IMG/VR virus record: IMGVR_UViG_3300027554_000002
Length of the DNA: 56,713 nucleotides
Origin: a virus
Reading direction: 5' to 3' (one strand)
Part shown: positions 1 to 56,713 of the stretch, one piece after another
Layout of the letters: every line of letters starts with the position of its first letter
How positions within the stretch are numbered: the stretch's first letter is position 1
Program-made: the position numbers and the translations under genes
Notes under the pieces: model-generated
Database searches by the model: none
Seen by the model: the letters and a program-made list of their open reading frames with translations, nothing else
What the model was told of the DNA's origin: nothing

Positions 1-127
1 ACATTGGCTAGTGTAACGGATCGCTCTATCATCCATTCTAGCTGTTCCTCTTGGAATGCTTTTATGTCATCGCGTGTAAATAGTTCAGCGCTTAAATGCT
101 TTAATGCTTCCGCTAAATATTCATCAC
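1..127. repeat. Terminal duplication, copy 1: bases 1-127 are identical to 56587-56713 (closure overlap of a circular or circularly permuted genome)
   Basis: Direct comparison of both window ends: the same 127-nt string acattggctagtgtaacgg...ccgctaaatattcatcac. Confidence 0.95.
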
Positions 128-302
128 CATGATTAGGTCCATAACTATAGAACTTTGGATTGTCCGGAACAGGCTCGGGCATTGTGTTATTCCATATCAT
201 TCGAATAGTATAAAACAGATGGTCCGTAGTCATTTCTGTTACTGCTGTTACTGTGCCTTTGTTGCGCCAGTAAAAAGGTATCTCGCTTTTAAATATGTTC
301 AT
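1..302 (-). CDS. Hypothetical early protein (about 115 aa); its 3' end lies across the circular junction (continues 56586..56547)
   Basis: ATG 302-300 with GAGGAG a few nt upstream. The minus frame MNIFKSEIPFYWRNKG...EWMIERSVTLAN stays open to base 1 and continues VHIQQLQQLQQRR-TAA in the duplicated end. It is absent from the ORF track because the window edge splits it. Confidence 0.6.
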   Translation of the reverse strand, partial: MNIFKSEIPFYWRNKGTVTAVTEMTTDHLFYTIRMIWNNTMPEPVPDNPKFYSYGPNHGDEYLAEALKHLSAELFTRDDIKAFQEEQLEWMIERSVTLAN

Positions 303-328
303 GATAACTCCTCTAGATAATGCCAGCT

Positions 329-351
329 AACTGTACGTTAATTGTACAGTT
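329..351. promoter_or_regulatory. Perfect 8-bp inverted repeat AACTGTAC-N7-GTACAGTT just upstream of the RBS of the junction-spanning gene (operator-like)
   Basis: Read directly: aactgtac gttaatt gtacagtt. Confidence 0.4.
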
Positions 352-457
352 ATTTAATTTACAATCCTAGATCAGGAACTTTTATAGTGCGGGTAGTTTT
401 GTTTGCTTGTCGTTGCTTGTCCCTAGTACGACAAGCGTACTTAATAACAGTACGTTA

Positions 458-709
458 TCAGTAAATCTTACCGTTAAGCGTAGCGTCGTCGTGTATGCAA
501 AGGATGAACTCATCATCATCTACCTTTTTACAACTCCACTGTACAAAGTTCTTAGGCGCGTCTTTTAAGTGCAGCTTAAGACGTGTCTTATCAATACTGG
601 CATAGAGCATGCTCCCAGCAACGTTGACGCCTACATGCACATCTTGACATATTGTTAGTGCATGGCTAAATGATTTAATCGATTTAATTTTCTCTTCTGC
701 TGTACTCAT
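458..709 (-). CDS. Hypothetical protein (83 aa)
   Basis: ORF track; ATGA start/stop overlap with the upstream gene 706..1917. Confidence 0.5.
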   Translation of the reverse strand: MSTAEEKIKSIKSFSHALTICQDVHVGVNVAGSMLYASIDKTRLKLHLKDAPKNFVQWSCKKVDDDEFILCIHDDATLNGKIY

Positions 710-1917
710 GCTGCTATCTCCTGTACTCGTGTAATGACAGTTTGTGCCATGCCGTTGAACTCATCATGCTTTTTAACAGTTGCCTTTACATTGTAAGTAT
801 TGCCCTTTTCCATTTCAAAAGCTAGATCAGAAGTTCCGAACCAAGTGTACTGGCGTCCGTCGTTATCAACCAGGCCCATAATAACCGTTTCACCGTATGT
901 ACCCATTCGAGAAGTCTTACGCTTAACAGTTAGCGCCAGCTCGTAACGTGTCTTTACGTCGCCATAGTGCTCGTTTAACATGCTTTCCTGTTCTTTCTGT
1001 GCTTTGACCAGCTTATCCATATCGCGCTGGTAAGCGGCTACTAAGCTAATCCACATTCCAAGGGTCTTGTGGCTAACTCCGCCAGCTTTGTTTAATAGGC
1101 GCAGATTGTGGATGTAATCGTTGTTGCCTGTATGCGCTGCAATCCATTCGCGGGCAAGTGATGCTTCTTTTATATCAGCATCTGTTGGCTTTACTTTCTT
1201 TTTATACTCAATCCAAGTTGCGATATCTCTATCCGTGAATGGCTTGTTTAGCACGTAAGTCACGCGATGCTTAGTTGGGTATACGTCGTTATCCATGTTA
1301 TCAGGATCGAATGCTGACATAGGTACCCATCCGTGTATTCTAACAATCGCAGCAGCTTGGGCAAGTATAGTAGACGAATCATAAGCTAAATCGTCCATAC
1401 GCATATCGCACATCTTTTCACCAAAGCACTCATATGCAAACACCTCGAAAATCTTAGACATGTAATCACATAGCGCTTCCACATCGTAGCCAATGTAATC
1501 ACGTACACATGAACGACCGATTGCAACGTGCTCGCCGGTCTCGTTGTTGCGCAGCACTGCTACCAGCTTCCGTATGCGCTTAGTATTGCAATGGTCACAG
1601 TTGCCGTCATGCTGCTGGTAATGCTCGGGACAAGTCTCTCCAGGCACTGTACGGACAATGTTCTCACCCTCGACCACAGTTCGATCTAAGCTAGCTACCA
1701 GGCTGTATCCAGACACAACTAAGTCTCCGCTTTCTACAGTGTATTCCCGGCACTCAACTTTTCGGCTTTTATGATCAGGATGGTCAACGAAAGAAGTTTG
1801 ATCAGCAGCAGTTACGCTGAAAGGGACATTAATTTTCTTTGCACGTTTTTTCAGGAACGTAATCTTGCGGTTAAATTCCGACTCAACTGCGATTGCGATG
1901 TTTATTGTCTTTTTCAT
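706..1917 (-). CDS. Hypothetical protein (403 aa) with a Cys/His cluster (CPEHYQQHDGNCDHC) and a beta-rich C-terminal domain
   Basis: Long uninterrupted ORF, AAAGGG upstream of the ATG, coupled to the downstream gene. I recognise no family. Confidence 0.7.
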   Translation of the reverse strand: MKKTINIAIAVESEFNRKITFLKKRAKKINVPFSVTAADQTSFVDHPDHKSRKVECREYTVESGDLVVSGYSLVASLDRTVVEGENIVRTVPGETCPEHYQQHDGNCDHCNTKRIRKLVAVLRNNETGEHVAIGRSCVRDYIGYDVEALCDYMSKIFEVFAYECFGEKMCDMRMDDLAYDSSTILAQAAAIVRIHGWVPMSAFDPDNMDNDVYPTKHRVTYVLNKPFTDRDIATWIEYKKKVKPTDADIKEASLAREWIAAHTGNNDYIHNLRLLNKAGGVSHKTLGMWISLVAAYQRDMDKLVKAQKEQESMLNEHYGDVKTRYELALTVKRKTSRMGTYGETVIMGLVDNDGRQYTWFGTSDLAFEMEKGNTYNVKATVKKHDEFNGMAQTVITRVQEIAA

Positions 1918-1942
1918 GATTAAGCCCTTTAAGTCTTTTAAT

Positions 1943-2227
1943 TTATTTAAGCACTACACGAATAACTAACCCAGTAGGAGTTTCGTCGATGTTAATCATA
2001 TCATCATCAAGCTCCTCTGTACAGTCAATGCGTACGCCCTGCATGTTAAACAAAGCATCACCAACAAACTCTAAAAAACCAAGCTCATCAAGATCAGTTT
2101 CAACGTAAGCAATAATGCCTTTCACTCTATTGCCCTCAAGCACTACATTTAACGTTAAGTCAGCAACTGCCTGCGCGGCAGCATATGTAAGTAACTCTTG
2201 CATATTTTGGTAAGTAAATGTAGACAT
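1943..2227 (-). CDS. Hypothetical protein (94 aa). Start moved to the internal ATG (MSTFTYQN...).
   Basis: AAGGAAAA RBS before ATG 2227. The longer track ORF (to 2272) would overlap promoter P0. Confidence 0.55.
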   Translation of the reverse strand: MSTFTYQNMQELLTYAAAQAVADLTLNVVLEGNRVKGIIAYVETDLDELGFLEFVGDALFNMQGVRIDCTEELDDDMINIDETPTGLVIRVVLK

Positions 2228-2260
2228 GACGTTTTCCTTATTAGTTAGTTGATGTCTTGC

Positions 2261-2288
2261 AGTATACATCAATAGCGGACTTGATCAA
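2261..2288 (-). promoter_or_regulatory. Sigma70-type promoter P0: TTGATC-N16-TATACT, leftward early transcription
   Basis: The -10 and downstream leader (TATACTGCAAGACATCAACTAAC) are nearly identical to P2 at 53421..53448. Confidence 0.6.
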
Positions 2289-2560
2289 CAGAAATTTAAT
2301 TCAATCATGATTTCTGTGACACCAGGCGCATTAAGCTAATAACCACAATTAAAATAATGGTAGGAATCGCAGAAATTCCTTGTTATTCCTAAATATTTAT
2401 GGATGGCAGGGGGAGCTCAATAATTCAGCGTTTCCGTATAATAAACATAATACAGTATAAAAAAATTTCATTATGCCACAAGAGCCGCATTCCTGCTTAC
2501 TATTAGTACACTATATATACACATATATTACTATAATACTTTTTTCTATATATTTTAATT

Positions 2561-2622
2561 AACCCTCCCTACCCTCTATAGTAATTTTTATATATACATA
2601 TTAGCGACGTACCCTACCCTGC
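2561..2622. repeat. Two clusters of tandem ACCCT pentamers (AACCCTCCCTACCCTC 2561-2576; GTACCCTACCCTGC 2609-2622) inside the A+T-rich divergent control region
   Basis: Read directly. A further TACCCTGC lies at 2765-2772. Confidence 0.6.
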
Positions 2623-2837
2623 TAATAATATATTGTTTTTATTAAGCGGTAACATTATTTTGCTATTTCGCAGTCCTACAAGCTATGAGCCTTATTTCCA
2701 AGTAATTTGCTCAAATATTATACATTATGTTCATTATTTTAAGCGTATACTTGCGCACTGCCAGTACCCTGCCAAATATTTATTCTTTAAGTTTAAACAT
2801 GGGGTACATTAATAATTCAACTATAAAAGAGACAATT

Positions 2838-3770
2838 ATGTTAGTAATTTTAGATGAAGACATAGATAGATTGCGCAAAGAGCACAATTTAATCAGCGAG
2901 GGTTTCATCCTTGCACAGTTCGGACAGCAGGCATTTTGGCCTGCGAAAATATTTCCATACGCTACAGATTTCGCTCATATTGTTATTAGGGATATTCTCA
3001 CTTTTAAGGATGACGCCCAAACTATAAGGCTTGCACAAGCCTTGGATGATAAATTAGTCATTCAGCGCGTTGCGCCTTTATTGGAGCTTAACCAGCCCAA
3101 CTCAGGCATACCTGATTCCAAACTCGTAGACATAAGCCATAAAGATTTTGAGTATGATATTGCTTGTCCGTATGATGAAGTTGATTTAAGCCTTTCGGAG
3201 TATTACGGCTTCTGTTACGAATACAAATATCATATGGCGATGCAAATAGCGTTTCCGGAGTTAATGACGGAACATTGTGGTTATCTAATGACTCACCCAA
3301 GGGAATGGCCTAAGTACCGCGAGCTATTATATGAAGCTGTAAATAAGTTCGCAAATCCACAGCAATACGAAGAACCTAAGCGTCCAGGTAGGCCTGCTGC
3401 ACCAATAGATGAGAAAGCTGTTAAAGAGAAAGAGCTGAAAACGAACAGCTACAATCTTTGGATAGCACAGTGCCAAGCTCGTAAGTCTGCTATCAGCCAA
3501 GCATGGGAAGCATTTGAAACTAGACAATTAAAAGTTCGTGAAGAGCGAACACAAGCCACTTCTTATATCGCAACTCTTAAGGCGGAGATTAATAAGTTAA
3601 AAGCAGAAAATGCCAGTGCTGTTGATATTGAGAAAGCTAACATCGCTTGGCGTTCTACTCGGCTTACATTGGAGGAGCATAAAGTACAATGGGCCAAAGA
3701 GCTTCACGAATTAAAAGCAACATACAAGAAGCTTAAAAACACACCCGCACCGCAGAGAATAGTAGAGTGA
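2838..3770 (+). CDS. Hypothetical protein (310 aa) with a C-terminal coiled-coil-like region
   Basis: ORF track 2727..3770. The start is placed at ATG 2838 (AAGAGA upstream), so the start is uncertain. Confidence 0.6.
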   Translation: MLVILDEDIDRLRKEHNLISEGFILAQFGQQAFWPAKIFPYATDFAHIVIRDILTFKDDAQTIRLAQALDDKLVIQRVAPLLELNQPNSGIPDSKLVDISHKDFEYDIACPYDEVDLSLSEYYGFCYEYKYHMAMQIAFPELMTEHCGYLMTHPREWPKYRELLYEAVNKFANPQQYEEPKRPGRPAAPIDEKAVKEKELKTNSYNLWIAQCQARKSAISQAWEAFETRQLKVREERTQATSYIATLKAEINKLKAENASAVDIEKANIAWRSTRLTLEEHKVQWAKELHELKATYKKLKNTPAPQRIVE

Positions 3771-3952
3771 AGATCCATGCAGTAGTTTTTGACCACAATG
3801 AAAAGATATATTTGTTTCGCGCAGTCAAAGGAAATCAATTTGAAGTATTATTACAAAGCACGATGAAAGTGTTATGTTCGTGTGGATGCGCGGACGTAAC
3901 TGAAGACAATATAGACATGATACTTAAACAAGTAATGAGGATGATAGAATGA
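3767..3952 (+). CDS. Hypothetical protein (61 aa), GTG start
   Basis: GTGA overlap with the upstream stop; ATGA overlap with the downstream gene. Confidence 0.45.
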   Translation: MKIHAVVFDHNEKIYLFRAVKGNQFEVLLQSTMKVLCSCGCADVTEDNIDMILKQVMRMIE

Positions 3953-3953
3953 A
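3923..3953 (+). repeat. 31-nt direct repeat, copy 1 (ACTTAAACAAGTAATGAGGATGATAGAATGA)
   Basis: 29/31 identical to 4148-4178. Each copy ends at the ATG of the next gene. Confidence 0.9.
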
Positions 3954-4140
3954 TTACAGTATTGACGGTAATCAAGTTATGTGTGTTGGGCGACATTTCG
4001 TAAACATACAAGAGTCACATGCGGGTTTCGGCGATTCGTTGCGTGAAGCGTTTATTAACTACTGGGATACTAAGAAAGAAGTTCCGTTAAGGTCAAGTCT
4101 GGAAGTGTGGGAGCTTCCTTGGTGTGATGAACTTAAATAA
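3949..4140 (+). CDS. Hypothetical protein (63 aa)
   Basis: ORF track; bracketed by the 31-nt direct repeats. Confidence 0.55.
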   Translation: MNYSIDGNQVMCVGRHFVNIQESHAGFGDSLREAFINYWDTKKEVPLRSSLEVWELPWCDELK

Positions 4141-4147
4141 ACATGCT

Positions 4148-4178
4148 ACTTAAACAAGTGATAAGGATGATAGAATGA
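4148..4178 (+). repeat. 31-nt direct repeat, copy 2 (ACTTAAACAAGTGATAAGGATGATAGAATGA)
   Basis: 29/31 identical to 3923-3953. Confidence 0.9.
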
Positions 4179-4711
4179 GTATAACAAGACGTGGCTTCTT
4201 GCAAGCCTTAACCGCAATACCTGCCGCAGGTGTTTTATTAAAAACTGCCCCTATAATGGCAGCGCCTGATCCTATAAAAGAGATCCGGAGAATAGCGCAT
4301 GAGATAGCAGCACCTAAGAAGATAATAACAGACTCGTATTACTTGCAAGGTGTTACTAGCGCACATTTGAATAACGAGGACGAGTATGTAGAAATGCACG
4401 TTGTTAATCCTAAAAAGCGGCGACACGTTATTCAAACATTAACTATAAAAACGTTAGTAGCTATACCTGATGAATTAGGTATAGCTACTCGTGAAGAAGT
4501 CGCTTGGCGTTTTAGAGTAGGTGGTTGGGAGAACATTCTTGCTGTCGGGCATGTAACTAGAGCTATGTCTATGGTTAGTCACAGTGAAATGGTACCTGCT
4601 ACGAATCCGGATGGCTCTATAAATTACCTTGCACCTGAGGTTCGCATACCTGTTATTCATTATGAATATGAAATGATTTGCAGCCATATTTCAAGCGGTG
4701 CAATAACATGA
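4175..4711 (+). CDS. Exported protein with a twin-arginine (Tat) signal peptide (178 aa)
   Basis: N-terminus MSITRRGFLQALTAIPAAGVLLKTAPIMA/APD matches S/T-R-R-x-F-L, followed by a hydrophobic h-region and an A-x-A-like site. AAGGA RBS. Confidence 0.65.
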   Translation: MSITRRGFLQALTAIPAAGVLLKTAPIMAAPDPIKEIRRIAHEIAAPKKIITDSYYLQGVTSAHLNNEDEYVEMHVVNPKKRRHVIQTLTIKTLVAIPDELGIATREEVAWRFRVGGWENILAVGHVTRAMSMVSHSEMVPATNPDGSINYLAPEVRIPVIHYEYEMICSHISSGAIT

Positions 4712-5058
4712 TGACATTCGAACAGTTCTTATACATGAAGCTTGCTGAAGAGGCTTCAGAGGTTTCTCAAGACGCAATTAAAACAATGCAATTCGGGCCT
4801 GAGGAAAGATGTGTGGACCTTGTTGATAACAATAAAGAACGTGTCAACAAAGAAGTCAAAGATATGTTAGTTATATTGAGTTGGATTAACCCTAATACGG
4901 ACTATACTCATTTAATAGACAAAGCCCATTATGACGCCAAAATGATAAAACTCAGGCACTATTATTTATATTCTGTTTCATTAGGTTTAGTAGAAGTTCT
5001 GCCTGACGGACATAATTTTCTTTTCTATGGCTTATTAAGCGATCCTACTAAACCATAA
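4708..5058 (+). CDS. MazG-like nucleotide pyrophosphohydrolase (putative, 116 aa)
   Basis: KLAEEASEVSQDAIK helix typical of small all-alpha MazG/NTP-PPase proteins; ATGA overlap with the upstream stop. Confidence 0.45.
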   Translation: MMTFEQFLYMKLAEEASEVSQDAIKTMQFGPEERCVDLVDNNKERVNKEVKDMLVILSWINPNTDYTHLIDKAHYDAKMIKLRHYYLYSVSLGLVEVLPDGHNFLFYGLLSDPTKP

Positions 5059-5128
5059 GTCTCGTTCATTATTTGTACAGTCAGCATGTAGGATAGTGCA
5101 TTGGTTTAAAAATAGTTTGGTGCAACAG

Positions 5129-5156
5129 TTGCATTATGTTAATAAATGCGTACACT
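5129..5156 (+). promoter_or_regulatory. Putative sigma70-type promoter TTGCAT-N16-TACACT
   Basis: Intergenic, 40 nt upstream of ATG 5197; same spacing as the other promoters. Confidence 0.4.
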
Positions 5157-5196
5157 GTGCAGCTCGCACCAAACTAGCTAATTAGAATCTAAAATA

Positions 5197-5448
5197 ATGG
5201 CATCTACAATTACTCAAGAAGCGTTCGACAAGAAATATATAACGCCAAACGAAATTGAGCAAAGGCTTAGCGTTGCACGTTCAACTATTTTATACGCAAG
5301 AAAAAAAGGTACGTTACCTAACGCCATCTATATAACAGGCGCCAATATATACATTTGGGAGCGCGAGCTACTTGAGCCGCACTTAGTAAAATGGGCCGAG
5401 CAATTAACAGAACGCAGGCGCAAATCTGCGGAGCTTTTAAATGGTTGA
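5197..5448 (+). CDS. Small helix-turn-helix DNA-binding protein (excisionase/AlpA-like fold, 83 aa)
   Basis: ITPNEIEQRLSVARSTILYARKKGTLP is an HTH-like segment. The gene sits directly upstream of the primase gene. Confidence 0.45.
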   Translation: MASTITQEAFDKKYITPNEIEQRLSVARSTILYARKKGTLPNAIYITGANIYIWERELLEPHLVKWAEQLTERRRKSAELLNG

Positions 5449-7834
5449 TAGTTCTCGCTGGGGCAACATACCCGCAGAACTTCAAGCTTTACCTATTTGG
5501 TGCATTGCAAACGAAAACAAAGCACCTTGTCTCATAGGACAAAACGGACTGTACAACGCCAGTCCCGTTACAGGTCCATGGCACACCTTTGAAGATGCGT
5601 GTATTTATGCTGCACAACTAAACAAGGACATCGGCTTTATAGTTCCTGTAGGCTATACGGTTATAGATCTCGATGTAAAAGACTTCGACAGTCGCGACAA
5701 ATTTGGACAGGAGCTACCACTTGAACAACTAACACCTAATAATACGCTGGATGAGTTTGCCAGCATGGTTACTATCGCCAACTCTTACGCTGAGCTATCG
5801 CAAAGCGGCAAAGGTATCCACATTATTGTCAAAGCGGATATTGGTGCAGGTAAGAAATCACAATTTTTAGAAATCTATTCGCGAGATAGGTTTATGATCT
5901 CCACGGGCAACACTGTTGCCAAACTGGTCTACGTTAACGCGCTCGGCGTAGTTGTCCCATTAGTAAAGGACAGTACAGCGTTACCTATAGAGGAGCGCCA
6001 AGCGTTCGCTAGCAACATAGCGGATAACATGACCACAACTCAAGCGAAAACAATTGAGCTTGAAGAAGTGGAGCAGGTACACACAGATGAAGAAATCTGG
6101 CGCATGGGTGTCCATGCAGAGAACGCTTCTAAGTTTATAGACTTATGCGCGGGTAACTGGCAGCAACTAGGCTATCCAAGTCAGTCCGAAGCAGACAACG
6201 CGCTGCTGTCCATGTTTACCTTTTACACTAAGTCTAACGAACAAGTACGGCGCCTGTTTAGAGAAACAGAATTAGGGCAACGCGCTAAGGCAGCAGTCAA
6301 CGACGTATACCTTAATCGAACGCTGAGACATATACGTTCTCGTGAAGCGAAAGAAGCTGAAATAGCTGTCGTTATAGACACCCAGTCGTTAATGGAAAAC
6401 TCGCGAATCCGTAATGAAGCTAACAAAGCTGAACACAAAGAAACAATAAGCACCCTTCAGCAAGAATACATTCCAACAATTAACGAAGAACATAAGCCTC
6501 CTGATATAGAAGGGTTAGAGTGGCCGCCTGGCTTCACGGGTGTCCTTGCGGGCTACATATACAGTAGCAGTCCTCGTCCTGTTAAGGAGGTAGCTATAAC
6601 TGCCGCTCTAGGGCTTATAGCAGGCTTAGCAGGAAAGGGATGGCATACACCTAGCAAGTCCGGTTTAAACTTATATATCATTCTTGTTGCTCGCAGTGCT
6701 ATAGGTAAGGAAAGTATGCACAGCGGTATCAGCTCTCTACAGAAACAAACAGGCACGTCTTTGGACAATTTTATAAACTTTAATGACTTTGTCAGTGGGC
6801 CCGCGCTTGTCAAAGCTTGCGAGAAAACAAAATCGTTTGTTAACATATCCGGTGAGTGGGGTCGTAAACTTAGACGCCTCGCTTATGAAGAAGGACGAGA
6901 TGGCCCTATGCAACAACTTCGCACAGTAATGACTAATCTGTACCAAAAGTCCGGTCCGGATTCTACTGTAGGCGGAGCAACATACTCGGCTAATGAAAAA
7001 GATATTAACAGTGTTAAAGGCGGTGTCGCGTACAGCATGATTGGCGAAACTACACCAGGCACATTTTACGAGTCGTTAACGCAGAGCATGATGGAGGACG
7101 GGTTTCTTTCTCGCTTTACTGTCATTAAGTACGAAGGGGAGCGGCCTGCTGCTAACCCAAATACAAACTTACAACTAGATAAAACGTTTACAGGCTACCT
7201 GACAGGTATAAGCATGGCAGCCGCTAGACATGTCTCTCACAACACTTCGCAAATGGTTTCGTTAAGCCCTGAAGCGGTTAAAATATTTAGCGACTTTGAT
7301 TTGTATTGCGATAATGAAATCATAGCGTCAGGTATGGAGGAGATGGAGCGACAAATGTGGAATCGTGCGCACCTAAAAGCGTTGCGAGTTGCGTGTCTTT
7401 TAGCTGTAGCGGAGAACCACGGAATCCCTGTGGTTACTAAAGCGGATTCTGATTGGGCTATTTACTTAATAATGAAAGATATCAATATAATGAAAGAGCA
7501 TATTAAAGACGGGGATATAGGTATTGATGACTCCTCACGTATGCGCAAACTCATTAATCTTTTAAAAGACTATTTAACGAAACCTGTACCTAAGAGTTAT
7601 AAGATAGATGAACGTCTAGTAGCTGCTGGTATTATCCCTCGCAAGTATTTACACACTAGAACCTCTTCATTATCATCGTTTAGCAAACATAGATTAGGCG
7701 CAACTATATCGCTAGAGCAAGTAATAAAAGCGGCGGTGGTGAACGGGTATATCGTAGAGGTAGATAAGCATGCGATAATTAAGGACTACGCATTTCACGG
7801 GCAGTGTTTTAAGGCCGTAAATTTGCCCGATTAA
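5441..7834 (+). CDS. Bifunctional primase-polymerase / helicase-like replication protein (797 aa)
   Basis: N-terminal prim-pol motifs (VIDLDVKD, SQSGKGIHIIV, EIYSRDRFMISTG). A SQSEADNALL primase C-terminal-type segment. P-loop-like ARSAIGKES in the C-terminal half. Confidence 0.75.
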   Translation: MVDSSRWGNIPAELQALPIWCIANENKAPCLIGQNGLYNASPVTGPWHTFEDACIYAAQLNKDIGFIVPVGYTVIDLDVKDFDSRDKFGQELPLEQLTPNNTLDEFASMVTIANSYAELSQSGKGIHIIVKADIGAGKKSQFLEIYSRDRFMISTGNTVAKLVYVNALGVVVPLVKDSTALPIEERQAFASNIADNMTTTQAKTIELEEVEQVHTDEEIWRMGVHAENASKFIDLCAGNWQQLGYPSQSEADNALLSMFTFYTKSNEQVRRLFRETELGQRAKAAVNDVYLNRTLRHIRSREAKEAEIAVVIDTQSLMENSRIRNEANKAEHKETISTLQQEYIPTINEEHKPPDIEGLEWPPGFTGVLAGYIYSSSPRPVKEVAITAALGLIAGLAGKGWHTPSKSGLNLYIILVARSAIGKESMHSGISSLQKQTGTSLDNFINFNDFVSGPALVKACEKTKSFVNISGEWGRKLRRLAYEEGRDGPMQQLRTVMTNLYQKSGPDSTVGGATYSANEKDINSVKGGVAYSMIGETTPGTFYESLTQSMMEDGFLSRFTVIKYEGERPAANPNTNLQLDKTFTGYLTGISMAAARHVSHNTSQMVSLSPEAVKIFSDFDLYCDNEIIASGMEEMERQMWNRAHLKALRVACLLAVAENHGIPVVTKADSDWAIYLIMKDINIMKEHIKDGDIGIDDSSRMRKLINLLKDYLTKPVPKSYKIDERLVAAGIIPRKYLHTRTSSLSSFSKHRLGATISLEQVIKAAVVNGYIVEVDKHAIIKDYAFHGQCFKAVNLPD

Positions 7835-7838
7835 AGCT

Positions 7839-7866
7839 TTGCTTTCGTGCTAACTGTTGCTATACT
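7839..7866 (+). promoter_or_regulatory. Putative sigma70-type promoter TTGCTT-N16-TATACT
   Basis: Intergenic; same hexamers as minus-strand P2. Confidence 0.5.
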
Positions 7867-7920
7867 TTAACTGTTAGCAATTTAACTATATCAATGAAAG
7901 GAAATAAACGGAGAATATAA

Positions 7921-8331
7921 ATGACTAAGCTACCTAAAACAATGGATGAAGATTTAGCACTTTGGTTTCAAAAGCAAAGAGAACTCAAAATTCTCAAGTA
8001 TGAAGAGTCCGCTTTACGTAAGCGCCTATTTAGTCACTTCTTTCCTAAAGCAACGGAAGGAACTAACAAGCATGACTTACCTAACGAATACGTTCTTAAA
8101 GGCGTTCACAAAATTAGTCGTACTGTTGATCCAGCATCATTTGACGCTATAAAGACTCAGCTACGCAAAAAGAAGTTAAACCCGGACGAGCTGGTAAAGT
8201 ACAAACCTGAGTTAGTGCTTCGCGAATATCGTAAGTTAACGGACGTACAGCGCGAGCTGTTTGACCAAGCGCTTATTATAAAAGATGGTTCACCTGCGAT
8301 GGAAGTTGTTGCGCCAGTTACTGCGGAGTAA
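7921..8331 (+). CDS. Hypothetical protein (136 aa)
   Basis: ORF track; GGAGAA RBS region. Confidence 0.6.
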   Translation: MTKLPKTMDEDLALWFQKQRELKILKYEESALRKRLFSHFFPKATEGTNKHDLPNEYVLKGVHKISRTVDPASFDAIKTQLRKKKLNPDELVKYKPELVLREYRKLTDVQRELFDQALIIKDGSPAMEVVAPVTAE

Positions 8332-8333
8332 AT

Positions 8334-8615
8334 ATGTTTACACATATAAAGCTCTTCAATACTACATACTTAATTCCAATAACGAAAGTAGGCGAACCTG
8401 CGCCTACTGCTAAGACACCAATTGAGTCTATTAATATTGACCCGAATACATTACCCACTGAGGAGCAAGTTATATCATATTATAATGACAATAAAATGCG
8501 CTTCGATGGGATGCAGCATGTTCTCTATTTAGCAGAGAACAATTCAAATATGGCTTCAGCACAGCCATACCACTTTAGGAAGTTAACTATAGGAGAGTCA
8601 CATGGCTCTAAGTAA
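8334..8615 (+). CDS. Hypothetical protein (93 aa)
   Basis: ORF track; tightly packed. Confidence 0.5.
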   Translation: MFTHIKLFNTTYLIPITKVGEPAPTAKTPIESINIDPNTLPTEEQVISYYNDNKMRFDGMQHVLYLAENNSNMASAQPYHFRKLTIGESHGSK

Positions 8616-9111
8616 TAAGAAACTAGCGTCTAACATCGTAAAAGAAATTAGAGAGCTCAATAGCCGCATGGCAAGCGACCAATATAGAATGGCTAAACTG
8701 CTTTTCACATTGCATACGGGTTCGTTACATTTAGAATTTGGATATGATAATTTTGCTGAGTTCTGTGATGAAGAATTACCTTGGGGCTATAACACCGCGC
8801 TTGCGAATGTTTCTATGTTTCGAGATATTAAACGGCTTAAGTATAACCAAAAAGAAGCGATCGAAATCTTGTCGCGTCTTGGGCTTAGCCGTACACGAAC
8901 GTCATTACGTAGAATGGAAAATAAAGCAACTCCAGCCAGCCTGGAAAAGTTGTTTAAGGTAAGCGCAACAACGTTCACCGTTCATATGCCTAGCTTTACA
9001 GATATGCAACGCATAGAAAAGAAGCTGCTGAAGCATGGTTTAGATGTAGCAACTAACGGACGTCGCCTTAACATGAGTGAGACTGTTCGTATTGCATTGC
9101 TAGCCTCGTAG
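8602..9111 (+). CDS. Hypothetical protein (169 aa)
   Basis: ORF track; AGGAGAG upstream. Confidence 0.6.
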   Translation: MALSNKKLASNIVKEIRELNSRMASDQYRMAKLLFTLHTGSLHLEFGYDNFAEFCDEELPWGYNTALANVSMFRDIKRLKYNQKEAIEILSRLGLSRTRTSLRRMENKATPASLEKLFKVSATTFTVHMPSFTDMQRIEKKLLKHGLDVATNGRRLNMSETVRIALLAS

Positions 9112-9148
9112 GTAGCACTAAAGCTCAGGGACGAGCTTTATACAATGA

Positions 9149-9625
9149 ATGTTTATAACTATAATTACAGACGCATCTCACTGTCCTAATACCAGCGCAG
9201 GGGGTTACGGATTCTGGATAGCATCAAAGCGCGGTAAACGTGCTGGAGGCGGTTCTTTCCGTAACAAGATAAGAGATAGCACCACAGCGGAAGCCATGGC
9301 GATTGTTAACGCTTTACATGTAGGTCTTCAAACAGGATTGTTACAAGAAGCGGATAACTTATTAGTACAAACAGATTCTAAAAATGCCATAAAAGCTTTC
9401 CAGAAAAGACATTCCAGAATAGATGATTTGAATCATGTTGTGTCTATTTATTTAAAGATAATAGAAGATAATAACTTTTCCGTAGAATTTAGACATGTTC
9501 GCGGACATACTGGAAAGAAAGACGCACGAAGTATCACGAACAGTTTATGTGATAAGCGAGCGAAGCAGGGTATGCGTATAGCCCGCAAGAAGTTTAATAA
9601 ACAACAGGAACACATTAATGAATAA
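9149..9625 (+). CDS. RNase H-like ribonuclease (158 aa)
   Basis: ITDASHC...TTAEAMAIVNAL...VQTDSKNAI...GHTG...DKRAK matches the D-E-D-D RNase HI layout. Confidence 0.7.
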   Translation: MFITIITDASHCPNTSAGGYGFWIASKRGKRAGGGSFRNKIRDSTTAEAMAIVNALHVGLQTGLLQEADNLLVQTDSKNAIKAFQKRHSRIDDLNHVVSIYLKIIEDNNFSVEFRHVRGHTGKKDARSITNSLCDKRAKQGMRIARKKFNKQQEHINE

Positions 9626-10343
9626 AGACTTATTTCAAGTAGACGTTCTAGATCATGGCTTCGTTACGCTTCGTAACCTTTCGGGACCTACGCGTCGCCC
9701 GGGTAAGCTTTTTGATGCAAGCGATATAGACCCTGCAAATACAGCGCGGATCTCTTTCGACAATTTGGACAGCGGGCGCACATATGAGGATGACTTGAAA
9801 CTTATCGAATACCTTATTAAGAATAGCCACAATACGCCTATCGAAATGATTGAAGTGTGGTTAGAGATGAAACTACCTATATTCGTCGCGCGGCAATTTG
9901 TACGTCATCGAACGGCTTGTATAAACGAAGTCTCCGGGCGTTATGTTACGTTACCTGCCGAGTGGTATATTCCTGCTGTTGTTGGTGGCAAGCCTGTAAA
10001 CGCTAAGCAAGGGCAGGAGGATAGTTTACCTTTAGAATTACAGAAGAGATTCAAACATAATTTGAATGAGACATGTGAAAAGAGCTATGAGCGATATAAG
10101 CATCATATAAATTTCGGCGTCGCGCCTGAACACGCTAGAATGTTCCTACACTTAAATCACTATACGCACTGGGTTTGGAAACAAGATTTACATAACATGA
10201 TGCACTTCTTAGCATTGCGCGATCATAGCCATGCGCAGATAGAAGCTCAGCTATATGCCAAAGTTATTGTAGATCTATTAATAGTAGCTATTCCGGATCT
10301 AATGAAACTATACACAAAGTATAAAGCAGAAAACAATGGATAA
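9618..10343 (+). CDS. thyX: Flavin-dependent thymidylate synthase ThyX
   Basis: ThyX signature RHRTACINEVSGRY (RHR-x7-S-x-R-Y). Confidence 0.9.
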   Translation: MNKDLFQVDVLDHGFVTLRNLSGPTRRPGKLFDASDIDPANTARISFDNLDSGRTYEDDLKLIEYLIKNSHNTPIEMIEVWLEMKLPIFVARQFVRHRTACINEVSGRYVTLPAEWYIPAVVGGKPVNAKQGQEDSLPLELQKRFKHNLNETCEKSYERYKHHINFGVAPEHARMFLHLNHYTHWVWKQDLHNMMHFLALRDHSHAQIEAQLYAKVIVDLLIVAIPDLMKLYTKYKAENNG

Positions 10344-10581
10344 ACCTAAACCAGAACACTATGAAATGGTAGATCACCCGGACCATTATAATAAACATGC
10401 AAGCGGTGTCGAGTGTATAGATGTTATCGAACACATGAGTCATAACGTAGGTGCAGCAGTTAAGTATCTTTGGCGTTTAGGCTTGAAGCCTGGTAACAGT
10501 TCGGAGCAGGAGTTAGATAAAGCGATATGGTATTTGCAGCGTGAGAAAGCACGTTTCGAAAAGATGGATATAACAGAGTAA
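10336..10581 (+). CDS. DUF3310-family phage protein (81 aa)
   Basis: DHPDHYN...ECIDVIE...GAAVKYLWRLG...DKAIWYL pattern typical of DUF3310. Confidence 0.65.
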   Translation: MDKPKPEHYEMVDHPDHYNKHASGVECIDVIEHMSHNVGAAVKYLWRLGLKPGNSSEQELDKAIWYLQREKARFEKMDITE

Positions 10582-10592
10582 TATGTTATAAT
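10565..10592 (+). promoter_or_regulatory. Possible extended -10 promoter (TGGATA-N16-TATAAT with TGT immediately 5')
   Basis: Perfect TATAAT at 10587-10592 preceded by TGT; weak -35. Confidence 0.3.
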
Positions 10593-10642
10593 AGTCGGCC
10601 CGCTTCTAGTAAAGGATAAGTAATGATAAACAGGCAAACAAT

Positions 10643-11473
10643 ATGACTTCAATTTTAGGTACAGTGAATACAGAGCGGCGAGCAGAAGGCGTTCGCATGG
10701 TTATTGCAGCGGGTGAGAAAGTAGGTAAGACAACGTTTGGTGCTAGCGCACCCGCTCCATTACTTATCCCGTTAGAAGTAGGTTATGGAGGTGTTAATAT
10801 ACCCAAGAGCGCTATGCTCCAAGAGTTTGCGCAAGTAGAAGCGCTCATGACGGAGATACTAGCCCAAGCTCAGGCGGGAACATTTCCTTATAAGACCTTA
10901 ATCTTTGACAGTGCAACAGCGCTAGAACGTCAAATACACGATAGTATCTTATACATGGACTCCGCTTATAGTCCGGGCAATAAAAAAGCGGTAACGATGG
11001 AAAGCGCGTTAGGCGGTTATGGTAAAGCGTACACTTACGCGAACGAGAAGTTTAGTCGTTTCTTAAAGCAGTGCGACATATTAGCAGTATATGGCGGCAT
11101 CAATATTATTCTTACATGCCATGTATTTGCAGCAAAGCTTATAGATCCAAACGCAGGCGAATATGATTCATGGGATTTACGTCTCCATAGTCCTAAGAAT
11201 CAAAAGACATTTGGTAAGCGTGAAATGATTACTGAGTGGGCTGACATTATAGGTTTCTTATACGAGCCTATCTATGTCACTAAAGGAGACACAATGAGTA
11301 AAGGTGTAAGCGCAAACAAGGGACGTATGTTAGGCTTAAGTAGAACTCCTTCTTATATAGCGGGCAACCGTTATAGAATTGAAGGAGAGGTTCCCATTCC
11401 AGCGGATGACGGGTGGAATCATTTTGCACAAGCACTATACCAATCTTCTGGTATAGATGTATTTAAACGTTAA
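10643..11473 (+). CDS. Sak4-like / AAA_24-type RecA-fold ATPase (recombination)
   Basis: Walker A GEKVGKTT. Followed by a DUF669 gene, the usual partner. Confidence 0.6.
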   Translation: MTSILGTVNTERRAEGVRMVIAAGEKVGKTTFGASAPAPLLIPLEVGYGGVNIPKSAMLQEFAQVEALMTEILAQAQAGTFPYKTLIFDSATALERQIHDSILYMDSAYSPGNKKAVTMESALGGYGKAYTYANEKFSRFLKQCDILAVYGGINIILTCHVFAAKLIDPNAGEYDSWDLRLHSPKNQKTFGKREMITEWADIIGFLYEPIYVTKGDTMSKGVSANKGRMLGLSRTPSYIAGNRYRIEGEVPIPADDGWNHFAQALYQSSGIDVFKR

Positions 11474-11490
11474 TAGGAAAACTATTCAAG

Positions 11491-12240
11491 ATGGCATTAT
11501 TAAACTTTGACGCGAGTACAGTCGCGCCTAATGAAGGTTCACTCGGTGCAATACCAGCTGGCTGGTATAACGCTGCTATAGTGGAATCAGAAATGAAACC
11601 TGCTAAGGCTAATCCGGAGCATGCGTACTTACAACTTACATTCCAAGTATTGGACGGGCGGTATGTAGGACGTAAAATTTACGTTCGTCTAAATTTAATT
11701 AACTCTAACGAGCAGACTCGTTCTATTGCATACGCAGATCTATCTGCTATAGGGCACTCTGTTGGAGTTATTAAAATCGCAGACTCAGAAATGCTACATA
11801 ACATCCCGTTAAAAGTTCGCGCTAAGGTTAATCCAGCGCAAGGTGATTATGAAGCAAGCAACGACATCCGCGCTTACAAGAATATCAACGAAGTTGTTGA
11901 TATGGCAGATGCCGGCGGTATAGCTCCAGGTCCAGGTGCAGCACCGATGGCGCCTACAGCAGCTCCGCCTCCTGTATCAGCACCAGCACCTACAGCAGCT
12001 CCGCCCGAAGCTGGCGGAGTACCCGGAGGCCAGCCTTGGCCTCAGCCTGGAGCTGGAGCTGCGCCCGCACCTGTGCCTGGAGCTGCGCCCGCACCGTTAG
12101 CGCCTATGCCTGGAGCACCTGTGCCTGGAGCTATGCCTGGAGCTGCGCCTGTACCTGCTGCTGTACCTGTGCCTGGAGCTGTACCTGCTGCTGGCGTAGC
12201 AGGCCAGCAGCCTCCTCCTTGGACTGGTGCTACACAGTAA
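11491..12240 (+). CDS. DUF669-family (SSB-like) protein with a Pro/Ala-rich C-terminal tail
   Basis: N-terminal FDASTV...IPAGWYNAAIVESE...LQLTFQVLDGRYVGRKIYVRLNL fits the DUF669 pattern. The last ~100 aa are PGAAPAP-type repeats. Confidence 0.7.
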   Translation: MALLNFDASTVAPNEGSLGAIPAGWYNAAIVESEMKPAKANPEHAYLQLTFQVLDGRYVGRKIYVRLNLINSNEQTRSIAYADLSAIGHSVGVIKIADSEMLHNIPLKVRAKVNPAQGDYEASNDIRAYKNINEVVDMADAGGIAPGPGAAPMAPTAAPPPVSAPAPTAAPPEAGGVPGGQPWPQPGAGAAPAPVPGAAPAPLAPMPGAPVPGAMPGAAPVPAAVPVPGAVPAAGVAGQQPPPWTGATQ

Positions 12241-12248
12241 GTTCTAAT

Positions 12249-12273
12249 AACGGGGGCTATCTTAGCTCCCGTT
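12249..12273 (+). terminator. Hairpin (10-bp stem including one G-U) downstream of the DUF669 gene; no T-tract
   Basis: aacgggggct atctt agctcccgtt. Confidence 0.3.
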
Positions 12274-12291
12274 CAACCTTGTGAAACATAT

Positions 12292-13185
12292 ATGCGATAT
12301 CTAGCTGAAAAAACTGTTGCGCTAATTGAAAGCGTAATTAAAGAAGACCAAGGCAGTAGTTACCGGGATTACTTAGGTAAAGTTATTCCGCATATAGGTG
12401 ACGCATACGAAGCCGATAGCTTTCCTTTTAGATCTCATATGGGTGCTTCATTAATTGGACGCGAATGCCCTCGCGAAATTTGGTATAGCTTTCGATGGGC
12501 AACAGACAAGAAACACAAAGGGCAGTTACTAAGATTATTTAATCGCGGGCATTTAGAAGAAGCGCGTTTCATAGCAATATTATTGGCTATAGGTGTAGAG
12601 GTTTACCAGCAGGACGAGAACGGTAAACAATTTCGAGTTTCTGATGTTGATGGACATTTTGGCGGTAGCGGAGACGGTAGGTTGGTAGGCGTTCCGGACT
12701 TGCCTGAAGGTACGCATGCGCTTGGCGAATTTAAAACTGCAAACGATAGTTCCTTTAAGAAAATAAAAGCGAACGGAGTGCGAGAAGAAAAAAACGAGCA
12801 CTATGTACAAATGAATATCTATATGGGTCGCATGGGATTACCCGCGGCTCTGTATTTAGTAGTTAATAAGAATGACGATGAAATATATGGAGAGATAGTT
12901 CCGTATAACAAACTTATAGATGACGAGTACACTAACAGAGCGCATCATTTAGTGTATACAGAAACACCTCCAGCTAAAATAAATGAGAGCGTTGGTTTCT
13001 GGAAGTGCCGTTTCTGTGACCACAAACCTGTTTGTCATATGAAAGCTGTTCCGGATGTTAACTGTCGTACCTGTTCACTTTCCAAATTGTTAAAAGATGG
13101 GCAATGGGCCTGTGGTAGGACAGGTGAAATTTTAGACAAGCAAGCGCAATACAACGCATGCGAAGACCACACGAGATTAATATGA
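12292..13185 (+). CDS. Cas4/RecB-family PD-(D/E)XK exonuclease with a 4-Cys cluster
   Basis: GEFKT (E-x-K), upstream Asp motifs, one N-terminal Cys (GRECPRE) plus C-terminal CRFCDHKPVC (C-x2-C-x5-C). Confidence 0.65.
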   Translation: MRYLAEKTVALIESVIKEDQGSSYRDYLGKVIPHIGDAYEADSFPFRSHMGASLIGRECPREIWYSFRWATDKKHKGQLLRLFNRGHLEEARFIAILLAIGVEVYQQDENGKQFRVSDVDGHFGGSGDGRLVGVPDLPEGTHALGEFKTANDSSFKKIKANGVREEKNEHYVQMNIYMGRMGLPAALYLVVNKNDDEIYGEIVPYNKLIDDEYTNRAHHLVYTETPPAKINESVGFWKCRFCDHKPVCHMKAVPDVNCRTCSLSKLLKDGQWACGRTGEILDKQAQYNACEDHTRLI

Positions 13186-13793
13186 TAGATTTATACAGCA
13201 CCTTAGGCGTAGTTCGTGAAGCTAGTGCGATAGAAATTAAAAACGCTTACAAGAAACTAGCTCAGAAATACCATCCGGATAAAGACCCTAGTCCTGAAGC
13301 TACTAAAAAATTCCAAGACATTAAATTCGCATATGAAATTCTAAGCGATTCAAATCGTCGAGAAGTTTATAACGAATCAGGTATGACAGAGCAGGTACTG
13401 ACGCCTGAAGATGAAGCTAAGTTTATTGTGAACGCTTTTATTGCAAAGATAATGTCTGAAAACGAATACCAAAGCATAGACTACGCTAAGGATCTTCAGA
13501 TTAATATTAAGCGCGAAATTAAAGCAGGTAAGAAGTTTCTAAAACAGCAAGAAAAGATTCTTAGTCGCGTTCAAAAGTTATCGGGTAAGTTTAAAGGCGA
13601 TCCGTTCGTAGATCATTTGGAAGCGCAAGAACATATAATCGAAGAACGTTTAGAAGGTGTAAGCGCAAAGATAGAAGTCTTTGAATTAGCGTTAACGCTA
13701 GCAAACAGTTATGAATACTTTGGTGACATTGAAGAACTAGAAGTAAATCCTGAACGTTCATTATTAGAAATGTTGACATCTCTGCATGATTAA
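13182..13793 (+). CDS. J-domain (DnaJ-like) co-chaperone protein (203 aa)
   Basis: DLYSTLGV...IKNAYKKLAQKYHPDK with the HPD tripeptide; ATGA overlap with the upstream gene. Confidence 0.85.
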   Translation: MIDLYSTLGVVREASAIEIKNAYKKLAQKYHPDKDPSPEATKKFQDIKFAYEILSDSNRREVYNESGMTEQVLTPEDEAKFIVNAFIAKIMSENEYQSIDYAKDLQINIKREIKAGKKFLKQQEKILSRVQKLSGKFKGDPFVDHLEAQEHIIEERLEGVSAKIEVFELALTLANSYEYFGDIEELEVNPERSLLEMLTSLHD

Positions 13794-15612
13794 GCCAAGA
13801 GACTATCAAGTAGCTGCTAGGGAAAGTATATGGAAATACTTTCGAGACGGTAAAACAGGCAATCCTCTTGTGGCTATGCCTACAGGTACGGGCAAGAGTA
13901 TTGTTATAGGCGATTTCTTACAGTCTGTTTATACCCATTACCCAATGCAGAAAATAATGGTATTAACTCACGTTAAAGAGTTAATTCAGCAGAATTATGA
14001 AAAGCTCATAATGATGTGGACTAATGCACCGGCGGGAATTTATAGCGCGGGTTTAAAACGCAGAGAAGCAAACGATAGCATAACGTTTGCTGGCATAGGC
14101 TCTGTAGCTAAGCGAGCAGATGAGTTCGGCTTTGTTGATTTGTTAATTATAGATGAAGCGCATCTAGTGAGCCCTAACGAAGGGACAATGTATCAAAAGT
14201 TTATTAAAGCACTAAAGAAATTCAACCCTCATTTAAAAATTATAGGCTTTACTGCTACGACATACCGACTTAAGCAAGGCAGTCTGATCGAAGAGGACGG
14301 TTTATTCACAGATATATGTTTCGACTTAACAACACCCGAATCATTTAATTGGCTTATACAAGAGGGCTATCTTATGCCACTTGTCCCAAAGAAAACGACC
14401 TCGGAATTAGAAGTTGATGGAGTTACTAAAAGAGGTGGAGAGTTTGTTGCTAAGGATTTGCAGCTAGCAGTAGACCGGGAAGAAATAACTTTCGCAGCAC
14501 TTAAGGAAGCTATAGAGCTAGGTCACGACAGACACTCGTGGCTTGTTTTTACTACAGGTATAGAACACGCTATACACACAAACGATATGCTCATTAGCTT
14601 TGGCATAGATAGCGAAGTGGTACATTCTGGAAATAAAGACTATCCGATGCTTCCAGGCCAGCGAGATGAAACACTGCGCAAATTAAAAGCGGGCGAGATA
14701 CGTGCTGTGGTTAATAACAACGTACTCACAACAGGCTTTGATCATCCCGCAATAGATTTTATAATTATGTTGCGCCCATCTGCTTCTGCTGGCTTGTGGG
14801 TTCAAATGCTAGGACGTGGCACCAGGCCTATGTACGCGGAAGGGTTTGACTTAACTACAAGAGAGGGGCGTATACAAGCTATAGAAGCAAGCCAAAAACA
14901 AAATTGCCTGGTGGCAGACTTCGCAGGTAATACAAGACGCCTGGGTCCTATTAATGATCCAATGCTGCCAACTAAGCGAGGAAAAAAGAAAGGAGGCGAA
15001 GCTCCTGTCAAAGTTTGTGACAGTTGCGATTGCTATGTTCACGCCAGCGTTCGTATATGTGAATACTGCGGATTTGAATTTCACTTTGCAACACATCTAA
15101 ACGAAACAGCAGCAACAGACGAATTAATAAAGGCGGACTTACCTGTAGTAGAGTCGTTTAAGATTGACCACATTACATATGGCTTGCATCATAAAGCAGG
15201 CAAACCGGACAGCATGAAAGTTTCTTATTATGCTGAGTACCAGATGTTTACTGAATATGTCTGTTTAGGGCATGGCGGCTTTATGCAAAAGAAAGCAGAA
15301 AAGTGGTGGGAAGTTCGCGCTACTTATAAACGGGCTCTTGAGGGAGAGTCTTTAGATGATGACGAAGCTGTTGAAACGCCTAGCACAGTTAAGCGAGCTA
15401 TTGAATTAGCGTCCGCACGTATAGCAACGCCTACACATTTGCGTGTATGGATTAATAAGAAGTACCCGGAAATTATGGATTATTGCTTTGACGGTACGGA
15501 TTTCGGGCAGACGGACGAGATAGCAGACTCGCCTACTGCTGTCAGTATTGCTGATAACAGTGCTAATCCAGTAGTAGATGTAGCTGATTTTGTGGACGAC
15601 ATCCCATTTTAG
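13786..15612 (+). CDS. SF2 (DEAH-box) DNA helicase with a Zn-ribbon and an SSB-like acidic C-terminal tip
   Basis: Walker A MPTGTGKS, DEAH (IIDEAHLV), motif VI QMLGRGTRP, CDSCDC...CEYCG, and the C-terminus DFVDDIPF. Confidence 0.85.
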   Translation: MIKPRDYQVAARESIWKYFRDGKTGNPLVAMPTGTGKSIVIGDFLQSVYTHYPMQKIMVLTHVKELIQQNYEKLIMMWTNAPAGIYSAGLKRREANDSITFAGIGSVAKRADEFGFVDLLIIDEAHLVSPNEGTMYQKFIKALKKFNPHLKIIGFTATTYRLKQGSLIEEDGLFTDICFDLTTPESFNWLIQEGYLMPLVPKKTTSELEVDGVTKRGGEFVAKDLQLAVDREEITFAALKEAIELGHDRHSWLVFTTGIEHAIHTNDMLISFGIDSEVVHSGNKDYPMLPGQRDETLRKLKAGEIRAVVNNNVLTTGFDHPAIDFIIMLRPSASAGLWVQMLGRGTRPMYAEGFDLTTREGRIQAIEASQKQNCLVADFAGNTRRLGPINDPMLPTKRGKKKGGEAPVKVCDSCDCYVHASVRICEYCGFEFHFATHLNETAATDELIKADLPVVESFKIDHITYGLHHKAGKPDSMKVSYYAEYQMFTEYVCLGHGGFMQKKAEKWWEVRATYKRALEGESLDDDEAVETPSTVKRAIELASARIATPTHLRVWINKKYPEIMDYCFDGTDFGQTDEIADSPTAVSIADNSANPVVDVADFVDDIPF

Positions 15613-15642
15613 ATGATAATTTAAAAAGAATCACGAAAGTTG

Positions 15643-15671
15643 TTGACACCTTTATCCGATAACTAGATACT
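15643..15671 (+). promoter_or_regulatory. Sigma70-type promoter TTGACA-N17-GATACT
   Basis: Consensus -35 in the intergenic gap after the helicase. Confidence 0.55.
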
Positions 15672-15718
15672 GGCTACAGATGCAGCAAAGCATCAAACAA
15701 CTTACAGAGGGCTTAACA

Positions 15719-16339
15719 ATGAACAAGAAGCAAACATACGCAACTAAAGCAGCAGCAAAGAAAGGCGCAATTCGCGCAAACTCGAAAACTCATAACTTCG
15801 ACATTGCTGAAGTTACTTTCCAGAAAATGGAAAATGATCGTTGGATTTGGATCGACGAATGTGATCAATCAATTTTAGATCGTACCGGCGGAGCGTTTAT
15901 CCATTGCCCTCATTGTGGTATCCATTTAGAAAACGGACTGGTCGAGCATGATTACAGCATTACACAAGCTGAAGTTGATGCAGGTGAAGCTGATTACAGA
16001 AACGATACTCACGAATTGTCTTGCATGGCATGCAATGGAGAATTTGGTAACGAGCTTTCTGCTGCACCTTGGAGCGCTAAGAAAGTAACAGCACCAACTG
16101 GCGAAGGACTTAAGATCGAAAAGAATCGCCCAGTTAGTAACGGTATCGCACGTCCAAGTGTTAGCGGAAAGTGTCGTGCAGTTTGGGATACATGTGATGC
16201 GCTACTTGCAGAACATGGAGAATTTCCGAAGCCTAAAATGCTTAAAGAAGTTATAGCTAAGAGTCACCCGGAAGTAAGTCCAGTAACAGCCACAGTCCAA
16301 CTGTACCGCTGGAGAGCTTTCCAAAGTGTTGAAGGTTAA
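15719..16339 (+). CDS. Hypothetical Zn-ribbon protein (206 aa) ending in the shared C-terminal module (paralog A)
   Basis: AGAGGG RBS before ATG 15719; CPHCG...CMACNG; module at 16121..16324. Confidence 0.65.
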   Translation: MNKKQTYATKAAAKKGAIRANSKTHNFDIAEVTFQKMENDRWIWIDECDQSILDRTGGAFIHCPHCGIHLENGLVEHDYSITQAEVDAGEADYRNDTHELSCMACNGEFGNELSAAPWSAKKVTAPTGEGLKIEKNRPVSNGIARPSVSGKCRAVWDTCDALLAEHGEFPKPKMLKEVIAKSHPEVSPVTATVQLYRWRAFQSVEG

Positions 16340-16395
16340 TAAAAAGAAAGCGTCCGCAATAAGCGGGCGCTCCTTCCTAACTTGGAGATTTTAAA

Positions 16396-17151
16396 ATGAC
16401 ACGCCATGTATCAGTAGACTTAGATAATTTAAGGATAGCGTACCTGCATAATGACACCCGTATACTGCATGACATTTCTTGGATTAGTATGCGAACAGTA
16501 TCTTACTGTATTTTCCCGGTAAGCCATGATGATGGGAATTGCTTTGAACGCTTTACAGACTTGGAATTAAAATTAATTTATACGTCAATGACTGGACTAG
16601 AATGGCCACACATATTCAAACGCAAAGCTGTTATTCAAGTTCTTGTAGATATGTGCCTGGAAGCTCCGGAAACTAAAGCCAAGCTTTCTGAAACATTAGC
16701 GCAATCTGATTATGTAGACGTTAATGATGATAAAGATTGGACATACGTATATGGAGCTAAGCGTCCAACAATACAAACTGAGCTTTTCCCGTCCGTAACG
16801 GTAGCAGTAAACAAGGAAGCAGAAGCGAAAGCAGTTGCAGGTGAAACGCCAGCAGTCGCTAACAAGCCGAAGCTTAACTTGGAGCCCACACAGGGCGTAG
16901 AGCAGCGCGTAAGCACAGCAGCAGCTAAGCCTAAGCGAGCAGCCAGTAAAGCTCCTAAGGGCATTACAGCGCTTATACGTGCAGAAGCTCAGCAAGCATG
17001 GGAAGCAGCGGGCAAACCTGTAGAAAAAGACCAGTTAACAGAGATAAGAAAAGCGGTTCGTGATAAGTTTATTGAAGAAGGTGTTAATAAAAATACACTT
17101 AGCGTACAACTTTCTAAATGGCAGAAAACAATATTGGGCACTAGTAGCTAG
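16396..17151 (+). CDS. Hypothetical protein (251 aa) with a diverged copy of the shared module (paralog B)
   Basis: ORF track; GGAG upstream; module at 16951..17139. Confidence 0.65.
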   Translation: MTRHVSVDLDNLRIAYLHNDTRILHDISWISMRTVSYCIFPVSHDDGNCFERFTDLELKLIYTSMTGLEWPHIFKRKAVIQVLVDMCLEAPETKAKLSETLAQSDYVDVNDDKDWTYVYGAKRPTIQTELFPSVTVAVNKEAEAKAVAGETPAVANKPKLNLEPTQGVEQRVSTAAAKPKRAASKAPKGITALIRAEAQQAWEAAGKPVEKDQLTEIRKAVRDKFIEEGVNKNTLSVQLSKWQKTILGTSS

Positions 17152-17192
17152 ACAAAGCAAGGTAAATACACTTATACTTACCTTGCTCGCAG

Positions 17193-17232
17193 TAATTAAC
17201 TAATTAACTAACTAATTAACTAACTAATTTTA
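17193..17232. repeat. TAATTAAC / TAAC tandem repeat tract with stop codons in all three forward frames
   Basis: taattaac taattaac taac taattaac taac taatttta. Confidence 0.8.
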
Positions 17233-17256
17233 TTTAAACATAAAGGATAACTTATC

Positions 17257-17901
17257 ATGAGTACATTAAAAGAATTGAACGCTGCTGTAACTGCATCTAA
17301 CAAAGCAGTAACAGCTTCTGAAAAAGCTGTTGCAAAATTAGAAGGAGCAAAGACTCCGGACAAAGATGCAATCAAAGAAGCGAAAGCCGAATTGCGAACT
17401 GCTAAATCTGAAAACAAGAAAGCCGTCAATGCGGTGACCAAGTTTGAGAAAGCAGCAGAGCGCGAAGCTGCTAAGGAAGAGCGCGAAGCGGCTAAGGCTG
17501 AGAAAGCGAAAGAACGCGAAGCAGCTAAGCAAGAACGCGAAGCGGCCAAGGCTGCTAAAGCAGCAGAACGTGAAGCTAACGAAATGCCTGTTCAAAACGA
17601 TGTGCGTCATCCTAAGCCTGGTACCAAGTGTGATGAGTGCTGGGGTATCAACGAAGCGATTACAGTTAAACTAGGGCAGACTGCGCCTATTGCGCATGTT
17701 CTTGAAGCTGGCCGTAAAGCTGGCCTTGAAGACGCTACGCTCAAGACTCAATATGCTCGTTGGAGAAAATTCAACGGCATTACAGGTCGAGTTGTTGACC
17801 CTGTTAAGGAAGCCGCAGCAGAAAAAGCCGCAGAAGAAAAAGCGAAAGCGAAAGCGAAAGCTGCTAAGGATAAGGCTGCTAAACTAGCGAAAGCAGCATA
17901 A
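17257..17901 (+). CDS. Lys/Ala/Glu-rich protein (214 aa) with five EREAAK repeats, the shared module (paralog C) and a KA-rich basic tail
   Basis: ORF track; AAGGA RBS; module at 17587..17778. Confidence 0.7.
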   Translation: MSTLKELNAAVTASNKAVTASEKAVAKLEGAKTPDKDAIKEAKAELRTAKSENKKAVNAVTKFEKAAEREAAKEEREAAKAEKAKEREAAKQEREAAKAAKAAEREANEMPVQNDVRHPKPGTKCDECWGINEAITVKLGQTAPIAHVLEAGRKAGLEDATLKTQYARWRKFNGITGRVVDPVKEAAAEKAAEEKAKAKAKAAKDKAAKLAKAA

Positions 17902-17931
17902 CGAACTTCAGTTAAGCCCTGAAGGTAGGTT

Positions 17932-17971
17932 GGCGGAAAGATTCCTCACAGTCTCTTTCCGCCTTTTTTTG
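17932..17971 (+). terminator. Rho-independent terminator (10-bp GC-rich stem plus T7)
   Basis: ggcggaaaga-N12-tctttccgcc followed by ttttttt. Confidence 0.8.
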
Positions 17972-18000
17972 TTCCCGTCTATAAATGAGATCCTCTAAGT

Positions 18001-18708
18001 ATGAAACCAAACGTTCAAGTTATCGAAAAACGAATCGCTTCTAATGGCGCCGAAATAGATATTGTAGATGTCTTTTTAACTATACAAGGGGAAGGACCTT
18101 TTACCGGTCGTCCTGCTATCTTTATTAGGCTCGCTGGATGCAACTTGCAATGTCCAGGCTGTGATACGGACTACACTAGCAATAGAGAATCTTTTGAATA
18201 CGGCAGTATTATTGATAAGGTAGTTGACTTAGATAATTTTAATGACTTTCATAATGCGCCTACTCTCGTTGTTATCACAGGAGGCGAACCTTTCAGACAG
18301 AACATTACTGCATTATGTAATAAACTTATCGAACTTACTTACGAAGTCCAAGTAGAAACAAATGGTTCTTTCGCGCCCATAGGTGCGCTAGATAAAAATG
18401 TGGTTATTGTGTGCAGTCCGAAAACTGGATCTGTAAACAAAGAAATCCAAGAACTTGCTTCTTGTTATAAATACGTCATGGCTGCTGACAGTGTAGATCC
18501 AGAAGACGGGTTACCTATACAAGCTTTACAGCATGCGGTAAAATCTAAGCTCGCACGTCCTCCCAAAGGTATGCCTGTATATTTGCAACCTATGGATGCG
18601 CAAGATACCAAAGTGAATGAGGCAAACTTAAAAGCCGTCCTCGATAGCTGCATGAAGTTTAATTACCGATTGCAAATTCAAATTCATAAAATTTTAGGAG
18701 TTGATTAA
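18001..18708 (+). CDS. queE: 7-carboxy-7-deazaguanine synthase QueE (radical SAM)
   Basis: FLTIQGEGPFTGRPAIFIRLAGCNLQCPGCDT (C-x3-C-x2-C). Confidence 0.85.
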   Translation: MKPNVQVIEKRIASNGAEIDIVDVFLTIQGEGPFTGRPAIFIRLAGCNLQCPGCDTDYTSNRESFEYGSIIDKVVDLDNFNDFHNAPTLVVITGGEPFRQNITALCNKLIELTYEVQVETNGSFAPIGALDKNVVIVCSPKTGSVNKEIQELASCYKYVMAADSVDPEDGLPIQALQHAVKSKLARPPKGMPVYLQPMDAQDTKVNEANLKAVLDSCMKFNYRLQIQIHKILGVD

Positions 18709-19400
18709 TGATACACACAGATAAGAAAGCGCTTGTCGTTCTTAGCGGCGGTCAAGATAGCGTTACGTGTTTAGGTGTTGCGCTTAAACAATATGGAAAC
18801 GTCGAGGCTATTTGTTTCGAGTATGGACAAAGACATACTATAGAGCTCGAACAAGCTGAACAGGTGTGTAGGATGTTTAACGTCAACCTTGTGGAGCATA
18901 CAATTCCTTCATTAGAAACGCTTGCTGATAGTGCGCTTATTGGAGGTAAAGGTGATGTCAGCGATAAGCATCATGACCACAAAGACTTGCCAGCTTCTTT
19001 TGTCCCAAATCGAAACGCGCTATTCATTACGATCGCTCATGCTTATGCGCAGAAGATAAAAGCTGATCATCTTATACTAGGCGTATGTGAAACAGATTAC
19101 AGCGGGTATCCAGACTGTCGTGCTGCATTTATTGATGCGATGGAAGAAACGTTAAACCTTGGCTATCAGACAGCCATTAGAATTAGAACTCCTTTAATGT
19201 ACATCGACAAAGCAGCTACTTTCCAATTAGCTGAAGATGTAGATTTCTTAAATGTTGTGTTGGAACATAGCCACACCTGCTATAACGGCATCCGTAATAC
19301 TAAACACGAATGGGGGTATGGTTGTGCTCAATGTCCCGCTTGTGAATTGCGGGCAAAAGGTTACGATGCTTATCTAGCAAATAGAAAGCAAACCGCTTAG
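18708..19400 (+). CDS. queC: 7-cyano-7-deazaguanine (preQ0) synthase QueC
   Basis: VVLSGGQDSVTC PP-loop and a C-terminal Zn Cys cluster (CYNG...CAQCPAC). At 230 aa it has no fused amidotransferase domain. Confidence 0.85.
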   Translation: MIHTDKKALVVLSGGQDSVTCLGVALKQYGNVEAICFEYGQRHTIELEQAEQVCRMFNVNLVEHTIPSLETLADSALIGGKGDVSDKHHDHKDLPASFVPNRNALFITIAHAYAQKIKADHLILGVCETDYSGYPDCRAAFIDAMEETLNLGYQTAIRIRTPLMYIDKAATFQLAEDVDFLNVVLEHSHTCYNGIRNTKHEWGYGCAQCPACELRAKGYDAYLANRKQTA

Positions 19401-19430
19401 CATAGGCTTACAACTTAAAAGGAATACTAC

Positions 19431-19859
19431 ATGAAAATAATAGCAAGCAGGTATCATGATTTCTGTATGGGGCATCGTGTTGTAGGTCATGAAGGCAAGT
19501 GCAAGAACTTTCACGGCCATAACTACCGTTTCACATTTGAGTGTGAATGTCTAACTGTTGGAGGGCTTGATGTTCTTGGGCGTGTTATAGATTTTAGTGT
19601 TATCAAGTCTACTCTTTGTCAGTGGCTTGAAGAAAACTGGGATCATAAAATGATGCTGTGGGACCAAGATCCTTATGTAGACGCTATGAAAGAAATGGAC
19701 AACGAAGTATTCTCTGTGCCATTTAATCCAACAGCTGAAAACATAGGCAAATATTTCTTAGAAGAGATTGCGCCGGAATTGTTATTAGATACTGGAGTCT
19801 CTTTAACTCGCATACAAGTTGAAGAGACTCGTAAGTGCTCAGCTATAGTGGAACTCTAA
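19431..19859 (+). CDS. queD: 6-carboxy-5,6,7,8-tetrahydropterin synthase QueD
   Basis: FCMGHRV...CKNFHGHNYRF His triad pattern. Confidence 0.8.
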   Translation: MKIIASRYHDFCMGHRVVGHEGKCKNFHGHNYRFTFECECLTVGGLDVLGRVIDFSVIKSTLCQWLEENWDHKMMLWDQDPYVDAMKEMDNEVFSVPFNPTAENIGKYFLEEIAPELLLDTGVSLTRIQVEETRKCSAIVEL

Positions 19860-19861
19860 TA

Positions 19862-20431
19862 ATGGATCGTAAAGAGCTGGAACTTATTGTTGGCCGCATG
19901 CTATTTGAAATTGAGCCTACTGAAGAAGATATCTTACGCGAAGGGCTTTTAGAAACACCTGTTCGCGTTGCCAAAGCTATGGAGCATTGGTTTAATGGAT
20001 ATGATAAAAACCCTAAAGACATCCTCAAAGTATTTGAGGATGGAGCTGAAGACTATGATCAAATGATTGTAGTTAAAGACATCCCCATCTATAGCAAGTG
20101 TGAACACCACATGGCGGATATCTTTGGGACTTGCACTATCGCTTATGTACCTAACGGTAAGATTGTAGGCTTGTCTAAATTGTCCAGGCTTGCTGACATG
20201 TACGCTCGTCGTTTGCAAGTGCAAGAACGTTTGACGCAACAGATAGCGAACGCTTTACAGAAACATCTAGAGCCTATAGGTGTTGGCGTTATGATTAAGG
20301 CACGTCATATGTGTATGGAGTCTCGCGGCATTTGCCAGCAAGGACACTGCACAATTACATCCGCTTTGCATGGTGCTATTAAAAACAACACCACAGCAAG
20401 AGCTGAGTTCTTATCGCTAGCTAGTAGTTAA
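19862..20431 (+). CDS. folE: GTP cyclohydrolase I FolE
   Basis: ETPVRVAKA, SKCEHHM, GLSKLSR, QVQERLT motifs. Start taken at ATG 19862, just after the queD stop. Confidence 0.85.
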   Translation: MDRKELELIVGRMLFEIEPTEEDILREGLLETPVRVAKAMEHWFNGYDKNPKDILKVFEDGAEDYDQMIVVKDIPIYSKCEHHMADIFGTCTIAYVPNGKIVGLSKLSRLADMYARRLQVQERLTQQIANALQKHLEPIGVGVMIKARHMCMESRGICQQGHCTITSALHGAIKNNTTARAEFLSLASS

Positions 20432-20450
20432 ACCTTGGATTGTCAGCAAC

Positions 20451-21368
20451 ATGAATATCTATATGGCGGCACTGCACTCGAACGGGTATAGACACACAAA
20501 CCGCTACGAGAAGTTAAACGATAGAGAGAAACATGTTGTTGACAATCTCCCACATCTTTTAGAATCGTACCACTACATACACAAAGACAGTTTTGTTCAA
20601 GCTATACGCGAGAAAGGTGATTTGGTTTTTCTTGATTCCGGCGCATTCTCTGCTTATACTCTAGGCGTTACTATTGACTTGCCTGGGTATTGCGATTACA
20701 TAAAAAAGAACGCTGATATACTACGCTATGAAGATAATTCTGTTATGGCTTCTGTGTTGGATGGTATTGGCGACCCTCAAAAGACTTATGAAAACCAATT
20801 AGCGATGGAGTCGTTAGGTGTACGTCCGCTGCCCTGCTTTCACTACGGTGAAGACGAACGTTATTTTGAATGGTATATGAAAAACTACGATTACATTACT
20901 ATAGGAGGCATGGTAGGCAAGTCTAGTCAAAATTTAATTAAATGGCTAGACAGATTATGGGAGCGTTATGTTATCGACGGAAGCGGTACGCCTCGTGTTA
21001 AACTGCACGCATTCGGTATTACTGCTATACCTATAATGAAAAGATATCCATGGTACAGTGTAGATTCGTCCTCTTGGATTCAGTCAGCAGCGTTCGGAAC
21101 TGTAATAACTCCGGAGTTTGGAGCAGTGAGCGTATCCTCACAATCGCCTAGCAGGCACAAAGCAGGACAACACGTAAGCACGTTAAGACATTTGGATCGC
21201 AAGTATGTGATGGATATGTTTATCGAACAAGGTTTTGACTATGAAAGGCTGTCCACAGTATACGAATCTAGAGCAGCGTATAACTTGTGGTCATTCACTG
21301 AAATAAGCAAACAACTAGCAGCAATAGGAAATAAGACTTTTCAACCCGACATACAGGAATTATTTTAA
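20451..21368 (+). CDS. dpdA: DpdA-like DNA-guanine transglycosylase (TGT superfamily)
   Basis: FLDSGAFS, LHAFGIT, VDSSSW resemble TGT/DpdA active-site segments. The gene directly follows the preQ0 pathway genes. Confidence 0.7.
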   Translation: MNIYMAALHSNGYRHTNRYEKLNDREKHVVDNLPHLLESYHYIHKDSFVQAIREKGDLVFLDSGAFSAYTLGVTIDLPGYCDYIKKNADILRYEDNSVMASVLDGIGDPQKTYENQLAMESLGVRPLPCFHYGEDERYFEWYMKNYDYITIGGMVGKSSQNLIKWLDRLWERYVIDGSGTPRVKLHAFGITAIPIMKRYPWYSVDSSSWIQSAAFGTVITPEFGAVSVSSQSPSRHKAGQHVSTLRHLDRKYVMDMFIEQGFDYERLSTVYESRAAYNLWSFTEISKQLAAIGNKTFQPDIQELF

Positions 21369-21604
21369 TGCAGGTACTAAACCAAAAACAACTAGATAGT
21401 ATCAAAAATACTATTGCTATCCAATGCTCTGAAGGTAATTGGAACGCAGATCCTTACATGCTAGGTATGGCGAACGGGATGTTATTAATCCAATCTATTA
21501 TTGACAATACTGAACCTGAATATTTAAAAGGACCTAAAAAATGGACAGGTATAAGGTCGTTAGACATAGTTAGAGAGAATCCATATAATGATAAAAGAAC
21601 TTAA
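21368..21604 (+). CDS. Hypothetical protein (78 aa), translationally coupled to dpdA
   Basis: TAATG stop/start overlap with dpdA. Confidence 0.55.
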   Translation: MQVLNQKQLDSIKNTIAIQCSEGNWNADPYMLGMANGMLLIQSIIDNTEPEYLKGPKKWTGIRSLDIVRENPYNDKRT

Positions 21605-22547
21605 ATTTGTACAGGGCGCGGTATCTAGTAAAGGTTTCACTCCAGAGCTAAGTCATTTCAAAATAAAAGAGGGTGTCGTGCAAAGCTATAACGGCTCGCT
21701 TGCATTAAGTACACCTATCGCATTTGATATCGATTGTATTCCTAAAGCTGCGCCGTTCGTTAAGGCCATTAGTAACTGTGACGAAACAGTGACTATGAGT
21801 ATGACACCGGCGGGCAGGCTTGCTATTAAATCAGGTAAGTTTCGAGCGTATATTGAATGTCTTGATCCGGGCACTGCACTTGCTCACGTTGAACCTACGG
21901 GCGATGCTTTCGAAATTAATGGAGAGGGCTTGCTTACTGCTCTTAAAACCATAGTCCCGTTTATAGGCAACGACGCTTCCAGGCCTTGGACTAATGGCGT
22001 ACTGCTAGCAGGGAACAGCGCTTTCGCTACTAATAATGTCACAGTTGTTGAATACTGGATAGGCACAGAGTTCCCGTTAAAATGTAATGTACCTAAGGAA
22101 GCTATTCGCGAGATGCTACGTATTAATGAAGCGCCTATATCTGCACAAGCAGACGAGTCTAGTATTAGCTTTCATTATGCCGATAAACGTTGGGTTCGCT
22201 GCCAGTTGTTAGCTACGGACTGGCCTGACATTAATGCTATCGTCAGCAAAGAATGCAACGCTTCTGAAATTAATCCAGAATTATTTAATGCGATAAATGT
22301 AGTTAAGCCTTTTGTTGATGATGCAGGCAGAATATATTTCAATGAGGACGTTATACGCACCAGCGTTATAGACAGTGAAGGAGCTACGCACGAAGTTGAA
22401 GGTATTCCCGATGAAGGTGTTTATAATTATGAGATGCTTAACTTGCTTAAGAATACAGCAACTCATGTTGATTTTAGTTTATATCCCAAGCCTTGTATTT
22501 TCTACGGAACTAATCTTCGAGGTGCGATAGTAGGTATGCGCACCTAA
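21588..22547 (+). CDS. Beta-clamp-like (DnaN-like) sliding clamp (319 aa)
   Basis: Repeated-domain layout with DnaN-like segments (FKIKEGVVQSYNGSLALSTPI; PFIGNDASRPWTNGVLL...FATNNVTVVEY). Sits directly upstream of the polymerase. Confidence 0.55.
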   Translation: MIKELKFVQGAVSSKGFTPELSHFKIKEGVVQSYNGSLALSTPIAFDIDCIPKAAPFVKAISNCDETVTMSMTPAGRLAIKSGKFRAYIECLDPGTALAHVEPTGDAFEINGEGLLTALKTIVPFIGNDASRPWTNGVLLAGNSAFATNNVTVVEYWIGTEFPLKCNVPKEAIREMLRINEAPISAQADESSISFHYADKRWVRCQLLATDWPDINAIVSKECNASEINPELFNAINVVKPFVDDAGRIYFNEDVIRTSVIDSEGATHEVEGIPDEGVYNYEMLNLLKNTATHVDFSLYPKPCIFYGTNLRGAIVGMRT

Positions 22548-24718
22548 TGCGAAGCGATGCTCTAGGTCTTTTTTGGGAAGACGTTAACGCAAAATTAACA
22601 AAGAAAAAAGACTTGCTCTATGAACAAGATTGGACTGAGCTTGCGCCTGGGCGTTGGATACGGGCGTATCTTATGGAACTTAATCCGGAAGACGATAATT
22701 TACAAAAGACATTATCTGTAGACGAAGCGTATCTTGAAGCTAAGGCTAGTAAGCAAAATATAAAAGCAGAACCGCCAGATCCTGTTTGGCTTGCTGATGA
22801 TTATTTGCCCGGGTTAGAAGAAGCTCTAGCTTTTGATATTGAACTGTATACGGACGAACAGCTCGTTGAAGATGGATTATCTTGGCACACCCATCCTGAA
22901 GGTCGAAAACACATACTTATATTTGACGTTGAGTCTTATATTAATTACTTTCTAGTAGCTTTTAAATCTCTAACCAACAAAAAAGTTGTGTACTTTGAAA
23001 TCTCTGAAACTGCTGTTGAAATGGATTTACGTAAACTCGCCTGGGTGTTTGAAAGCTTCTGCGTTGTAGGTTTCAACTCCAAGAATTATGACTTACCTAT
23101 ATGTTCATTGGCGCTTGCAGGTTACGGGTATGAAACGCTTAAGAAGTTTACTAATAATATAATCGTTAACGAAGAAAAGTATTGGCATTTATTGCGCAGT
23201 GCTAAGGTGAAGTTAATTGAGTGTAACCACATTGATTTATTCGACGTCGCGCCGTTACGTGCGAGTCTTAAACTTTATGGCGGACGTATACATGTGAGGA
23301 AGATGCAGGACTTACCTTTTCCATCGGAAATAAACCTGTCGTTCAATCAGGTAGCTATAACTCGCCTGTACTGTATTAATGATTTAGATAATACAGCGGA
23401 GCTCTATAATAAGTTAAGTAAGGATCTAGCTTTGCGCGAAACACTAAGCCTGGAGAACGGTATAGACTTACGTTCCAAATCTGATGCGCAAATCGCAGAA
23501 GCAATTATAGGCAAAGAAGTTGAGAGTCTTAACGGATACAAGGCATACCCGCCTAAAATAATTCCAGGCCAAACGTTTTACTATAAAGTTCCAGAGTTTA
23601 TAGAGTACGAAAGCGAATTAATGAAGTACGTTATAAACCAAATAGCTAACACTCCACTCGTAGTATCTGAAATAGGTCGTGTAGACTTGCCTAAGAGTCT
23701 TAAGGACTTGCCTGTTAAAATTAATGAAAGCACCTATCGCATGGGTATAGGCGGATTGCATAGTTCGGAAAAGTCTGTATCCCATTACAAAACAAAAGAC
23801 CATATCCTTGTAGACCGCGATGTCGCGTCTTACTACCCGCGCATAATATTAAACCAAGCATTGTATCCATCACACTTAGGAACTAACTTTCTGCAAGTGT
23901 ATAACACTATTGTAGAGCGTCGCTTAGAAGCTAAGGCCGCAGGCAACAAGACTGTCGCAGACACACTTAAAATCACTATTAACGGAACGTTCGGTAAGCT
24001 TGGAAGTAGATGGTCTATTCTGTATAGCCCGGACCTTTTAATTCAAGTTACGTTGACTGGACAGCTCGCGTTACTAATGTTAATAGAGCGAATGGAGCTT
24101 GCCGGTATTCCTGTGGTTAGCGCCAACACAGATGGAATAATAATGAAATGCCCTACAGGTAAAATAGATGAAATGGAATCTATCGTAACTGACTGGGAAT
24201 ACGACACTAACTTTGAAACGGAAGCCACTTACTACAAATCAGTCCACAGTCGCGACGTTAACAATTACATCGCTATCGTAGATGAGCCCGAAGAGAATGA
24301 AGATAAAGCAAAATTAAAAGGCGTATTTTCAGATCCAGGCTTAAAAAAGAATCCTCAAACTAATGTCTGTATTGATGCTGTAAACAACTACCTTATAGAT
24401 CGCAAGCCTATAACCACAACAATTAAAGAATGCCAAGAGCTGTGGAAATTCGTTAGCGTTCGCACAGTAAACGGAGGTGCGGTTAAACTATATGAAAAGG
24501 ATGAGCCTGGATTGTATTTAGGCAAAGCGATAAGATGGTATTACGCGCTTAATCAAGTGGGGCCCATAGTGTACGCAAAGTCCGGAAACAAAGTACCCAA
24601 GAGCGATGGAGCGAAGCCAGTAATGGAAATGCCAGATGAACTGCCTGATGATATAGATTACGACTGGTATATACGAGAAGCGTACGACATACTGAGTAAA
24701 ATTGACGTCGTAGCATAA
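22547..24718 (+). CDS. Family-B DNA polymerase (723 aa)
   Basis: ExoI ILIFDVES; motif A DRDVASYYPRII (DxxSLYPS-like); motif B KITINGTFGKLG (KxxxNSxYG-like); motif C ANTDGI. Confidence 0.7.
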   Translation: MRSDALGLFWEDVNAKLTKKKDLLYEQDWTELAPGRWIRAYLMELNPEDDNLQKTLSVDEAYLEAKASKQNIKAEPPDPVWLADDYLPGLEEALAFDIELYTDEQLVEDGLSWHTHPEGRKHILIFDVESYINYFLVAFKSLTNKKVVYFEISETAVEMDLRKLAWVFESFCVVGFNSKNYDLPICSLALAGYGYETLKKFTNNIIVNEEKYWHLLRSAKVKLIECNHIDLFDVAPLRASLKLYGGRIHVRKMQDLPFPSEINLSFNQVAITRLYCINDLDNTAELYNKLSKDLALRETLSLENGIDLRSKSDAQIAEAIIGKEVESLNGYKAYPPKIIPGQTFYYKVPEFIEYESELMKYVINQIANTPLVVSEIGRVDLPKSLKDLPVKINESTYRMGIGGLHSSEKSVSHYKTKDHILVDRDVASYYPRIILNQALYPSHLGTNFLQVYNTIVERRLEAKAAGNKTVADTLKITINGTFGKLGSRWSILYSPDLLIQVTLTGQLALLMLIERMELAGIPVVSANTDGIIMKCPTGKIDEMESIVTDWEYDTNFETEATYYKSVHSRDVNNYIAIVDEPEENEDKAKLKGVFSDPGLKKNPQTNVCIDAVNNYLIDRKPITTTIKECQELWKFVSVRTVNGGAVKLYEKDEPGLYLGKAIRWYYALNQVGPIVYAKSGNKVPKSDGAKPVMEMPDELPDDIDYDWYIREAYDILSKIDVVA

Positions 24719-24803
24719 GCGCTGTGTTGCTCTGTGCAGCGTTAAATAATTAGCGCTACTACCCTACAGGGCACCCCCTTAAACGCTTGCTATACAGCAG
24801 CAC

Positions 24804-24836
24804 GCAAAGCGCTACACATTACGCGAAGCGCTTTGC
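24804..24836. terminator. Perfect 10-bp hairpin in the convergent gap between the two arms (putative bidirectional terminator; no clear U-tract)
   Basis: gcaaagcgct-N13-agcgctttgc. Confidence 0.4.
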
Positions 24837-24874
24837 CTGTTTAGCTACGTATTACATTTTAAACAATATGCGGT

Positions 24875-25849
24875 TTACAATTGGTAGCCCGACGTTATCG
24901 TCCTCACAGGTTTAGTTTGAGGCTCCATTTTAAATGCACCATGACTTAACCACGGCAAGCATACTATAGCGGTATGTGTATTCTGCATTAGTAATTCAAA
25001 AACTACTGAATTTATAGTTGATGAACTATCTGAATCAATACTACCCGCAATATGATAAACAATGCCCGCCGTCAACTTATGATATGCCCCACCAGCTTCA
25101 CCGTTTGTGGTAGTCGCCTCAACACCGTTAATATATAGTTTTCCAATTGACGTAGGTGCATACCCCTTTGCATAGCCCCCATTAGTAAATTTAATATAAA
25201 AAGAGAAAGACGCTTTTCCGTTAGGTACTAAAGGTAATATATTATTCGTATGAAAAAAACGATAATGATTATTATAACCATTACCACTAGGACTTTCTTG
25301 ATTACCCGCCGTTACAATTCCTAATGCAAATGATGGTGTAAAAAGACTACAGCCTATCACATCAGCAAATTGTTTCACTGTAGCCGAAAGTGCAGCTCCA
25401 CCGCCGCCATATTCAGAACTTACATAAGAAAAACGACCAAATTCAGGCATGGTACTCATATTGGAACCGTTAAAACTGGATAAAAATTTGAATGCTCGAT
25501 TATTATAAATATCAGTGGCGGTGGCATATCCAAAATGTTTATCTAAGTATCCGCCGGGCGCTTCAATCATAGTGCCATGATCAGGCAAAAGGTTAGGTTG
25601 TGCGTTTTGTGCTGTTATGATTTGTCCCGCCGCCGCCGCATTAGCATTAATCGTATCGGCTAATGCAGTTTGCGCTTGCTGCGAAAACGTTTGCATAGCT
25701 AAACTATTAGTACGAACATCATTTGCTAATATTTGTAATTTATTAATCATTGATTCGTACTTATCAACCGCCGCCGTTGTTTCACCATCTAAGATAATGT
25801 CTGATGAAAGATCAACCGCATTGATAGGGACAATTTCAGTAATGCTCAT
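24875..25849 (-). CDS. Putative tail fibre / receptor-binding protein (324 aa)
   Basis: Last gene of the tail module; helical Ala/Gln-rich N-terminus followed by a beta-rich C-terminus. Confidence 0.45.
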   Translation of the reverse strand: MSITEIVPINAVDLSSDIILDGETTAAVDKYESMINKLQILANDVRTNSLAMQTFSQQAQTALADTINANAAAAGQIITAQNAQPNLLPDHGTMIEAPGGYLDKHFGYATATDIYNNRAFKFLSSFNGSNMSTMPEFGRFSYVSSEYGGGGAALSATVKQFADVIGCSLFTPSFALGIVTAGNQESPSGNGYNNHYRFFHTNNILPLVPNGKASFSFYIKFTNGGYAKGYAPTSIGKLYINGVEATTTNGEAGGAYHKLTAGIVYHIAGSIDSDSSSTINSVVFELLMQNTHTAIVCLPWLSHGAFKMEPQTKPVRTITSGYQL

Positions 25850-25852
25850 AAT

Positions 25853-27265
25853 TTAAACTTCCAGTAATCGTAATTCGGTTTGGTGTATGTTTTGTCTGAA
25901 GTGTGTATATTCAAGCGCATCTTCAAGTATAGCTAGAAATATATAATCACCTCTAAACCATGACACCTCGTTAGGGTATGGTGAAATTAAAAAAGGTCGG
26001 CTCGCATTTTCTTTTTCAAATTGAGACATAACTAATCTATCATTATTACTCATGTGATCTAAATTAAGTGAAGCGCTTCGGATTTTGTTCTGTTCCCTAG
26101 CTGCTATAGAATGACCGCTAAGCGTTTTTTGTAAATTGGGTGAATCTAAAAACGTTATTGAACTCGGATAGCTAAAATTTTCCTCTAGTGTGATTGTATT
26201 ACCCACCATAGCCATTCGTAATGATACGTTGTCGCCGCTTGTCACTGCACCGGCATAACCCGATTGAATAGTAGTACCAAAACTAGATTCGGCAGGTCCG
26301 TTGTTTGTAGGTGCGGCACTTGCGACCGTTTGTATCACCATCTTATCAATACTTATATAATGGTCACGCGCTGATAAAGTAAGGTTGTGTAATTGTCCTG
26401 CTATTAAATTAATAGAACGCAATTCCAACCAGACCCAACCTTGATTGACTAATTCGCCGTTTACCCAAAAATGTGAAGAGTTTATACCGTCAAACGTACT
26501 GTAGATCGAATTACCATCAGTTGAATACATACGTAAATATATTTTATACGAACCGCTTACCGTTGCATTAAATTTAAATTCAATTTTTGGCCCTTCATTA
26601 GCCGACCAGTAAAATTGTGAACCATTTTTATAAAGTCTTATATCATCAGACGCGCCAACATCACCAACACTTTCCCATGTATCAGAATCGTTAGGAGTTA
26701 CAACCCCGTTTTCAGCTTCTATACATACAACTCTTGTTACATCATCTTGACGGTATATACCATCACTAACATAAACTGGTGGTGGTTCAGTTGGTGGCAC
26801 GTAACCATAATTATGTTCGATTGATATTTTAAAAGACAACGCACCAATCAAAGCACCGAAAAAATAACTAATAACATCGTTTAACGGGTCATTATCTTTT
26901 GATGCCCAAGGGTCAATCCCCCATCGAAATAAACCTTGTGGCAATATTTCGCCAATTTCCATCCAGTCACTACCACCCACCGCCGTTGTTGCGTCTTGTA
27001 CCGTTGTACTGTTATAAAGTTGGAAAAGTACACGCGCATTATTAGGCAGGTTGTGTCCGCAAATTGCAAAAAAATCTATTTGTCTTTCTTCAGCAAACAC
27101 ACCAGTAATACTAATATAGGTTGTAGATAAATCGGTCCATTTTGTTTGTCGTCCACGGTATACCGTTCGTAAATTATCAAGTGAAGTAACAGGCTCTACA
27201 TTTGACGATAAATTAGCAATAGGAACATAATTATCTTTGCTCAAAACTAAATGCTTGCAATCCAT
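25853..27265 (-). CDS. Distal tail protein with a central CBM6/35-like carbohydrate-binding module (470 aa)
   Basis: KIEFKFNATVSGSYKIYLRMYS...VNGELV...WVWLELRSINLIAGQLHNLTLSA...IDKMVI. Confidence 0.5.
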   Translation of the reverse strand: MDCKHLVLSKDNYVPIANLSSNVEPVTSLDNLRTVYRGRQTKWTDLSTTYISITGVFAEERQIDFFAICGHNLPNNARVLFQLYNSTTVQDATTAVGGSDWMEIGEILPQGLFRWGIDPWASKDNDPLNDVISYFFGALIGALSFKISIEHNYGYVPPTEPPPVYVSDGIYRQDDVTRVVCIEAENGVVTPNDSDTWESVGDVGASDDIRLYKNGSQFYWSANEGPKIEFKFNATVSGSYKIYLRMYSTDGNSIYSTFDGINSSHFWVNGELVNQGWVWLELRSINLIAGQLHNLTLSARDHYISIDKMVIQTVASAAPTNNGPAESSFGTTIQSGYAGAVTSGDNVSLRMAMVGNTITLEENFSYPSSITFLDSPNLQKTLSGHSIAAREQNKIRSASLNLDHMSNNDRLVMSQFEKENASRPFLISPYPNEVSWFRGDYIFLAILEDALEYTHFRQNIHQTELRLLEV

Positions 27266-29175
27266 TAAATTAAAACCTCAATTGTACTTACATCAAATAA
27301 CGGTTGACGTTTTACATTCACGACAACACCTAAGCCTGAAATCATAGGGTGTTGCAAACTAACTACATCACCCGCTTGGACTAAATCATCAACACCAATA
27401 ACGCCAAACTCCCAAACGTTGCGCAAGTTAGTGTATGCAAGCGCACGAGCATTACCCAAACTTTGTGCATCCGTTAGTGTGGTTAAATAGGTTTCAATTG
27501 TTACACTTTCATTTAGATTTCCGGTTGTTGCTTGTGTTTCTATCGTTGTTGATAATCCATCACCGTAACCGATAACCACATTAGACACCGGATATATGGT
27601 TTCTATAATAGACACTGTGTTTTTTATAACATTGTCACTGTTTAGAATTATTTCAGGCTCAATATTAAAATCAGGGTCAATAAAATCTGTATTCCCTGTT
27701 TGATTAGTTCGTCTATAAATGGTAACTGAATTGGTAATCGTATCCAATGCGTCTTGCATGGTTAGACTTTCAGTTACCGTGTATTCAACTTGTTTATTTA
27801 ATTTTGTATCACTTACGTTTAAAAATTTATACGTACCGGACAAATTCCATTCACCCATAATGTAACTGATAGCATCAATTACCGTTTGATTTTTAACAAC
27901 ATCAGCACCGGTATGAAATGTTCGATCAAATTTATTACTATCGCCAATGACATTAAAACTATATAAACGATCATCAACTAATTCGCAGCCTTGTTGGTTC
28001 GCACTGGCAATTAATTTAAACCTTGACCAGTCCCATGTTATATCACCCATGTATAAACTAGCTCTATAGCCGCGCCAATTTTTACCTAACCAATTTTCTG
28101 TTAAAACAGGGTTAACCGCTTCAATGTCACCGACACTACCATCGCTCCCTAAACCTTGTTCTAGATAAGGGGGTGCGGTTATCCAATCATCAAATTCATT
28201 GTTTCTACTATCAACAAAACCCTTCGATGCAAGTCTCACCACTCCCTGCGCATTGTTTAATTCGATAGCTAATACTTTATTTTTATCTTTAGTTCTATCG
28301 GTTATAAATTCACCGTAGGTTTGTTTTATCTCTCCATCGTATAAAATAAATTGATATTCCATAGAGCCAAAAACATAACCGTTCCCTATGTTCCAAAATA
28401 GACGCCCATGTATTATTTTAGGCTCTTTGGATATTTCTAAACCGGTAACGGTTGCGGTTATATCGTCAGGGTCGCCCAATGCAACAAAACTATTATAAAT
28501 ATCTAAACCGCCTTTTACCGTGCTCAATCTAAAAATCATTTGTGTAGGGTTTAAATCATTTACTAAAAATCTAAACGTGTGATCAGTACCGTCTAGCTTT
28601 GCTCTATTGTGCGGGTATACGATAAGCGGAAAACTAGCGTCAGTTCCATATTGCGCGGTAATTTCAAAGCCATCAAAACGCCCATACTTTTCTACAGGCA
28701 TTTCAGTATCGGTGCCGTCGGTTATTAACGTGTTATCTGTACGCAGCAATACTAACCCTTCTATTAATAAATCTTTGCTGATTGAATGCAGGGTAATTGT
28801 ATTTCTACCCGCGTATAGAGTTACCTTTGTTTTAGTCAGCGCGTTAGACCAAACCCACGTTGATGAATTAAATTCCACACGGCCCAAAGCATTATTACCG
28901 ATAACCGTTTGATTACCGTTTACATCAACCCACAACCAACACTTAACACCGTTAGTTTTCATTTTAAAAAAGATATAATAATTAGCGGCTGTTCCGATAT
29001 TAAACGTAAATTTTACTTTACCCGCTAATGTTTTATCCCATGTTGAGCCGCTAGGCTGTACATAACGCCGACCCGCCGATGCTGTTTTTTTCTCCCATCG
29101 AATAGAATCACCCGCTATGATTTGGGCATTGTGGCAACGCATAGAAATTACATTGGGTTCAGTTTCAACAAACAT
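27265..29175 (-). CDS. Distal tail / baseplate protein with an N-terminal CBM-like module (636 aa)
   Basis: First gene after the tape measure. KVKFTFNIGTAANYYIFFKMKT...VNGNQTV...WVWSNALTKTKVTLYAGRNTITLHS...IEGLVLL. Confidence 0.5.
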   Translation of the reverse strand: MFVETEPNVISMRCHNAQIIAGDSIRWEKKTASAGRRYVQPSGSTWDKTLAGKVKFTFNIGTAANYYIFFKMKTNGVKCWLWVDVNGNQTVIGNNALGRVEFNSSTWVWSNALTKTKVTLYAGRNTITLHSISKDLLIEGLVLLRTDNTLITDGTDTEMPVEKYGRFDGFEITAQYGTDASFPLIVYPHNRAKLDGTDHTFRFLVNDLNPTQMIFRLSTVKGGLDIYNSFVALGDPDDITATVTGLEISKEPKIIHGRLFWNIGNGYVFGSMEYQFILYDGEIKQTYGEFITDRTKDKNKVLAIELNNAQGVVRLASKGFVDSRNNEFDDWITAPPYLEQGLGSDGSVGDIEAVNPVLTENWLGKNWRGYRASLYMGDITWDWSRFKLIASANQQGCELVDDRLYSFNVIGDSNKFDRTFHTGADVVKNQTVIDAISYIMGEWNLSGTYKFLNVSDTKLNKQVEYTVTESLTMQDALDTITNSVTIYRRTNQTGNTDFIDPDFNIEPEIILNSDNVIKNTVSIIETIYPVSNVVIGYGDGLSTTIETQATTGNLNESVTIETYLTTLTDAQSLGNARALAYTNLRNVWEFGVIGVDDLVQAGDVVSLQHPMISGLGVVVNVKRQPLFDVSTIEVLI

Positions 29176-32100
29176 TTATAAATCACTCTGTCGTTTAGTG
29201 CGCCGACCGATACGGTTACCTTCGTTAATAGCTTTAGTTTGATTGTTAGTTTGTATAGCCACAGTGTCCAATCCTTTGTTATTTTGCATAGCGGCCTTTT
29301 CGTTATCTTTGCGCATCTGTGCCAATTCATCTTTTATAGCTTTTAGGTCTGATGTTGAATCATTTGCAGAACTTCGAGCAGCTACTTTGGGCTGAACCAT
29401 AGCACCGAAACCGTTACCCTTTAACCACGATGTAACAGGTTGCGGCATAACAGATTCACCCTGATGTAATAGAGCACGGTAACCATCAAACGGTATGTGC
29501 CCAATACCGCTAGCGTGTGAACCGTTATAAGACTTTAATAAATCAGCCGCGCTAGGGCCCGTATAATTATTAATAAGTCGCGAAACATTATCATTCATTG
29601 TGTTTAGGTGTGATTGTGCAACCCCTGAAATACGTCCCAATTCAGTTCCAAATCCGCGAACACTGCTCGACGCAGCACCAGCCGCACCCGCTATATGATT
29701 CAACGCGTTTTTAGATTCGTTATAAACACCGTTATTGATAGCCGTTTGATTCTTTAAACTTTCCAATGAACCTATTTGTTGATCAATAGCAACCTTCGCA
29801 TTGCTTCCCGCTTCGGTGCTACCGTCAATAGAATCTTTATACAATCGTAACGCGGCTATACTCGTATCGATCTGCTGTGTGTTCTCACCCGTTACACCGT
29901 TAAGTGATCGTAGCGATTCAATTTGCATACTGGTCGCATCGTATGCCGCTTTACCCGCCTCGGTGTTTATATCAAGCGTATTAGAATATTGTACTAACTG
30001 TGCAATCGATGCCGCGTTACGTTCACTGTACCGACCAGCTTCTGCAAGGTTAGCAGCTTCGCGCGTAGCGCTTAACTCTAATAATTGCGCATTAGCTTCA
30101 GCACTAACCGCCGTCATATCAGCAAAGTTAGTTTTTAAATTTTCAGGCATTTGCGCCATAATTGCGGCAACGTCACCTTCAGCTTCTACAATCATTCCCA
30201 TAGAACTTACTACTTCCATAGCCGCCGCGTGTGCTTTCATACCAGCTTCAGTTTGTAGGTCCAACCCTTCTACATAAGTACGAAATTCACCTTTTGTATC
30301 GATTGCCGCCGCACCGGTTAAACCAAGTTCGTTATTAAAATTCTGTACCGCTGTTGCCGCTGTTGTTAATGCAATTTGCTTCTGTTCTTCTGCACTAAAA
30401 AATGTATCGTAATAATTTGCGTTAGCAGCGTTAAACGCATCTATACCACCGCTGATTTCAATAAGATCACTGGCAAACTTACCCGCTTTAGGCGATGTTG
30501 AATCGAAGTTAAGATTTAACAGTGTAGCCGCTTCACTAACTGTGTTCATCACTAGCGCTTGTCTCTCGCTACGTGCAATCAATGCAGCCGTTTGCGCTAT
30601 CTGTTTATCCTCTACCGCAACAATAGCTTCTAACTGACTATAAGCGGCAACCGTTAGCGAATCCATCTGTTCGCGTGATGCTGCACTTGCAATACCACCT
30701 TTTTCCATTGCTTCAGTTTGTTGTTGTAAATATTTTATATATGTTTCAGCTTCAGCGCGTGTATTAATCATTCCATCAAATGTACCTTTAAACGCACCGG
30801 TTAACAGTGCTGTTTCTTGTGTACCTTTACTTAATGATTTATTCCATTTGGTTAGCTCTTGGGTTTTAGTATTAAAATCCACATCAACTAAACCGGTTGA
30901 AAATTCACGCGCATATAGGTCAAGCGTCTGCATTGCAGCAGCAGTACCACCAAGCCCTTCAGTTAGTCGTATCGCATAAGCCGCATTCGCATCGCTGGTG
31001 CCGGTAAGCTTTAAGCCAACAGACTCTAAACTTGTGGTCATCAATGCAGCACTAGTCCCTATTTTTTCAAACACCGCTGCAATATCTTCAACCGTTGCTG
31101 TATCTAAATCTATTGCGTCATCAATTAACGATTGAACTTGTGGCCCTAACTTATCGAACGCATATTTATACGCATCGCCCGTTGAATCAGTGACCCATTG
31201 TTTTAAATCTGCATCAAAAGTATTTGCGTAGAGCCTTATGCTATCAACTTCAAAACCATCTAACAGAGCGCCACTAGCTTTTCCGCCTAACGAATCGAAA
31301 GTTGTTATCACATTGGTTTTTAATGTGTCTAACGAGCCTTGGATAGCTGCTTCAATTTGTGGGTCAACATCAGAATAATTTGTAGTTCGTTTTGTACCTC
31401 TAAACATTGAACGTTTTTTAGTGAAGTTCTCAAAGTCATAAGCCTTTAGCTCGCCACCGCGTACCGAAACTTCTGTCCCGCCTTCACGAAATTTTGTTTT
31501 ACCACCCATTGCTTCTGAAGCAACCGCAATCGTTGCTGCTGCAATGGCAATTTGTGGAACAGCACTTGCTAAACTTGTTAGTAGTCCGCTAGTAGCTGTC
31601 GCTGTCGCTCCGCCTAATGCGCCTGGACTTAAACCTGCGGCTGTTGCTGTAGATCCTGCACCAAACAAGCCTCCTAGTTTAGAAGCGCCAGCGCTGAGCA
31701 AAGAACCAAGTCCGCCCGCGTCACCTGCGCCGCCACCGCCCCCGCTAAACATTCCAGAGAGTTGGGAAGCTAATCCTGCAACACCTGCGCCTCCCATACC
31801 CACAAATGCCATAATCTTATTAGCTGCAAAATATGCAATCTTTTCTTTTAGCCAGTCCTTTAGAAAGTCGCCTATATTACTGAAGGCGTCTTTTATATTA
31901 CTAGAGTCTCTAATACTGCTAGCAATACCGTCTCTAATTTCAGTAAACCCTCTAGTTATAGCTTGGCCCATTTTCTTAACAGCTTCAGCTCCATCTTTTC
32001 CCTTCTCATCTATGCCGCCAACAAAGCCTGCAACAACGTCTGAAGCTATACGCCAAAAGGCTTTTGAAGGTGAGTTAGAATCAAATACATCTACTTCTTT

Positions 32101-34482
32101 AACTGCTGAGATAACGCCTTTACCAAAGCCTTTAATTGCAGCAAACGCGCCAGATGCTTTTTCTTTCAATCCCTCAGTAAAGCCTGCAATTGCATCGCGA
32201 CCTACTTGTTTTAAATCTGCTATAAAGCTATCGCCCAAAGCTTTGACATCAGGTAAATCTACTTTCAATTCAAAGGCTGCTAACTTATTATAAATCCCTT
32301 TCCAGTATTCAACGAAACCTTTAATAGCTTCCATCGCTAACTCTACAGTCTTATAACCTAGCTCAGCTGCTCGTTTCTCTAAAGGCTTATCCCACCATGT
32401 TCTGAATTTCTCAATTAGTTCTTGAGCTTTTTCTATAGCAGTGAGTACGAACTGAGGTGTGTATGCTGTCAAGTTATACTTGTTCCAAGTAGCGACAAAC
32501 AAGTCAGCCGCTGCCTTAGCTTTATCAAGCAATGCTGTCTTAACAGAAAGTTCTTTTTCTTCAAACGTAGAAGCTTTCCACCAGCTTACAGCTGAAGCAA
32601 AGCTAGTCTTGGCAATCTGGATGCCCATTGCTTTAACTTGTGCAATTTTATCTTCCATAGATGTAGTCTCCCACCAGTGGAAGAAGTCCTTAGAAAGTTG
32701 CTCAGCGGCTGCCATACCTTTAACCACAAACTCAGGCGAATGCTTTTTCAGGACAGATGTATTCCATACACTAAATAAAGATTCAGCTACTAACTTAGCG
32801 CCCGACACTTGCAAGTCAACAACGTCTAAGAGCTTCTGCTCGAACGTCGTATTCTGCCACCAACTTAAGAAAGCATTTCCTGAGCTTTGCATAGCAGGCC
32901 ATATTCCGTTCCACCAAGCAACGATCCCATCCCAGTTTTTGTATATTAGCAGCGCACCTGCGGCGATTGCAGCGATTACAAGCGTTACAGGGTTAAGAAG
33001 CCCTGCTGCTGCCGCAATGCCCTTAAACACGCCCACAAGAGCACCTATAGCCCCTGCACCAATAGAAGCTGCTTTGATAGCTACTAATGCTATAGCAAAC
33101 TCATCCAAGTACGGTATTAAAGGCGATACAGCATTAACAACAATACGGACAACATCTGCGAACCTTTGCATCGCTACGCTACCTTTATCAATCTCTCCGA
33201 ATTGTATCTTGCTCAGAGGGGATTGGTCTAAGTCTGCGAATGCGTTTTGAAACTGAGTAACGAATGTGGTTATCATGTCTAAGCCGCCTCGCAGCTTAGT
33301 GAATACAGGCTGTATGCTATCAGCGATCCATATAAGCATTGGAACAGCTTTGTCGCCTATAGAACTACTTAGCGATAAGAACTCAGCAGTTAGTGTAGAC
33401 AAGATACGTTTCATCTGGAAGCCTGGAGAGTTGTACATTTTAGTGAATGCTTCTTCACTAGCTCCAGCTTTAGTTCGCATCTGCTCCATAGTTCCGATGA
33501 ACTTTTCGTTCTGTGTACCTGCTAGAGCCATGATTGGTGTAAGTGCTTCTACACCTCCAAATAGTTTAGCAAGCTCTTCAGTGCTTCCGCCTGTCTTGTT
33601 TTTAACGTCTTTAAGAAATTCAGCGAACCCTTTTCCTTTAAGTCCAGCAGCACTAAAATCAATACCTAACCTTTCAGCAGCTTCTTGCGCTTCCTTAGTG
33701 GGCTTAACAACCGAAGCCATAACACCTCTAAGTCCGTTCATCGCAACTTTAGTATCCACACCGCCTGAAGTAAGCGTCGCAACTGCTGCCATCATTTCTT
33801 CAAACGATCCGCCAGCTTGAGCAGCGATAGGCGCCAAGTTACCGATAGCACTTGCTAATTCAGGAATAGTAGTCTTACCTGCTTTAACAGCAGTAAACAT
33901 CGTATCAGAAATGTCAGCAAAGCTTCCTGCTGCTCCATCATAAGCGTTCATAACAGTAGTAAGACCATCCACTGCTGTTTCTGTATCCGTTACACCGCCT
34001 ATCGCTAACTTGTTAGCAGCAGTCATGGCGTCTGTTGCCATTTCCACTGTACTGGCACCAGCTGATATCGCTTGATAGAATGCTTTAACGTTTGCAGTAG
34101 GCATAGAACCAAAGTCTCGTGACTGCTGTAAAGCAGCTTTGGACAATGCTTCCATATCGAATTTGGTTGTATCAACAAGAGTGCTAACTTCAGCAAGCGA
34201 GTCAGCATATTGGAAAGTCATACGAGCAGCAGCGCCGAAGCCTACTCCTGCAATCAAACCTTTTATATTTCTAAGTCCGGATGTAAGTCCTGCTGTAGAT
34301 TTGTTAGCAGTATTTATACCCGTAGAAGCTGTTCGCATAGATCGGTCAATAAGACCACCGCTTTTCTTAGCAGTCTTACCAACCGAGTCTTCTGCGCGAT
34401 CAAGTTTGTCGAGCTGCTTAATAGCTTTGTCAATACCTCGAGTTTCAACTTCAAAACCTAGGTCCGCAATATCTTCAGCCAC
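29176..34482 (-). CDS. Tail tape measure protein (1768 aa), GTG start
   Basis: Size, position after the chaperone pair, TMP core-like AISAGASTVEMATDAMTAANKLAIGGVTDTETAVDGLTTVMNAY, hydrophobic Gly/Ala segments. Confidence 0.9.
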   Translation of the reverse strand: MAEDIADLGFEVETRGIDKAIKQLDKLDRAEDSVGKTAKKSGGLIDRSMRTASTGINTANKSTAGLTSGLRNIKGLIAGVGFGAAARMTFQYADSLAEVSTLVDTTKFDMEALSKAALQQSRDFGSMPTANVKAFYQAISAGASTVEMATDAMTAANKLAIGGVTDTETAVDGLTTVMNAYDGAAGSFADISDTMFTAVKAGKTTIPELASAIGNLAPIAAQAGGSFEEMMAAVATLTSGGVDTKVAMNGLRGVMASVVKPTKEAQEAAERLGIDFSAAGLKGKGFAEFLKDVKNKTGGSTEELAKLFGGVEALTPIMALAGTQNEKFIGTMEQMRTKAGASEEAFTKMYNSPGFQMKRILSTLTAEFLSLSSSIGDKAVPMLIWIADSIQPVFTKLRGGLDMITTFVTQFQNAFADLDQSPLSKIQFGEIDKGSVAMQRFADVVRIVVNAVSPLIPYLDEFAIALVAIKAASIGAGAIGALVGVFKGIAAAAGLLNPVTLVIAAIAAGALLIYKNWDGIVAWWNGIWPAMQSSGNAFLSWWQNTTFEQKLLDVVDLQVSGAKLVAESLFSVWNTSVLKKHSPEFVVKGMAAAEQLSKDFFHWWETTSMEDKIAQVKAMGIQIAKTSFASAVSWWKASTFEEKELSVKTALLDKAKAAADLFVATWNKYNLTAYTPQFVLTAIEKAQELIEKFRTWWDKPLEKRAAELGYKTVELAMEAIKGFVEYWKGIYNKLAAFELKVDLPDVKALGDSFIADLKQVGRDAIAGFTEGLKEKASGAFAAIKGFGKGVISAVKEVDVFDSNSPSKAFWRIASDVVAGFVGGIDEKGKDGAEAVKKMGQAITRGFTEIRDGIASSIRDSSNIKDAFSNIGDFLKDWLKEKIAYFAANKIMAFVGMGGAGVAGLASQLSGMFSGGGGGAGDAGGLGSLLSAGASKLGGLFGAGSTATAAGLSPGALGGATATATSGLLTSLASAVPQIAIAAATIAVASEAMGGKTKFREGGTEVSVRGGELKAYDFENFTKKRSMFRGTKRTTNYSDVDPQIEAAIQGSLDTLKTNVITTFDSLGGKASGALLDGFEVDSIRLYANTFDADLKQWVTDSTGDAYKYAFDKLGPQVQSLIDDAIDLDTATVEDIAAVFEKIGTSAALMTTSLESVGLKLTGTSDANAAYAIRLTEGLGGTAAAMQTLDLYAREFSTGLVDVDFNTKTQELTKWNKSLSKGTQETALLTGAFKGTFDGMINTRAEAETYIKYLQQQTEAMEKGGIASAASREQMDSLTVAAYSQLEAIVAVEDKQIAQTAALIARSERQALVMNTVSEAATLLNLNFDSTSPKAGKFASDLIEISGGIDAFNAANANYYDTFFSAEEQKQIALTTAATAVQNFNNELGLTGAAAIDTKGEFRTYVEGLDLQTEAGMKAHAAAMEVVSSMGMIVEAEGDVAAIMAQMPENLKTNFADMTAVSAEANAQLLELSATREAANLAEAGRYSERNAASIAQLVQYSNTLDINTEAGKAAYDATSMQIESLRSLNGVTGENTQQIDTSIAALRLYKDSIDGSTEAGSNAKVAIDQQIGSLESLKNQTAINNGVYNESKNALNHIAGAAGAASSSVRGFGTELGRISGVAQSHLNTMNDNVSRLINNYTGPSAADLLKSYNGSHASGIGHIPFDGYRALLHQGESVMPQPVTSWLKGNGFGAMVQPKVAARSSANDSTSDLKAIKDELAQMRKDNEKAAMQNNKGLDTVAIQTNNQTKAINEGNRIGRRTKRQSDL

Positions 34483-35347
34483 TATTTATTTACTCGCATC
34501 ATGGTCGCTAATCTCATCTCCGCATAACGTTTGCGAAGTTCTTTTGCACGTCCTTCAGTAAGCAAAGGGGGCAATTCATGTTCGTTGTCTAAACCTAGCG
34601 CTTCGATGTAAGTATTGGAAAGCGCATTAAACGTTTCAACTTCCCAAACATCCAATTCAATGCTAGTCAATTCACACCAAGCTTTAATCTCCGCATAAGG
34701 AAGAACTTCTCGTCCTTGAGAAAGTCCAATTCCTTGTATAGTTTCAATTATCCAATAACCATAATCAGTTAATAGCGGAAACTCGGTTTCTAGTCTGTCT
34801 TCTCTTGCTTGGAGCCAACCGAGGCACTTGACCCAGAGTTTGCAGTCTTCTCGGAGCTGCCAAAAAAATGCGAACGATCATCCAAGTGGTCGCCCCATTG
34901 CTCTAGCATCCAACCGTATTGCGGATCATTTAAGTGAGCGGTTATACCTACCTGCTCGTTAAGGACAACAGGTGCGCCTTTGCTTTCGATACCGTCGATA
35001 GATTTTATTGCGCGACGTAAAATCTCTTCGCGCTTAATCATACCGTCGCTATCAAGTTCTATTGATTGCTTTCCCTTTTCAATAATAAGAGATTGCTTCT
35101 TGTTTGGGCCAACAACGTCTTTTTCTATCTTTTTCCATTCTTTAGAATCAGGCGTAATACCTGTGATAGATACGCTTAACGTTTCTTCTGTAACTGGGTG
35201 TTTTAAGAATAATGTAGTTGTGCTAGAACTACCTAATAGTGAAATGTCCATGTGGGTGATTATTACCTTTTCAGTTAAGTTAAAAGTTATACAGCTTAAA
35301 TAGAAAGCACCGATGCCTGCGATAACCACAGACATCGGTGCAATCAT
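34482..35347 (-). CDS. Tail assembly chaperone, long form (GT-type) made by a -1 programmed frameshift at 34868..34862
   Basis: The -1 frame opens after the TGA at 34880-34878 and runs to the TAG at 34484-34482. The slippery T TTT TTT lies inside the overlap. Confidence 0.6.
34790..35347 (-). CDS. Tail assembly chaperone, short form (G-type). Start uncertain (ATG 35347 chosen; alternative 35251).
   Basis: Position between the tube and tape measure genes. The track ORF start at 35386 overlaps the tube gene. Confidence 0.6.
   Translation of the reverse strand: MIAPMSVVIAGIGAFYLSCITFNLTEKVIITHMDISLLGSSSTTTLFLKHPVTEETLSVSITGITPDSKEWKKIEKDVVGPNKKQSLIIEKGKQSIELDSDGMIKREEILRRAIKSIDGIESKGAPVVLNEQVGITAHLNDPQYGWMLEQWGDHLDDRSHFFGSSEKTANSGSSASVGSKQEKTD
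34862..34868 (-). promoter_or_regulatory. Slippery heptanucleotide U UUU UUU for the -1 ribosomal frameshift
   Basis: Run of 7 A on the plus strand; zero-frame codons caT TTT TTT ggc. Confidence 0.6.
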
Positions 35348-35357
35348 TATGCCTGCA

Positions 35358-35804
35358 TTAAGCAGGTACGACGAGAATAGCGCCATCGATTTCCAAGCCT
35401 ACAGACGCACGAAGGAAGTCACTTGAACCGCCTACTTGTGTTTTAAAGCTTGCTACATACGCTTGGTAATATAAGATATCTCCTGACGATAGTGTTTCAC
35501 GTACAGATACACTATCCTTAGTTTCGGCAGCAGTTGAAAGAACTGATTGAGCAGCGTTGCTGCCTTTGTAAGCTAGTTCTATAGTTTGCTGACCGAAGTT
35601 AGTCGCTCCTAAGCGTTTATTAATTACACCATCACAAACTGTGTTGAATGTAATTACTTCGTTTTCAGGACCAACATCACCAATCTGTGTTGCTTCGCCT
35701 GAAGCTTCGAACGCCAACGCGGCATAGCCGGCGGCGTCTACTGTTGCGGGTGCGCCTGCGATAAACGCCATGCAGCTCCCAATACTTGATACACCTTGAC
35801 TCAT
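35358..35804 (-). CDS. Major tail (tube) protein (148 aa)
   Basis: Position upstream of the chaperones; size and composition typical of siphovirus tube proteins. Confidence 0.65.
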   Translation of the reverse strand: MSQGVSSIGSCMAFIAGAPATVDAAGYAALAFEASGEATQIGDVGPENEVITFNTVCDGVINKRLGATNFGQQTIELAYKGSNAAQSVLSTAAETKDSVSVRETLSSGDILYYQAYVASFKTQVGGSSDFLRASVGLEIDGAILVVPA

Positions 35805-35818
35805 CTACTCGGTTCCTC

Positions 35819-36238
35819 TTAACTGATAACTTGACACCGGAACTGCACCGGAATATAAAACCAGCCCTTCTTTCTAATTTCAGGGACTGGACTAGGAGGC
35901 GTTATAACTTTGAACTTATGTTCTGTACCTTCTAATAAAGAATTGACAGGGAATGACAATTTAAGATCATCAATCGTAGCCTTAGCTTTTAGATCACCTA
36001 TCCCGTCAATTGAATGGACATTTATTTGGCATATCCATCTATGTATAGCGCTTCCATTACATACACCTATTACAGCAGGCGGAATTGGAAGTATTGCGAC
36101 GCTCAAATGTGCGTCTAAATCTTTAGCGTTGAAATCTACATCAGGCCATTGGACTTTAAGCTGCCTAAAGTCTGCAAACGTCTTGACACGTTTATTAAAC
36201 GCTATAGTTAAATCAAGCTCCACGGGCAGCCTCGTCAA
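35819..36238 (-). CDS. Tail terminator / tail completion protein (putative)
   Basis: Gene order (immediately before the tube gene), 139 aa. Confidence 0.4.
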   Translation of the reverse strand: MTRLPVELDLTIAFNKRVKTFADFRQLKVQWPDVDFNAKDLDAHLSVAILPIPPAVIGVCNGSAIHRWICQINVHSIDGIGDLKAKATIDDLKLSFPVNSLLEGTEHKFKVITPPSPVPEIRKKGWFYIPVQFRCQVIS

Positions 36239-36602
36239 CTATCTGTTGCCACTGCGCGACAGATATTCTTAACATCCCTGCTGGCGACTGAGCGCTATGG
36301 CCTTCATATTCTAGCGGACGTATATAAGGCAATCCGTTTGTTAAAAAGAAACTATCTCCAGGCATTAATCTATTAATTACCTCAGATATCTTATTGCGAA
36401 CCGCATAAGGATTATCTTTATTAACATACACATTCTTGGCGACAGGTGCGCCTATAGTAGCGTTCCAACTAGCGCGAGCAGTACCTGTATCCACTGCTGT
36501 ACGCATAACAACCATTCCGCTTAGACCTGCTGTCGCGTTACGCGCTGTGGTTAAAAGCTTCTTACGATATTTGTCAGTATGTTTGCGAAGACGAGCCATC
36601 AT
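36213..36602 (-). CDS. HK97 gp10-like head-tail joining protein (putative)
   Basis: RTAVDTGTARASWNA segment and gene order. Confidence 0.45.
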   Translation of the reverse strand: MMARLRKHTDKYRKKLLTTARNATAGLSGMVVMRTAVDTGTARASWNATIGAPVAKNVYVNKDNPYAVRNKISEVINRLMPGDSFFLTNGLPYIRPLEYEGHSAQSPAGMLRISVAQWQQIVDEAARGA

Positions 36603-36958
36603 TTACCTACATAAACTGTATAAAGAATGTTATTAGTTCCAGGCTGAAGCGGGTCAGCTTCGAGGATGCTGTATGTAACGTCATCCGCGCTATCCCATAA
36701 CTTCATGCTGGTATCTATAAGGCCTGAAGTATTCGTATCTATAAGGAATACTTTCGCTGTCCGTTCTTTTAAATCGTTGTCTTTTTCTCCAACTTCAAAT
36801 TCAGTAGTAACACCAATAACATCTTTACGATCTTCAGAACGACTGTTCTTAGCTGCTGGATCCCATTCATCAACAGGCTTACCGTAGCTTATAATTTTTA
36901 ACAGGCGTCCGTTCTTATGTATTAGACGAGTCGCTAGTGATGAGAATTGCTCATGCAC
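36599..36958 (-). CDS. Head closure / neck protein (putative)
   Basis: Gene order, 119 aa, ATGA-type coupling. Confidence 0.35.
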   Translation of the reverse strand: MHEQFSSLATRLIHKNGRLLKIISYGKPVDEWDPAAKNSRSEDRKDVIGVTTEFEVGEKDNDLKERTAKVFLIDTNTSGLIDTSMKLWDSADDVTYSILEADPLQPGTNNILYTVYVGK

Positions 36959-37478
36959 GATGCACCCGCCCGCTGTTGTTACCTAAACCATAAGTTCGTC
37001 TTAAATCTATTAGATGCTTAAGCAAATTATAAACGTTAGGTAAATCTTTCAATTCGACCTTTGTCGTATTTCCTAGCCCGTCTTGTTTAGGTGGAAAATA
37101 CTCAACGTCTAACGGGCCAACCTTTTCTTTCTTTACCGTAGCTGTCGCAACAGCGCCAAGGCTGCTGCCTCGCGATTCATAATAAGCTAACCACAATTGC
37201 GCTTCGATAAGTTCAGGAGGAATAAAGTATTCAGAATAGGGAATGCCGTCTTTGTTAGCAACGCCCGTTCTAGGAAAGTCCAGTGCGCTTGCTGGATCAG
37301 TTTTTACACCTACGAAATATAATCCAGAGAACGCGCTCATTGTCTTTAACAGCAAAGGATCGAAACCACCTACAGGCGCAATTAATCCTCTGTCTGAAAA
37401 GAAAGCGGCAGCCACAGTCACATCCGCGTATGTATTAGCGTTCGCGACTATGGTGCCATTTTCAACGATTAAAGCCAC
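36951..37478 (-). CDS. Head-tail connector (gp6-like) protein (putative)
   Basis: N-terminus MALIVENGTIVANANTYADV typical of connector/adaptor proteins; gene order. Confidence 0.45.
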   Translation of the reverse strand: MALIVENGTIVANANTYADVTVAAAFFSDRGLIAPVGGFDPLLLKTMSAFSGLYFVGVKTDPASALDFPRTGVANKDGIPYSEYFIPPELIEAQLWLAYYESRGSSLGAVATATVKKEKVGPLDVEYFPPKQDGLGNTTKVELKDLPNVYNLLKHLIDLRRTYGLGNNSGRVHRA

Positions 37479-37484
37479 GACAGA

Positions 37485-37967
37485 TTATGTGCCGAACTCA
37501 GACTTATGCTCTTTCATAAACTCTTTTAGAGCAGCAGCACCAGCAGCGTTCTTTTTACGTTGAGCTAATTGAGACTTCTGGAACGTTTTAATGTCGTTCG
37601 CATCCGTTGTTAATGAATTAGCTTTTTCTTCTTTAGCAATGATTTTATCCATGGCAGAGTTAGCTTCAGAAAGGCGGTTGTTAGCGTCTGCTAGATTTTC
37701 TTTCGCGTCTTTTAACTCTTGTCGAACTTTGGCGACTTCTTCGTCGCTTTCTTCGCTGCTTTCTTGGGCACCATCCAAAAAATTATCAGAGCCCTCTTTA
37801 AATTCCATATTGGTACGAGTAAAACCTTCAGCGGTTTTGTTCAATTCCGCACGTCCAATATCTTTGCCTAGCAATTCTTCAACGACTTCCATACGAGGCA
37901 GACCATCTGCTGTCCAGTGCTCATCGTTATCTGATTCCAGCAGCATTAATGCTTCACGAATATTCAA
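37485..37967 (-). CDS. Hypothetical acidic coiled-coil protein (160 aa) following the capsid gene
   Basis: ORF track; position suggests a head accessory or decoration protein, but I recognise no motif. Confidence 0.55.
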   Translation of the reverse strand: MNIREALMLLESDNDEHWTADGLPRMEVVEELLGKDIGRAELNKTAEGFTRTNMEFKEGSDNFLDGAQESSEESDEEVAKVRQELKDAKENLADANNRLSEANSAMDKIIAKEEKANSLTTDANDIKTFQKSQLAQRKKNAAGAAALKEFMKEHKSEFGT

Positions 37968-38032
37968 CTTAGTTTCTCCTAATGCTTAAAGATAAGCGCA
38001 CCTATTTCTAGATGCGCCTGTTCTTATTTAGA

Positions 38033-39109
38033 TTATGCTTCGCGAGTAACTAAGCGAGCCATCTTGACTTGCTTACGTTCGCTGAAAACACGCTGCCAAC
38101 TTCCTTCATGTGCAAGGTTGTTGGTTGTAGCGGCATTAGAAGGACCGCCGTCGTCTGCTGCGCCAATATACTTGTGACCGCTTGGGTGAATTGCCCACTC
38201 GACACGGTTGTATAAGATTTCAGCACCACCGCCTTGACCAGCATCAGGATCACGCTTTGTTTCAGTAGGCACCTTAGCAGAACCAGAACCGAAACGTAAC
38301 GCACCGCCGCCAAACATCCAAGTCTCGTACACACCGCCAGAAGCAGGCATACCGTCGTCAACAACAACAATGCGACCAAGGAAAGTTGGGATAGGCAAGT
38401 TTGTAACAGGATCGATAACAGTACGATCAATCAACTTGTTTTTCAACATGCGGTTATAAACAATAGAGTGAACAAGAACAAGACCTAAGTCGTCCATTGA
38501 ATCACCCATAGTAATTGCAGCATCAAGAAAAGCATGATCGCTGAAATCAGTAACGCCTTGCGCATAAGCAATTTGACCACCCGCACCGTCATCTACAAGG
38601 TCATTAGTCATATCACCTTGGATATGTTCAGCACCTGTAGGCGCAGAATTGTTATTCGCAAAGACTCCGCGAATAGTTGCGACAGTTGCTTTCTGCAAAC
38701 GTCGAGTCCAGTAATCAGAAACACGATTTGCAATAGCTTCCATTGGATCAGTACCAATAAGCGCTGCCGCCAAATCCGCAGAACTCCAAGATTGGTTGCG
38801 AGACAAGCGAACAGAAATTTCTTTCGCAGTACCGATCTTCATTGGAGAAGAGTTTGTGTTTTGAGAAGGAACAAAACGATCATCAGCTTCGTCCGATGAA
38901 ATGTTCTCATCGTCGTCATCCAAGTCACGGAATGAAGGAGTATTAAAAGTCAAGCCGCCACCAGACAAGTGCGAGTCCATAAGAGGATCGCGTGTCATTG
39001 CGCCTGACATGAGAATACGTGATTTTTGTTCAGTCATCTGTTGCACGTATGGAGTAAAAATCTCCGGTACGATAACATCTGATAAACGAGTGATTGGTCC
39101 AGTAGCCAT
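38033..39109 (-). CDS. Major capsid protein (358 aa)
   Basis: Strong RBS (TAGGAGGA), position after the scaffold gene, size, N-terminus MATGPITRLSDVIVPEIF. Confidence 0.8.
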   Translation of the reverse strand: MATGPITRLSDVIVPEIFTPYVQQMTEQKSRILMSGAMTRDPLMDSHLSGGGLTFNTPSFRDLDDDDENISSDEADDRFVPSQNTNSSPMKIGTAKEISVRLSRNQSWSSADLAAALIGTDPMEAIANRVSDYWTRRLQKATVATIRGVFANNNSAPTGAEHIQGDMTNDLVDDGAGGQIAYAQGVTDFSDHAFLDAAITMGDSMDDLGLVLVHSIVYNRMLKNKLIDRTVIDPVTNLPIPTFLGRIVVVDDGMPASGGVYETWMFGGGALRFGSGSAKVPTETKRDPDAGQGGGAEILYNRVEWAIHPSGHKYIGAADDGGPSNAATTNNLAHEGSWQRVFSERKQVKMARLVTREA

Positions 39110-39238
39110 TGGTCCTCCTAGGATTATTTTGGCTGAGTTATTAAGTCAAGCCGCGAATCCCGTGACCGCAAGCTGGTTTCAACTAAGGCAACATAATACC
39201 CGTGTACTGTTGCCCTAGTTGTTACGTGTGATAATACA

Positions 39239-40045
39239 CTATTTTTCCGGTTTAGGGCCACCAATTGTAGTGCCAGCAGCTTTAGCCATCGCTTCTGCTC
39301 TTGGCCTATCTGTATTAAGAAGCGCACCTTGTTCAGTCATATTCCAATTTGCATTACTGAACGGGTTAGCGCCTCCGCCTCCTGTACCGCCACTGCCGCC
39401 ACTGCCGCCTACTTGCGACTCCGGATACCAGTGTAGAGTCGTGGCTTGCTTCTCTGCTAACCACACAGTAGCGTCCACGCCTGGAGTTACATTAGGCATA
39501 TCAGCTCTTGTTATTACACGTCCGTCCTCAGACACTTCGAAGATGCTTTCGTACATGAGCGCATCGCTAATTCCGTGCTCGTGTAACTTAGCCTTACCTG
39601 CTGACTCGCGAATATGATCTTGTATCTTACGACTTGTATCTTGTTGCTGGTAAGTCTGTATCTGTGTTTCTGCTTCTGCATGCGATGCTTTCAAAGTATC
39701 AAGTTCGCGTTGCACTGGCCCCACTAAAGCTTGAGCACGTTTATCAGCAAGTTCTTTGATCTTAGTTTCATCCAGCTTACCTTCTGCGGCAGCTTCAAGT
39801 TCAGGTATACGGTCAAGTGATGCTTGCACTTCAGTGGGATCTAAAGAACCAAATTTCGAAAGCTTTGCTTTGGTTTCTTTGTGATCATTACGTTCTTTCG
39901 CAATACTACCTTCCAAACGAATTACGCTATCGTTACGCTCAACTTGCGATGAAGTCTTTAACACAAACTTACCGTCAGCTTCTACATATAGATATTCAAA
40001 TCCAGCAGGAATAAGATCCTTACTAGCGTACTCTTTGTCTAACAT
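39239..40045 (-). CDS. Scaffolding protein (268 aa)
   Basis: Charged helical protein directly upstream of the capsid gene; Gly-rich C-terminal segment. Confidence 0.6.
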   Translation of the reverse strand: MLDKEYASKDLIPAGFEYLYVEADGKFVLKTSSQVERNDSVIRLEGSIAKERNDHKETKAKLSKFGSLDPTEVQASLDRIPELEAAAEGKLDETKIKELADKRAQALVGPVQRELDTLKASHAEAETQIQTYQQQDTSRKIQDHIRESAGKAKLHEHGISDALMYESIFEVSEDGRVITRADMPNVTPGVDATVWLAEKQATTLHWYPESQVGGSGGSGGTGGGGANPFSNANWNMTEQGALLNTDRPRAEAMAKAAGTTIGGPKPEK

Positions 40046-40078
40046 TGATTATACCTTTTTTATATAGTTAAATTTAAA

Positions 40079-40198
40079 TTAAGAAAATACAGAAACCATT
40101 GCCATGATAACCCAATAAATTAGGATTGCCACAACTACTACCGCTACTATAGTGATCGGCTTATTATCTGCCCATTGATCTTTAAACAAATCAATCAC
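40079..40198 (-). CDS. Possible 39-aa single-pass membrane peptide (GTG or TTG start); not in the ORF track
   Basis: VIDLFKDQWADNKPITIVAVVVVAILIYWVIMAMVSVFS read from the minus strand. It overlaps the stop of the upstream gene. Confidence 0.25.
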   Translation of the reverse strand: MIDLFKDQWADNKPITIVAVVVVAILIYWVIMAMVSVFS

Positions 40199-40865
40199 GC
40201 GCTTGCACACCTTTTGAACGTTCATATGTTCTACCTGTAAAATAAGAAACGAAAATGCCCATTAACAATGACAACCATTGCCAATTATCGGCATATGATT
40301 TTGTTAATCGTACTGAATAAGAATCACGCTTATCAACAAAAGTTAAACATGATTCAAAACTTTTTTCAAATTCCTTTTTATCTATTTTAAAACAATTAGT
40401 CATTATCCAACTATCGGTAAAACCATCAGCTATTACAGCGACAATTAACGATATAATCATAATTGACGCTACAACAAACAAACGTCTAATAATCATAGGC
40501 CGTGTATGGCTTATGTATTTATCACCGCTTTGTATTTCCGTTCGTGCAGTTTGTTGTACTTGTGCAAAATTTCTAACCGAGGCCTCTAAAATAGATAATT
40601 CGTATTGACTGAATAATTCTTGTTTGCGTGATTTAATTTCAAGTTCAGCCAACATAATACGCCGCCGACCTTCGGCGCTTTGTGTGGCGCGTAATACTTG
40701 ATTTTCAAAACTAGGGTCATTCTTATCAAAGCCTAATTTATCGGCTAATATATCGGCAACCACACCACCCACCGGCCCGCCACCGATTTGCAAACCCGCA
40801 ACAACGGTTTTAGCACCAACACCCAACAATGCTTTTAACCATCGTTTAATTTTCACGATTTTCAA
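40191..40865 (-). CDS. Membrane protein (224 aa), holin candidate
   Basis: Hydrophobic segments (GVGAKTVVAGLQIGGGPVGGVVA; LFVVASIMIISLIVAVIA; WLSLLMGIFVSYF) in the cassette with the endolysin. Resemblance to 3-TM GTA-type holins is from memory only. Confidence 0.4.
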   Translation of the reverse strand: MKIVKIKRWLKALLGVGAKTVVAGLQIGGGPVGGVVADILADKLGFDKNDPSFENQVLRATQSAEGRRRIMLAELEIKSRKQELFSQYELSILEASVRNFAQVQQTARTEIQSGDKYISHTRPMIIRRLFVVASIMIISLIVAVIADGFTDSWIMTNCFKIDKKEFEKSFESCLTFVDKRDSYSVRLTKSYADNWQWLSLLMGIFVSYFTGRTYERSKGVQARD

Positions 40866-41328
40866 ACAACTTCCGCTTAACTTCTAAATTTACATCTGAA
40901 TACCATTCAACATGACGCAAAATAGGCAGCTTGCATTTCATAGAAAAGCCCATGCTCATACCAGTAGGGTCGGCAATACCTTCAGGAAGTACCCACGTTA
41001 ATCTGACTGATGTGGGGGTTTTAGATGGTGGAAAATTTTGTAATACCAGCGGCTTGCCATTCTTAAGTAGTCTTGCGGGAAAACGAACCGTTTCACCAAA
41101 TGATAAAAACGCGGTAGCTGTACCCGACGTGGGCGCACAAAACCGCTTCTTTATAAATTGAACATCACCCTGTAATCCAGCGTCAGTTAAATGTATATTT
41201 GTTATTGTTTGATCTTTATAAATTGGGGATGCTATGTCATAGATGGCAAAGCAAATAATCAAACCAATAATAAATTTTAAAAACCCATGTAACCAATTTA
41301 CAGACTGTACAATTATTTTAGGTATCAC
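40846..41328 (-). CDS. N-terminally membrane-anchored protein (160 aa)
   Basis: FLKFIIGLIICFAIYDIA signal-anchor; ATGA overlap with the upstream gene. Confidence 0.5.
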   Translation of the reverse strand: MIPKIIVQSVNWLHGFLKFIIGLIICFAIYDIASPIYKDQTITNIHLTDAGLQGDVQFIKKRFCAPTSGTATAFLSFGETVRFPARLLKNGKPLVLQNFPPSKTPTSVRLTWVLPEGIADPTGMSMGFSMKCKLPILRHVEWYSDVNLEVKRKLFENREN

Positions 41329-41612
41329 CCGTAGAACTCCTTTAGAATATCAATTAATCCAGAAATATTTTTTAATGCGCCCGACTGATATGCTGCTAAC
41401 CCTGATAAAAATAACGGCCCCGCCCATTTTAGCGAATCCCCAAAATATTTAAACACTGCGATTATCCAGCGTATTAGTTTGCTTATAATCCGAAACGTTT
41501 TCCTGTATTGCATAGTACGACGATGACTAGCAATAACCCACGCAATTTGTTCCTGTGTTAGTTGCTTGCACGGTTCCGCTTGCGCATTTTCTATCGGTGT
41601 ATCTTCGTTCAA
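41325..41612 (-). CDS. Small protein with hydrophobic/amphipathic C-terminal half (95 aa), holin/antiholin candidate
   Basis: IISKLIRWIIAVFKYF and WAGPLFLSGLAAY; sits next to the endolysin. Confidence 0.4.
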   Translation of the reverse strand: MNEDTPIENAQAEPCKQLTQEQIAWVIASHRRTMQYRKTFRIISKLIRWIIAVFKYFGDSLKWAGPLFLSGLAAYQSGALKNISGLIDILKEFYG

Positions 41613-41647
41613 TTTTTCTTTTACCGTAGTTATTCATAAAACTACTT

Positions 41648-42286
41648 TTAAGCGATTAGCGTATCGGTTTTATCGGCTAGCTCCATTAAATCAGCATAAA
41701 CCCGTTGACTATTCCAACCAAAACTATACTTCCGTTTATGCGGCTTCTGAATAGCGACCGCTGTATAATGTGCATCTTGTAAACAGTTTAAACGTGTGGC
41801 TAGTTTACGTTCACCTTGTTTCTTTTTTCTATGTAAAACAAATAATTCTAATTGTTTTAATGACTGTTCACCGATTAGACCATCAAACGTTAAATCATCA
41901 CCGTAAATTTGTTTACCGTTGCGTATGTGATTAAAACTAGTTATGGCTTGCTGTAAATGTTTTATAGCCACCACTATACCAGCAGGCCCGCCAGTATCAA
42001 CAACCGTTTGCGCAATTAATGGTGACACTTCATTGATCAGATGAATGTTAGGACCGTACCAAAAAAGAGAAGTCCAAATTTGAGCGGCTGTATAGCGGTC
42101 TAAATATTCAATTGAACCGGTATACCCTGCACGATCAGCCGATAATTTGCGTATGCCGTAGCGTGTTGGATGATCTTCTTTATCATTAGTAAAAACGGAA
42201 CCTTCACGCTCTAAAATTTGGTTGATCACTTGTCTAACGTGACTAGGTAAAAAATCAAACTCGATTGTATTGTATGGAACTTTCAT
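41648..42286 (-). CDS. Endolysin: GH108-like lysozyme domain plus PG_binding_3-like domain
   Basis: ILEREGSVFTNDKEDHPTRYGI (EGG-yvnd-D-GG-T-yGI pattern); C-terminal FDGLIGEQSLKQL. Confidence 0.7.
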   Translation of the reverse strand: MKVPYNTIEFDFLPSHVRQVINQILEREGSVFTNDKEDHPTRYGIRKLSADRAGYTGSIEYLDRYTAAQIWTSLFWYGPNIHLINEVSPLIAQTVVDTGGPAGIVVAIKHLQQAITSFNHIRNGKQIYGDDLTFDGLIGEQSLKQLELFVLHRKKKQGERKLATRLNCLQDAHYTAVAIQKPHKRKYSFGWNSQRVYADLMELADKTDTLIA

Positions 42287-42549
42287 TTTAGTTTTTGCGC
42301 CAATCCATAAGACTTATCAAGATTAAACATAGAACCATAACTACCCAAACCGCTATGCTTTATTATGCGTTCAATCAAATGTGATTTATTAATGTGGTTA
42401 TACGGTCGCACCCATCCAAGCCCTATTTTTTCATTAGAGTAATAACTATCGTTATTTATAACAATATTACTTATTCCAGAACCACCCAGCCCGTTATGCG
42501 TTAAGTTGCGTTCAGTTATACGATTCTGTTTTAATCTAAGTTTGTTCAT
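42283..42549 (-). CDS. Hypothetical protein (88 aa) with two H-x-GLG-S-x-G repeats
   Basis: ORF track; ATGA overlap with the endolysin gene. Confidence 0.5.
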   Translation of the reverse strand: MNKLRLKQNRITERNLTHNGLGGSGISNIVINNDSYYSNEKIGLGWVRPYNHINKSHLIERIIKHSGLGSYGSMFNLDKSYGLAQKLK

Positions 42550-42729
42550 ACTATTAAACCTTTTGTAGCTTTGAACCGTTCTCGAACAATTTCCTTTTTG
42601 AGCGGTATAAGTAAGTGATTATCCTTTTCTACTTGAGCAATAATATTATAAAAAAAAACCAGCCGTTAATAATTCTGTTTCTGCTTCAGACGATTGTTTG
42701 TTTATTAAGAATTTACTGAAAATGACATT

Positions 42730-42858
42730 TCAATTCCAGTAAATTAAATGATAGAAACCTTTGAATAAGGTTACAGTGATCCAACCGCTTATAAATACAA
42801 CGACTATAAACATCCAAATGTATAAAAAAGCTTTTACAAACCTCCGTAATTTACGCAT
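42730..42858 (-). CDS. Possible 42-aa membrane peptide; not in the ORF track
   Basis: MRKLRRFVKAFLYIWMFIVVVFISGWITVTLFKGFYHLIYWN read from the minus strand: basic N-terminus plus one TM segment. Confidence 0.35.
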   Translation of the reverse strand: MRKLRRFVKAFLYIWMFIVVVFISGWITVTLFKGFYHLIYWN

Positions 42859-42870
42859 GAAATTATCCTT

Positions 42871-43248
42871 TCAGATCTGACTACCGTGATTTTCAATAAT
42901 GACTGCAATCAAACGTTCCGCAAATTCAAGTAAAATGTCGTCATCTAATAATCCATTACTGTCTTTTATCTCAATTCCTTTTTCGTTTATGACTTGTGTA
43001 AGTGCGGGTAAGATATAATTATCTTTTCCTGTATCCGGATCAATATCACTCTTAACGATAAGCCGCATAGCAGCTATTATTTGAATAGCGCTGTATGCGT
43101 GTATTTCAAGAGTGACGTTACTATAGCCGGTGTGATCAACTTTGATATTAATAGCACTAACATCATTAAAAGGTTCGCCATTTCTTTCGATAATTGTGCC
43201 TAACCCGCCTATAGGGATATCGAATTTAAACTGATGACGATTGTCCAT
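42871..43248 (-). CDS. Hypothetical protein (125 aa)
   Basis: ORF track. Confidence 0.55.
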   Translation of the reverse strand: MDNRHQFKFDIPIGGLGTIIERNGEPFNDVSAINIKVDHTGYSNVTLEIHAYSAIQIIAAMRLIVKSDIDPDTGKDNYILPALTQVINEKGIEIKDSNGLLDDDILLEFAERLIAVIIENHGSQI

Positions 43249-43329
43249 TTATATATGCCTGCTAATAACGGTTAAATAGTGCCTTAACACATGGCAATTA
43301 TTTTGGCAATTATAACGTGAAAATAATGC

Positions 43330-44499
43330 TCATGGTAATAAGTTTCGCGCCTTAAGTTGATCTAACGTGAGTGTATTGCCTAAACGGTTAGTAAACTGCG
43401 AAATCTCAAGTCCACCTTCACGATATAACTTAGCTCGTGTCACGCCTAGGTATTCATCTTGGAACGCTTTGTTTTGTGTCTTAAACCATTGCGCAAAATT
43501 AGTTTCCGCCGGTAGCACACCCATCAACTCTCTTTTACGATTTCGATTAAACGATCTGTACTGAGTTTTATATCCATAAGGCAAATCCTTTGCACTGCCA
43601 ACACGGCTCAACCCGTTGCTGCGAGTAAAGTCGTCCAAAGTCTTTTTCTCAACGTTCGAATTAAAAGGTCTATCTTTCATAAACCTATATTCCATCAACA
43701 TAATTCTTAACGAACGACATCTAAAATGTAACGGAGGGACAGGTCCTTGTTTTACCGGGAATACTTTACCGTCATGACTCGCGCATTGAAACGTCGTATG
43801 AATGTCCAATGTCGCAACAAAATATTCCTTACCTATCGTATCCGGATTAGCAAATGTGACATCACGGGTAGCTTTAGACCTAGTCTTAGCGATTGAAGAA
43901 GTCACAACTGAATCTATACCGTTCCAACTCTTTCTAAGAACGCCATCCTTACGTTTGAAAATAGCTGTGCCTACAACTGCCTTAACTATCTGTCCAGGAC
44001 TATTTAATTCTTGATCCTGGAGAGACATCTTAAAGCGATTACGGATATTAACAATCTCCTTCTGTTCAGCATCTTTAAACCAAACAGATATCGCAGCACC
44101 CTCTACCTCTTCAGCTAAGCCTCCAGGCGTTTTAGGTTTCGGAGTTTTTAAATCTAAAGCGACAGGCATGTTCTTCTGAATAGCTTTAACCACAAATTCT
44201 GTTTCCTCCTTCAGCAATTCACGCAACTCAGAAGATATTTCCTTACGTATGGACAGCCAAGCTTCATGCCTAACTGCCCGGATTTCTTTTTCCATCTTCG
44301 CCAAATTGCGCTTGCCCATTTTCGTAGTTAGCGATTTGCCACTCAGCTTCTCAGCATAAACTAGAAGTATACGAGCCACTTCTCCTTCAGTGGCTTTTAA
44401 CTTCTTAACAGAACTCTTACTAAGTCCGTTGCCGTAGCTAATTAAACGAATCTGATGCTTAACGAAATCGTCTAATAGTCTTTCGTTAGCTGTTTTCAT
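43330..44499 (-). CDS. Head morphogenesis protein (Mu gpF / SPP1 gp7-like)
   Basis: TTFQCASHDGKVFPV...PPLHFRCRS motif; directly after the portal gene. Confidence 0.75.
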   Translation of the reverse strand: MKTANERLLDDFVKHQIRLISYGNGLSKSSVKKLKATEGEVARILLVYAEKLSGKSLTTKMGKRNLAKMEKEIRAVRHEAWLSIRKEISSELRELLKEETEFVVKAIQKNMPVALDLKTPKPKTPGGLAEEVEGAAISVWFKDAEQKEIVNIRNRFKMSLQDQELNSPGQIVKAVVGTAIFKRKDGVLRKSWNGIDSVVTSSIAKTRSKATRDVTFANPDTIGKEYFVATLDIHTTFQCASHDGKVFPVKQGPVPPLHFRCRSLRIMLMEYRFMKDRPFNSNVEKKTLDDFTRSNGLSRVGSAKDLPYGYKTQYRSFNRNRKRELMGVLPAETNFAQWFKTQNKAFQDEYLGVTRAKLYREGGLEISQFTNRLGNTLTLDQLKARNLLP

Positions 44500-46001
44500 T
44501 ACTCGTCCTTAGTAGGCGCTTTATTAGCAGCAGGAGAATCAAACTCATCTTCATCTTCTAATTCAGGTTCCTCTAATGCAAGCTTAGCCATTTCTTCTTC
44601 AAAGCTTAATTTAGTTATACCTTGTTCAACCATCCACTCATGTATAGACTCATCGGATAGCTTAGCGCCTAATGTCTTAGCCTTAAGCATATCGACAAGC
44701 GTCGAGCCATCAAACTCATCGTCCGTGAAATCCATATTAGGTATAATTTCTATCTCGTCTGGGTTAGCTCCAAACCAAGGCGCCATAAACTTAAGAACGT
44801 CTTCTAAACCTGCTGCTCCAGACAATGCAATTTGAGGCAGAGATGCAGTCTGCGCAGATGTACGACGACGCAAAGCATCCGCCGCTTCTTTTTGCTTAGA
44901 CGTATCGTTGAGCTGGCCGCTTAGCTTTTCAGCTCGTATATAGTCGTTCTCTAACGAGCTACGCTGTTCACCAAGCCCTTCGGAAGCTACGCCTATATAC
45001 TTAGCATCGCCATTCATTGGGACGTCTATGCGAGCACCTGCGCCTGTACGTACAGTGTCATCATCAACCTTGTTGTCCGGGTCAGTGTCTATACCTATGC
45101 GAACTAGAGTGTCTTGCCCTTGCATAAACAAGCTCTGTCTGTAATCAGCTTCCCCTCTGTATATAGCAAGAACAAGCAAAGCCAATCCAAGCATAGGCGG
45201 AGAACAAGGGGCAGCGACTACATCTATGGTATTAATAAAGCTAAAAGGTATCTTTTCAAGTTGCGATCCAAGCCTGTTAGGTATAACAGCATCGACAGCC
45301 GTTTCTAATGTACCGCTCGCGTCCATTGTTGCCGTAGCGTAAAATTTACCAGTAGGATCATAACTTAGACCGCTCCCTTCAGAATCACCTGAAGTCTTTG
45401 CAAGTATGCGATACTTCTCTTTAATTTCCCATTCAAACTCCGGATTCATTACATGCGAAGTTTCATCTAATATTACAAGATCTAATTCCGCTAACTCACC
45501 AGGCTCAGCAGTACCTAAATTCCAGTTACGTATAGACTCTTCACAGTATAGTGAAAGCTTACCTAACACTTCTTTGGTTTCAGGCGACTTAACTAAATCG
45601 CCTAATACACCTATGCGGCCTGTTGTGATTTGCGCTTCGTTGATTTTACGTAGCACCATTTTAAGTGATTCACCGCTTTCTGTAGCATGCTCTTCCAAGT
45701 GCTGCATGCTCTTGGGAAGCTTTATAACGGGATCTTTCCTGTGCATAGTACCAATAGCAGTCTCAACAGCTTTGCGGTACAGGTCGGGACACACAGCGCG
45801 TAATAAGTACGAATAATAAGCTTTATGGCCAAGCGAATCCGCCTTAGCTCCGCCCATCCCGTCATATACTTGACCACTGGTCGCAGGCAAGTATTTCACA
45901 GTCTTATCTTTTACAGAGATTTCACCTCCATATACATCTTTTACGAGCTCCCATATTGGAGCTATAGCATCGTGTGATGGATGCGTAGATTTAATTCCCA
46001 T
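44499..46001 (-). CDS. Portal protein (500 aa)
   Basis: Position after terL, size, acidic C-terminus. Confidence 0.8.
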   Translation of the reverse strand: MGIKSTHPSHDAIAPIWELVKDVYGGEISVKDKTVKYLPATSGQVYDGMGGAKADSLGHKAYYSYLLRAVCPDLYRKAVETAIGTMHRKDPVIKLPKSMQHLEEHATESGESLKMVLRKINEAQITTGRIGVLGDLVKSPETKEVLGKLSLYCEESIRNWNLGTAEPGELAELDLVILDETSHVMNPEFEWEIKEKYRILAKTSGDSEGSGLSYDPTGKFYATATMDASGTLETAVDAVIPNRLGSQLEKIPFSFINTIDVVAAPCSPPMLGLALLVLAIYRGEADYRQSLFMQGQDTLVRIGIDTDPDNKVDDDTVRTGAGARIDVPMNGDAKYIGVASEGLGEQRSSLENDYIRAEKLSGQLNDTSKQKEAADALRRRTSAQTASLPQIALSGAAGLEDVLKFMAPWFGANPDEIEIIPNMDFTDDEFDGSTLVDMLKAKTLGAKLSDESIHEWMVEQGITKLSFEEEMAKLALEEPELEDEDEFDSPAANKAPTKDE

Positions 46002-46002
46002 C

Positions 46003-46242
46003 TCAGTTCCTGTTTTGTTTGCGCGATTTCTTTGCTAGCTTGTCTCGCTTGCGATTGTTTTTCCGTCGCTCCATAAACGATTCAGTTTCATAACCGTCAC
46101 GTCCAGAACGTTTACATTTATTCTTACCTGTCTTAGCCATTATTTTATTATCCTTTCGTCTTTGTTTTCTATTTCCAAACTCAGAAGATAAAGCTACGCC
46201 TTTCATATCGTATTGCTGAGCTATAGGAGAAACTTCTCTCAT
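46003..46242 (-). CDS. Very basic small protein (79 aa, Arg/Lys/Asn-rich)
   Basis: ORF track; wedged between terL and the portal gene with a 1-nt overlap. Confidence 0.5.
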   Translation of the reverse strand: MREVSPIAQQYDMKGVALSSEFGNRKQRRKDNKIMAKTGKNKCKRSGRDGYETESFMERRKNNRKRDKLAKKSRKQNRN

Positions 46243-47798
46243 TAGTGATATCCTGTTGTTGACCCTGATCCAAAACGATTGCCTGTAGCTAAAATTACAT
46301 ATCTCGATTCGTCCGCTACGTGGTCTTCAGCGTCTGTATCAACATCGTCCAACTCTTTAAGGGAACGAGGTATCACAGGCACTGTACGTATAAAGCCCTC
46401 TTGGCAATTGCGGAAAATAAATAGCCCAGGTCCTTCTCTTGGGCCGCCTCCTTCTGGTGGCTGAGCGTTGTAGATAGCTGTACGCATTTTCTCCCATCCT
46501 TGTATTCGACTGCCTGGAGTTTTAATACTACGAGTGAAGCCAACGCCTGGATATGTCTTACCGTCTATAACGACATTAGCTCGCATTTGATTTGCTATAC
46601 AGACGCCATTAACGTCATCGTTAATGGAGCTATCTGCCGGTCCAGGTTTACAACGCCCTTTGATTTTCATCTTAAGTTCGCGTTCAACAATTCCTTTCGC
46701 TATCTTAGTCGCTAGCATGCGTGTACCTGTATTAGGTTTACCCGTCCAGCCATACCATTCGTTTATACGAAAGAGATCTCCAGGTATAGTGGACAATACT
46801 TTGTTTCCAGGTAGCTGCACATCTTCACCATTAGACTCAGCCCACCAGCCCACGCTAAATGGTTTAGAACTACCCCAGTCAAACGAACGAAAGATGCGCC
46901 AGTTATGAGGTATCTTAAACGGCTCGATGACGTTGTATTGTGATGACCACACATCGTCGAACATTCCGCCGCTCGTTATATCCCAGTCGCCCCACAACCA
47001 AGCTCGACGTTTATTCATGTCCGTTATGCTTTCAAGCTCCATAATATATTCTGGGCTTAGGTACTCGTTTTCCTTATACGAGCCAAACAGACGTACTTGA
47101 GTCTTAGTTACTTCTTCGCGTTGCTTTGTTCTTGGATTATATACTTCCGCTTTATTAAATATAACTTGGCCTGGAGGTGCAGGATCGATGAAGCGTTGTT
47201 TGACCCAAGTATGCCCAACGCCATAAGGATTCGTCGTGCTAAACACTACAAGAGGGATTTCCGGAAGTATGCGCCTTATTCTAGGCTCTTCTTGAATGAT
47301 AGGACTGTGCTTGCTGGGTATAAATGACGTACGATTACAAGACATCATCATATCGTATAAGTCGCCTGTTGGATGCTTAGTTAATTCGTTCCAACCTATG
47401 AACGGGAACTCTTGTCCGTGATAATTCCAATAGTCTTGTTCTGTTTTAACTACACGAAACCAAAGCTCCTCACCTGTAGGCCATATCCACTTAAGGCCTG
47501 CTGTAGAACTTATAAACTTCGCGCCGTCACCAAACTGCCTATACCAGCGTTTAGACTTGCTTATTAAATCATCTAAGTTCTTATACTCGCGATCCAATAT
47601 TATGCCGCGCCAAAACTGCCCGTACCCTTTACCAACAAAGCGACGGAAATACATTATCTGAGCGTCTGTCTTACCCGGACCGCGCGTTCCTTCGTATAAG
47701 ATATGATTACATGGACAGCTAAGCGCCCGCATCTGCGAGCCGCTTAACGGGCGCCAAAATACTTCAGGGATATCCGTACTAGCTAAGGCACTATTCAC
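46242..47798 (-). CDS. terL: Terminase large subunit
   Basis: Walker A GTRGPGKT; C-terminal nuclease-type acidic motifs (DDVDTDAEDHVADESRY). Confidence 0.9.
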   Translation of the reverse strand: MNSALASTDIPEVFWRPLSGSQMRALSCPCNHILYEGTRGPGKTDAQIMYFRRFVGKGYGQFWRGIILDREYKNLDDLISKSKRWYRQFGDGAKFISSTAGLKWIWPTGEELWFRVVKTEQDYWNYHGQEFPFIGWNELTKHPTGDLYDMMMSCNRTSFIPSKHSPIIQEEPRIRRILPEIPLVVFSTTNPYGVGHTWVKQRFIDPAPPGQVIFNKAEVYNPRTKQREEVTKTQVRLFGSYKENEYLSPEYIMELESITDMNKRRAWLWGDWDITSGGMFDDVWSSQYNVIEPFKIPHNWRIFRSFDWGSSKPFSVGWWAESNGEDVQLPGNKVLSTIPGDLFRINEWYGWTGKPNTGTRMLATKIAKGIVERELKMKIKGRCKPGPADSSINDDVNGVCIANQMRANVVIDGKTYPGVGFTRSIKTPGSRIQGWEKMRTAIYNAQPPEGGGPREGPGLFIFRNCQEGFIRTVPVIPRSLKELDDVDTDAEDHVADESRYVILATGNRFGSGSTTGYH

Positions 47799-48294
47799 GG
47801 ACAGTCTCTTTCAGTTGCGCTTGTTCAGGAGCAGCCATAGCAGTCCACTCCTCGGGAGTAGTCATAGCAGGCACTTCCATAACACCGCCTAAACGATCGT
47901 TATTTTCCTCACCTGCTGCGAGCTCCATTTTTAAGATCTTGCTAATTTGTACTAATGCGCCTACTTGGTTTGCAGGCTTGTTAGCAGTCTTTGCATGAAC
48001 CATCAATTGGCGAATAGTGCGATTTTTCATTCGCGTTTCTTCGTTCTTGCCAATAGGCTCTTCCATCACTTCGTCTATGAGTTTAAGAGTAAAGCCCTCA
48101 TTCATAAACTGGTCGCCGAAAGCAGCCGCAAAGGCTTTATCAAAACCTACACGCAATGCAGCATGGTATTCATCCCTTCCACAAGCCACATACTCCCTCG
48201 CGAACAATAGTCGCAACTTCTTTTCTCTTGTTGTTAACTCAGGTGCTCGTAACTCTTCATCAATGTAGGAATGTGTATCTCCCATTAAATTCAA
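47791..48294 (-). CDS. terS: Terminase small subunit (putative). TTG start at 48294 or ATG at 48285.
   Basis: Position upstream of and overlapping terL; HTH-like N-terminal region (REKKLRLLFAREYVACG). Confidence 0.6.
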   Translation of the reverse strand: MNLMGDTHSYIDEELRAPELTTREKKLRLLFAREYVACGRDEYHAALRVGFDKAFAAAFGDQFMNEGFTLKLIDEVMEEPIGKNEETRMKNRTIRQLMVHAKTANKPANQVGALVQISKILKMELAAGEENNDRLGGVMEVPAMTTPEEWTAMAAPEQAQLKETVRE

Positions 48295-48370
48295 CCATAA
48301 GAAATGTGGTATGATGGGGGATAATATAGCGCATTTTCATGATTAAGGTTTAAGAATTTAACGTCAACGA

Positions 48371-48814
48371 TTATCCAGTCATATTATCTTTATAGTATTC
48401 ACGGAACCATTTCTTAAAATCGTCAATACTAACTTCAGCTCTCATATCTACTAAACTGAATTCATCTGTGTTAACAAAACAACAGACATCAAGAATAACT
48501 TTCCATTGTTTGCGGTTCTGCCTGTACATTAAAATAGGCCTCCCGTCTGTACGTGCAGCAGATGCGACAGTTTGTTTCCACCAGCTATTGATGCTTAGTT
48601 GCTCCTGTCGTTTTACTTCTATGGACAAGCCAAACGGGTTTGTTAAGTCATCCCCGCCTACAGCACTTTGATTCTGATTGCGTTGAAAAGGAAAGTCCCT
48701 AGGCTCCAATTCAAGCATACCCAACTGTTTACGAACATCGCATACGATTTCATTAAGCATTGTGGCTATCTCACGCTCAGCGCTTTGCCCTTTGGTACGG
48801 ATATTAATACCCAT
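48371..48814 (-). CDS. PD-(D/E)XK-type nuclease, Holliday-junction-resolvase-like (147 aa)
   Basis: GQSAEREIATML...GGDDL...SIEVKRQE (D...E-x-K arrangement). Confidence 0.5.
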   Translation of the reverse strand: MGINIRTKGQSAEREIATMLNEIVCDVRKQLGMLELEPRDFPFQRNQNQSAVGGDDLTNPFGLSIEVKRQEQLSINSWWKQTVASAARTDGRPILMYRQNRKQWKVILDVCCFVNTDEFSLVDMRAEVSIDDFKKWFREYYKDNMTG

Positions 48815-50358
48815 TACTTGGCTCCCCGATTACGCGCTCGACGTAGCAGTTCGTCTAGCTTGCTCATTACAGCGTCGCCTACAGCGTCGTGCGTAGCTGT
48901 TACAACAGGATTAGCAACTTGCTTACGTAATACTTTCATCTCCGCTAAGTGCTCACTCTCGCGCTTACGTAAGCGCATGGAAGCAGCTCTTAACGCTGTC
49001 ATCTCTTCCTTGTATTGCTTGTTTAGCAGCATAGACTTCTGCAAGTTACCTTTCAATATACCTACTTGCTTGTTTAGACCCGCCCGTCTAATTTCAGAGC
49101 TTTCAAATAATGCTGCGAGTCGTATAACCTTCGATTCTAAATCTAAGTATCGAATGTCTGTTGTTTCATCTAATCCCGGATCAGTAACTACCGGCGGCGC
49201 TACAGGTTTTTTATTTATAACTGGAGGAGGTATTGGCGTTACAGGTTTAATAGCAGGATAGCCACCTTTAGGCATATTCCATACACGCACATATTCAACT
49301 AATACCTCGTGATGGTGAACACGTTTACGTGAGTCTATCCAGCAACGAGCAGACAAGCCCGGATCAGGTGGTTGTTTAGGCCCGTTAGACTTATTCTCCC
49401 ATGGCGATATATTTCCATGCGCTGGATCTTTGCAACCACTGCACATCTCGCAACTCATGATTAGATATGCGTTCATATTTACGCCACGGTAATCCGTGTT
49501 AATTAATATACCATCGCAATAGAAGCGCAAGGTACCATCTAATTCCCACACTAAAGTGAACGTATGCCATCCGTTTCTTAAATCAATACCAAAATGCGCT
49601 TTCAAATCATAAGCGTTAATAGCGCTGTTTTCGCGTATAGGTGGAGGCGTATCTTTAGACGCACCTCCTATACATTTCATGAACGCTAAGTTACCGAAAT
49701 CCGGATGGCTTTCTGGACACTCCACTTCTGGAAAATCAATTTCAACTACAGTTGGATTACTATCGTATTCAGTCCCAGCAATTACTTCAGCAGGGTTATC
49801 AGGCGTATCTACTTGTCCGCCTTTAGTTGCACCCATAGCCCACATCGACCAACGCACTCCGTCCATTACTTGATTTTCGAAGTTAACTCTAGTTTCTACA
49901 ATACTGCCTTTACCGAAAGTCATAACAGGCTTAGACCAGTCTGTTACATGTCGTTTATGTTTCTCAGACCACTTACGTGTCCACGTACTAAGCCAAGGCG
50001 CATACGGAATCATATTGCCCATAGGCTTCTGTTTATTGTCACTCCCTATAAAATTATTACGATACGGGTTATGCACTGGATCAATGTATTGTTTTAATAC
50101 CAGCAAATTGTTTCGAGTGAATTGTACTTTGTTACGGTACTTGTTCATCAGTGCAGCATGACGTCCAGGTACTTTTATCCCGTCTAACTTATAGTCTATG
50201 TCGCCATTAATTGTTAAGTGCCTATATCCTGCGCGATGTAAATCATCTTCTTCAAAAGTGTCCTGATACCACTTCTCTAAGCCTTTATCAAACTCGTCGT
50301 TCCATGCAAGCTCTACATCTGGATATGAGTTCGTAGGTAAGGTAGGTGTAAACGACAT
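48814..50358 (-). CDS. GH16-family-like glycoside hydrolase with a Pro-rich linker and a C-terminal coiled coil (514 aa)
   Basis: WSMWAMG, catalytic-type EIDFPE (E-x-D-x-x-E, nt 49743..49726), WHTFTLVWELDGTLRFYCDG, AYLIMSCEM. Confidence 0.7.
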   Translation of the reverse strand: MSFTPTLPTNSYPDVELAWNDEFDKGLEKWYQDTFEEDDLHRAGYRHLTINGDIDYKLDGIKVPGRHAALMNKYRNKVQFTRNNLLVLKQYIDPVHNPYRNNFIGSDNKQKPMGNMIPYAPWLSTWTRKWSEKHKRHVTDWSKPVMTFGKGSIVETRVNFENQVMDGVRWSMWAMGATKGGQVDTPDNPAEVIAGTEYDSNPTVVEIDFPEVECPESHPDFGNLAFMKCIGGASKDTPPPIRENSAINAYDLKAHFGIDLRNGWHTFTLVWELDGTLRFYCDGILINTDYRGVNMNAYLIMSCEMCSGCKDPAHGNISPWENKSNGPKQPPDPGLSARCWIDSRKRVHHHEVLVEYVRVWNMPKGGYPAIKPVTPIPPPVINKKPVAPPVVTDPGLDETTDIRYLDLESKVIRLAALFESSEIRRAGLNKQVGILKGNLQKSMLLNKQYKEEMTALRAASMRLRKRESEHLAEMKVLRKQVANPVVTATHDAVGDAVMSKLDELLRRARNRGAK

Positions 50359-50375
50359 ATTCTTTTTCCTAAGGA

Positions 50376-50564
50376 TTATATTTCTAGTATTAAATTGTCA
50401 GCAGTAATAACAGTGCATATTGTTGGTCCGCTACTGATGCCGGTTTGGGTCATCCATGTTTGAACGTAATAACAAACTAAATCCCCTTCAGTAAATAAAC
50501 GGGGCAGGGTAATTTCTTGATCCGGACGATATCGAAAACTAAAATTAGCAAGCTCGCCATTCAA
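50376..50564 (-). CDS. Hypothetical ORF (62 aa from TTG; no ATG, no RBS), in frame with the upstream TGA stop
   Basis: The frame is open from 50630 down to 50376. Gene packing (17 nt to the next gene) argues that it is coding. Confidence 0.35.
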   Translation of the reverse strand: MNGELANFSFRYRPDQEITLPRLFTEGDLVCYYVQTWMTQTGISSGPTICTVITADNLILEI

Positions 50565-50594
50565 AGTATGATAAACAAGATAAGACTCAACGCT

Positions 50595-50619
50595 ATCCGC
50601 CTCCAGAGTAGAGGCGGAT
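50595..50619 (-). other. Perfect 9-bp hairpin beginning 11 nt after the TGA stop of the secreted-protein gene
   Basis: atccgcctc-N7-gaggcggat; no following U-tract on the minus strand. Confidence 0.6.
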
Positions 50620-50630
50620 GAGCTGTCAGT

Positions 50631-51923
50631 TCAAGGTATTAACAATTGACAAGCGGCAAGGTCTGCTTGAGCAGTTGCTAGATCCGCTTGAGCAGTTGCT
50701 AGATCCGTGGCTACCAGTAGCGCTGCCTGCTCTGTAGTAGCGAGATCAGCTTCGCAGGTAGCCAAGTCGGCTTGTGCAGTTGCAAGCGCTGCGAGCGCGG
50801 CGGTCTCCGCTTGCTGTGCTGTTAGCAAATCGGCTTCCGCTTGCAGTTGCGCAGCTTCAGCATTAGCTTGGGCCGTCTCCGCAGCAATTTGCGCAGCTTC
50901 GGCAGTAGCAACATCAGCTTCTAGTCCAATGATTGTCCCTTCTGCTGTCGCTAAATCTGCTTCCGCTGCCGCCTGCAAAGCCTGCGCATCAAGTATATCT
51001 TGCGCTGTACCTGTATTGGCTAGTAGTGCAGCCGCAAGGTCCGCTTCCGCTGTTGCTAGCGCTGCTTCTGCTGCTGCTTGAGCTGCCTGGGCATCTAGCA
51101 CGTCTTGAGCCGTTGAGTTCCCGGCAATTGCCGCAGCCAAATCTATCTGCGCCTGTTCTAAGTCCGCTTCTGTTTGAGTTAACGTTGCAAGAAGAGTTAA
51201 GTTAGCAGTTGTCAAACCTAAGTTAGCAGCTTCTATCACAGCACAATCAAGAGGGGCTGTCACACTGTTAGCTAAGTTAGAAGGACTTGATATGGAACCG
51301 TCCGGATATATCGCTGTTACGTAATACTCATTACCTACTACATGGTTTTCCACAGCATAGCTAGGTGAACCATTTGTGATAGTGTATTCATAAACATCAT
51401 TTCGATATACATTCCACTTAACTGAGTTAACAGGTGGCACCCAGGTCAACAGATCGTTATCATCTAACGAAACATTAGTTGGGATCGCATTAGCTGTAGA
51501 GCCTGAAAAGACTGAACATTCCGTGCTACCTCCTGCACCTATAGGCGTAGTGAAATCATAAGTTACGCTTTGCGAAGCAGAGGGCTGAGAACATTCTTCA
51601 TTCGCGTTACAACCTATAACAAAATATTTATAGGTCTCGTTTTCGCTAACTTCAGTATCTGTCCATGCTGTTCCATTAATAAATGATCCAACTTCATGTC
51701 CATCACGGTATACGCGATAAGATACAGCGCTAGAAGTTTGCTCCCAGTTTAAAACAACGCCACCTGGTTGAGATACGACAACTAGATTAACAGGTACAGG
51801 TTCCCCGTTATCCATTGTAATACCGTTGCCATGCGTGTGATTCGCTGTTTCGTGCGCATAAGCAAGGGTCGTGGATAGTGTAGCTAGTATAGCGAAAGGT
51901 ATAGCTATATGGGCTCGCTTCAT
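50631..51923 (-). CDS. Sec-secreted protein: signal peptide, two FN3-like beta modules, ~190-aa Ala-rich repeat region (430 aa)
   Basis: MKRAHIAIPFAILATLSTTLAYA/HE; LNWEQTSSAVSYRVYRDG and LTWVPPVNSVKWNVYRND repeats; AQADLATAQADLA-type heptads. Confidence 0.75.
   Translation of the reverse strand: MKRAHIAIPFAILATLSTTLAYAHETANHTHGNGITMDNGEPVPVNLVVVSQPGGVVLNWEQTSSAVSYRVYRDGHEVGSFINGTAWTDTEVSENETYKYFVIGCNANEECSQPSASQSVTYDFTTPIGAGGSTECSVFSGSTANAIPTNVSLDDNDLLTWVPPVNSVKWNVYRNDVYEYTITNGSPSYAVENHVVGNEYYVTAIYPDGSISSPSNLANSVTAPLDCAVIEAANLGLTTANLTLLATLTQTEADLEQAQIDLAAAIAGNSTAQDVLDAQAAQAAAEAALATAEADLAAALLANTGTAQDILDAQALQAAAEADLATAEGTIIGLEADVATAEAAQIAAETAQANAEAAQLQAEADLLTAQQAETAALAALATAQADLATCEADLATTEQAALLVATDLATAQADLATAQADLAACQLLIP
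50665..50706. repeat. Perfect 21-bp tandem duplication (gcttgagcagttgctagatcc x2) in the Ala-rich coding region
   Basis: Read directly; encodes the repeated LATAQAD heptad. Confidence 0.9.
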
Positions 51924-52062
51924 AATAAGTGATTCCGGTTATTAATTAAAAAGAAAATATAATGCAGCCAAGCTGAGTACCGGCAGGATTGCCGCTACTA
52001 GTAAAAGTAGATAAAATTCTTTATGGCACACAGCTTAAACTCATACTGATTACAACAGGGTT

Positions 52063-52090
52063 ATTATACGCGACTTTGCAACAGTCACAA
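52063..52090 (-). promoter_or_regulatory. Sigma70-type promoter P4: TTGTGA-N16-TATAAT, about 140-nt leader to the secreted-protein gene
   Basis: Consensus -10; intergenic. Confidence 0.55.
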
Positions 52091-52098
52091 CAATAATA

Positions 52099-52437
52099 TT
52101 AACCTATGCCTAATAGTGCTTTAATCTCCTCAGCTCTAGCATCTCCACCCGCTTCCCATGCGTAAGTTATCAATTGTTCGGTTATTACACTCATAGGGAC
52201 ATTCTCGTCCCAGCTTGCCTGGAACACGCCATAAAAGAAAAAAGACTGTAGGCCATCGTTAACGATACGCTGGTATTGTACGCCAGCGTCTACCTTATAG
52301 CTCCATTCAGGTTGGAGCTGTTCCACGCGCTTACGTGCAGCCATCACAAGCTGTCGCACTTGTGTGTCCTCGCACTGCTCCTCAAACTTGATAAGTTCAA
52401 TAATAAGCTCCGAATCTTGCATATCTAAATAGCTCAC
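52099..52437 (-). CDS. Hypothetical protein (112 aa)
   Basis: ORF track; ATGA overlap. Confidence 0.6.
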   Translation of the reverse strand: MSYLDMQDSELIIELIKFEEQCEDTQVRQLVMAARKRVEQLQPEWSYKVDAGVQYQRIVNDGLQSFFFYGVFQASWDENVPMSVITEQLITYAWEAGGDARAEEIKALLGIG

Positions 52438-52652
52438 ATGCCTCTCCCATATTCAGCAGCACTTTGATCACAAACTTTCATCTTGACCGTAAATAAAACC
52501 TTTTGACCACACTCCTTGCATTCGCAATTATCGTGATCCGGATCTGTTTGTGTGAATACAACATCTCCAAAAGGCTCGCTCTTAAGCGGCTTGCCCATAT
52601 CGCGCTTATCATTACACGTGACACACAAATTATAGTTATAAAAATCGCTCAT
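52434..52652 (-). CDS. Hypothetical Zn-ribbon protein (72 aa; CVTC...CECKECG)
   Basis: ORF track; ATGA overlaps on both sides. Confidence 0.55.
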   Translation of the reverse strand: MSDFYNYNLCVTCNDKRDMGKPLKSEPFGDVVFTQTDPDHDNCECKECGQKVLFTVKMKVCDQSAAEYGRGM

Positions 52653-52798
52653 CTCATTTCCTCAATTTGGTATTCAAGCGAATCAATTTTGTTAGCTAGA
52701 TTATCAGCTTCAACTTGATCCATATCCCTACCTTCTCGGTCGTACTGCTCGCGGGCATCCGCGAGCTCCTCGATAAGGTCTTGCAATTCGCTGTTCAT
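52649..52798 (-). CDS. Hypothetical acidic helical peptide (49 aa); not in the ORF track
   Basis: MNSELQDLIEELADAREQYDREGRDMDQVEADNLANKIDSLEYQIEEMR. It fills the gap exactly, with ATGA overlaps at both ends. Confidence 0.5.
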   Translation of the reverse strand: MNSELQDLIEELADAREQYDREGRDMDQVEADNLANKIDSLEYQIEEMR

Positions 52799-53004
52799 CC
52801 CCCTACCTCCCAATCTTCGTTCTGCTTCTGCAACTCAACGAAGCTCACCAGGTTTCTTAGTTGCTCCGAACTTAGCGGCATTAGGTCGAACGTGCTAGCG
52901 AAGTGCGAAGCGATAATTTCAGCGTCGCTAGTCTCGCGTAGACAAGCGATTTCGCGAACTAGCGTTTCTATGATGCGTATGTTTAGATTTCCGTAATGTG
53001 TCAT
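52795..53004 (-). CDS. Hypothetical protein (69 aa)
   Basis: ORF track. Confidence 0.5.
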   Translation of the reverse strand: MTHYGNLNIRIIETLVREIACLRETSDAEIIASHFASTFDLMPLSSEQLRNLVSFVELQKQNEDWEVGG

Positions 53005-53016
53005 TAGTAAGCCCTT

Positions 53017-53379
53017 TTATGAAGTGTAAATGTTGAAAAGATAAACAAAGCGTCCGCTAGGTAATTCATGCGTACCTGCAAATTCTTTATCGTCACGACC
53101 ACAAGCATTTCGAGCGCCTGGTGCAGTAGCATAAGATTTTTTAGACTGGATTGTATCAAATGGGACAGGAGATACTGGCGTAGTAGCAGCGTCAACGCCG
53201 GCCTGGAAAGCTGCTGCTAATGCAGCTTTCATATTCCAGACTGCTATATCGTGGAAGTCGTCGCTGTCGTTATTGCGTGTCTCTAACGTTTCAATGTTGA
53301 AACGCTTAACTGCAATAGCTTCTAGCTTCGCGTCGATGTCTGCGTCTGTCATTTGCGAGATTTTTGTAACTGTTGTCAT
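53017..53379 (-). CDS. Hypothetical protein (120 aa). Start moved to the internal ATG (MTTVTKISQ...).
   Basis: GAAGGA RBS before ATG 53379. The longer track ORF would cover promoter P2. Contains LETRNNDSDDFHDIAVW. Confidence 0.55.
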   Translation of the reverse strand: MTTVTKISQMTDADIDAKLEAIAVKRFNIETLETRNNDSDDFHDIAVWNMKAALAAAFQAGVDAATTPVSPVPFDTIQSKKSYATAPGARNACGRDDKEFAGTHELPSGRFVYLFNIYTS

Positions 53380-53420
53380 TTGCTTAATTCCTTCGTAGTT
53401 AATTGTTAGTCGATGTGTGC

Positions 53421-53448
53421 AGTATACAGACATCTAGCGATTAAGCAA
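53421..53448 (-). promoter_or_regulatory. Sigma70-type promoter P2: TTGCTT-N16-TATACT
   Basis: Member of the conserved early promoter family. Confidence 0.6.
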
Positions 53449-53461
53449 CAACTAGATGTCT
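53428..53461. promoter_or_regulatory. Perfect 10-bp inverted repeat AGACATCTAG-N14-CTAGATGTCT enclosing the -35 of P2
   Basis: Read directly. Confidence 0.6.
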
Positions 53462-53473
53462 TTTATTTTTAAC

Positions 53474-53767
53474 CTAAAGAACGCCGTTGAATACTGCGAA
53501 TTCTTCATCATCACATTTTTCCATTCTCACAAACTTAGCCGGTGCCCCCAATATCGCGCCCTGTTTGTATGATGCTGCTCGTAATTGCTTTTCCATTTCT
53601 GAATTAATATCATATTTACTTACTAGAACAAATTCACCAGCAATAAAGCATGCGGTCGTTATTCCAAATTGATCAGCGCCGTTTACCATAGCAACCGCAT
53701 TTTGCGTCATTTCGTCAATTAGGTGATCTTGGTTAGTTGTTGACATTACAGTGTTCATGTATTTCAT
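53474..53767 (-). CDS. Hypothetical protein (97 aa)
   Basis: ORF track; downstream of P1. Confidence 0.55.
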   Translation of the reverse strand: MKYMNTVMSTTNQDHLIDEMTQNAVAMVNGADQFGITTACFIAGEFVLVSKYDINSEMEKQLRAASYKQGAILGAPAKFVRMEKCDDEEFAVFNGVL

Positions 53768-53795
53768 TCGCTGTGGTTATGTAAGTGATGTGTCC

Positions 53796-53823
53796 AATAT
53801 ACAGTAATTATCACACCTAGCAA
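53796..53823 (-). promoter_or_regulatory. Sigma70-type promoter P1: TTGCTA-N16-TATATT
   Basis: Member of the conserved early promoter family. Confidence 0.6.
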
Positions 53824-53848
53824 CAACTATTTTCACCAGGTGTGATAA
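53808..53848. promoter_or_regulatory. Perfect 11-bp inverted repeat TTATCACACCT-N19-AGGTGTGATAA enclosing the -35 of P1
   Basis: Read directly. Confidence 0.6.
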
Positions 53849-53859
53849 ATGCGACCTAG

Positions 53860-54156
53860 TTAACACCTCCAACCGGATGGATCGCTTGCATCAAAATTAT
53901 CGCTTTCCTCGTGCATTGGCTGCAATACCGATTCCAACAACTCCACCACATCCCAACCAACAGGCTGAGCAACGTCCCAGTTCTCAATCTTCTGCAAAGC
54001 TGCCTTGGCTTGCTGAATGTGGAACTTCGCAGTTAGCGCGGCAGCATGTTGCATGGCTTCTTCTTTAGTATCGAACTCCGCTGTGAAGGCTTGCTTAGTG
54101 CCTTTCATGATGCGAAATTTGCCTTCTGCTGTTTCGTGTAATTTGCTGAATTTCAT
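53860..54156 (-). CDS. Hypothetical protein (98 aa). Start moved to the internal ATG (MKFSKLHE...).
   Basis: ACGGGG RBS-like element before ATG 54156. The longer track ORF would cover promoter P3 and the palindrome. Confidence 0.55.
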   Translation of the reverse strand: MKFSKLHETAEGKFRIMKGTKQAFTAEFDTKEEAMQHAAALTAKFHIQQAKAALQKIENWDVAQPVGWDVVELLESVLQPMHEESDNFDASDPSGWRC

Positions 54157-54182
54157 TATTAAGCCCCGTAGTTGATAAGTCC

Positions 54183-54210
54183 AATATACAGACGTTATCG
54201 GGCCTGGCAA
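54183..54210 (-). promoter_or_regulatory. Sigma70-type promoter P3: TTGCCA-N16-TATATT
   Basis: Member of the conserved early promoter family. Confidence 0.6.
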
Positions 54211-54237
54211 GCGAAACTTGAGAGAAGATGTGGTAAA

Positions 54238-54253
54238 TGTGACTTCAGTCACA
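54238..54253. promoter_or_regulatory. Perfect 16-bp palindrome TGTGACTTCAGTCACA (CRP-consensus-like TGTGA-N6-TCACA) upstream of P3
   Basis: Read directly. Its centre is about 38 bp upstream of the centre of the P3 -35 hexamer. Confidence 0.5.
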
Positions 54254-54260
54254 AAAAGGG

Positions 54261-54310
54261 GAAGTTCTACAGACTTCCATAGAAGTCTAGAAGTCTGTAG
54301 AAGTCTGTAG
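54261..54310. repeat. Decamer repeat array: TACAGACTTC (inverted), GAAGTCTA, GAAGTCTGTA, GAAGTCTGTA
   Basis: 54268-54277 inverted copy; 54282-54289 partial copy; 54290-54299 and 54300-54309 perfect tandem copies. Confidence 0.85.
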
Positions 54311-54313
54311 GCG

Positions 54314-54604
54314 TTAAGACTCGTCCTTATCTAACTCGATTAGCTGCATCGCAGACTTGAGCACTATATCTAAATCACTACCGTATACAACGAAGCCGCC
54401 ACTAGGCGTATTAGGAAAGAAGTCAAGCCTTACAACAATATCACGCTCTATCATATCTTTCATAACAGCCATATCGATATCCTTAGCTTCATTCTCCGTA
54501 AGCGTCTTAAGTAACCAGGCTTGGGCGCTTAAGCGTTCTATTAAATGCGGATCAACGTCCAGCACGAAGCCGCATTTGCATAGCCTTATAAAATCATTCA
54601 TCAT
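54314..54604 (-). CDS. Hypothetical protein (96 aa). Start moved to ATG 54604.
   Basis: AAGAGGA upstream; overlaps the upstream stop (ATGATGAATGA). Confidence 0.55.
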   Translation of the reverse strand: MMNDFIRLCKCGFVLDVDPHLIERLSAQAWLLKTLTENEAKDIDMAVMKDMIERDIVVRLDFFPNTPSGGFVVYGSDLDIVLKSAMQLIELDKDES

Positions 54605-54881
54605 CGTTAAGGCGTCCTCTTCTTGTTTTCGGATCTGAGTTAAGCTGCTCAAGTAATGTCCCCAAATTAAAGCAAGATGATACATCAATAGTCCCGTTTG
54701 TTATTACGTGCCATTTCCTAAGTGTTGTAAATGAAAGCTTCCCAAGCTTGACGCCATTAGCGAACAATTCGTTATCCCTAACATCATTATAATAAACGGA
54801 TACGACTCCATGCTTAATCGAATATTTCTTATCTGATGCTGCCATAATAATACTTTGCTCTATGATGGATTGAACGGGCAT
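54594..54881 (-). CDS. Hypothetical protein (95 aa)
   Basis: ORF track. Confidence 0.55.
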   Translation of the reverse strand: MPVQSIIEQSIIMAASDKKYSIKHGVVSVYYNDVRDNELFANGVKLGKLSFTTLRKWHVITNGTIDVSSCFNLGTLLEQLNSDPKTRRGRLNDDE

Positions 54882-54923
54882 TATAGCTCACTTTTATTTG
54901 TGTGTTTTCCGTGCAAGATATTG

Positions 54924-55178
54924 CTAACCGTTACCGCCTGTATTATTTACTAGATCATTAATCACAGTCATATTTCCAAGTTCAATATTCTTACCCACAA
55001 GTTCCATAATATACGCTGAACTGTGCTTAGTTTGATCTTGTAACGCAATAACTATACCTACCATTTGTGACATGAGCGCTAGTATCTCTTCAGCAGACAT
55101 CTTATCCGAATGTTTATTAACAATAGATTCAACGTCTTTTTTGAGTTGTTGATGAAATTCATTAGTAGGTATATCCAT
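54924..55178 (-). CDS. Hypothetical protein (84 aa)
   Basis: ORF track; TAATG overlap. Confidence 0.55.
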   Translation of the reverse strand: MDIPTNEFHQQLKKDVESIVNKHSDKMSAEEILALMSQMVGIVIALQDQTKHSSAYIMELVGKNIELGNMTVINDLVNNTGGNG

Positions 55179-55396
55179 TATTTGATAAGCTCCACGTCTA
55201 CCGCTGAATAGACAACAGGTTTAGAATCTGCCTTAGCGACTGTATAACTACGCATCAAAGGATTATAATCAGGAAACACATCGATTGTGTGGTCCTCTAA
55301 CCCGTTAACTTTACAGTAAGCATAGAATACCCTCGCGCAGAAATGATCCATAACTGCGAGCGCTATGCCGTTCTTAAGTATCAGTGTTCTCGTCAT
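55178..55396 (-). CDS. Hypothetical protein (72 aa). Start at ATG 55396.
   Basis: GAGGAGG lies 9 nt upstream of this ATG. Confidence 0.5.
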   Translation of the reverse strand: MTRTLILKNGIALAVMDHFCARVFYAYCKVNGLEDHTIDVFPDYNPLMRSYTVAKADSKPVVYSAVDVELIK

Positions 55397-55640
55397 CAAA
55401 AGCATCCTCCTCTAAAGGCGTCTTATCTACCGCAGGATCGACATTAGCATCTATGTATAAGTCCCGAAGCTGAGCTTCTAAACGAATCACTACATGCTGA
55501 GCCTTCCACAGTTGTGCTTCCAGGCTTGATATAGCAGCCAGCTGATCTGTTTTTTCTTCCAGCGCCTGGAAAGCCTCTCTAGCAGACTCATAGTCTTCTT
55601 TTAGTTTCTTGCCACCGCGCAGATTACTAAATTTATCCAT
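55374..55640 (-). CDS. Hypothetical acidic coiled-coil protein (88 aa)
   Basis: ORF track. Confidence 0.55.
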   Translation of the reverse strand: MDKFSNLRGGKKLKEDYESAREAFQALEEKTDQLAAISSLEAQLWKAQHVVIRLEAQLRDLYIDANVDPAVDKTPLEEDAFDDENTDT

Positions 55641-55860
55641 CGTCTTTATTCCTGTTAACAGCCCCAGTGAAGCCTTTCTTAAATGATGCGCAAAAAGTTA
55701 CGCAGAAGTTAATTATAAACGCTAACAGTCCTAGCGGATAGATAAGGTTTACTATTAACACGTATCTAAACTGCACCTTAGTAACTCTCTTGCTTAGTAT
55801 ATGCAGAGTAATGAAAAGGAAAACAAGATAACCACAAATGTACCACTGTATCCAACTCAT
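55633..55860 (-). CDS. Small membrane protein (75 aa, two hydrophobic segments)
   Basis: WYICGYLVFLFITLHIL and LIVNLIYPLGLLAFIINFCVTF; ATGA overlap. Confidence 0.55.
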   Translation of the reverse strand: MSWIQWYICGYLVFLFITLHILSKRVTKVQFRYVLIVNLIYPLGLLAFIINFCVTFCASFKKGFTGAVNRNKDDG

Positions 55861-56087
55861 TTATTAGGCTCTCCCGTATAATCCTCGTTTAGACCGAATC
55901 TGTTTACTGCACCGGCAGCAGTTACTATTGATACAAGCTCATCGGTATCTGTCCTTCTAATTTGATGGATACCTAACAGATAGTTAGCAATCATCGCGCA
56001 GCCAAATTGCCCTGTAGCCTTAGCCATCTCCAATTGTACAATATCAAAAGAACAGTGCATTTCATTACTAGTTATAGCTATAGGCAT
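55857..56087 (-). CDS. Hypothetical protein (76 aa). Start at ATG 56087.
   Basis: AAGGA 7 nt upstream. Confidence 0.5.
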   Translation of the reverse strand: MPIAITSNEMHCSFDIVQLEMAKATGQFGCAMIANYLLGIHQIRRTDTDELVSIVTAAGAVNRFGLNEDYTGEPNK

Positions 56088-56089
56088 AG

Positions 56090-56317
56090 TCAATCCTTAA
56101 AGATCATTTTCATGCCCATTACAGTAGGCGGGTTTATGTGTACTGTCGCGTCAAAGCCTATATCGGGAACGTGCAGGCAAGCGAAGTCAAATTGAGGACG
56201 TGTCACGTACACTCGCTTAGGCAGTGTAGAGTCATGTTTATCATGATGGGCTCTAACTGCATTATTGAGTTCCGTTAATGTGAAACGTGCGGGTAGGTGT
56301 GTTATATCTAAAATCAT
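56090..56317 (-). CDS. Hypothetical protein (75 aa)
   Basis: ORF track; TAA-ATG juxtaposition with the upstream gene. Confidence 0.5.
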   Translation of the reverse strand: MILDITHLPARFTLTELNNAVRAHHDKHDSTLPKRVYVTRPQFDFACLHVPDIGFDATVHINPPTVMGMKMIFKD

Positions 56318-56545
56318 TTAATGTATGTCCTCGAATTTAAAACAAGCGTCTACAACACCTCGATCAAACGCTTTCTCTTGTGGAATTTTATTGAATATAT
56401 GATTACATGCTTTACGTCTAATCAATTCAATTTCCCAGTTACGCAAAAAGAATACCTTGCATGCCCATAGGTATCCGCGCTCGTAAGCTTTATCGCATGC
56501 GTTTTGAATGCGTTCCTCTTTCCAGTCCTTATACCATTTAAACAT
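56318..56545 (-). CDS. Hypothetical protein (75 aa). Start moved to ATG 56545 (MFKWYKDW...).
   Basis: GAGGAG RBS; the ATG lies 1 nt after the TAA of the junction-spanning gene. Confidence 0.55.
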   Translation of the reverse strand: MFKWYKDWKEERIQNACDKAYERGYLWACKVFFLRNWEIELIRRKACNHIFNKIPQEKAFDRGVVDACFKFEDIH

Positions 56546-56546
56546 G

Positions 56547-56713
56547 TTATCTCCTCTGTTGTAACTGTTGTAACTGTTGTATATGTACATTGGCTAGTGT
56601 AACGGATCGCTCTATCATCCATTCTAGCTGTTCCTCTTGGAATGCTTTTATGTCATCGCGTGTAAATAGTTCAGCGCTTAAATGCTTTAATGCTTCCGCT
56701 AAATATTCATCAC
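56547..56713 (-). CDS. 3' part of the junction-spanning gene (same gene as 1..302; the segment 56587..56713 is the duplicate of 1..127)
   Basis: Frame continuity across the junction; TAA at 56549-56547. Confidence 0.6.
   Translation of the reverse strand, partial: DEYLAEALKHLSAELFTRDDIKAFQEEQLEWMIERSVTLANVHIQQLQQLQQRR
56556..56581. repeat. 9-bp tandem repeat ctgttgtaa x2.9 (encodes QQLQQLQQ on the minus strand)
   Basis: Read directly. Confidence 0.85.
56587..56713. repeat. Terminal duplication, copy 2 (identical to 1-127)
   Basis: Direct comparison. Confidence 0.95.

Follow-up and report, generated by a model that had tools for sequence, protein, structure and literature searches.

Genes A, B and C are three consecutive genes in DNA of 56,713 nt from a tailed phage (IMG/VR virus record IMGVR_UViG_3300027554_000002; the whole stretch is referred to here as the window), and each carries at its C-terminal end a homologous module of about 65–75 aa. 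All three are paralogs of ancient origin, falling into A-, B- and C-type groups of orthologs within a single large, almost entirely phage-borne family, and the triad belongs to the block of replication and DNA-modification genes in phages that introduce 7-deazaguanine into their DNA. We regard the homology of A, B and C and the conservation of the triad as nearly certain. What the module does is a more evenly balanced matter: we favour a putative role as a shared basic DNA-binding anchor that carries three different N-terminal parts, and place the chances of this at about even. The features of the locus are collected in Table 1.

Table 1. Features of the three-gene locus (window coordinates)
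Feature	Coordinates	Strand	Evidence or remarks
Sigma-70-like promoter match, 5' of gene A	15643..15671	+	TTGACA, 17 nt, GATACT; consensus only
Gene A (A-type paralog), ORF	15680..16339	+	PHROG 21588, E 2.8e-17
CxxC...CxxC putative zinc ribbon, gene A	15905..16033	+	Cys76, 79, 115 and 118 in the 219-aa reading
Shared module, copy A	16112..16336	+	Family HMM E 8e-25; hhalign versus C profile 99.4%
GC-rich hairpin without T run, gap between genes A and B	16350..16370	+	Read from sequence
Gene B (B-type paralog)	16396..17151	+	PHROG 7864, E 1.8e-41; ortholog alignment
Shared module, copy B (diverged)	16927..17139	+	hhalign 95.4%, E 1.8e-8; HMM E 1e-5; AF2; BFVD
Hairpin with 13-bp arms, 3' of gene B	17156..17187	+	Inverted repeat I3
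TAATTAAC/TAAC repeat tract, 5' of gene C	17193..17227	+	Direct repeat D6
Gene C (C-type paralog)	17257..17901	+	PHROG 11298, E 9e-36; PHROG 18634, E 5e-22
Coding repeats with 54-nt period, giving EREAAK units	17438..17577	+	Direct repeats D1, D2
Shared module, copy C	17575..17799	+	HMM E 1e-25; AF2 pLDDT 93.5
Intrinsic terminator, between gene C and queE	17932..17971	+	10-bp GC-rich stem, 12-nt loop, T7

Homology of the three module copies

Modules A and C are recognizably alike as single sequences. BLASTP aligned them at 28% identity across 69 aa (E = 3e-5), and their Smith–Waterman score of 71 compares with 22.8 ± 4.3 for shuffled sequences (n = 2,000, none reaching 71; z = 11); profile–profile comparison raised the match to E = 8.6e-22 (hhalign, 99.4%). 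Single-sequence scores for module B were marginal against shuffles (z = 2.0 versus A and 2.9 versus C), and BLASTP of module B against A and C returned nothing significant. At the profile level, B matched a combined A and C profile (87%, E = 3.8e-6) and a 174-sequence family profile (95.4%, E = 1.8e-8), the latter with a score of 42.7 when column-shuffled B controls gave 9.8 ± 2.3 and at most 15.9. The initial annotation had proposed three tandem paralogous modules and named shuffled controls as the check. On that comparison A and C stand far above chance pairwise, and B, marginal pairwise, stands far above it as a profile, which bears the proposal out.

A family HMM built without B sequences scored A at E = 8e-25 and C at E = 1e-25 and ranked B third in a six-frame scan of the window (E = 1e-5), with the next match only at E = 3.3. 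Judged from these shuffle, profile and family-HMM scores, the window carries exactly three copies of the module, with a likeness above chance. Intermediate sequences link B to the other two, as the middle gene of several loci in other phages is matched by both the family HMM and a B HMM. Fold searches in BFVD were likewise reciprocal, the B model retrieving proteins of the A/C family (probability 0.84–0.97) and the C model retrieving B orthologs (0.80–0.93). B is thus a diverged member of the family, on the basis of profiles, intermediate sequences and reciprocal fold matches.

Across the family the conserved columns are N-G, P, C/A, W, G-x-P, W-R-K-F and G, in agreement with the motif spacing first read from the three genes. 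Many relatives carry Ala instead of the module Cys, and the stretch W-R-K-F-x-G-x-x-G-R at the domain end is invariant. Module B keeps the C-terminal position and the register of W, G-x-P and W-x-K, with P-R-x-G in place of the N-G/R-P motif. The module peptides quoted in the initial annotation are all in frame where it placed them; its range for B is exact, and those for A and C hold six and three extra N-terminal residues, respectively. An alternative in which only A and C are paralogs, and the likeness of B is convergent or due to chance, could appeal to the marginal pairwise scores, to a B model with a longer helix 2 and lacking the hairpin, and to PDB neighbour lists that differ between the B and C models, but is highly improbable given the profile scores, the status of B as the sole further HMM match in the window, the doubly matched middle genes, the reciprocal fold matches and the shared position and register.

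Gene layouts and flanking signals

The N-terminal parts of the three proteins differ. Gene A likely starts at ATG 15719, giving 206 aa; a GAGGG ribosome-binding site lies 7 nt upstream, and orthologs start at the equivalent Met. Its N-terminal part is small and basic, with a putative zinc ribbon in some family members and none in others: the CPHC...CMAC pairs, 35 residues apart, are kept in four of nine orthologs and missing from the rest. Of the zinc ribbon originally assigned to gene A, the CxxC pairs are present; the match to Pfam Zn_ribbon_19 reaches only E = 0.074, below the family cut-off. Gene B encodes a conserved globular N-terminal domain of about 130 aa, a linker and the module. An Atlas lead to DUF2924 for this domain (TM 0.34) was unsupported by Pfam scans of ten orthologs and was discarded.

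In gene C, a helical N terminus leads into an ER/K repeat rod; the module follows and a Lys/Ala tail closes the protein, so that the EREAAK repeats and KA-rich tail noted at the outset are both present. Orthologs keep the composition of the repeat, not the DNA repeat itself. We rejected a reading of these repeats as origin iterons because they are coding, are not conserved as DNA in orthologs and belong to a phage with its own primase-helicase. High expression of gene C was also set aside, as its codon usage is close to the genome mean. An Atlas structural match to a KfrA_N cluster covered 50 residues at TM 0.50, and a search with the Pfam KfrA_N model found no match in the A, B and C proteins. 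Elsewhere in the family, a SAP-like N terminus can be read from the alignment in one ortholog, one relative has a Pfam SAP match, and some relatives are tandem fusions with two or three modules per chain.

The initial annotation treated the three genes as a transcription unit of their own, running from a promoter before gene A to a terminator after gene C. The proposed promoter is a consensus match of a kind no commoner than in shuffled sequence (11 sigma-70-like sites found in the region versus 12.1 expected). The terminator holds up as an intrinsic terminator with a stem, loop and run of seven T, and PaMx25 has an annotated terminator at the equivalent position; a hairpin scan missed it because its loop exceeds the 8-nt limit of that scan. 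The reading of the three genes as a separate unit is blurred by intergenic hairpins and by a second promoter-like site before gene C (17149–17178), which the hairpin 3' of gene B overlaps.

Genomic context and range of the family

The block reads helicase-[A]-B-C-queE-queC-queD-folE-dpdA. In every one of the 11 cultured phages inspected, module genes and queE-queC-queD-folE-dpdA belong to one replication block. Ten of these phages have the module genes placed between helicase and que genes, mostly directly 5' of queE. In PSTCR7 they are one gene (yhhQ) away from the que genes and in RHEph04 several small ORFs away; in Synechococcus phage Ssp-JY38 a module pair follows PolA and does not precede queE. 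The hosts of these phages include Alteromonas, Escherichia, Stenotrophomonas, Rhizobium, Microcystis, Synechococcus, Pseudomonas, Vibrio and Providencia. The helicase-to-dpdA layout recurs in about 60 of 78 IMG/VR loci. Where only B and C stand between helicase and queE, an A-type gene is found near the primase. In a tree of 137 modules, position labels cluster, with two to three changes for last and first genes, and B falls inside a clade with 97% support.

At 50% identity the family falls into at least 2,178 clusters (E ≤ 1e-3), and it is almost entirely phage-borne, with Atlas clusters 84–100% viral. A survey of 185,579 genomes yielded only five module loci. Three of these resemble phage contigs and include the helicase-to-dpdA block; one of the three coincides with the contig of an IMG/VR locus (L028). 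No que genes lie within 10 kb of the copies in a Brevundimonas genome, where a ParB-methylase and a serine recombinase adjoin, or in a Reyranella MAG.

Sequence searches of Pfam, NCBIfam and the PDB stayed at noise level, whether started from single proteins, from the module profile, from 19 modules or from 148 relatives. Regulator families in Pfam and NCBIfam were matched by none of A, B and C at E ≤ 1, by none of the 19 modules at E ≤ 10 and by none of the 148 relatives at E ≤ 0.001. No long fusions of the module to known enzymes were found, which is weak evidence, and a family match to the 7,432-aa protein P0019 proved to be a false positive made of 34 weak repeats. A megablast of the region against phage records gave no near match, and a literature search found no study on these genes.

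Predicted fold and candidate functions

As predicted, the module is a net basic bundle of three helices, which in A and C follows a beta-hairpin. The AF2 model of module C (pLDDT 93.5) has the hairpin followed by helices at residues 18–33, 39–48 and 53–66, and DSSP assigns E-E-H-H-H with nothing past helix 3. The model of module B (pLDDT 81.8) consists of three helices and no strands; the N-terminal hairpin before helix 1 (N-G turn, R-P) is absent and helix 2 is about seven residues longer. Foldseek with the module model found no PDB match at E ≤ 0.001, and its weak list consists mostly of HTH proteins, including sigma region 4, Lrp/AsnC and LysR. A wide structural search gave as best solved neighbours Rpa2 WH (Z 6.2, rmsd 4.0 Å, 64 residues aligned), MCM WH (5.9) and RecX (5.5), with Z-alpha (5.3), MecI (5.3) and BrxR (5.2) as further winged-helix neighbours of module C, where Z 5–6 is background for small helical domains. 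Both models yielded only generic helical matches (Z 5–7) in this search. A tentative Atlas lead pointed to an HNH_2/DUF7669 bacterial cluster (TM 0.70). The module had been called a small helical, winged-helix-like domain. It is predicted to be small and helical, with weak top matches to winged-helix domains, but the canonical winged-helix topology (H1-S1-H2-H3-S2-S3) is not found in the C model, which has no strands past helix 3 and an N-terminal hairpin.

The DNA-anchor function would have the module hold nucleic acid in a winged-helix-like manner, double-stranded DNA being its most probable target, and bring three different effector or oligomerization parts to phage DNA during replication-gene expression. 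C could then serve as an architectural or coating protein of elongated shape, with A and B as possible accessory factors of replication or transcription. Pointing this way are the basic modules (mean net charge +3.1, positive in 91%, +3 to +7 in B-type copies), the conserved basic columns that include the W-R-K motif and R/K in helix 3, the Lys/Ala tail, the SAP-like parts, the Cys4 ribbon, the tandem fusions, the winged-helix neighbours and the replication-block context. The proposal is weakened by the lack of a DNA-binding family match by sequence, by structural scores at background and a non-canonical topology, by the whole proteins A and B, which are not basic (pI 6.25 and 7.7), and by the absence of conserved DNA repeats near genes A–C, among which we sought candidate target sites and found none.

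A further weakness is that Rpa2 WH, MCM C-terminal WH and cullin WHB, the top winged-helix neighbours, are mostly protein-binding modules. This bears on a tentative second possibility, that the module is a protein–protein docking domain through which the three N-terminal parts would meet a common partner; candidates include host RNA polymerase, the clamp, SSB, the neighbouring SF2 helicase and the primase-helicase. The invariant stretch at the domain end and the missing DNA sites are in keeping with docking, and an arrangement of one anchor with several heads suits recruitment to a hub. However, the structural neighbours that suggest it score at background level, 91% of modules are basic, and SAP and Lys/Ala features of DNA type co-occur with them. 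Moreover, hosts range from cyanobacteria to gamma- and alpha-proteobacteria, so that a host docking partner would need strong conservation.

The constant company of the que genes raises the question of a tie to 7-deazaguanine modification, with the triad serving as accessory or targeting factors of DpdA, or as readers or handlers of modified DNA. We consider this unlikely. The synteny in all the cultured phages and most IMG/VR loci may reflect plain inheritance of one replication block; A-type genes move near the primase, the Ssp-JY38 pair is placed elsewhere, the Brevundimonas and Reyranella copies do without que genes nearby, and a terminator separates C from queE. DpdA and the preQ0 genes are reported to explain the modification in CAjan and 9g-type phages, where no further named factors are known to take part. 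A variant that we find quite unlikely would combine modification with DNA binding: the three proteins would be dedicated DNA-handling factors co-evolved with 7-deazaguanine genomes, whose module recognizes or tolerates the modified major groove and then recruits replication, transcription or DpdA functions. Host DNA-binding proteins may, on this account, read modified phage DNA poorly.

Among unexplained gene sets, the A/B/C family ranks with the most conserved in a large siphophage group of wide ecological distribution, to which Queuovirinae and relatives on Escherichia, Pseudomonas, Vibrio, Alteromonas, Rhizobium and cyanobacteria belong. Pfam has no model of this family, no structure has been solved for it, and its database label is misleading. 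Two results, the union of three separate PHROG groups in one domain and a three-paralog set that always travels with the deazaguanine and replication block, make the family testable in E. coli phages available from collections. Should the module bind DNA, it would define a new family of small DNA-binding domains; should it be linked to modification, phage 7-deazaguanine systems would gain their first partner that is not an enzyme.

Compared with known systems, the module as modelled resembles winged-helix and HTH domains such as Rpa2 WH (9f27) and MCM C-terminal WH (2ma3, 2m45) in size, compact three-helix core and adjoining beta-hairpin, and RecX repeats (3e3v), Z-alpha (9j89) and MecI (1okr) are likewise among its best structural neighbours. 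It differs in that its hairpin precedes the helices, whereas that of winged-helix domains follows helix 3, and with Z only 5–6, rmsd 2.4–4.0 Å and no sequence similarity, function does not transfer. Gene C recalls nucleoid-associated or plasmid proteins such as KfrA, in which a DNA-binding domain is joined to a long Ala/Glu/Lys helical rod, as it has a long charged helix, a small basic domain and a Lys/Ala tail; its order is reversed, rod first and domain last. In GenBank, the same orthologous C-type and A-type genes of CAjan, R7M and other phages carry the label 'transcriptional activator FtrA domain-containing protein'. This label appears unsupported: Pfam and NCBIfam detect no AraC/FtrA domain, and the R7M paper mentions neither 'transcriptional activator' nor FtrA. 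Direct matches place the three proteins in PHROGs 11298, 18634, 21588, 22313 and 17772 for the A/C type and 7864 for the B type. Each of these families is labelled 'unknown function', and they correspond to hypothetical proteins in Queuovirinae and related phages. PHROGs keep the A-, B- and C-type families separate, whereas here they form one domain superfamily with a conserved A/B/C set.

Homology of the modules encoded by genes A, B and C

The initial annotation proposed that three consecutive genes, here A, B and C, are tandem paralogues sharing a module, which forms the C-terminal ~65–75 aa of each protein; its three module peptides lie in frame where it had placed them. Modules A and C were linked by BLASTP (E = 3e-5) and by a Smith–Waterman score of 71 versus 22.8 ± 4.3 for 2,000 shuffles. 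Both proteins match PHROGs 11298 and 18634, and profiles built from nine IMG/VR orthologues each aligned at 99.4% (E = 8.6e-22). Pairwise comparison of B as a single sequence with A and C was not significant (z = 2.0 and 2.9). The B orthologue profile reached 87% (E = 3.8e-6) when aligned with the A+C profile and 95.4% (E = 1.8e-8) with a family profile of 174 sequences, the latter alignment scoring 42.7 against 9.8 ± 2.3 (maximum 15.9) for column-shuffled controls. The A–C similarity (Smith–Waterman) and the B–family similarity (profile score) thus both exceed shuffled controls; a failure to do so was the outcome that the annotation had named as refuting. Moreover, a family HMM built without B sequences found B at E = 1e-5 as the sole further match in the six-frame window (next, E = 3.3). 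Middle-gene modules of other phages (loci L012, L013, L018, L034, L036, L052, L090 and L093–95) were matched by both the family and the B HMM and are intermediates.

The ~56.7-kb window is a complete phage genome, with replication and modification genes on the + strand (2.7–24.7 kb) and structural genes on the − strand. Among cultured phages, Alteromonas phage R7M (Queuovirinae, Amoyvirus) is the nearest to it, with ~68% likeness over short stretches only.

Features of the window around and beyond genes A, B and C
Feature	Coordinates	Remarks
Primase-polymerase/helicase	5441-7834	797 aa; NrS-1 polymerase-type helix-bundle domain and DUF3987; nearby DUF7173, RNase H, ThyX, AAA_24 and DUF669 protein
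SF2 helicase	13786-15612	Upstream flank of genes A, B and C
Gene A	15680/15719-16339	+ strand
Gene B	16396-17151	+ strand
Gene B N-terminal domain	16396-16800	Residues 1–135, conserved
Promoter-like site	17149-17187 region	TAGACA, 18 nt, TATACT; overlaps 13-bp-arm hairpin after gene B
Gene C	17257-17901	+ strand
Intrinsic terminator	17932-17971	Counterpart of annotated PaMx25 terminator
queE	18001-18708	Downstream flank; opens preQ0/DpdA cassette

No ribosome-binding site precedes position 15680, where the longest open reading frame of gene A begins. As ATG 15719 has a GAGGG ribosome-binding site 7 nt upstream and matches orthologue N termini (M-K-T-Y...), it is probably the true start, giving a 206-aa protein. 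For gene B, orthologues support a 251-aa protein over the recorded gene call, which starts 31 residues later (220 aa). Its N-terminal domain has invariant T54, E57, T66, G67, Q103, Y117, G120 and P124; relatives were absent from Pfam, PDB and Atlas searches, and the Atlas model is of low confidence (pLDDT 0.47). The match behind a promoter annotated at 15643–15671 proved statistically undistinctive. Because the promoter-like site after gene B overlaps a hairpin, this region could be a terminator-like hairpin or else the gene C promoter. Gene C differs little from the genome average in codon usage, so high expression of this gene is unsupported in the window.

A conserved gene triad and its wider family

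The order helicase–(A)–B–C–queE–queC–queD–...–dpdA, in which the que genes and dpdA are 7-deazaguanine DNA-modification genes, recurs in about 60 of 78 IMG/VR loci. In a tree of 137 modules (FastTree, 72 columns, from which we claim grouping alone), grouping follows gene position, with two changes for the last gene (C-type) and three for the first (A-type), and the B module of the window falls, with 97% support, in a group made up of 26 middle and 17 penultimate genes. The duplication is therefore older than the divergence of these phages. Where the helicase–queE interval holds B and C only, an A-type gene (PHROG 21588) is present near the primase, in another part of that genome. Eleven cultured phages were inspected, and every one has its module genes in one block with que and dpdA genes (R7M, CAjan, a Stenotrophomonas phage carrying three such module genes, Rhizobium RHEph04, Synechococcus Ssp-JY38, Microcystis Me-ZS1, P. 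putida MiCath, Vibrio 1.207.B and BA3, PaMx25 and Providencia PSTCR7); in PaMx25, a terminator is annotated after the C-type gene. We describe the C-type protein as a helical rod with a small, basic, winged-helix-like domain at its end, the domain belonging to a large family in phages. New here are the link of the A and B types to the C-type family and the recognition of a conserved triad. Some loci carry an extra module copy ~8 kb downstream of the triad, past dpdA (L013:18549-18740, L019:17886-18092, L056:18067-18222 and L064:18144-18332); the window has no further copy downstream beyond dpdA.

Among 1.84 billion cluster representatives, the A+C profile matched 2,178 at E ≤ 1e-3 and 1,243 at E ≤ 1e-10; Pfam, NCBIfam and PDB sequence searches gave no match to the module. 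Relatives typically have 120–300 aa and a C-terminal module followed by a median of 6 residues. Some relatives are the module alone (~91 aa), and metagenomic chains hold three (P0018 and P0163) or two (P0020, P0021, P0066 and P0089) in tandem, so the module folds independently. In tandem forms Ala replaces the module Cys, which is therefore not a metal ligand. A SAP domain (Pfam, E = 4.6e-4) and DUF5633 each occur in 1 of 148 relatives. One A-type orthologue (L008:2189-2605, IMG/VR 3300008255_000309) has a SAP/HeH-like motif in place of the usual N terminus. We rejected P0019 (7,432 aa), whose 34 identical 183-aa repeats each match weakly (4.9 bits) and reach E = 1e-41 purely by addition, a warning that repeats inflate scores in profile searches.

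Atlas clusters with the module are 84–100% viral, and 185,579 prokaryote genomes yielded just five module loci. Three look like phage contigs carrying the helicase-to-dpdA block, one being the contig of IMG/VR locus L028; the two others, in Brevundimonas and a Reyranella MAG, are without nearby que genes. In Brevundimonas diminuta 3F5N (NZ_FUIE01000049.1, L096:9536-10246), a 236-aa module protein neighbours a ParB_N-N6_N4 DNA methyltransferase, a serine recombinase and an IS transposase, with copper-resistance genes adjoining and que genes absent within 10 kb; this context is a mobile element.

Possible roles and fold of the module

We infer, at roughly even chances, that the module is a DNA anchor. 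Counting towards nucleic-acid binding are its net charge (mean +3.1, positive in 91%, +3 to +7 in the B type), conserved basic columns including W-R-K, the Lys/Ala tail of C, the putative Cys4 ribbon of A, SAP-type motifs in relatives and the tandem arrays. A protein-docking domain is possible but rather unlikely; the nearest folds are mostly winged-helix domains whose function is mainly protein binding, and W-R-K-F-x-G-x-x-G-R at the module end is invariant. A modification-specific (7-deazaguanine) role is improbable, as synteny with que and dpdA is the sole point for it, whereas relocated module genes, the terminator between the C-type gene and queE, and copies outside any que context argue against it. 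These readings partly overlap, because a reader of modified DNA also binds DNA.

The AlphaFold2 model of the C module (input, A+C alignment; pLDDT 93.5) has a beta-hairpin followed by helices 18–33, 39–48 and 53–66. The B model (pLDDT 81.8) has three helices without the hairpin, and its longer helix 2 agrees with a 7-residue insertion seen when the profiles were aligned. Searched against BFVD, the C model recovered B orthologues of R7M, Quinobequin-P09 and SE1Kor (probability 0.80, 0.92 and 0.93), and the B model recovered the A/C-family proteins A0A088F6P8 (0.97) and A0A7T7GRW9 (0.84). Foldseek against solved structures gave no significant match. With VIA-align, winged-helix domains ranked first for the C model (Rpa2 WH, Z = 6.2; MCM WH, 5.9; RecX, 5.5; Z-alpha and MecI, 5.3 each), all within the background range for small helical domains. 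Of the winged-helix-like domain initially proposed, the small helical fold is supported. Because the module is without the C-terminal wing of the canonical winged helix, 'winged-helix-like' here describes its fold and makes no claim of membership.

Follow-up and report, generated by a model that had tools for sequence, protein, structure and literature searches.

Well-studied relatives of the phage described here escape the restriction enzymes of their hosts by carrying a 7-deazaguanine in place of part of their guanine. The modified base follows from gene content, in that FolE, QueD, QueE and QueC together with DpdA lead to dPreQ0 and a Gat-QueC leads to dG+ (PMC6884629). In E. coli, the DpdA of phage 9g by itself places preQ0 in plasmid DNA (PMC6884629). 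For phage CAjan it is proven that the product is dPreQ0, located at GA and GGC (PMC6884629, PMC7544227), and deletion of CAjan dpdA abolishes dPreQ0, with the loss of all DNA modification (PMC6884629). In phages of the Queuovirinae type, the cassette is followed by clamp and polymerase genes in a conserved layout (PMC10484667).

The window, by which we mean the whole stretch of 56,713 nucleotides analysed here (IMG/VR record IMGVR_UViG_3300027554_000002), is an essentially complete genome of an uncultivated tailed phage (siphovirus) related to the subfamily Queuovirinae. It had no DNA-level match among GenBank phages, including CAjan. Its genes from queE to dpdA are the standard five-gene kit, and the locus is a further example of a known system. 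The five genes are contiguous in one orientation and continue into a small ORF, a sliding clamp and a family-B polymerase, as follows:

17932..17970, + strand: GC-rich, terminator-like hairpin (10-bp stem, 12-nt loop, then T7)
18001..18708, + strand: queE, 7-carboxy-7-deazaguanine synthase, radical SAM, CX3CX2C cluster motif
18708..19400, + strand: queC, 7-cyano-7-deazaguanine (preQ0) synthase, plain 230-aa form
19431..19859, + strand: queD, 6-carboxytetrahydropterin synthase, CxxxHGH motif
19862..20431, + strand: folE, GTP cyclohydrolase I, CEHH zinc motif
20451..21368, + strand: dpdA, predicted phage-type (DpdA1-like) 7-deazaguanine DNA transglycosylase
21368..21604, + strand: small ORF of 78 aa between dpdA and clamp; weak phrog_23796 match (2.5e-4)
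21588..22547, + strand: sliding clamp (DNA polymerase processivity factor); phrog_947 (4.7e-75), weak dnaN match TIGR00663 (6e-6)
22547..24718, + strand: family-B-type DNA polymerase; phrog_1252 (1e-205)

The initial annotation had read five adjacent genes with their signature motifs at this locus, co-oriented and contiguous with the clamp and family-B polymerase genes, and our coordinates, motif readings and profile matches far beyond chance bear this out, the start of folE aside. The most likely folE start is the ATG at 19862, which would give a 189-aa protein; independent gene calls on identical contigs also give 189 aa, making the GTG at 19835 less likely, and folE begins 2-3 nt past the queD stop in relatives. 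Stop and start codons overlap at 18708 (queE/queC, by 1 nt), 21368 (dpdA/small ORF) and 22547 (clamp/polymerase). The polymerase carries the motifs ExoI FDVES, A DVASYYP, B KITINGTFG and C SANTDG, all kept in relatives. The linkage of the cassette to the polymerase had been considered peculiar to this phage, which it is not: the order queE-queC-queD-folE-dpdA-clamp-polB is also found in R7M, CAjan, WildeMaa and the relatives L005 and L007, as well as in those IMG/VR relatives whose loci reach that far. Queuovirinae are characterised by shared core genes and by a bidirectional genome layout in which the replication strand carries the deazaguanine cassette; the layout and the cassette are seen in the window as well. 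A small ORF after dpdA is shared with CAjan, WildeMaa, L005 and L007, not with R7M; the one at 21368..21604 had no tblastn similarity to the ORFs at the same position in relatives.

All four preQ0 enzymes are present with their catalytic motifs, FolE and QueC scoring above the NCBIfam equivalog cutoffs and QueD and QueE matching Pfam and PHROGs at scores under the bacterial equivalog cutoffs. QueE contains CNLQCPGC and matches phrog_2076 (3e-57); its TIGR04322 match (3.7e-28) is under the equivalog cutoff, its PF13353 match is above that family's own cutoff, and PF04055 (Radical_SAM) reaches 21.7 bits, under the cutoff of 29.5. Over its full length it is 49-59% identical to the QueE proteins of R7M, CAjan and L005. 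QueC combines an SGGQDS motif with a C-terminal Cys cluster (PF06508, 3e-71; TIGR00364, 234.7 bits versus a cutoff of 150.3), and its identity is 61% to CAjan QueC compared to 25% to the QueC part of the R7M Gat-QueC. The QueD motif is GKCKNFHGHNY (PF01242, 5.5e-25; phrog_2389, 1e-48), and FolE contains CEHH (PF01227, 3e-66; TIGR00063, 208.9 bits versus a cutoff of 181.6).

The fifth gene product contains the motifs FLDSGAFS, LHAFGIT and VDSSSW (phrog_887, 1e-80) and is homologous to CAjan gp35, the CAjan DpdA, with 59% identity and 77% positives over 305/306 aa. Sequence-only PDB searches, with a single sequence or a profile, gave no link to TGT or bDpdA, and a fold search was needed. The initial annotation had made its reading depend on the product of 20451..21368 adopting the TGT/DpdA fold. 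The AF2 model (pLDDT 86.9, pTM 0.86) confidently predicts a TGT-superfamily (beta/alpha)8 (TIM) barrel; each of the top 50 Foldseek matches in the PDB was a TGT from archaea or bacteria (probability 1.0, TM about 0.5), and the BFVD matches were phage queuine tRNA-ribosyltransferases. The product thereby passes the refuting test set in the initial annotation. In hhalign, FLD62SGAFS was aligned with LTD89SGGFQ of E. coli Tgt, an alignment with an overall probability of 1.8% that is credible for this first catalytic motif alone and unreliable beyond it. DSG is the general acid/base aspartate motif, whose aspartate has Asp102 of TGT and Asp95 of bDpdA as counterparts. From sequence, D205 (in VDSSSW) and D104 (in VLDGIGD) are candidate nucleophile/base-recognition aspartates (Asp256 and Asp130 in bDpdA); D205 lies within the sole stretch that matches the NCBIfam DpdA model, and weakly (residues 146-210 versus model 199-260, 2.9e-4). 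Across 53 homologs, D62, S63, G64, D104, the GGM(V)G motif and D205 do not vary. The window protein lacks the CxCxxC...H zinc site known from TGT and bacterial DpdA: C81 and C129 are its only conserved cysteines, and no C-terminal Cys cluster is found. CAjan DpdA is likewise without the site, and the window protein is therefore of the DpdA1 type and neither a bDpdA nor a TGT. Its predicted activity, based on the fold and on homology to validated enzymes, is guanine/preQ0 exchange on DNA.

Given that QueC is of the plain CAjan type and that Gat, ArcS and QueF were undetected, we infer that dPreQ0, as in CAjan, is the best prediction for the modified base, rather than dG+ or dPreQ1. QueC had no GATase match, and the R7M Gat domain gave only E>1 by tblastn against the six-frame window. 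An ArcS or TGT-C-type enzyme matched no scanned ORF. FolE and QueF share the T-fold, and the only QueF signals were sub-threshold cross-matches on FolE (PF14489, 21.7 bits versus 27.3; TIGR03139, 30.8 versus 86.9). Among the window ORFs we found no QueA, QueG or DpdL-, DpdM- or DpdN-like matches, the preQ0 transporter YhhQ was not found in the window, and no DNA methyltransferase was detected among the ORFs scanned. The absence of QueF, Gat-QueC, ArcS and a methyltransferase, as listed in the initial annotation, thus holds for all scanned ORFs of at least 100 aa, searched with Pfam and/or PHROGs; the complete preQ0 pathway with DpdA and the dPreQ0 prediction made there are likewise supported.

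Eight ORFs have no Pfam or PHROGs match, including 2727-3770 (347 aa) and 48814-50358 (514 aa), and a further modifying enzyme could be hidden among them. We considered that one of these, or a host enzyme, converts preQ0 or dPreQ0 so that the phage DNA carries another or further-processed 7-deazaguanine (dADG, dG+, dPreQ1 or an undescribed base). In several phages dPreQ0 comes with traces of dADG or dG+, and DpdA-only phages, MED16 and 7-11 among them, contain dADG (PMC6884629, PMC8306585), as a trace product (<=0.13% of G in MED16, PMC8306585). Promiscuity is known for some DpdA2 enzymes (PMC10516641). Against these observations stand the failure to find the known converters (Gat, QueF, ArcS, DpdL, DpdM and DpdN-like) among the scanned ORFs and the example of CAjan, whose enzymes are of the same types (59-61% identical) and whose DNA contains dPreQ0, with dADG, dG+ and dPreQ1 below the detection limit (PMC6884629); a different or further-processed base is therefore unlikely. 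We regard as very improbable an auxiliary metabolic role of the cassette, in which it would supply more preQ0 and queuosine to host tRNA for better phage translation and the DNA would not be significantly modified. This idea was raised for R7M (PMC8265664), and the preQ0 genes of 9g complement E. coli Q-pathway mutants, but 9g DpdA fails to complement tgt and yet inserts preQ0 into DNA, and a CAjan dpdA knockout is without any DNA modification (PMC6884629). Such a module would also fit poorly with a DpdA1-type transglycosylase within the same cluster and with the absence, among the ORFs found here, of the QueF, QueA and QueG needed for finishing queuosine.

A cassette that is inactive, or that yields only trace modification and little protection, was the remaining alternative. 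GA accounts for 25.2% and GGC for 4.75% of all G in the window, and the motifs are GA in iggy and GA and GGC in CAjan (PMC7544227, PMC10484667), so that about 25-30% of G would be replaced here if the motifs match those of iggy or CAjan. DpdA1 enzymes, however, modify from 0.1% to 30% of G, and the phiSM DpdA1 is inactive in E. coli (PMC10516641), which makes the extent of modification in this phage not predictable. G/C-containing 6-bp palindromes are markedly avoided in the genome, suggesting a restriction pressure incompletely relieved by modification; a depletion focused on sites without GA or GGC, which modification would leave unprotected, was rejected (obs/exp 0.73 versus 0.79, p = 0.47). 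Given this avoidance, modification is not the sole DNA-level anti-restriction trait, and the earlier claim that it would be the only such device was overstated. On the other side, the catalytic motifs are intact and, as described for DpdA, invariant, none of the five cassette ORFs is truncated, nine contigs of ~56.7 kb with an identical QueC carry this phage genome again, and the closest characterised enzyme types, those of CAjan, iggy, HK243 and NL2, reach about 16-32% replacement (PMC6884629, PMC10484667, bioRxiv 10.1101/2025.10.29.685425). We thus consider a cassette with no or trace activity quite improbable and retain dPreQ0 modification of the phage DNA as the preferred reading.

The hairpin between an upstream gene for a putative DNA-binding protein and queE has the sequence GGCGGAAAGA-(12 nt)-TCTTTCCGCC, followed by T7, and its stem is present in both the MFE and centroid folds. 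It had been described as the strongest terminator of the genome, 30 nt before queE; the distance to the queE ATG is correct, and by energy (-15.8 kcal/mol) the hairpin ranks second over the window as a whole and first when only intergenic, co-oriented candidates are counted. Nor is it peculiar to this phage, given that a hairpin at -10 kcal/mol or lower precedes queE in 39/42 loci of relatives, where it was stronger than the control window in 32/42 (p = 7e-6). The initial annotation also saw no Shine-Dalgarno sequence at queE, where we find a weak one (GAG, -2.7 kcal/mol; genome median, -3.9) within the normal range of the genome, those of dpdA, the helicase and others being as weak or weaker. 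The number of sigma-70 promoters in the window was not enriched (31 found versus 31.7 expected from shuffles). The best site, at 21561-21589, runs into the start codon of the clamp gene and probably arose by chance. The stretch from hairpin to queE had no convincing -35/-10 pair, its only candidate being TATAAA at 17980-17985 with a poor -35, and the transcription model is speculative for this reason. An Rfam scan of the whole window returned no family at gathering score and no preQ1 riboswitch in the queE leader; an antisense match of that leader to the P31 sRNA was sub-threshold (28.8 bits versus 40) and is most likely a hairpin artefact. Common motifs in plus-strand intergenic regions were limited to AT-rich 8-mers.

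We hypothesize that, during infection, FolE, QueD, QueE and QueC would turn GTP into the free base preQ0 (7-cyano-7-deazaguanine), and that after replication DpdA would swap guanine for preQ0 at short sequence motifs in double-stranded phage DNA. The product would be 2'-deoxy-7-cyano-7-deazaguanosine (dPreQ0), which at about 25-30% of G would block many restriction enzymes. The five genes head a tightly packed block that continues through the clamp and DNA polymerase, and, given its three overlapping stop/start junctions, precursor and transglycosylase are probably produced together with the replication machinery. The hairpin and T7 before queE probably serve as a terminator that leaks, or as an element for an RNA 3'-end or for RNA stability, and would form a boundary to the three upstream genes for putative DNA-binding proteins. 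Expression of the block would then come from read-through of part of the transcripts, or from a promoter that is weak or depends on an activator. Taken as a whole, this explanation, with dPreQ0 modification, co-expression with the replication block and the hairpin as boundary, is one that we hold to be likely. A more tentative and rather doubtful possibility is that the hairpin serves as a dedicated gate for regulation, where termination gives way to read-through or antitermination under phage control; the start of preQ0 synthesis and of DNA modification would then be tied to replication gene expression in the whole phage group.

Our findings add one more uncultivated lineage to the well-described siphoviruses protected by 7-deazaguanine. 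Within this branch, close relatives differ in having plain-QueC (dPreQ0-type) or Gat-QueC (dG+-type) cassettes, an alternation also seen between Seuratvirus and Nonagvirus. If the prediction is true, such phages may have DNA that withstands restriction digestion and disturbs nanopore base-calling, and modification-dependent defences, for example GrwAB or Dag glycosylases, may target it.

Among known systems, bacterial DpdA (the Salmonella Montevideo Dpd system) and the TGTs share with the window DpdA the TIM-barrel TGT fold, the DSG general-acid motif and, presumably, a two-aspartate double-displacement mechanism (PMC10164549). The window protein differs in being about 100 aa shorter, in lacking the zinc site and in its marginal sequence similarity, and by analogy with 9g DpdA it would need no DpdB ATPase partner. 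The dPreQ0 systems of Pseudomonas phage iggy and Nipunavirus (NP1, PaMx25) resemble the window in having DpdA with the preQ0 pathway (PMC10484667), a bidirectional layout and modification genes on the replication strand. DpdA of the NP1/PaMx25 type is about 61% identical to the window DpdA; that of iggy is strict for GA, with 16.5% of G modified. Among cultured phages, the closest to the window is Alteromonas phage vB_AcoS-R7M (Amoyvirus, Queuovirinae), in which 27/77 window ORFs have homologs with a mean identity of about 48%. Identity reaches 69% for DpdA, 75% for FolE and 59% for the clamp. Both share the compact cassette, which in both is flanked by a helicase, DnaJ and three small DNA-binding-type ORFs. 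In contrast to the plain QueC of the window, R7M has a 468-aa Gat-QueC with dG+ as its predicted product (PMC8265664), and its QueD and tail/baseplate module have no detectable similarity to the window. CAjan (Seuratvirus, Queuovirinae) infects E. coli, shares no DNA-level similarity with the window, and has a cassette into which a YhhQ-type preQ0 transporter gene and additional small ORFs intrude, where that of the window is compact. Both phages encode FolE, QueD, QueE, plain QueC and DpdA1, with their genes in one common order; a small ORF, clamp and polymerase come next, and a terminator-like hairpin stands ahead of queE. The DpdA and QueC of CAjan are 59% and 61% identical to those of the window phage.

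The cassette lies on the plus strand of a window in which about 77 ORFs are arranged as two divergent arms. The initial annotation described five adjacent genes for a preQ0 pathway and DNA modification, and this observation is confirmed given that all of the motifs it quoted were found in the translations and the profile matches are unambiguous.

Cassette and flanking features (window coordinates, strand, description)
13786-15612, plus strand, helicase gene, upstream of three small-protein ORFs
15680-16339, plus strand, first small-protein ORF
16396-17151, plus strand, second small-protein ORF
17257-17901, plus strand, third small-protein ORF, just upstream of the hairpin and queE
17932-17970, plus strand, hairpin plus T7, between the third small-protein ORF and queE
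18001-18708, plus strand, queE (phrog_2076, 3e-57; TIGR04322, 3.7e-28)
18708-19400, plus strand, queC (PF06508, 3e-71; TIGR00364, above equivalog cutoff)
19431-19859, plus strand, queD (PF01242, 5.5e-25; phrog_2389, 1e-48)
19862 (best start, ATG) to 20431, plus strand, folE (PF01227, 3e-66; TIGR00063, above cutoff)
20451-21368, plus strand, dpdA, the TGT-like gene (phrog_887, 1e-80)
21368-21604, plus strand, 78-aa ORF between dpdA and the clamp gene
21588-22547, plus strand, sliding clamp gene
22547-24718, plus strand, family-B polymerase gene, after the clamp

The folE start is probably 19862, an ATG also chosen by independent gene callers on identical contigs. The FolE protein has 189 aa here, 197 aa in the nearest cultured relative, Alteromonas phage vB_AcoS-R7M (R7M), and about 300 aa in the extended versions of two uncultivated relatives, L005 (8362-9264) and L007 (9034-9939). 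The 78-aa ORF is kept in position, not in sequence, in CAjan (an Escherichia phage with proven dPreQ0), the related phage WildeMaa, L005 and L007 (55-78 aa), and is absent from R7M. Within this ORF lies the best sigma-70-like site of the region (21561-21589, 11/12 matches), probably by chance, since it overlaps the clamp start codon. Motif C of the polymerase (PolB residues 525-531) reads SANTDG, with NTD replacing the usual DTD; this is a group trait, given that R7M, CAjan, L005 and L007 have the identical motif.

The DpdA assignment of the fifth gene was tested by sequence and by structure. A Pfam search and sequence searches of the PDB with its product gave no match, and the NCBIfam bacterial DpdA model matched weakly (2.9e-4). 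An AlphaFold2 model that drew on 53 homologs was confident (pLDDT 86.9, pTM 0.86), and its best 50 solved-structure matches were all tRNA-guanine transglycosylases (probability 1.0, TM ~0.5), while its viral structure matches were phage "queuine tRNA-ribosyltransferases"; the TGT/DpdA fold of the 20451-21368 product, which the initial annotation had named as decisive, is thus borne out by the model. Full-length identity to CAjan gp35 is 59%, and deletion of the gp35 gene abolishes dPreQ0 in CAjan DNA (PMC6884629). In alignment with E. coli Tgt, the window segment FLD62SGAFS falls on LTD89SGGFQ, the general-acid motif. Residues D62, D104, G152-G153-M154 and D205 are invariant across the family; D62 lies in a motif resembling DSGG of TGT, and the other three are putative counterparts of the TGT motifs LD, GGL and (F)DC. 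TGT and bacterial DpdA carry a CxCxxC...H zinc site (PMC10164549), and this site is absent from both the window DpdA and the CAjan DpdA, which makes the protein a phage DpdA1-type enzyme and not a bacterial DpdA. A Dag1-escape mutation, G217E, has been published for the DpdA of phage HK243 (bioRxiv 10.1101/2025.10.29.685425), and its site would be the invariant G216 of the window protein, provided that HK243 numbering follows CAjan.

The window QueC (230 aa) has no amidotransferase domain and is 61% identical to CAjan QueC; against the QueC portion of Gat-QueC in R7M (468 aa), a fusion of QueC with a glutamine amidotransferase domain, identity is only 25%. Searching the R7M Gat domain against the six-frame window returned nothing (E>1), and no ORF of at least 100 aa matched QueF, ArcS, GATase, the YhhQ transporter or a DNA methyltransferase. 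The QueF model gave sub-threshold matches on FolE only, which we read as cross-matches between two T-fold proteins. In the literature, FolE, QueD, QueE and plain QueC together with DpdA yield dPreQ0, and Gat-QueC yields dG+ (PMC6884629). Given a plain, CAjan-type QueC and no Gat, QueF or ArcS found, dPreQ0 is the best prediction for the modified base, and the proposal of this product in the initial annotation is supported as a prediction. The alternative product dADG is a weak rival because it is only a trace product in comparable siphoviruses (PMC8306585). We consider it likely that the DNA of this phage carries the dPreQ0 modification. The modified motifs are GA for Pseudomonas phage iggy and GA plus GGC for CAjan (PMC10484667, PMC7544227). 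In this genome 25.2% of all G lies in GA and 4.75% in GGC, so that the modified share of G would be about 25% with the specificity of iggy and about 30% with that of CAjan.

Three features of the locus had been called peculiar, and none sets this phage apart. The cassette, clamp and polymerase genes stand together in relatives too, as the conserved layout of the group, and Olsen et al. 2023 include the deazaguanine genes in the replication strand (PMC10484667). The reported lack of a Shine-Dalgarno sequence before queE did not hold, as a weak one exists (GAG, -2.7 kcal/mol); the genome median is only -3.9, and the values for dpdA, the helicase gene and many other ORFs are no stronger than that of queE. 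The queE start as called is correct, since relatives share the N-terminus and length. The hairpin with T7 is real and ranks first among the intergenic, co-oriented terminator candidates of the window, but it is not peculiar, as relatives also have hairpins before queE. A GC-rich hairpin lies directly upstream of queE with a T-run in CAjan, WildeMaa and L005 and without one in R7M and L007. In 42 IMG/VR relatives we took the strongest hairpin within 120 nt before queE, with windows inside queE as controls. The upstream hairpin reached -10 kcal/mol or lower in 39/42, its median energy was -16.5 versus -12.8 in control windows, and it was stronger than the control in 32/42 loci (Wilcoxon p = 7e-6); a T-run accompanied it in about 11 relatives, judged by eye. 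Hairpins also occur at other plus-strand gene boundaries of the window, namely in the intergenic regions that start at 12241, 16340 and 17152.

No convincing sigma-70 promoter was found between the hairpin and queE, and no riboswitch or other Rfam family in the window. The words promoter and terminator are absent from the CAjan and iggy papers, and occurred in no title or abstract listed by a literature search on Queuovirinae transcriptomics. As a working model, the hairpin would act as a leaky terminator or an RNA-end element, and would part three upstream genes for putative DNA-binding proteins from a queE-to-polB block that may be translationally coupled through the stop and start codons overlapping at 18708, 21368 and 22547. 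These three upstream ORFs may encode DNA-binding regulators of the downstream block. ORFs 15680-16339 and 17257-17901 share a C-terminal domain of about 70 aa and both match phrog_11298, the former additionally matching phrog_21588; ORF 16396-17151 has a similar C-terminal motif by eye and phrog_7864 as its sole PHROG match. CAjan gp46, which is annotated "FtrA domain", shares 54% identity with region 17578-17805, two of the three equivalent ORFs in R7M bear the annotation "transcriptional activator", and ORF 17257-17901 has long K/A/E-rich repeats. In intergenic region 17152-17256, a hairpin (CAAGGTAAATACACTTATACTTACCTTG) precedes tandem TAATTAAC/TAAC repeats (TAATTAACTAATTAACTAACTAATTAACTAACTAATT).

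The modification had also been presented as the only DNA-level anti-restriction device of the phage. No methyltransferase was found among ORFs of at least 100 aa, but 6-bp palindromes are avoided as well. Those containing G/C have observed/expected ratios of 0.73-0.79 (0.98 for AT-only palindromes), and ATGCAT, GCGCGC, CTGCAG, AGTACT, GTGCAC and GTCGAC do not occur at all (5-21 expected each); given this depletion, site avoidance is a second, passive trait. Avoidance showed no preference for sites left unprotected by a GA/GGC-specific modification (p = 0.47). EcoRI sites number 2 versus 15 expected, and TCCGGA (25 versus 7) and CTATAG (32 versus 16) are over-represented.

Eight ORFs (124-514 aa) had no match in Pfam or PHROGs.

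ORFs without a match in Pfam or PHROGs (window coordinates, strand)
2727-3770, plus strand
4175-4711, plus strand
8602-9111, plus strand
48814-50358, minus strand
40846-41328, minus strand
42871-43248, minus strand
53860-54252, minus strand
54314-54688, minus strand

ORF 2727-3770 (347 aa) opens the plus-strand arm, with an AT-rich divergent control region of 454 bp (2273-2726) ahead of it. The adjacent ORFs starting at 3949 and 4175 have near-identical leaders (3927-3948, AACAAGTAATGAGGATGATAGA; 4153-4174, AACAAGTGATAAGGATGATAGA), which suggests a duplication within this region or a translational signal common to both. Auxiliary genes encode a ThyX thymidylate synthase, a MazG-like NTP pyrophosphohydrolase and a DnaJ-domain protein (together 9618-10343, 4678-5058 and 13158-13793), and R7M has the same set.

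A DNA-level search of GenBank phages with the window gave no match. An identical QueC protein is encoded on nine contigs of ~56.6-56.7 kb, and the start points of the two that were compared differ, suggesting a complete, circularly permuted genome of an uncultivated phage. The best DpdA matches were R7M (69%), followed by Nipunavirus, Seuratvirus and related phages (~59-61%). R7M has homologs for 27/77 window ORFs (mean identity 48%), comprising replication, head and terminase genes, whereas the tail tip is not shared. The window QueC is 59-61% identical to those of the plain-QueC phages L005 and CAjan, whereas the remaining proteins of the cassette have their closest counterparts in L005, L007 and R7M. 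The order queE-queC-queD-folE-dpdA-clamp was the same wherever the locus was long enough among the 42 IMG/VR relatives identified by QueE; 29 of these carry plain QueC and 9 Gat-QueC, the remainder being truncated loci or having no detectable queC. Of the nearest uncultivated relatives, L005 and L006 have plain QueC at this locus position and L007 has Gat-QueC.

Collectively, the initial finding is right in substance and ordinary in kind. The literature describes 7-deazaguanine modification as the signature of Queuovirinae, and hosts are already known to have systems directed against it (PMC12137116; bioRxiv 10.1101/2025.10.29.685425). This phage is an uncultivated addition to the 7-deazaguanine-modifying siphoviruses with a canonical dPreQ0-type cassette, and the alternation of QueC and Gat-QueC among its relatives is the same as that known between Seuratvirus and Nonagvirus.

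Follow-up and report, generated by a model that had tools for sequence, protein, structure and literature searches.

A divergent, leaderless GH16-family protein with a conserved helical tail, encoded next to the packaging genes of a tailed phage

Our data strongly support the assignment of the protein encoded at 48814-50358 on the minus strand of the window, the whole 56,713-nucleotide stretch of viral DNA analysed here (IMG/VR record IMGVR_UViG_3300027554_000002), as a very divergent, apparently catalytically competent member of GH16, a predicted retaining endo-β-glycanase with a β-jelly-roll fold. The reading that we favour, and to which we give roughly even chances, is that this leaderless enzyme is made late in infection and freed at lysis to digest the surrounding glycan.

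Results

Gene organization and neighbouring genes

The gene and the features flanking it are as follows.

48814-50358, minus strand: complete gene for a leaderless 514-aa GH16-family protein (open reading frame listing; identical protein called on eight assembled contigs of ~56.6-56.7 kb)
48812-48816, minus strand: TAATG junction, in which the GH16 stop codon and the ATG of the downstream endonuclease gene overlap by 1 nt (sequence)
50359-50630, minus strand: intergenic region of 272 nt 5' of the GH16 gene, holding a hairpin and an AGGA site (sequence)
50631-51923, minus strand: exported 430-aa neighbour, possibly associated (Sec signal peptide; Pfam PF18370 at 1.7e-07)
41648-42286: endolysin (phrog_315, E 5e-18), with membrane proteins around it

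The open reading frame starts with ATG and is preceded by an AGGA ribosome-binding site ~10 nt 5' of the start. Downstream lie the endonuclease gene (PHROG 'RusA-like') and then terS, terL and the portal gene. The TAATG overlap suggests co-transcription and translational coupling with this packaging operon. On the upstream side, a 9-bp GC-rich hairpin with arms at 50619-50611 and 50603-50595 directly follows the stop codon of the neighbouring gene. Two independent annotations call no gene in the 272-nt region, and a 62-aa open reading frame within it is probably not a real gene. On the minus strand of this gap a consensus scan gave no sigma-70-like site; promoter and terminator scans around the GH16 gene gave site counts at shuffle level, with no convincing minus-strand promoter in the gap.

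We found neither a signal peptide nor a transmembrane segment in the GH16 protein, the best N-terminal hydrophobic window scoring -0.43. The lack of a leader and of a membrane segment, together with the stop-codon overlap with the endonuclease-terS-terL operon, suggests that the protein is probably made late in the cytoplasm; the late expression we infer from gene order. The original prediction had placed a protein-coding gene without a signal peptide at 48814-50358, between a secreted-protein gene and resolvase/terminase genes, and our recomputed 514-aa minus-strand frame and its neighbours are as it described them.

The exported neighbour carries two FN3-like modules of the RGI-lyase β-sheet type and an Ala/Gln/Leu-rich coiled coil that ends in AACQLLIP. 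A homolog lies upstream of the GH16-like gene in locus L010 (37% identity, 5e-46) and a probable one in L009, where the C-terminal match (3.7e-4) is short and compositionally biased. A homolog search with the N-terminal 242 aa, constrained by a word-index limit, returned only the neighbour itself. The original prediction had overlooked that this protein is syntenic with the GH16 gene in at least three phages (the window, L010 and probably L009). From this we infer a possible functional link with the GH16 protein.

A separate lysis cassette, also absent from the original prediction, is located at 40191-42549, ~6.5 kb from the GH16 gene. The position ahead of the terminase genes had prompted the idea that the GH16 protein is itself the endolysin, a candidate ruled out by this cassette.

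Assignment of the catalytic domain

The catalytic domain and its conserved strands map as follows.

49273-50358, minus strand: catalytic β-jelly-roll domain, aa 1-362 (AlphaFold2 domain model, Foldseek, family profile)
49831-49854, minus strand: R169-WSMWAMG strand, counterpart of the GH16 'WPAxW' strand (alignment of relatives, sequence)
49726-49743, minus strand: EIDFPE, aa 206-211, predicted catalytic E206/D208/E211 in a β-bulge E-x-D-x-x-E motif (72/72 relatives; alignment with 9xkt and 3atg)
49444-49569, minus strand: WHTFTLVWELDGTLRFYCDG and AYLIMSCEM strands, aa 264-283 and aa 297-305 (conservation)

In the full-length AlphaFold2 model the pLDDT of the core is mostly >80, and 50 of the 50 top Foldseek matches in the PDB are GH16 enzymes (best E 7.6e-11). 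The model of the domain by itself (pTM 0.81) again retrieves only GH16 enzymes as its top 50 PDB matches, the best being 2vy0 at 8.3e-12; the highest TM-score normalised to the target is 0.70, with 6jh5. A profile built from 72 family members matches 42 PDB chains at E<=0.01, all of them GH16-family enzymes (best 6.2e-8), and aligns the catalytic E-x-D-x-x-E of the family with that of the PDB enzymes.

The protein falls below the thresholds of Pfam, PHROGs and NCBIfam, a point that the original prediction had missed. Pfam PF00722 reaches 12.4 bits against a cut-off of 22 bits (E 0.11, aa 254-290 only), PHROGs and NCBIfam scans of the protein give no match, and an NCBIfam scan that also covered two homologs and the lysis open reading frames gives nothing above noise. 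Single-sequence Pfam and PDB searches match only the stretch of WHTFTLVWELDGTLRFYCDG and AYLIMSCEM. The PF00722 cut-off is passed by four relatives that the family profile finds at E<=1e-49, namely P0032 (40.4 bits), P0029 (37), P0051 (31.5) and P0030 (25.4). Since the window protein and its close homologs have no above-threshold match in Pfam, PHROGs or NCBIfam, censuses of CAZymes in viromes probably undercount the clade.

WSMWAMG occupies aa 170-176 (nt 49851-49831). The preceding R169 aligns to the first position of 'CPAFW' in 9xkt, and W173 is nearly invariant among relatives. EIDFPE lies on a predicted strand (206-213) of the AlphaFold2 model and aligns with EIDFPE of the κ-carrageenase 9xkt and EIDIME of the glucanase 3atg. 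E206, D208, E211, R169 and E304 are invariant in 72/72 relatives, and H265 is invariant in 11 close homologs. By analogy with the GH16 family, the predicted roles on the β-bulged strand are nucleophile for E206, helper for D208 and acid/base for E211. An E-x-D-x-x-E motif is of the β-bulge type, as in laminarinases, agarases and carrageenases (PMC6827312). The motif is present in 11% of shuffles of the GH16 protein and thus proves nothing by itself; the significance of the assignment comes from the fold match, the family-profile match and the strict conservation in the 72 relatives. The invariance of the triad indicates selection for catalysis, and invariant Arg169 and Glu304 hint at a specificity outside the characterised GH16 subfamilies.

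The best matches in sequence and structure scatter with similar scores over laminarinases, lichenases, agarases, porphyranases, carrageenases, endo-β-galactosidases and mycobacterial GH16_9 enzymes. The ranking of PDB matches prefers none of the subfamilies GH16_1 to GH16_23 (Viborg et al. 2019), and affinity is indicated only for the β-bulge half of GH16. The original prediction had recognised GH16 by eye from four motifs, which we relocate at the same coordinates within the frame (EIDFPE at exactly nt 49743-49726), and predicted fold, family profile and conserved catalytic motif all agree with it. It had pointed to structure prediction as the place where the idea could fail; the GH16 fold was found in two AlphaFold models. 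Its statement that the substrate is not inferable from sequence stands.

Pro-rich linker and helical tail

Three features follow the catalytic domain.

49186-49248, minus strand: Pro-rich linker KPVTPIPPPVINKKPVAPPVV, aa 371-391 (sequence, pLDDT, homolog alignment)
48817-49161, minus strand: conserved helical (coiled-coil-like) tail module, aa 400-514 (AlphaFold2 helices, eight homolog tails, heptad scan)
48820-48876, minus strand: terminal cationic amphipathic helix, aa 495-513, …AVMSKLDELLRRARNRGAK (hydrophobic moment, charge, recurring motif)

The linker differs in length and sequence among homologs, and pLDDT is <50 across aa 371-405. The tail module opens with a helix start of the L[AG]DL[YF]E type. 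It is modelled by AlphaFold2 as a long helix (aa 400-482) and a second helix (495-513), with pLDDT ~70-89 over most of its length. A crude heptad scan gives a hydrophobic occupancy of 0.62-0.75 at the a/d positions, so that the modelled tail is helical and could form a coiled coil. The original prediction had anticipated both this heptad-rich region, at about nt 48817-49161, and the Pro-rich linker.

The prediction had not noted that the tail is a conserved module closing with a cationic amphipathic helix. The ends of the tail are conserved across eight homolog tails. The hydrophobic moment of the terminal helix is 0.57 against a background 95th percentile of 0.50, a modest signal; the last 20 aa have a net charge of +3, and an SxxRLxxLLxRAR motif recurs in relatives. 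The amphipathic-helix signal is not universal across the GH16-like family. The close homologs P0006, P0007 and P0009 are without any tail, and tail-less relatives carry basic N-terminal extensions instead. A tail-only profile found no match at E<=0.01 among 5.8 billion proteins and also missed the parent proteins, which makes this search uninformative. The possibility of a scaffold-like capsid-targeting tail was considered and rejected, as we saw no likeness between the tail and the C-terminal end of the scaffold protein (39239-40045).

Relatives and genomic contexts

The GH16-like clade comprises ~108 representative clusters at 50% identity. The gene lies in the tail module in 0/11 genomic contexts, and its placement outside that module, proposed for the window in the original prediction, holds for all 11 contexts examined, the window among them. 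In L004, L007, L011 and L013 the gene is at most three genes from an endolysin gene; its coding sequence overlaps the downstream gene in L007 and L011 and both neighbours in L013. In the window, L010 and L006 it sits just before the small-terminase gene with one endonuclease or Mor gene between, and Mor is also found 3' of the gene in L013. In L009 it is located among replication genes and the downstream genes differ, and in L005 it overlaps the gene of a 633-aa protein with abundant Ig-like and LRR-like repeats. Among the 11, six loci with lysis genes identified (L003, L004, L005, L007, L011 and L013) encode a separate endolysin, as does the window; in the related loci these endolysins are GH108 or M15. 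Adjacency to lysis genes is weak evidence, since any gene between the nin-like region and the terminase genes lies near lysis genes by default. The phage backbones differ, with Terminase_3, Terminase_6N and Queuovirinae-type packaging genes, which argues against a specific docking site on the virion.

The gene is also linked to a second kind of enzyme that degrades matrix: in the Granulosicoccus locus a leaderless PL14 lyase is encoded between the GH16-like gene and the endolysin gene, and in P0036 a GH16-like part is fused to PL14. In bacterial relatives the catalytic domain comes with a signal peptide and FN3 modules, which indicates that the fold works extracellularly. In other subclades a conserved lipoprotein gene lies directly downstream of the GH16-like gene.

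Among the isolated relatives, neither the Queuovirinae nor Alteromonas phage R7M carry the GH16 gene, and R7M has a phosphodiesterase gene in the equivalent slot. No homolog was found by tblastn of the GH16 protein against 50,697 GenBank phage records, megablast of 12 kb against GenBank phages returned nothing, and a pattern scan of IMG/VR gave no confirmed relative of the gene. The sole relative in genome collections comes from an uncultured Granulosicoccus. We rejected an assignment of the host to this MAG: the endolysins are 59% identical, but its GC content is 53%, compared to 41.7% in the window. Granulosicoccus has been reported as a dominant predicted phage host on kelp (PMC11126160).

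Discussion

The original prediction offered two roles for the protein, docking on the virion and soluble release at lysis. Genomic contexts, backbones, lysis neighbours and isolates favour the second and make the first less likely: the gene is never found in the tail module, it occurs on unrelated backbones and repeatedly next to lysis genes, and it is missing from isolated relatives. The location of the gene and the lack of a leader peptide point to a function in lysis or egress and away from one in metabolism or adsorption. In the mechanism that we propose, the enzyme would gain access to its β-linked polysaccharide only once the separate holin/endolysin cassette has opened the cell. Outside the cell it would cut a matrix glycan, which may be the capsule, EPS or biofilm of the host or the algal polysaccharide gel in which the host lives, and this may free progeny phage and aid their spread. 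Oligomerisation would probably be the task of the Pro-rich linker together with the conserved helical tail, and the terminal cationic amphipathic helix would probably keep the enzyme attached to anionic surfaces, for example LPS, membrane debris or acidic polysaccharide.

Against release stand the ~6.5 kb between the gene and the lysis cassette in the window, the place of the gene among replication genes in L009, the upstream gap in which the scan gave no promoter, and the helical tail, which could equally serve as a virion adaptor. As a virion-associated depolymerase, the protein would trimerise through its tail and dock on the capsid or phage tail, allowing arriving virions to digest capsule or EPS on the way to the receptor. 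Like virion proteins it is leaderless, its gene appears to head the packaging and structural block, a tail module with conserved ends is what would be expected of an adaptor, and the repeat-rich 633-aa protein of L005 could be structural. Yet we consider this role unlikely. Docking specific to one backbone is hard to reconcile with the occurrence of the gene on unrelated backbones and its absence from the closest isolates with the same structural genes; it never lies in the tail module, three close homologs have no tail to dock with, the fold is not the trimeric β-helix typical of tailspikes, and the conserved neighbours are exported by Sec or lipoprotein signals and cannot be parts of the virion. 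An auxiliary metabolic function, in which the enzyme adds to the breakdown of algal glycans (laminarin, agar, porphyran, carrageenan) by the host and thereby fuels replication, is distinctly unlikely in our view. Until the cell lyses, a leaderless cytoplasmic enzyme has no access to polysaccharide in the periplasm or outside the cell, the placement of the gene at the lysis/packaging boundary suggests expression too late to fuel replication, and a metabolic function gives the conserved tail no role. The clade does not lie close to any GH16 subfamily of host type, and we see no sign of a recent transfer from host to phage. The argument for metabolism comes from viral GH16 genes of this kind reported from macroalgal viromes (PMC11126160), from the kelp-linked genus of the lone genome-collection relative, from the ties of the family to PL14 lyases and secreted FN3-bearing bacterial enzymes, and from marine agarases, porphyranases, carrageenases and laminarinases among the structural neighbours.

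The syntenic exported protein raises the possibility of a two-component cassette, in which the GH16-coiled-coil protein and its FN3-coiled-coil neighbour are a split bacterial enzyme whose parts meet in the envelope after holin action. The neighbour is kept upstream in the window and L010, and probably in L009 despite different downstream genes, in the bacterial relatives the same catalytic domain is joined to FN3 or RGI-lyase-type modules, and other subclades have their conserved downstream lipoprotein gene. We nevertheless regard such a pairing as improbable: the two genes are set apart by the hairpin and the 272-nt gap, the match in L009 is short and biased in composition, most contexts do not keep the partner, and lipoprotein and moron genes are common in this slot anyway. 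In a Rosetta-stone test (72-sequence database), moreover, the similarity between the FN3 modules of the neighbour and the fused ones was generic (E 0.004-0.01). A non-catalytic, lectin-like carbohydrate binder or an accessory cell-wall lysin is very improbable. The concanavalin-like fold is shared with lectins and structural proteins, BFVD structural matches of our protein include LamG-like and structural proteins, and endolysin genes are close in four contexts; but the triad is invariant in all 72 relatives, the best structural matches are all enzymes, and the window and six other loci have a bona fide endolysin of their own. Cleavage of peptidoglycan is not known for any GH16 member.

Release at lysis thus remains our preferred reading. 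It can be extended to a virion-independent class of egress depolymerases: leaderless GH16 glycanases that unrelated phages carry as mobile cargo at their lysis/packaging boundary, and that leave through the holin/endolysin lesion and are placed on the envelope or matrix either by a coiled-coil and cationic-helix module or by a co-inherited exported partner (the FN3-coiled-coil protein here, a lipoprotein in other subclades). Such a class would in effect be a split form of the secreted FN3-GH16 enzymes of bacteria. This generalization is speculative, and we think it more likely wrong than right by a wide measure.

Comparison with known systems

The window protein shares its predicted fold with characterised GH16 enzymes, including Pyrococcus furiosus LamA (2VY0), the marine laminarinase 6JH5, β-agarases and porphyranases (1O4Z, 3JUU, 5T9X) and κ-carrageenases (9XKT/9XLC, 5OCQ), with Foldseek E-values down to 8e-12 and TM-scores normalised to the target of 0.5-0.7. 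Profile homology aligns their catalytic motifs, which are of the same type, at an identity of only 10-16%. A conserved His on the strand neighbouring the motif has been described for several GH16 subfamilies (PMC6827312), and H265 is its counterpart here. In contrast to these enzymes, our protein has an Arg at the first position of the WPAxW-type strand and the invariant Glu304; it is longer by ~100 residues, with insertions modelled at low confidence at aa 37-70 and 311-327. It is leaderless and carries a helical C-terminal tail in place of CBMs.

The only biochemically characterised viral GH16 enzyme is the endo-β-1,3/1,4-glucanase A94L of the chlorovirus PBCV-1 (GH16 roadmap, PMC6827312). 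Both A94L and the window protein are virus-encoded, have a GH16 fold and fall outside any CAZy subfamily. However, A94L belongs to a virus of a eukaryotic alga, whereas ours belongs to a tailed phage; A94L is ~13-14% identical, has no coiled-coil tail and follows a different genomic logic. Among the four best structural matches in BFVD, M1HYC6 and M1HLJ2 are presumably chlorovirus proteins, judging from the accession pattern.

When phages encode GH16, the genes are commonly classed as 'auxiliary metabolic' laminarinases. Those of marine and kelp-associated phages are PF00722-positive and cluster with Flavobacteriaceae laminarinases (PMC11126160). Like the gene described here, the kelp and marine examples are phage-borne and flanked by viral hallmark genes; the window protein differs in falling below the Pfam cut-off, in its own invariant residues and tail, and in the location of its gene at the lysis/packaging boundary. 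In a recent preprint on soil viromes (10.1101/2024.12.20.629349), GH16 is taken to have 'no reported lysis role'. The window phage is marine, and its community is probably macroalga-associated.

Some phage endolysins of Gram-negative hosts carry a C-terminal cationic amphipathic helix. They resemble the window protein as leaderless enzymes of the lytic cycle with a short basic amphipathic end that could bind anionic parts of the envelope. The catalytic domain here is a GH16 glycanase and not a peptidoglycan hydrolase, and binding of its helix to membrane or LPS is purely hypothetical.

Tailspike and tail-fibre depolymerases are trimeric β-helix proteins that are anchored to the virion by their N-terminus and whose genes belong to the tail module. 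The purpose that we propose for the window protein is the same, namely clearing the polysaccharide barrier around the host, but its catalytic domain is a β-jelly roll, its tail is C-terminal and its gene lies outside the tail module in 11/11 contexts. If confirmed, it would represent a non-tailspike, non-β-helix route by which phages clear polysaccharide barriers, and a small soluble enzyme scaffold for the degradation of biofilm or algal glycans.

GH16 membership of the phage protein

The ORF at 48814..50358 (minus strand) is real and encodes a 514-aa protein; ~10 nt ahead of its ATG lies an AGGA ribosome-binding site. When recomputed, the GH16-type segments and the Pro-rich linker named in the original prediction were all found at the positions it had assigned:

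aa 170-176: WSMWAMG
aa 206-211 (nt 49743-49726, minus strand): EIDFPE
aa 264-283: WHTFTLVWELDGTLRFYCDG
aa 297-305: AYLIMSCEM
aa 371-391: Pro-rich linker

E-x-D-x-x-E alone turns up in 11% of shuffles of the protein, so the motifs needed testing by other means. The Pfam GH16 model (PF00722) scored 12.4 bits against a cut-off of 22 and covered aa 254-290 only, PHROGs and NCBIfam returned no match, and phmmer against the PDB reached lichenases at E ~0.4. A homolog search gave ten relatives with 33-54% identity, none of them annotated, among which E206, D208 and E211 are invariant. Exhaustive searching with the family profile yielded 108 representative clusters; in the alignment of 72 of these representatives, invariance is limited to five residues of the window protein (R169, E206, D208, E211 and E304). 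The 72-member profile matched 42 PDB chains at E<=0.01, every one a GH16-family enzyme, with kappa-carrageenase 9xkt as the best match (6.2e-8). In 9xkt the family E-i-D-x-x-E aligns with EIDFPE, and in glucanase 3atg with EIDIME. Four more distant relatives exceed the PF00722 cut-off (P0032, 40.4 bits; P0029, 37; P0051, 31.5; P0030, 25.4).

The full-length AlphaFold2 model has a mean pLDDT of 73.9, with most of the core >80, and the domain-only model a pTM of 0.81. The GH16 fold that the original prediction required is present in both. The top 50 Foldseek matches of each model in the PDB are GH16 enzymes only, with best E-values of 7.6e-11 (full-length) and 8.3e-12 (domain-only) and target-normalised TM-scores <=0.70. 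Given the profile matches, the relatives passing PF00722 and the Foldseek matches, the protein is, by homology and predicted fold, a divergent GH16 member of the beta-bulge E-x-D-x-x-E type; with the conserved E206, D208 and E211, the profile and Foldseek results bear out the initial GH16 call. The beta-bulge motif sets the laminarinase/agarase/porphyranase/carrageenase half of GH16 apart from the lichenase/XTH half (PMC6827312). Judged from sequence and model, the protein is very probably an active GH16-type enzyme.

No GH16 subfamily stands out among the PDB profile and Foldseek matches, in line with the earlier view that the substrate is not inferable from sequence. Arg169 aligns on the first position of a 'WPAxW'-type strand, and Tyr198 is conserved ahead of the catalytic strand; together with invariant Glu304, these residues hint at a specificity of the family's own.

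As predicted, the protein has no signal peptide, nor was any hydrophobic segment found. In the AlphaFold model a disordered Pro-rich linker is followed by two helices, a long one at aa 400-482 and a terminal one at aa 495-513, with moderate heptad occupancy. In eight homolog tails both the start (L[AG]DL[YF]E…) and the end (…SxxRLxxLLxRAR…) are conserved around a variable coil, so the tail is a true module and not a random coiled coil. The terminal 18-mer is positively charged, and its hydrophobic moment (0.57) exceeds the background 95th percentile (0.50); the last 20 residues of close relatives mostly carry +3 to +9. Three close relatives have basic N-terminal extensions in place of the tail; other leaderless relatives have beta-rich C-terminal ends and no coil, some with weak FN3-like similarity. 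A tail-only profile search gave no match at E<=0.01, missing even the parent proteins.

Genomic position

A 127-bp exact direct repeat (1-127 and 56587-56713) identifies the window as a complete, circularly assembled phage genome of ~56.6 kb, and the identical GH16-like protein occurs on ~56.6-56.7-kb contigs in 8 assemblies. The large terminase shares 75% identity with its counterpart in Alteromonas phage vB_AcoS-R7M (Queuovirinae, Amoyvirus) and ~67% with those of 58-60-kb Vibrio siphoviruses. A complete queuosine-type gene set (PHROG E 1e-48 to 1e-80) fits the Queuovirinae affiliation and, as far as gene content goes, implies modified phage DNA:

18001-21368 (plus strand): 7-deazaguanine set; QueE-like, QueC-like, QueD-like, GTP cyclohydrolase, queuine tRNA-ribosyltransferase/DpdA-like

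On the minus strand, small early-type genes and then the gene of an exported 430-aa protein precede the GH16 gene; after it come an endonuclease gene, terS and terL, next portal and head genes, and finally those for tape measure and tail. The GH16 gene thus lies outside the tail module, between exported-protein and endonuclease/terminase genes, where it had originally been placed. Its stop overlaps the endonuclease start (TAATG). The 'resolvase' label for this downstream gene (48371-48814, minus strand) agrees with PHROG 244, 'RusA-like Holliday junction resolvase' (6.6e-22); it differs from the name of the precomputed Pfam assignment (PDDEXK_15) and from that of the R7M counterpart ('endonuclease'). 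The same gene precedes terS in loci L003 and L010.

A lysis cassette (40191-42549, in the low-GC region 40191-42858, minus strand; GC ~37%) interrupts the head genes, with head-morphogenesis on one side and scaffold on the other; its endolysin (phrog_315/12853) is flanked by small membrane proteins and by a 224-aa protein resembling a holin. In R7M, by contrast, terS and terL enclose the holin and lysozyme genes, and a phosphodiesterase gene fills the slot equivalent to that of the GH16 gene. The separate cassette rules out the GH16 gene as the endolysin. Among the tail genes, a 470-aa distal-tail protein (25853-27265, minus strand) weakly matches, below threshold, domains of carbohydrate-binding type (GH115_C, 5.5e-4; Golvesin_C, 8e-3) and may be the protein with which the phage's tail actually binds glycans.

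The GH16 gene is accessory cargo, and none of 50,697 GenBank phage records holds a homolog. Across eleven contexts (the window, L003-L007 and L009-L013) it is never inside the tail module. It is followed by an endonuclease or Mor gene and then terS in the window, L010 and L006, and likewise by Mor in L013. In L004, L007, L011 and L013 an endolysin lies <=3 genes away; the GH16-like gene shares coding nucleotides with the gene downstream in L007 and L011, and with the genes on either side in L013. Terminase and portal families differ among the loci, which indicates that the gene moves between backbones. The large terminase of L003, a 67-kb phage contig (12916-15306; 796 aa), has a weak Hint_2 match, suggesting a putative intein insertion.

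The sole genome-collection match is a contig of an uncultured Granulosicoccus (L004, a prophage-like region of a MAG), with the order GH16-like gene, lipoprotein, 1104-aa protein, polysaccharide lyase and an endolysin 59% identical to that of the window:

L004 12776-13654 (plus strand): leaderless PL14 polysaccharide lyase, 4e-17

In relative P0036 (869 aa) a GH16-like domain is fused to a PL14 domain, and relatives of bacterial type possess signal peptides together with FN3 or RGI-lyase-type modules at the N terminus.

Exported neighbours

The 430-aa protein encoded upstream combines a Sec signal with two FN3-like modules and an Ala/Gln-rich coil whose last residues are AACQLLIP; its C-terminal half consists of ADLATAQ-type repeats with periodic Cys. 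The protein also has a weak coiled-coil match to the PgrA surface-exclusion domain (E 0.0095). Its gene has a 10/12 sigma-70-like promoter (52090-52063, minus strand), a 9-bp GC hairpin after the stop codon (50619-50595), and atypical GC (47.8%) and GC skew; this gene (region 50595-52090, minus strand) looks like a moron. A 62-aa TTG ORF in the gap before the GH16 gene (50376-50564, minus strand) is uncalled in two independent annotations of identical contigs, had no match in a family search and is probably not a gene.

In three loci the gene that directly follows the GH16-like gene, and precedes a GH108 endolysin, encodes a conserved lipoprotein (177-197 aa; lipobox …S/G-C-A-F; 41-63% mutual identity) that matched nothing in Pfam, PHROG or NCBIfam and could be a spanin-like or partner protein:

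L003 9519-10052: lipoprotein
L007 9386-9973: lipoprotein
L011 7413-8006: lipoprotein

Possible roles

The analysis shows that the protein has the fold of GH16 and homology to it, that its catalytic triad is strictly conserved and that it lacks an export signal. It also shows that the phage has a separate lysis system and that the gene lies outside the tail module, moves between backbones and is associated with lysis genes as well as with a PL14 lyase. In the scenario that we favour, the protein would be synthesised late in the cytoplasm and leave by the lesion that holin and endolysin open. As a retaining endo-enzyme it would then cleave a beta-linked glycan of the matrix (host EPS, capsule or algal gel) and so help progeny release and spread. 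The tail may oligomerise the enzyme, and its cationic terminal helix may anchor it to anionic surfaces. We give this full sequence of events about an even chance.

The helical tail could instead dock the enzyme on the virion as a depolymerase, which is unlikely for a gene found outside the tail module in all eleven contexts. A metabolic role as an AMG is rather improbable. The exported 430-aa gene and the GH16 gene may form a two-gene module: a homolog occupies the same position in L010 (37% identity, 5e-46), and L009 has a probable homolog followed by genes different from those of the window. The two window genes are separated by 272 nt and the hairpin, and a Rosetta-stone comparison of the FN3 modules with those fused in bacterial relatives found generic similarity only; a two-component cassette is doubtful. 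A lectin or a cell-wall lysin is highly improbable beside the conserved triad and the separate lysis system.

Comparison with known viral GH16

Virus-encoded GH16 is already known, PBCV-1 A94L being the only characterised example (PMC6827312). PF00722-positive 'laminarinase' AMGs have been reported in kelp-associated phages (PMC11126160), and in a recent preprint GH16 served as the control, 'with no reported lysis role' (10.1101/2024.12.20.629349). The clade described here is not categorically new; it is set apart among known viral GH16 by four differences. Unlike those enzymes, the window protein and its close homologs escape standard libraries. The clade is also distinguished by invariant residues of its own, by the lack of a leader combined with a conserved, helical and cationic tail, and by its location at the lysis/packaging boundary.
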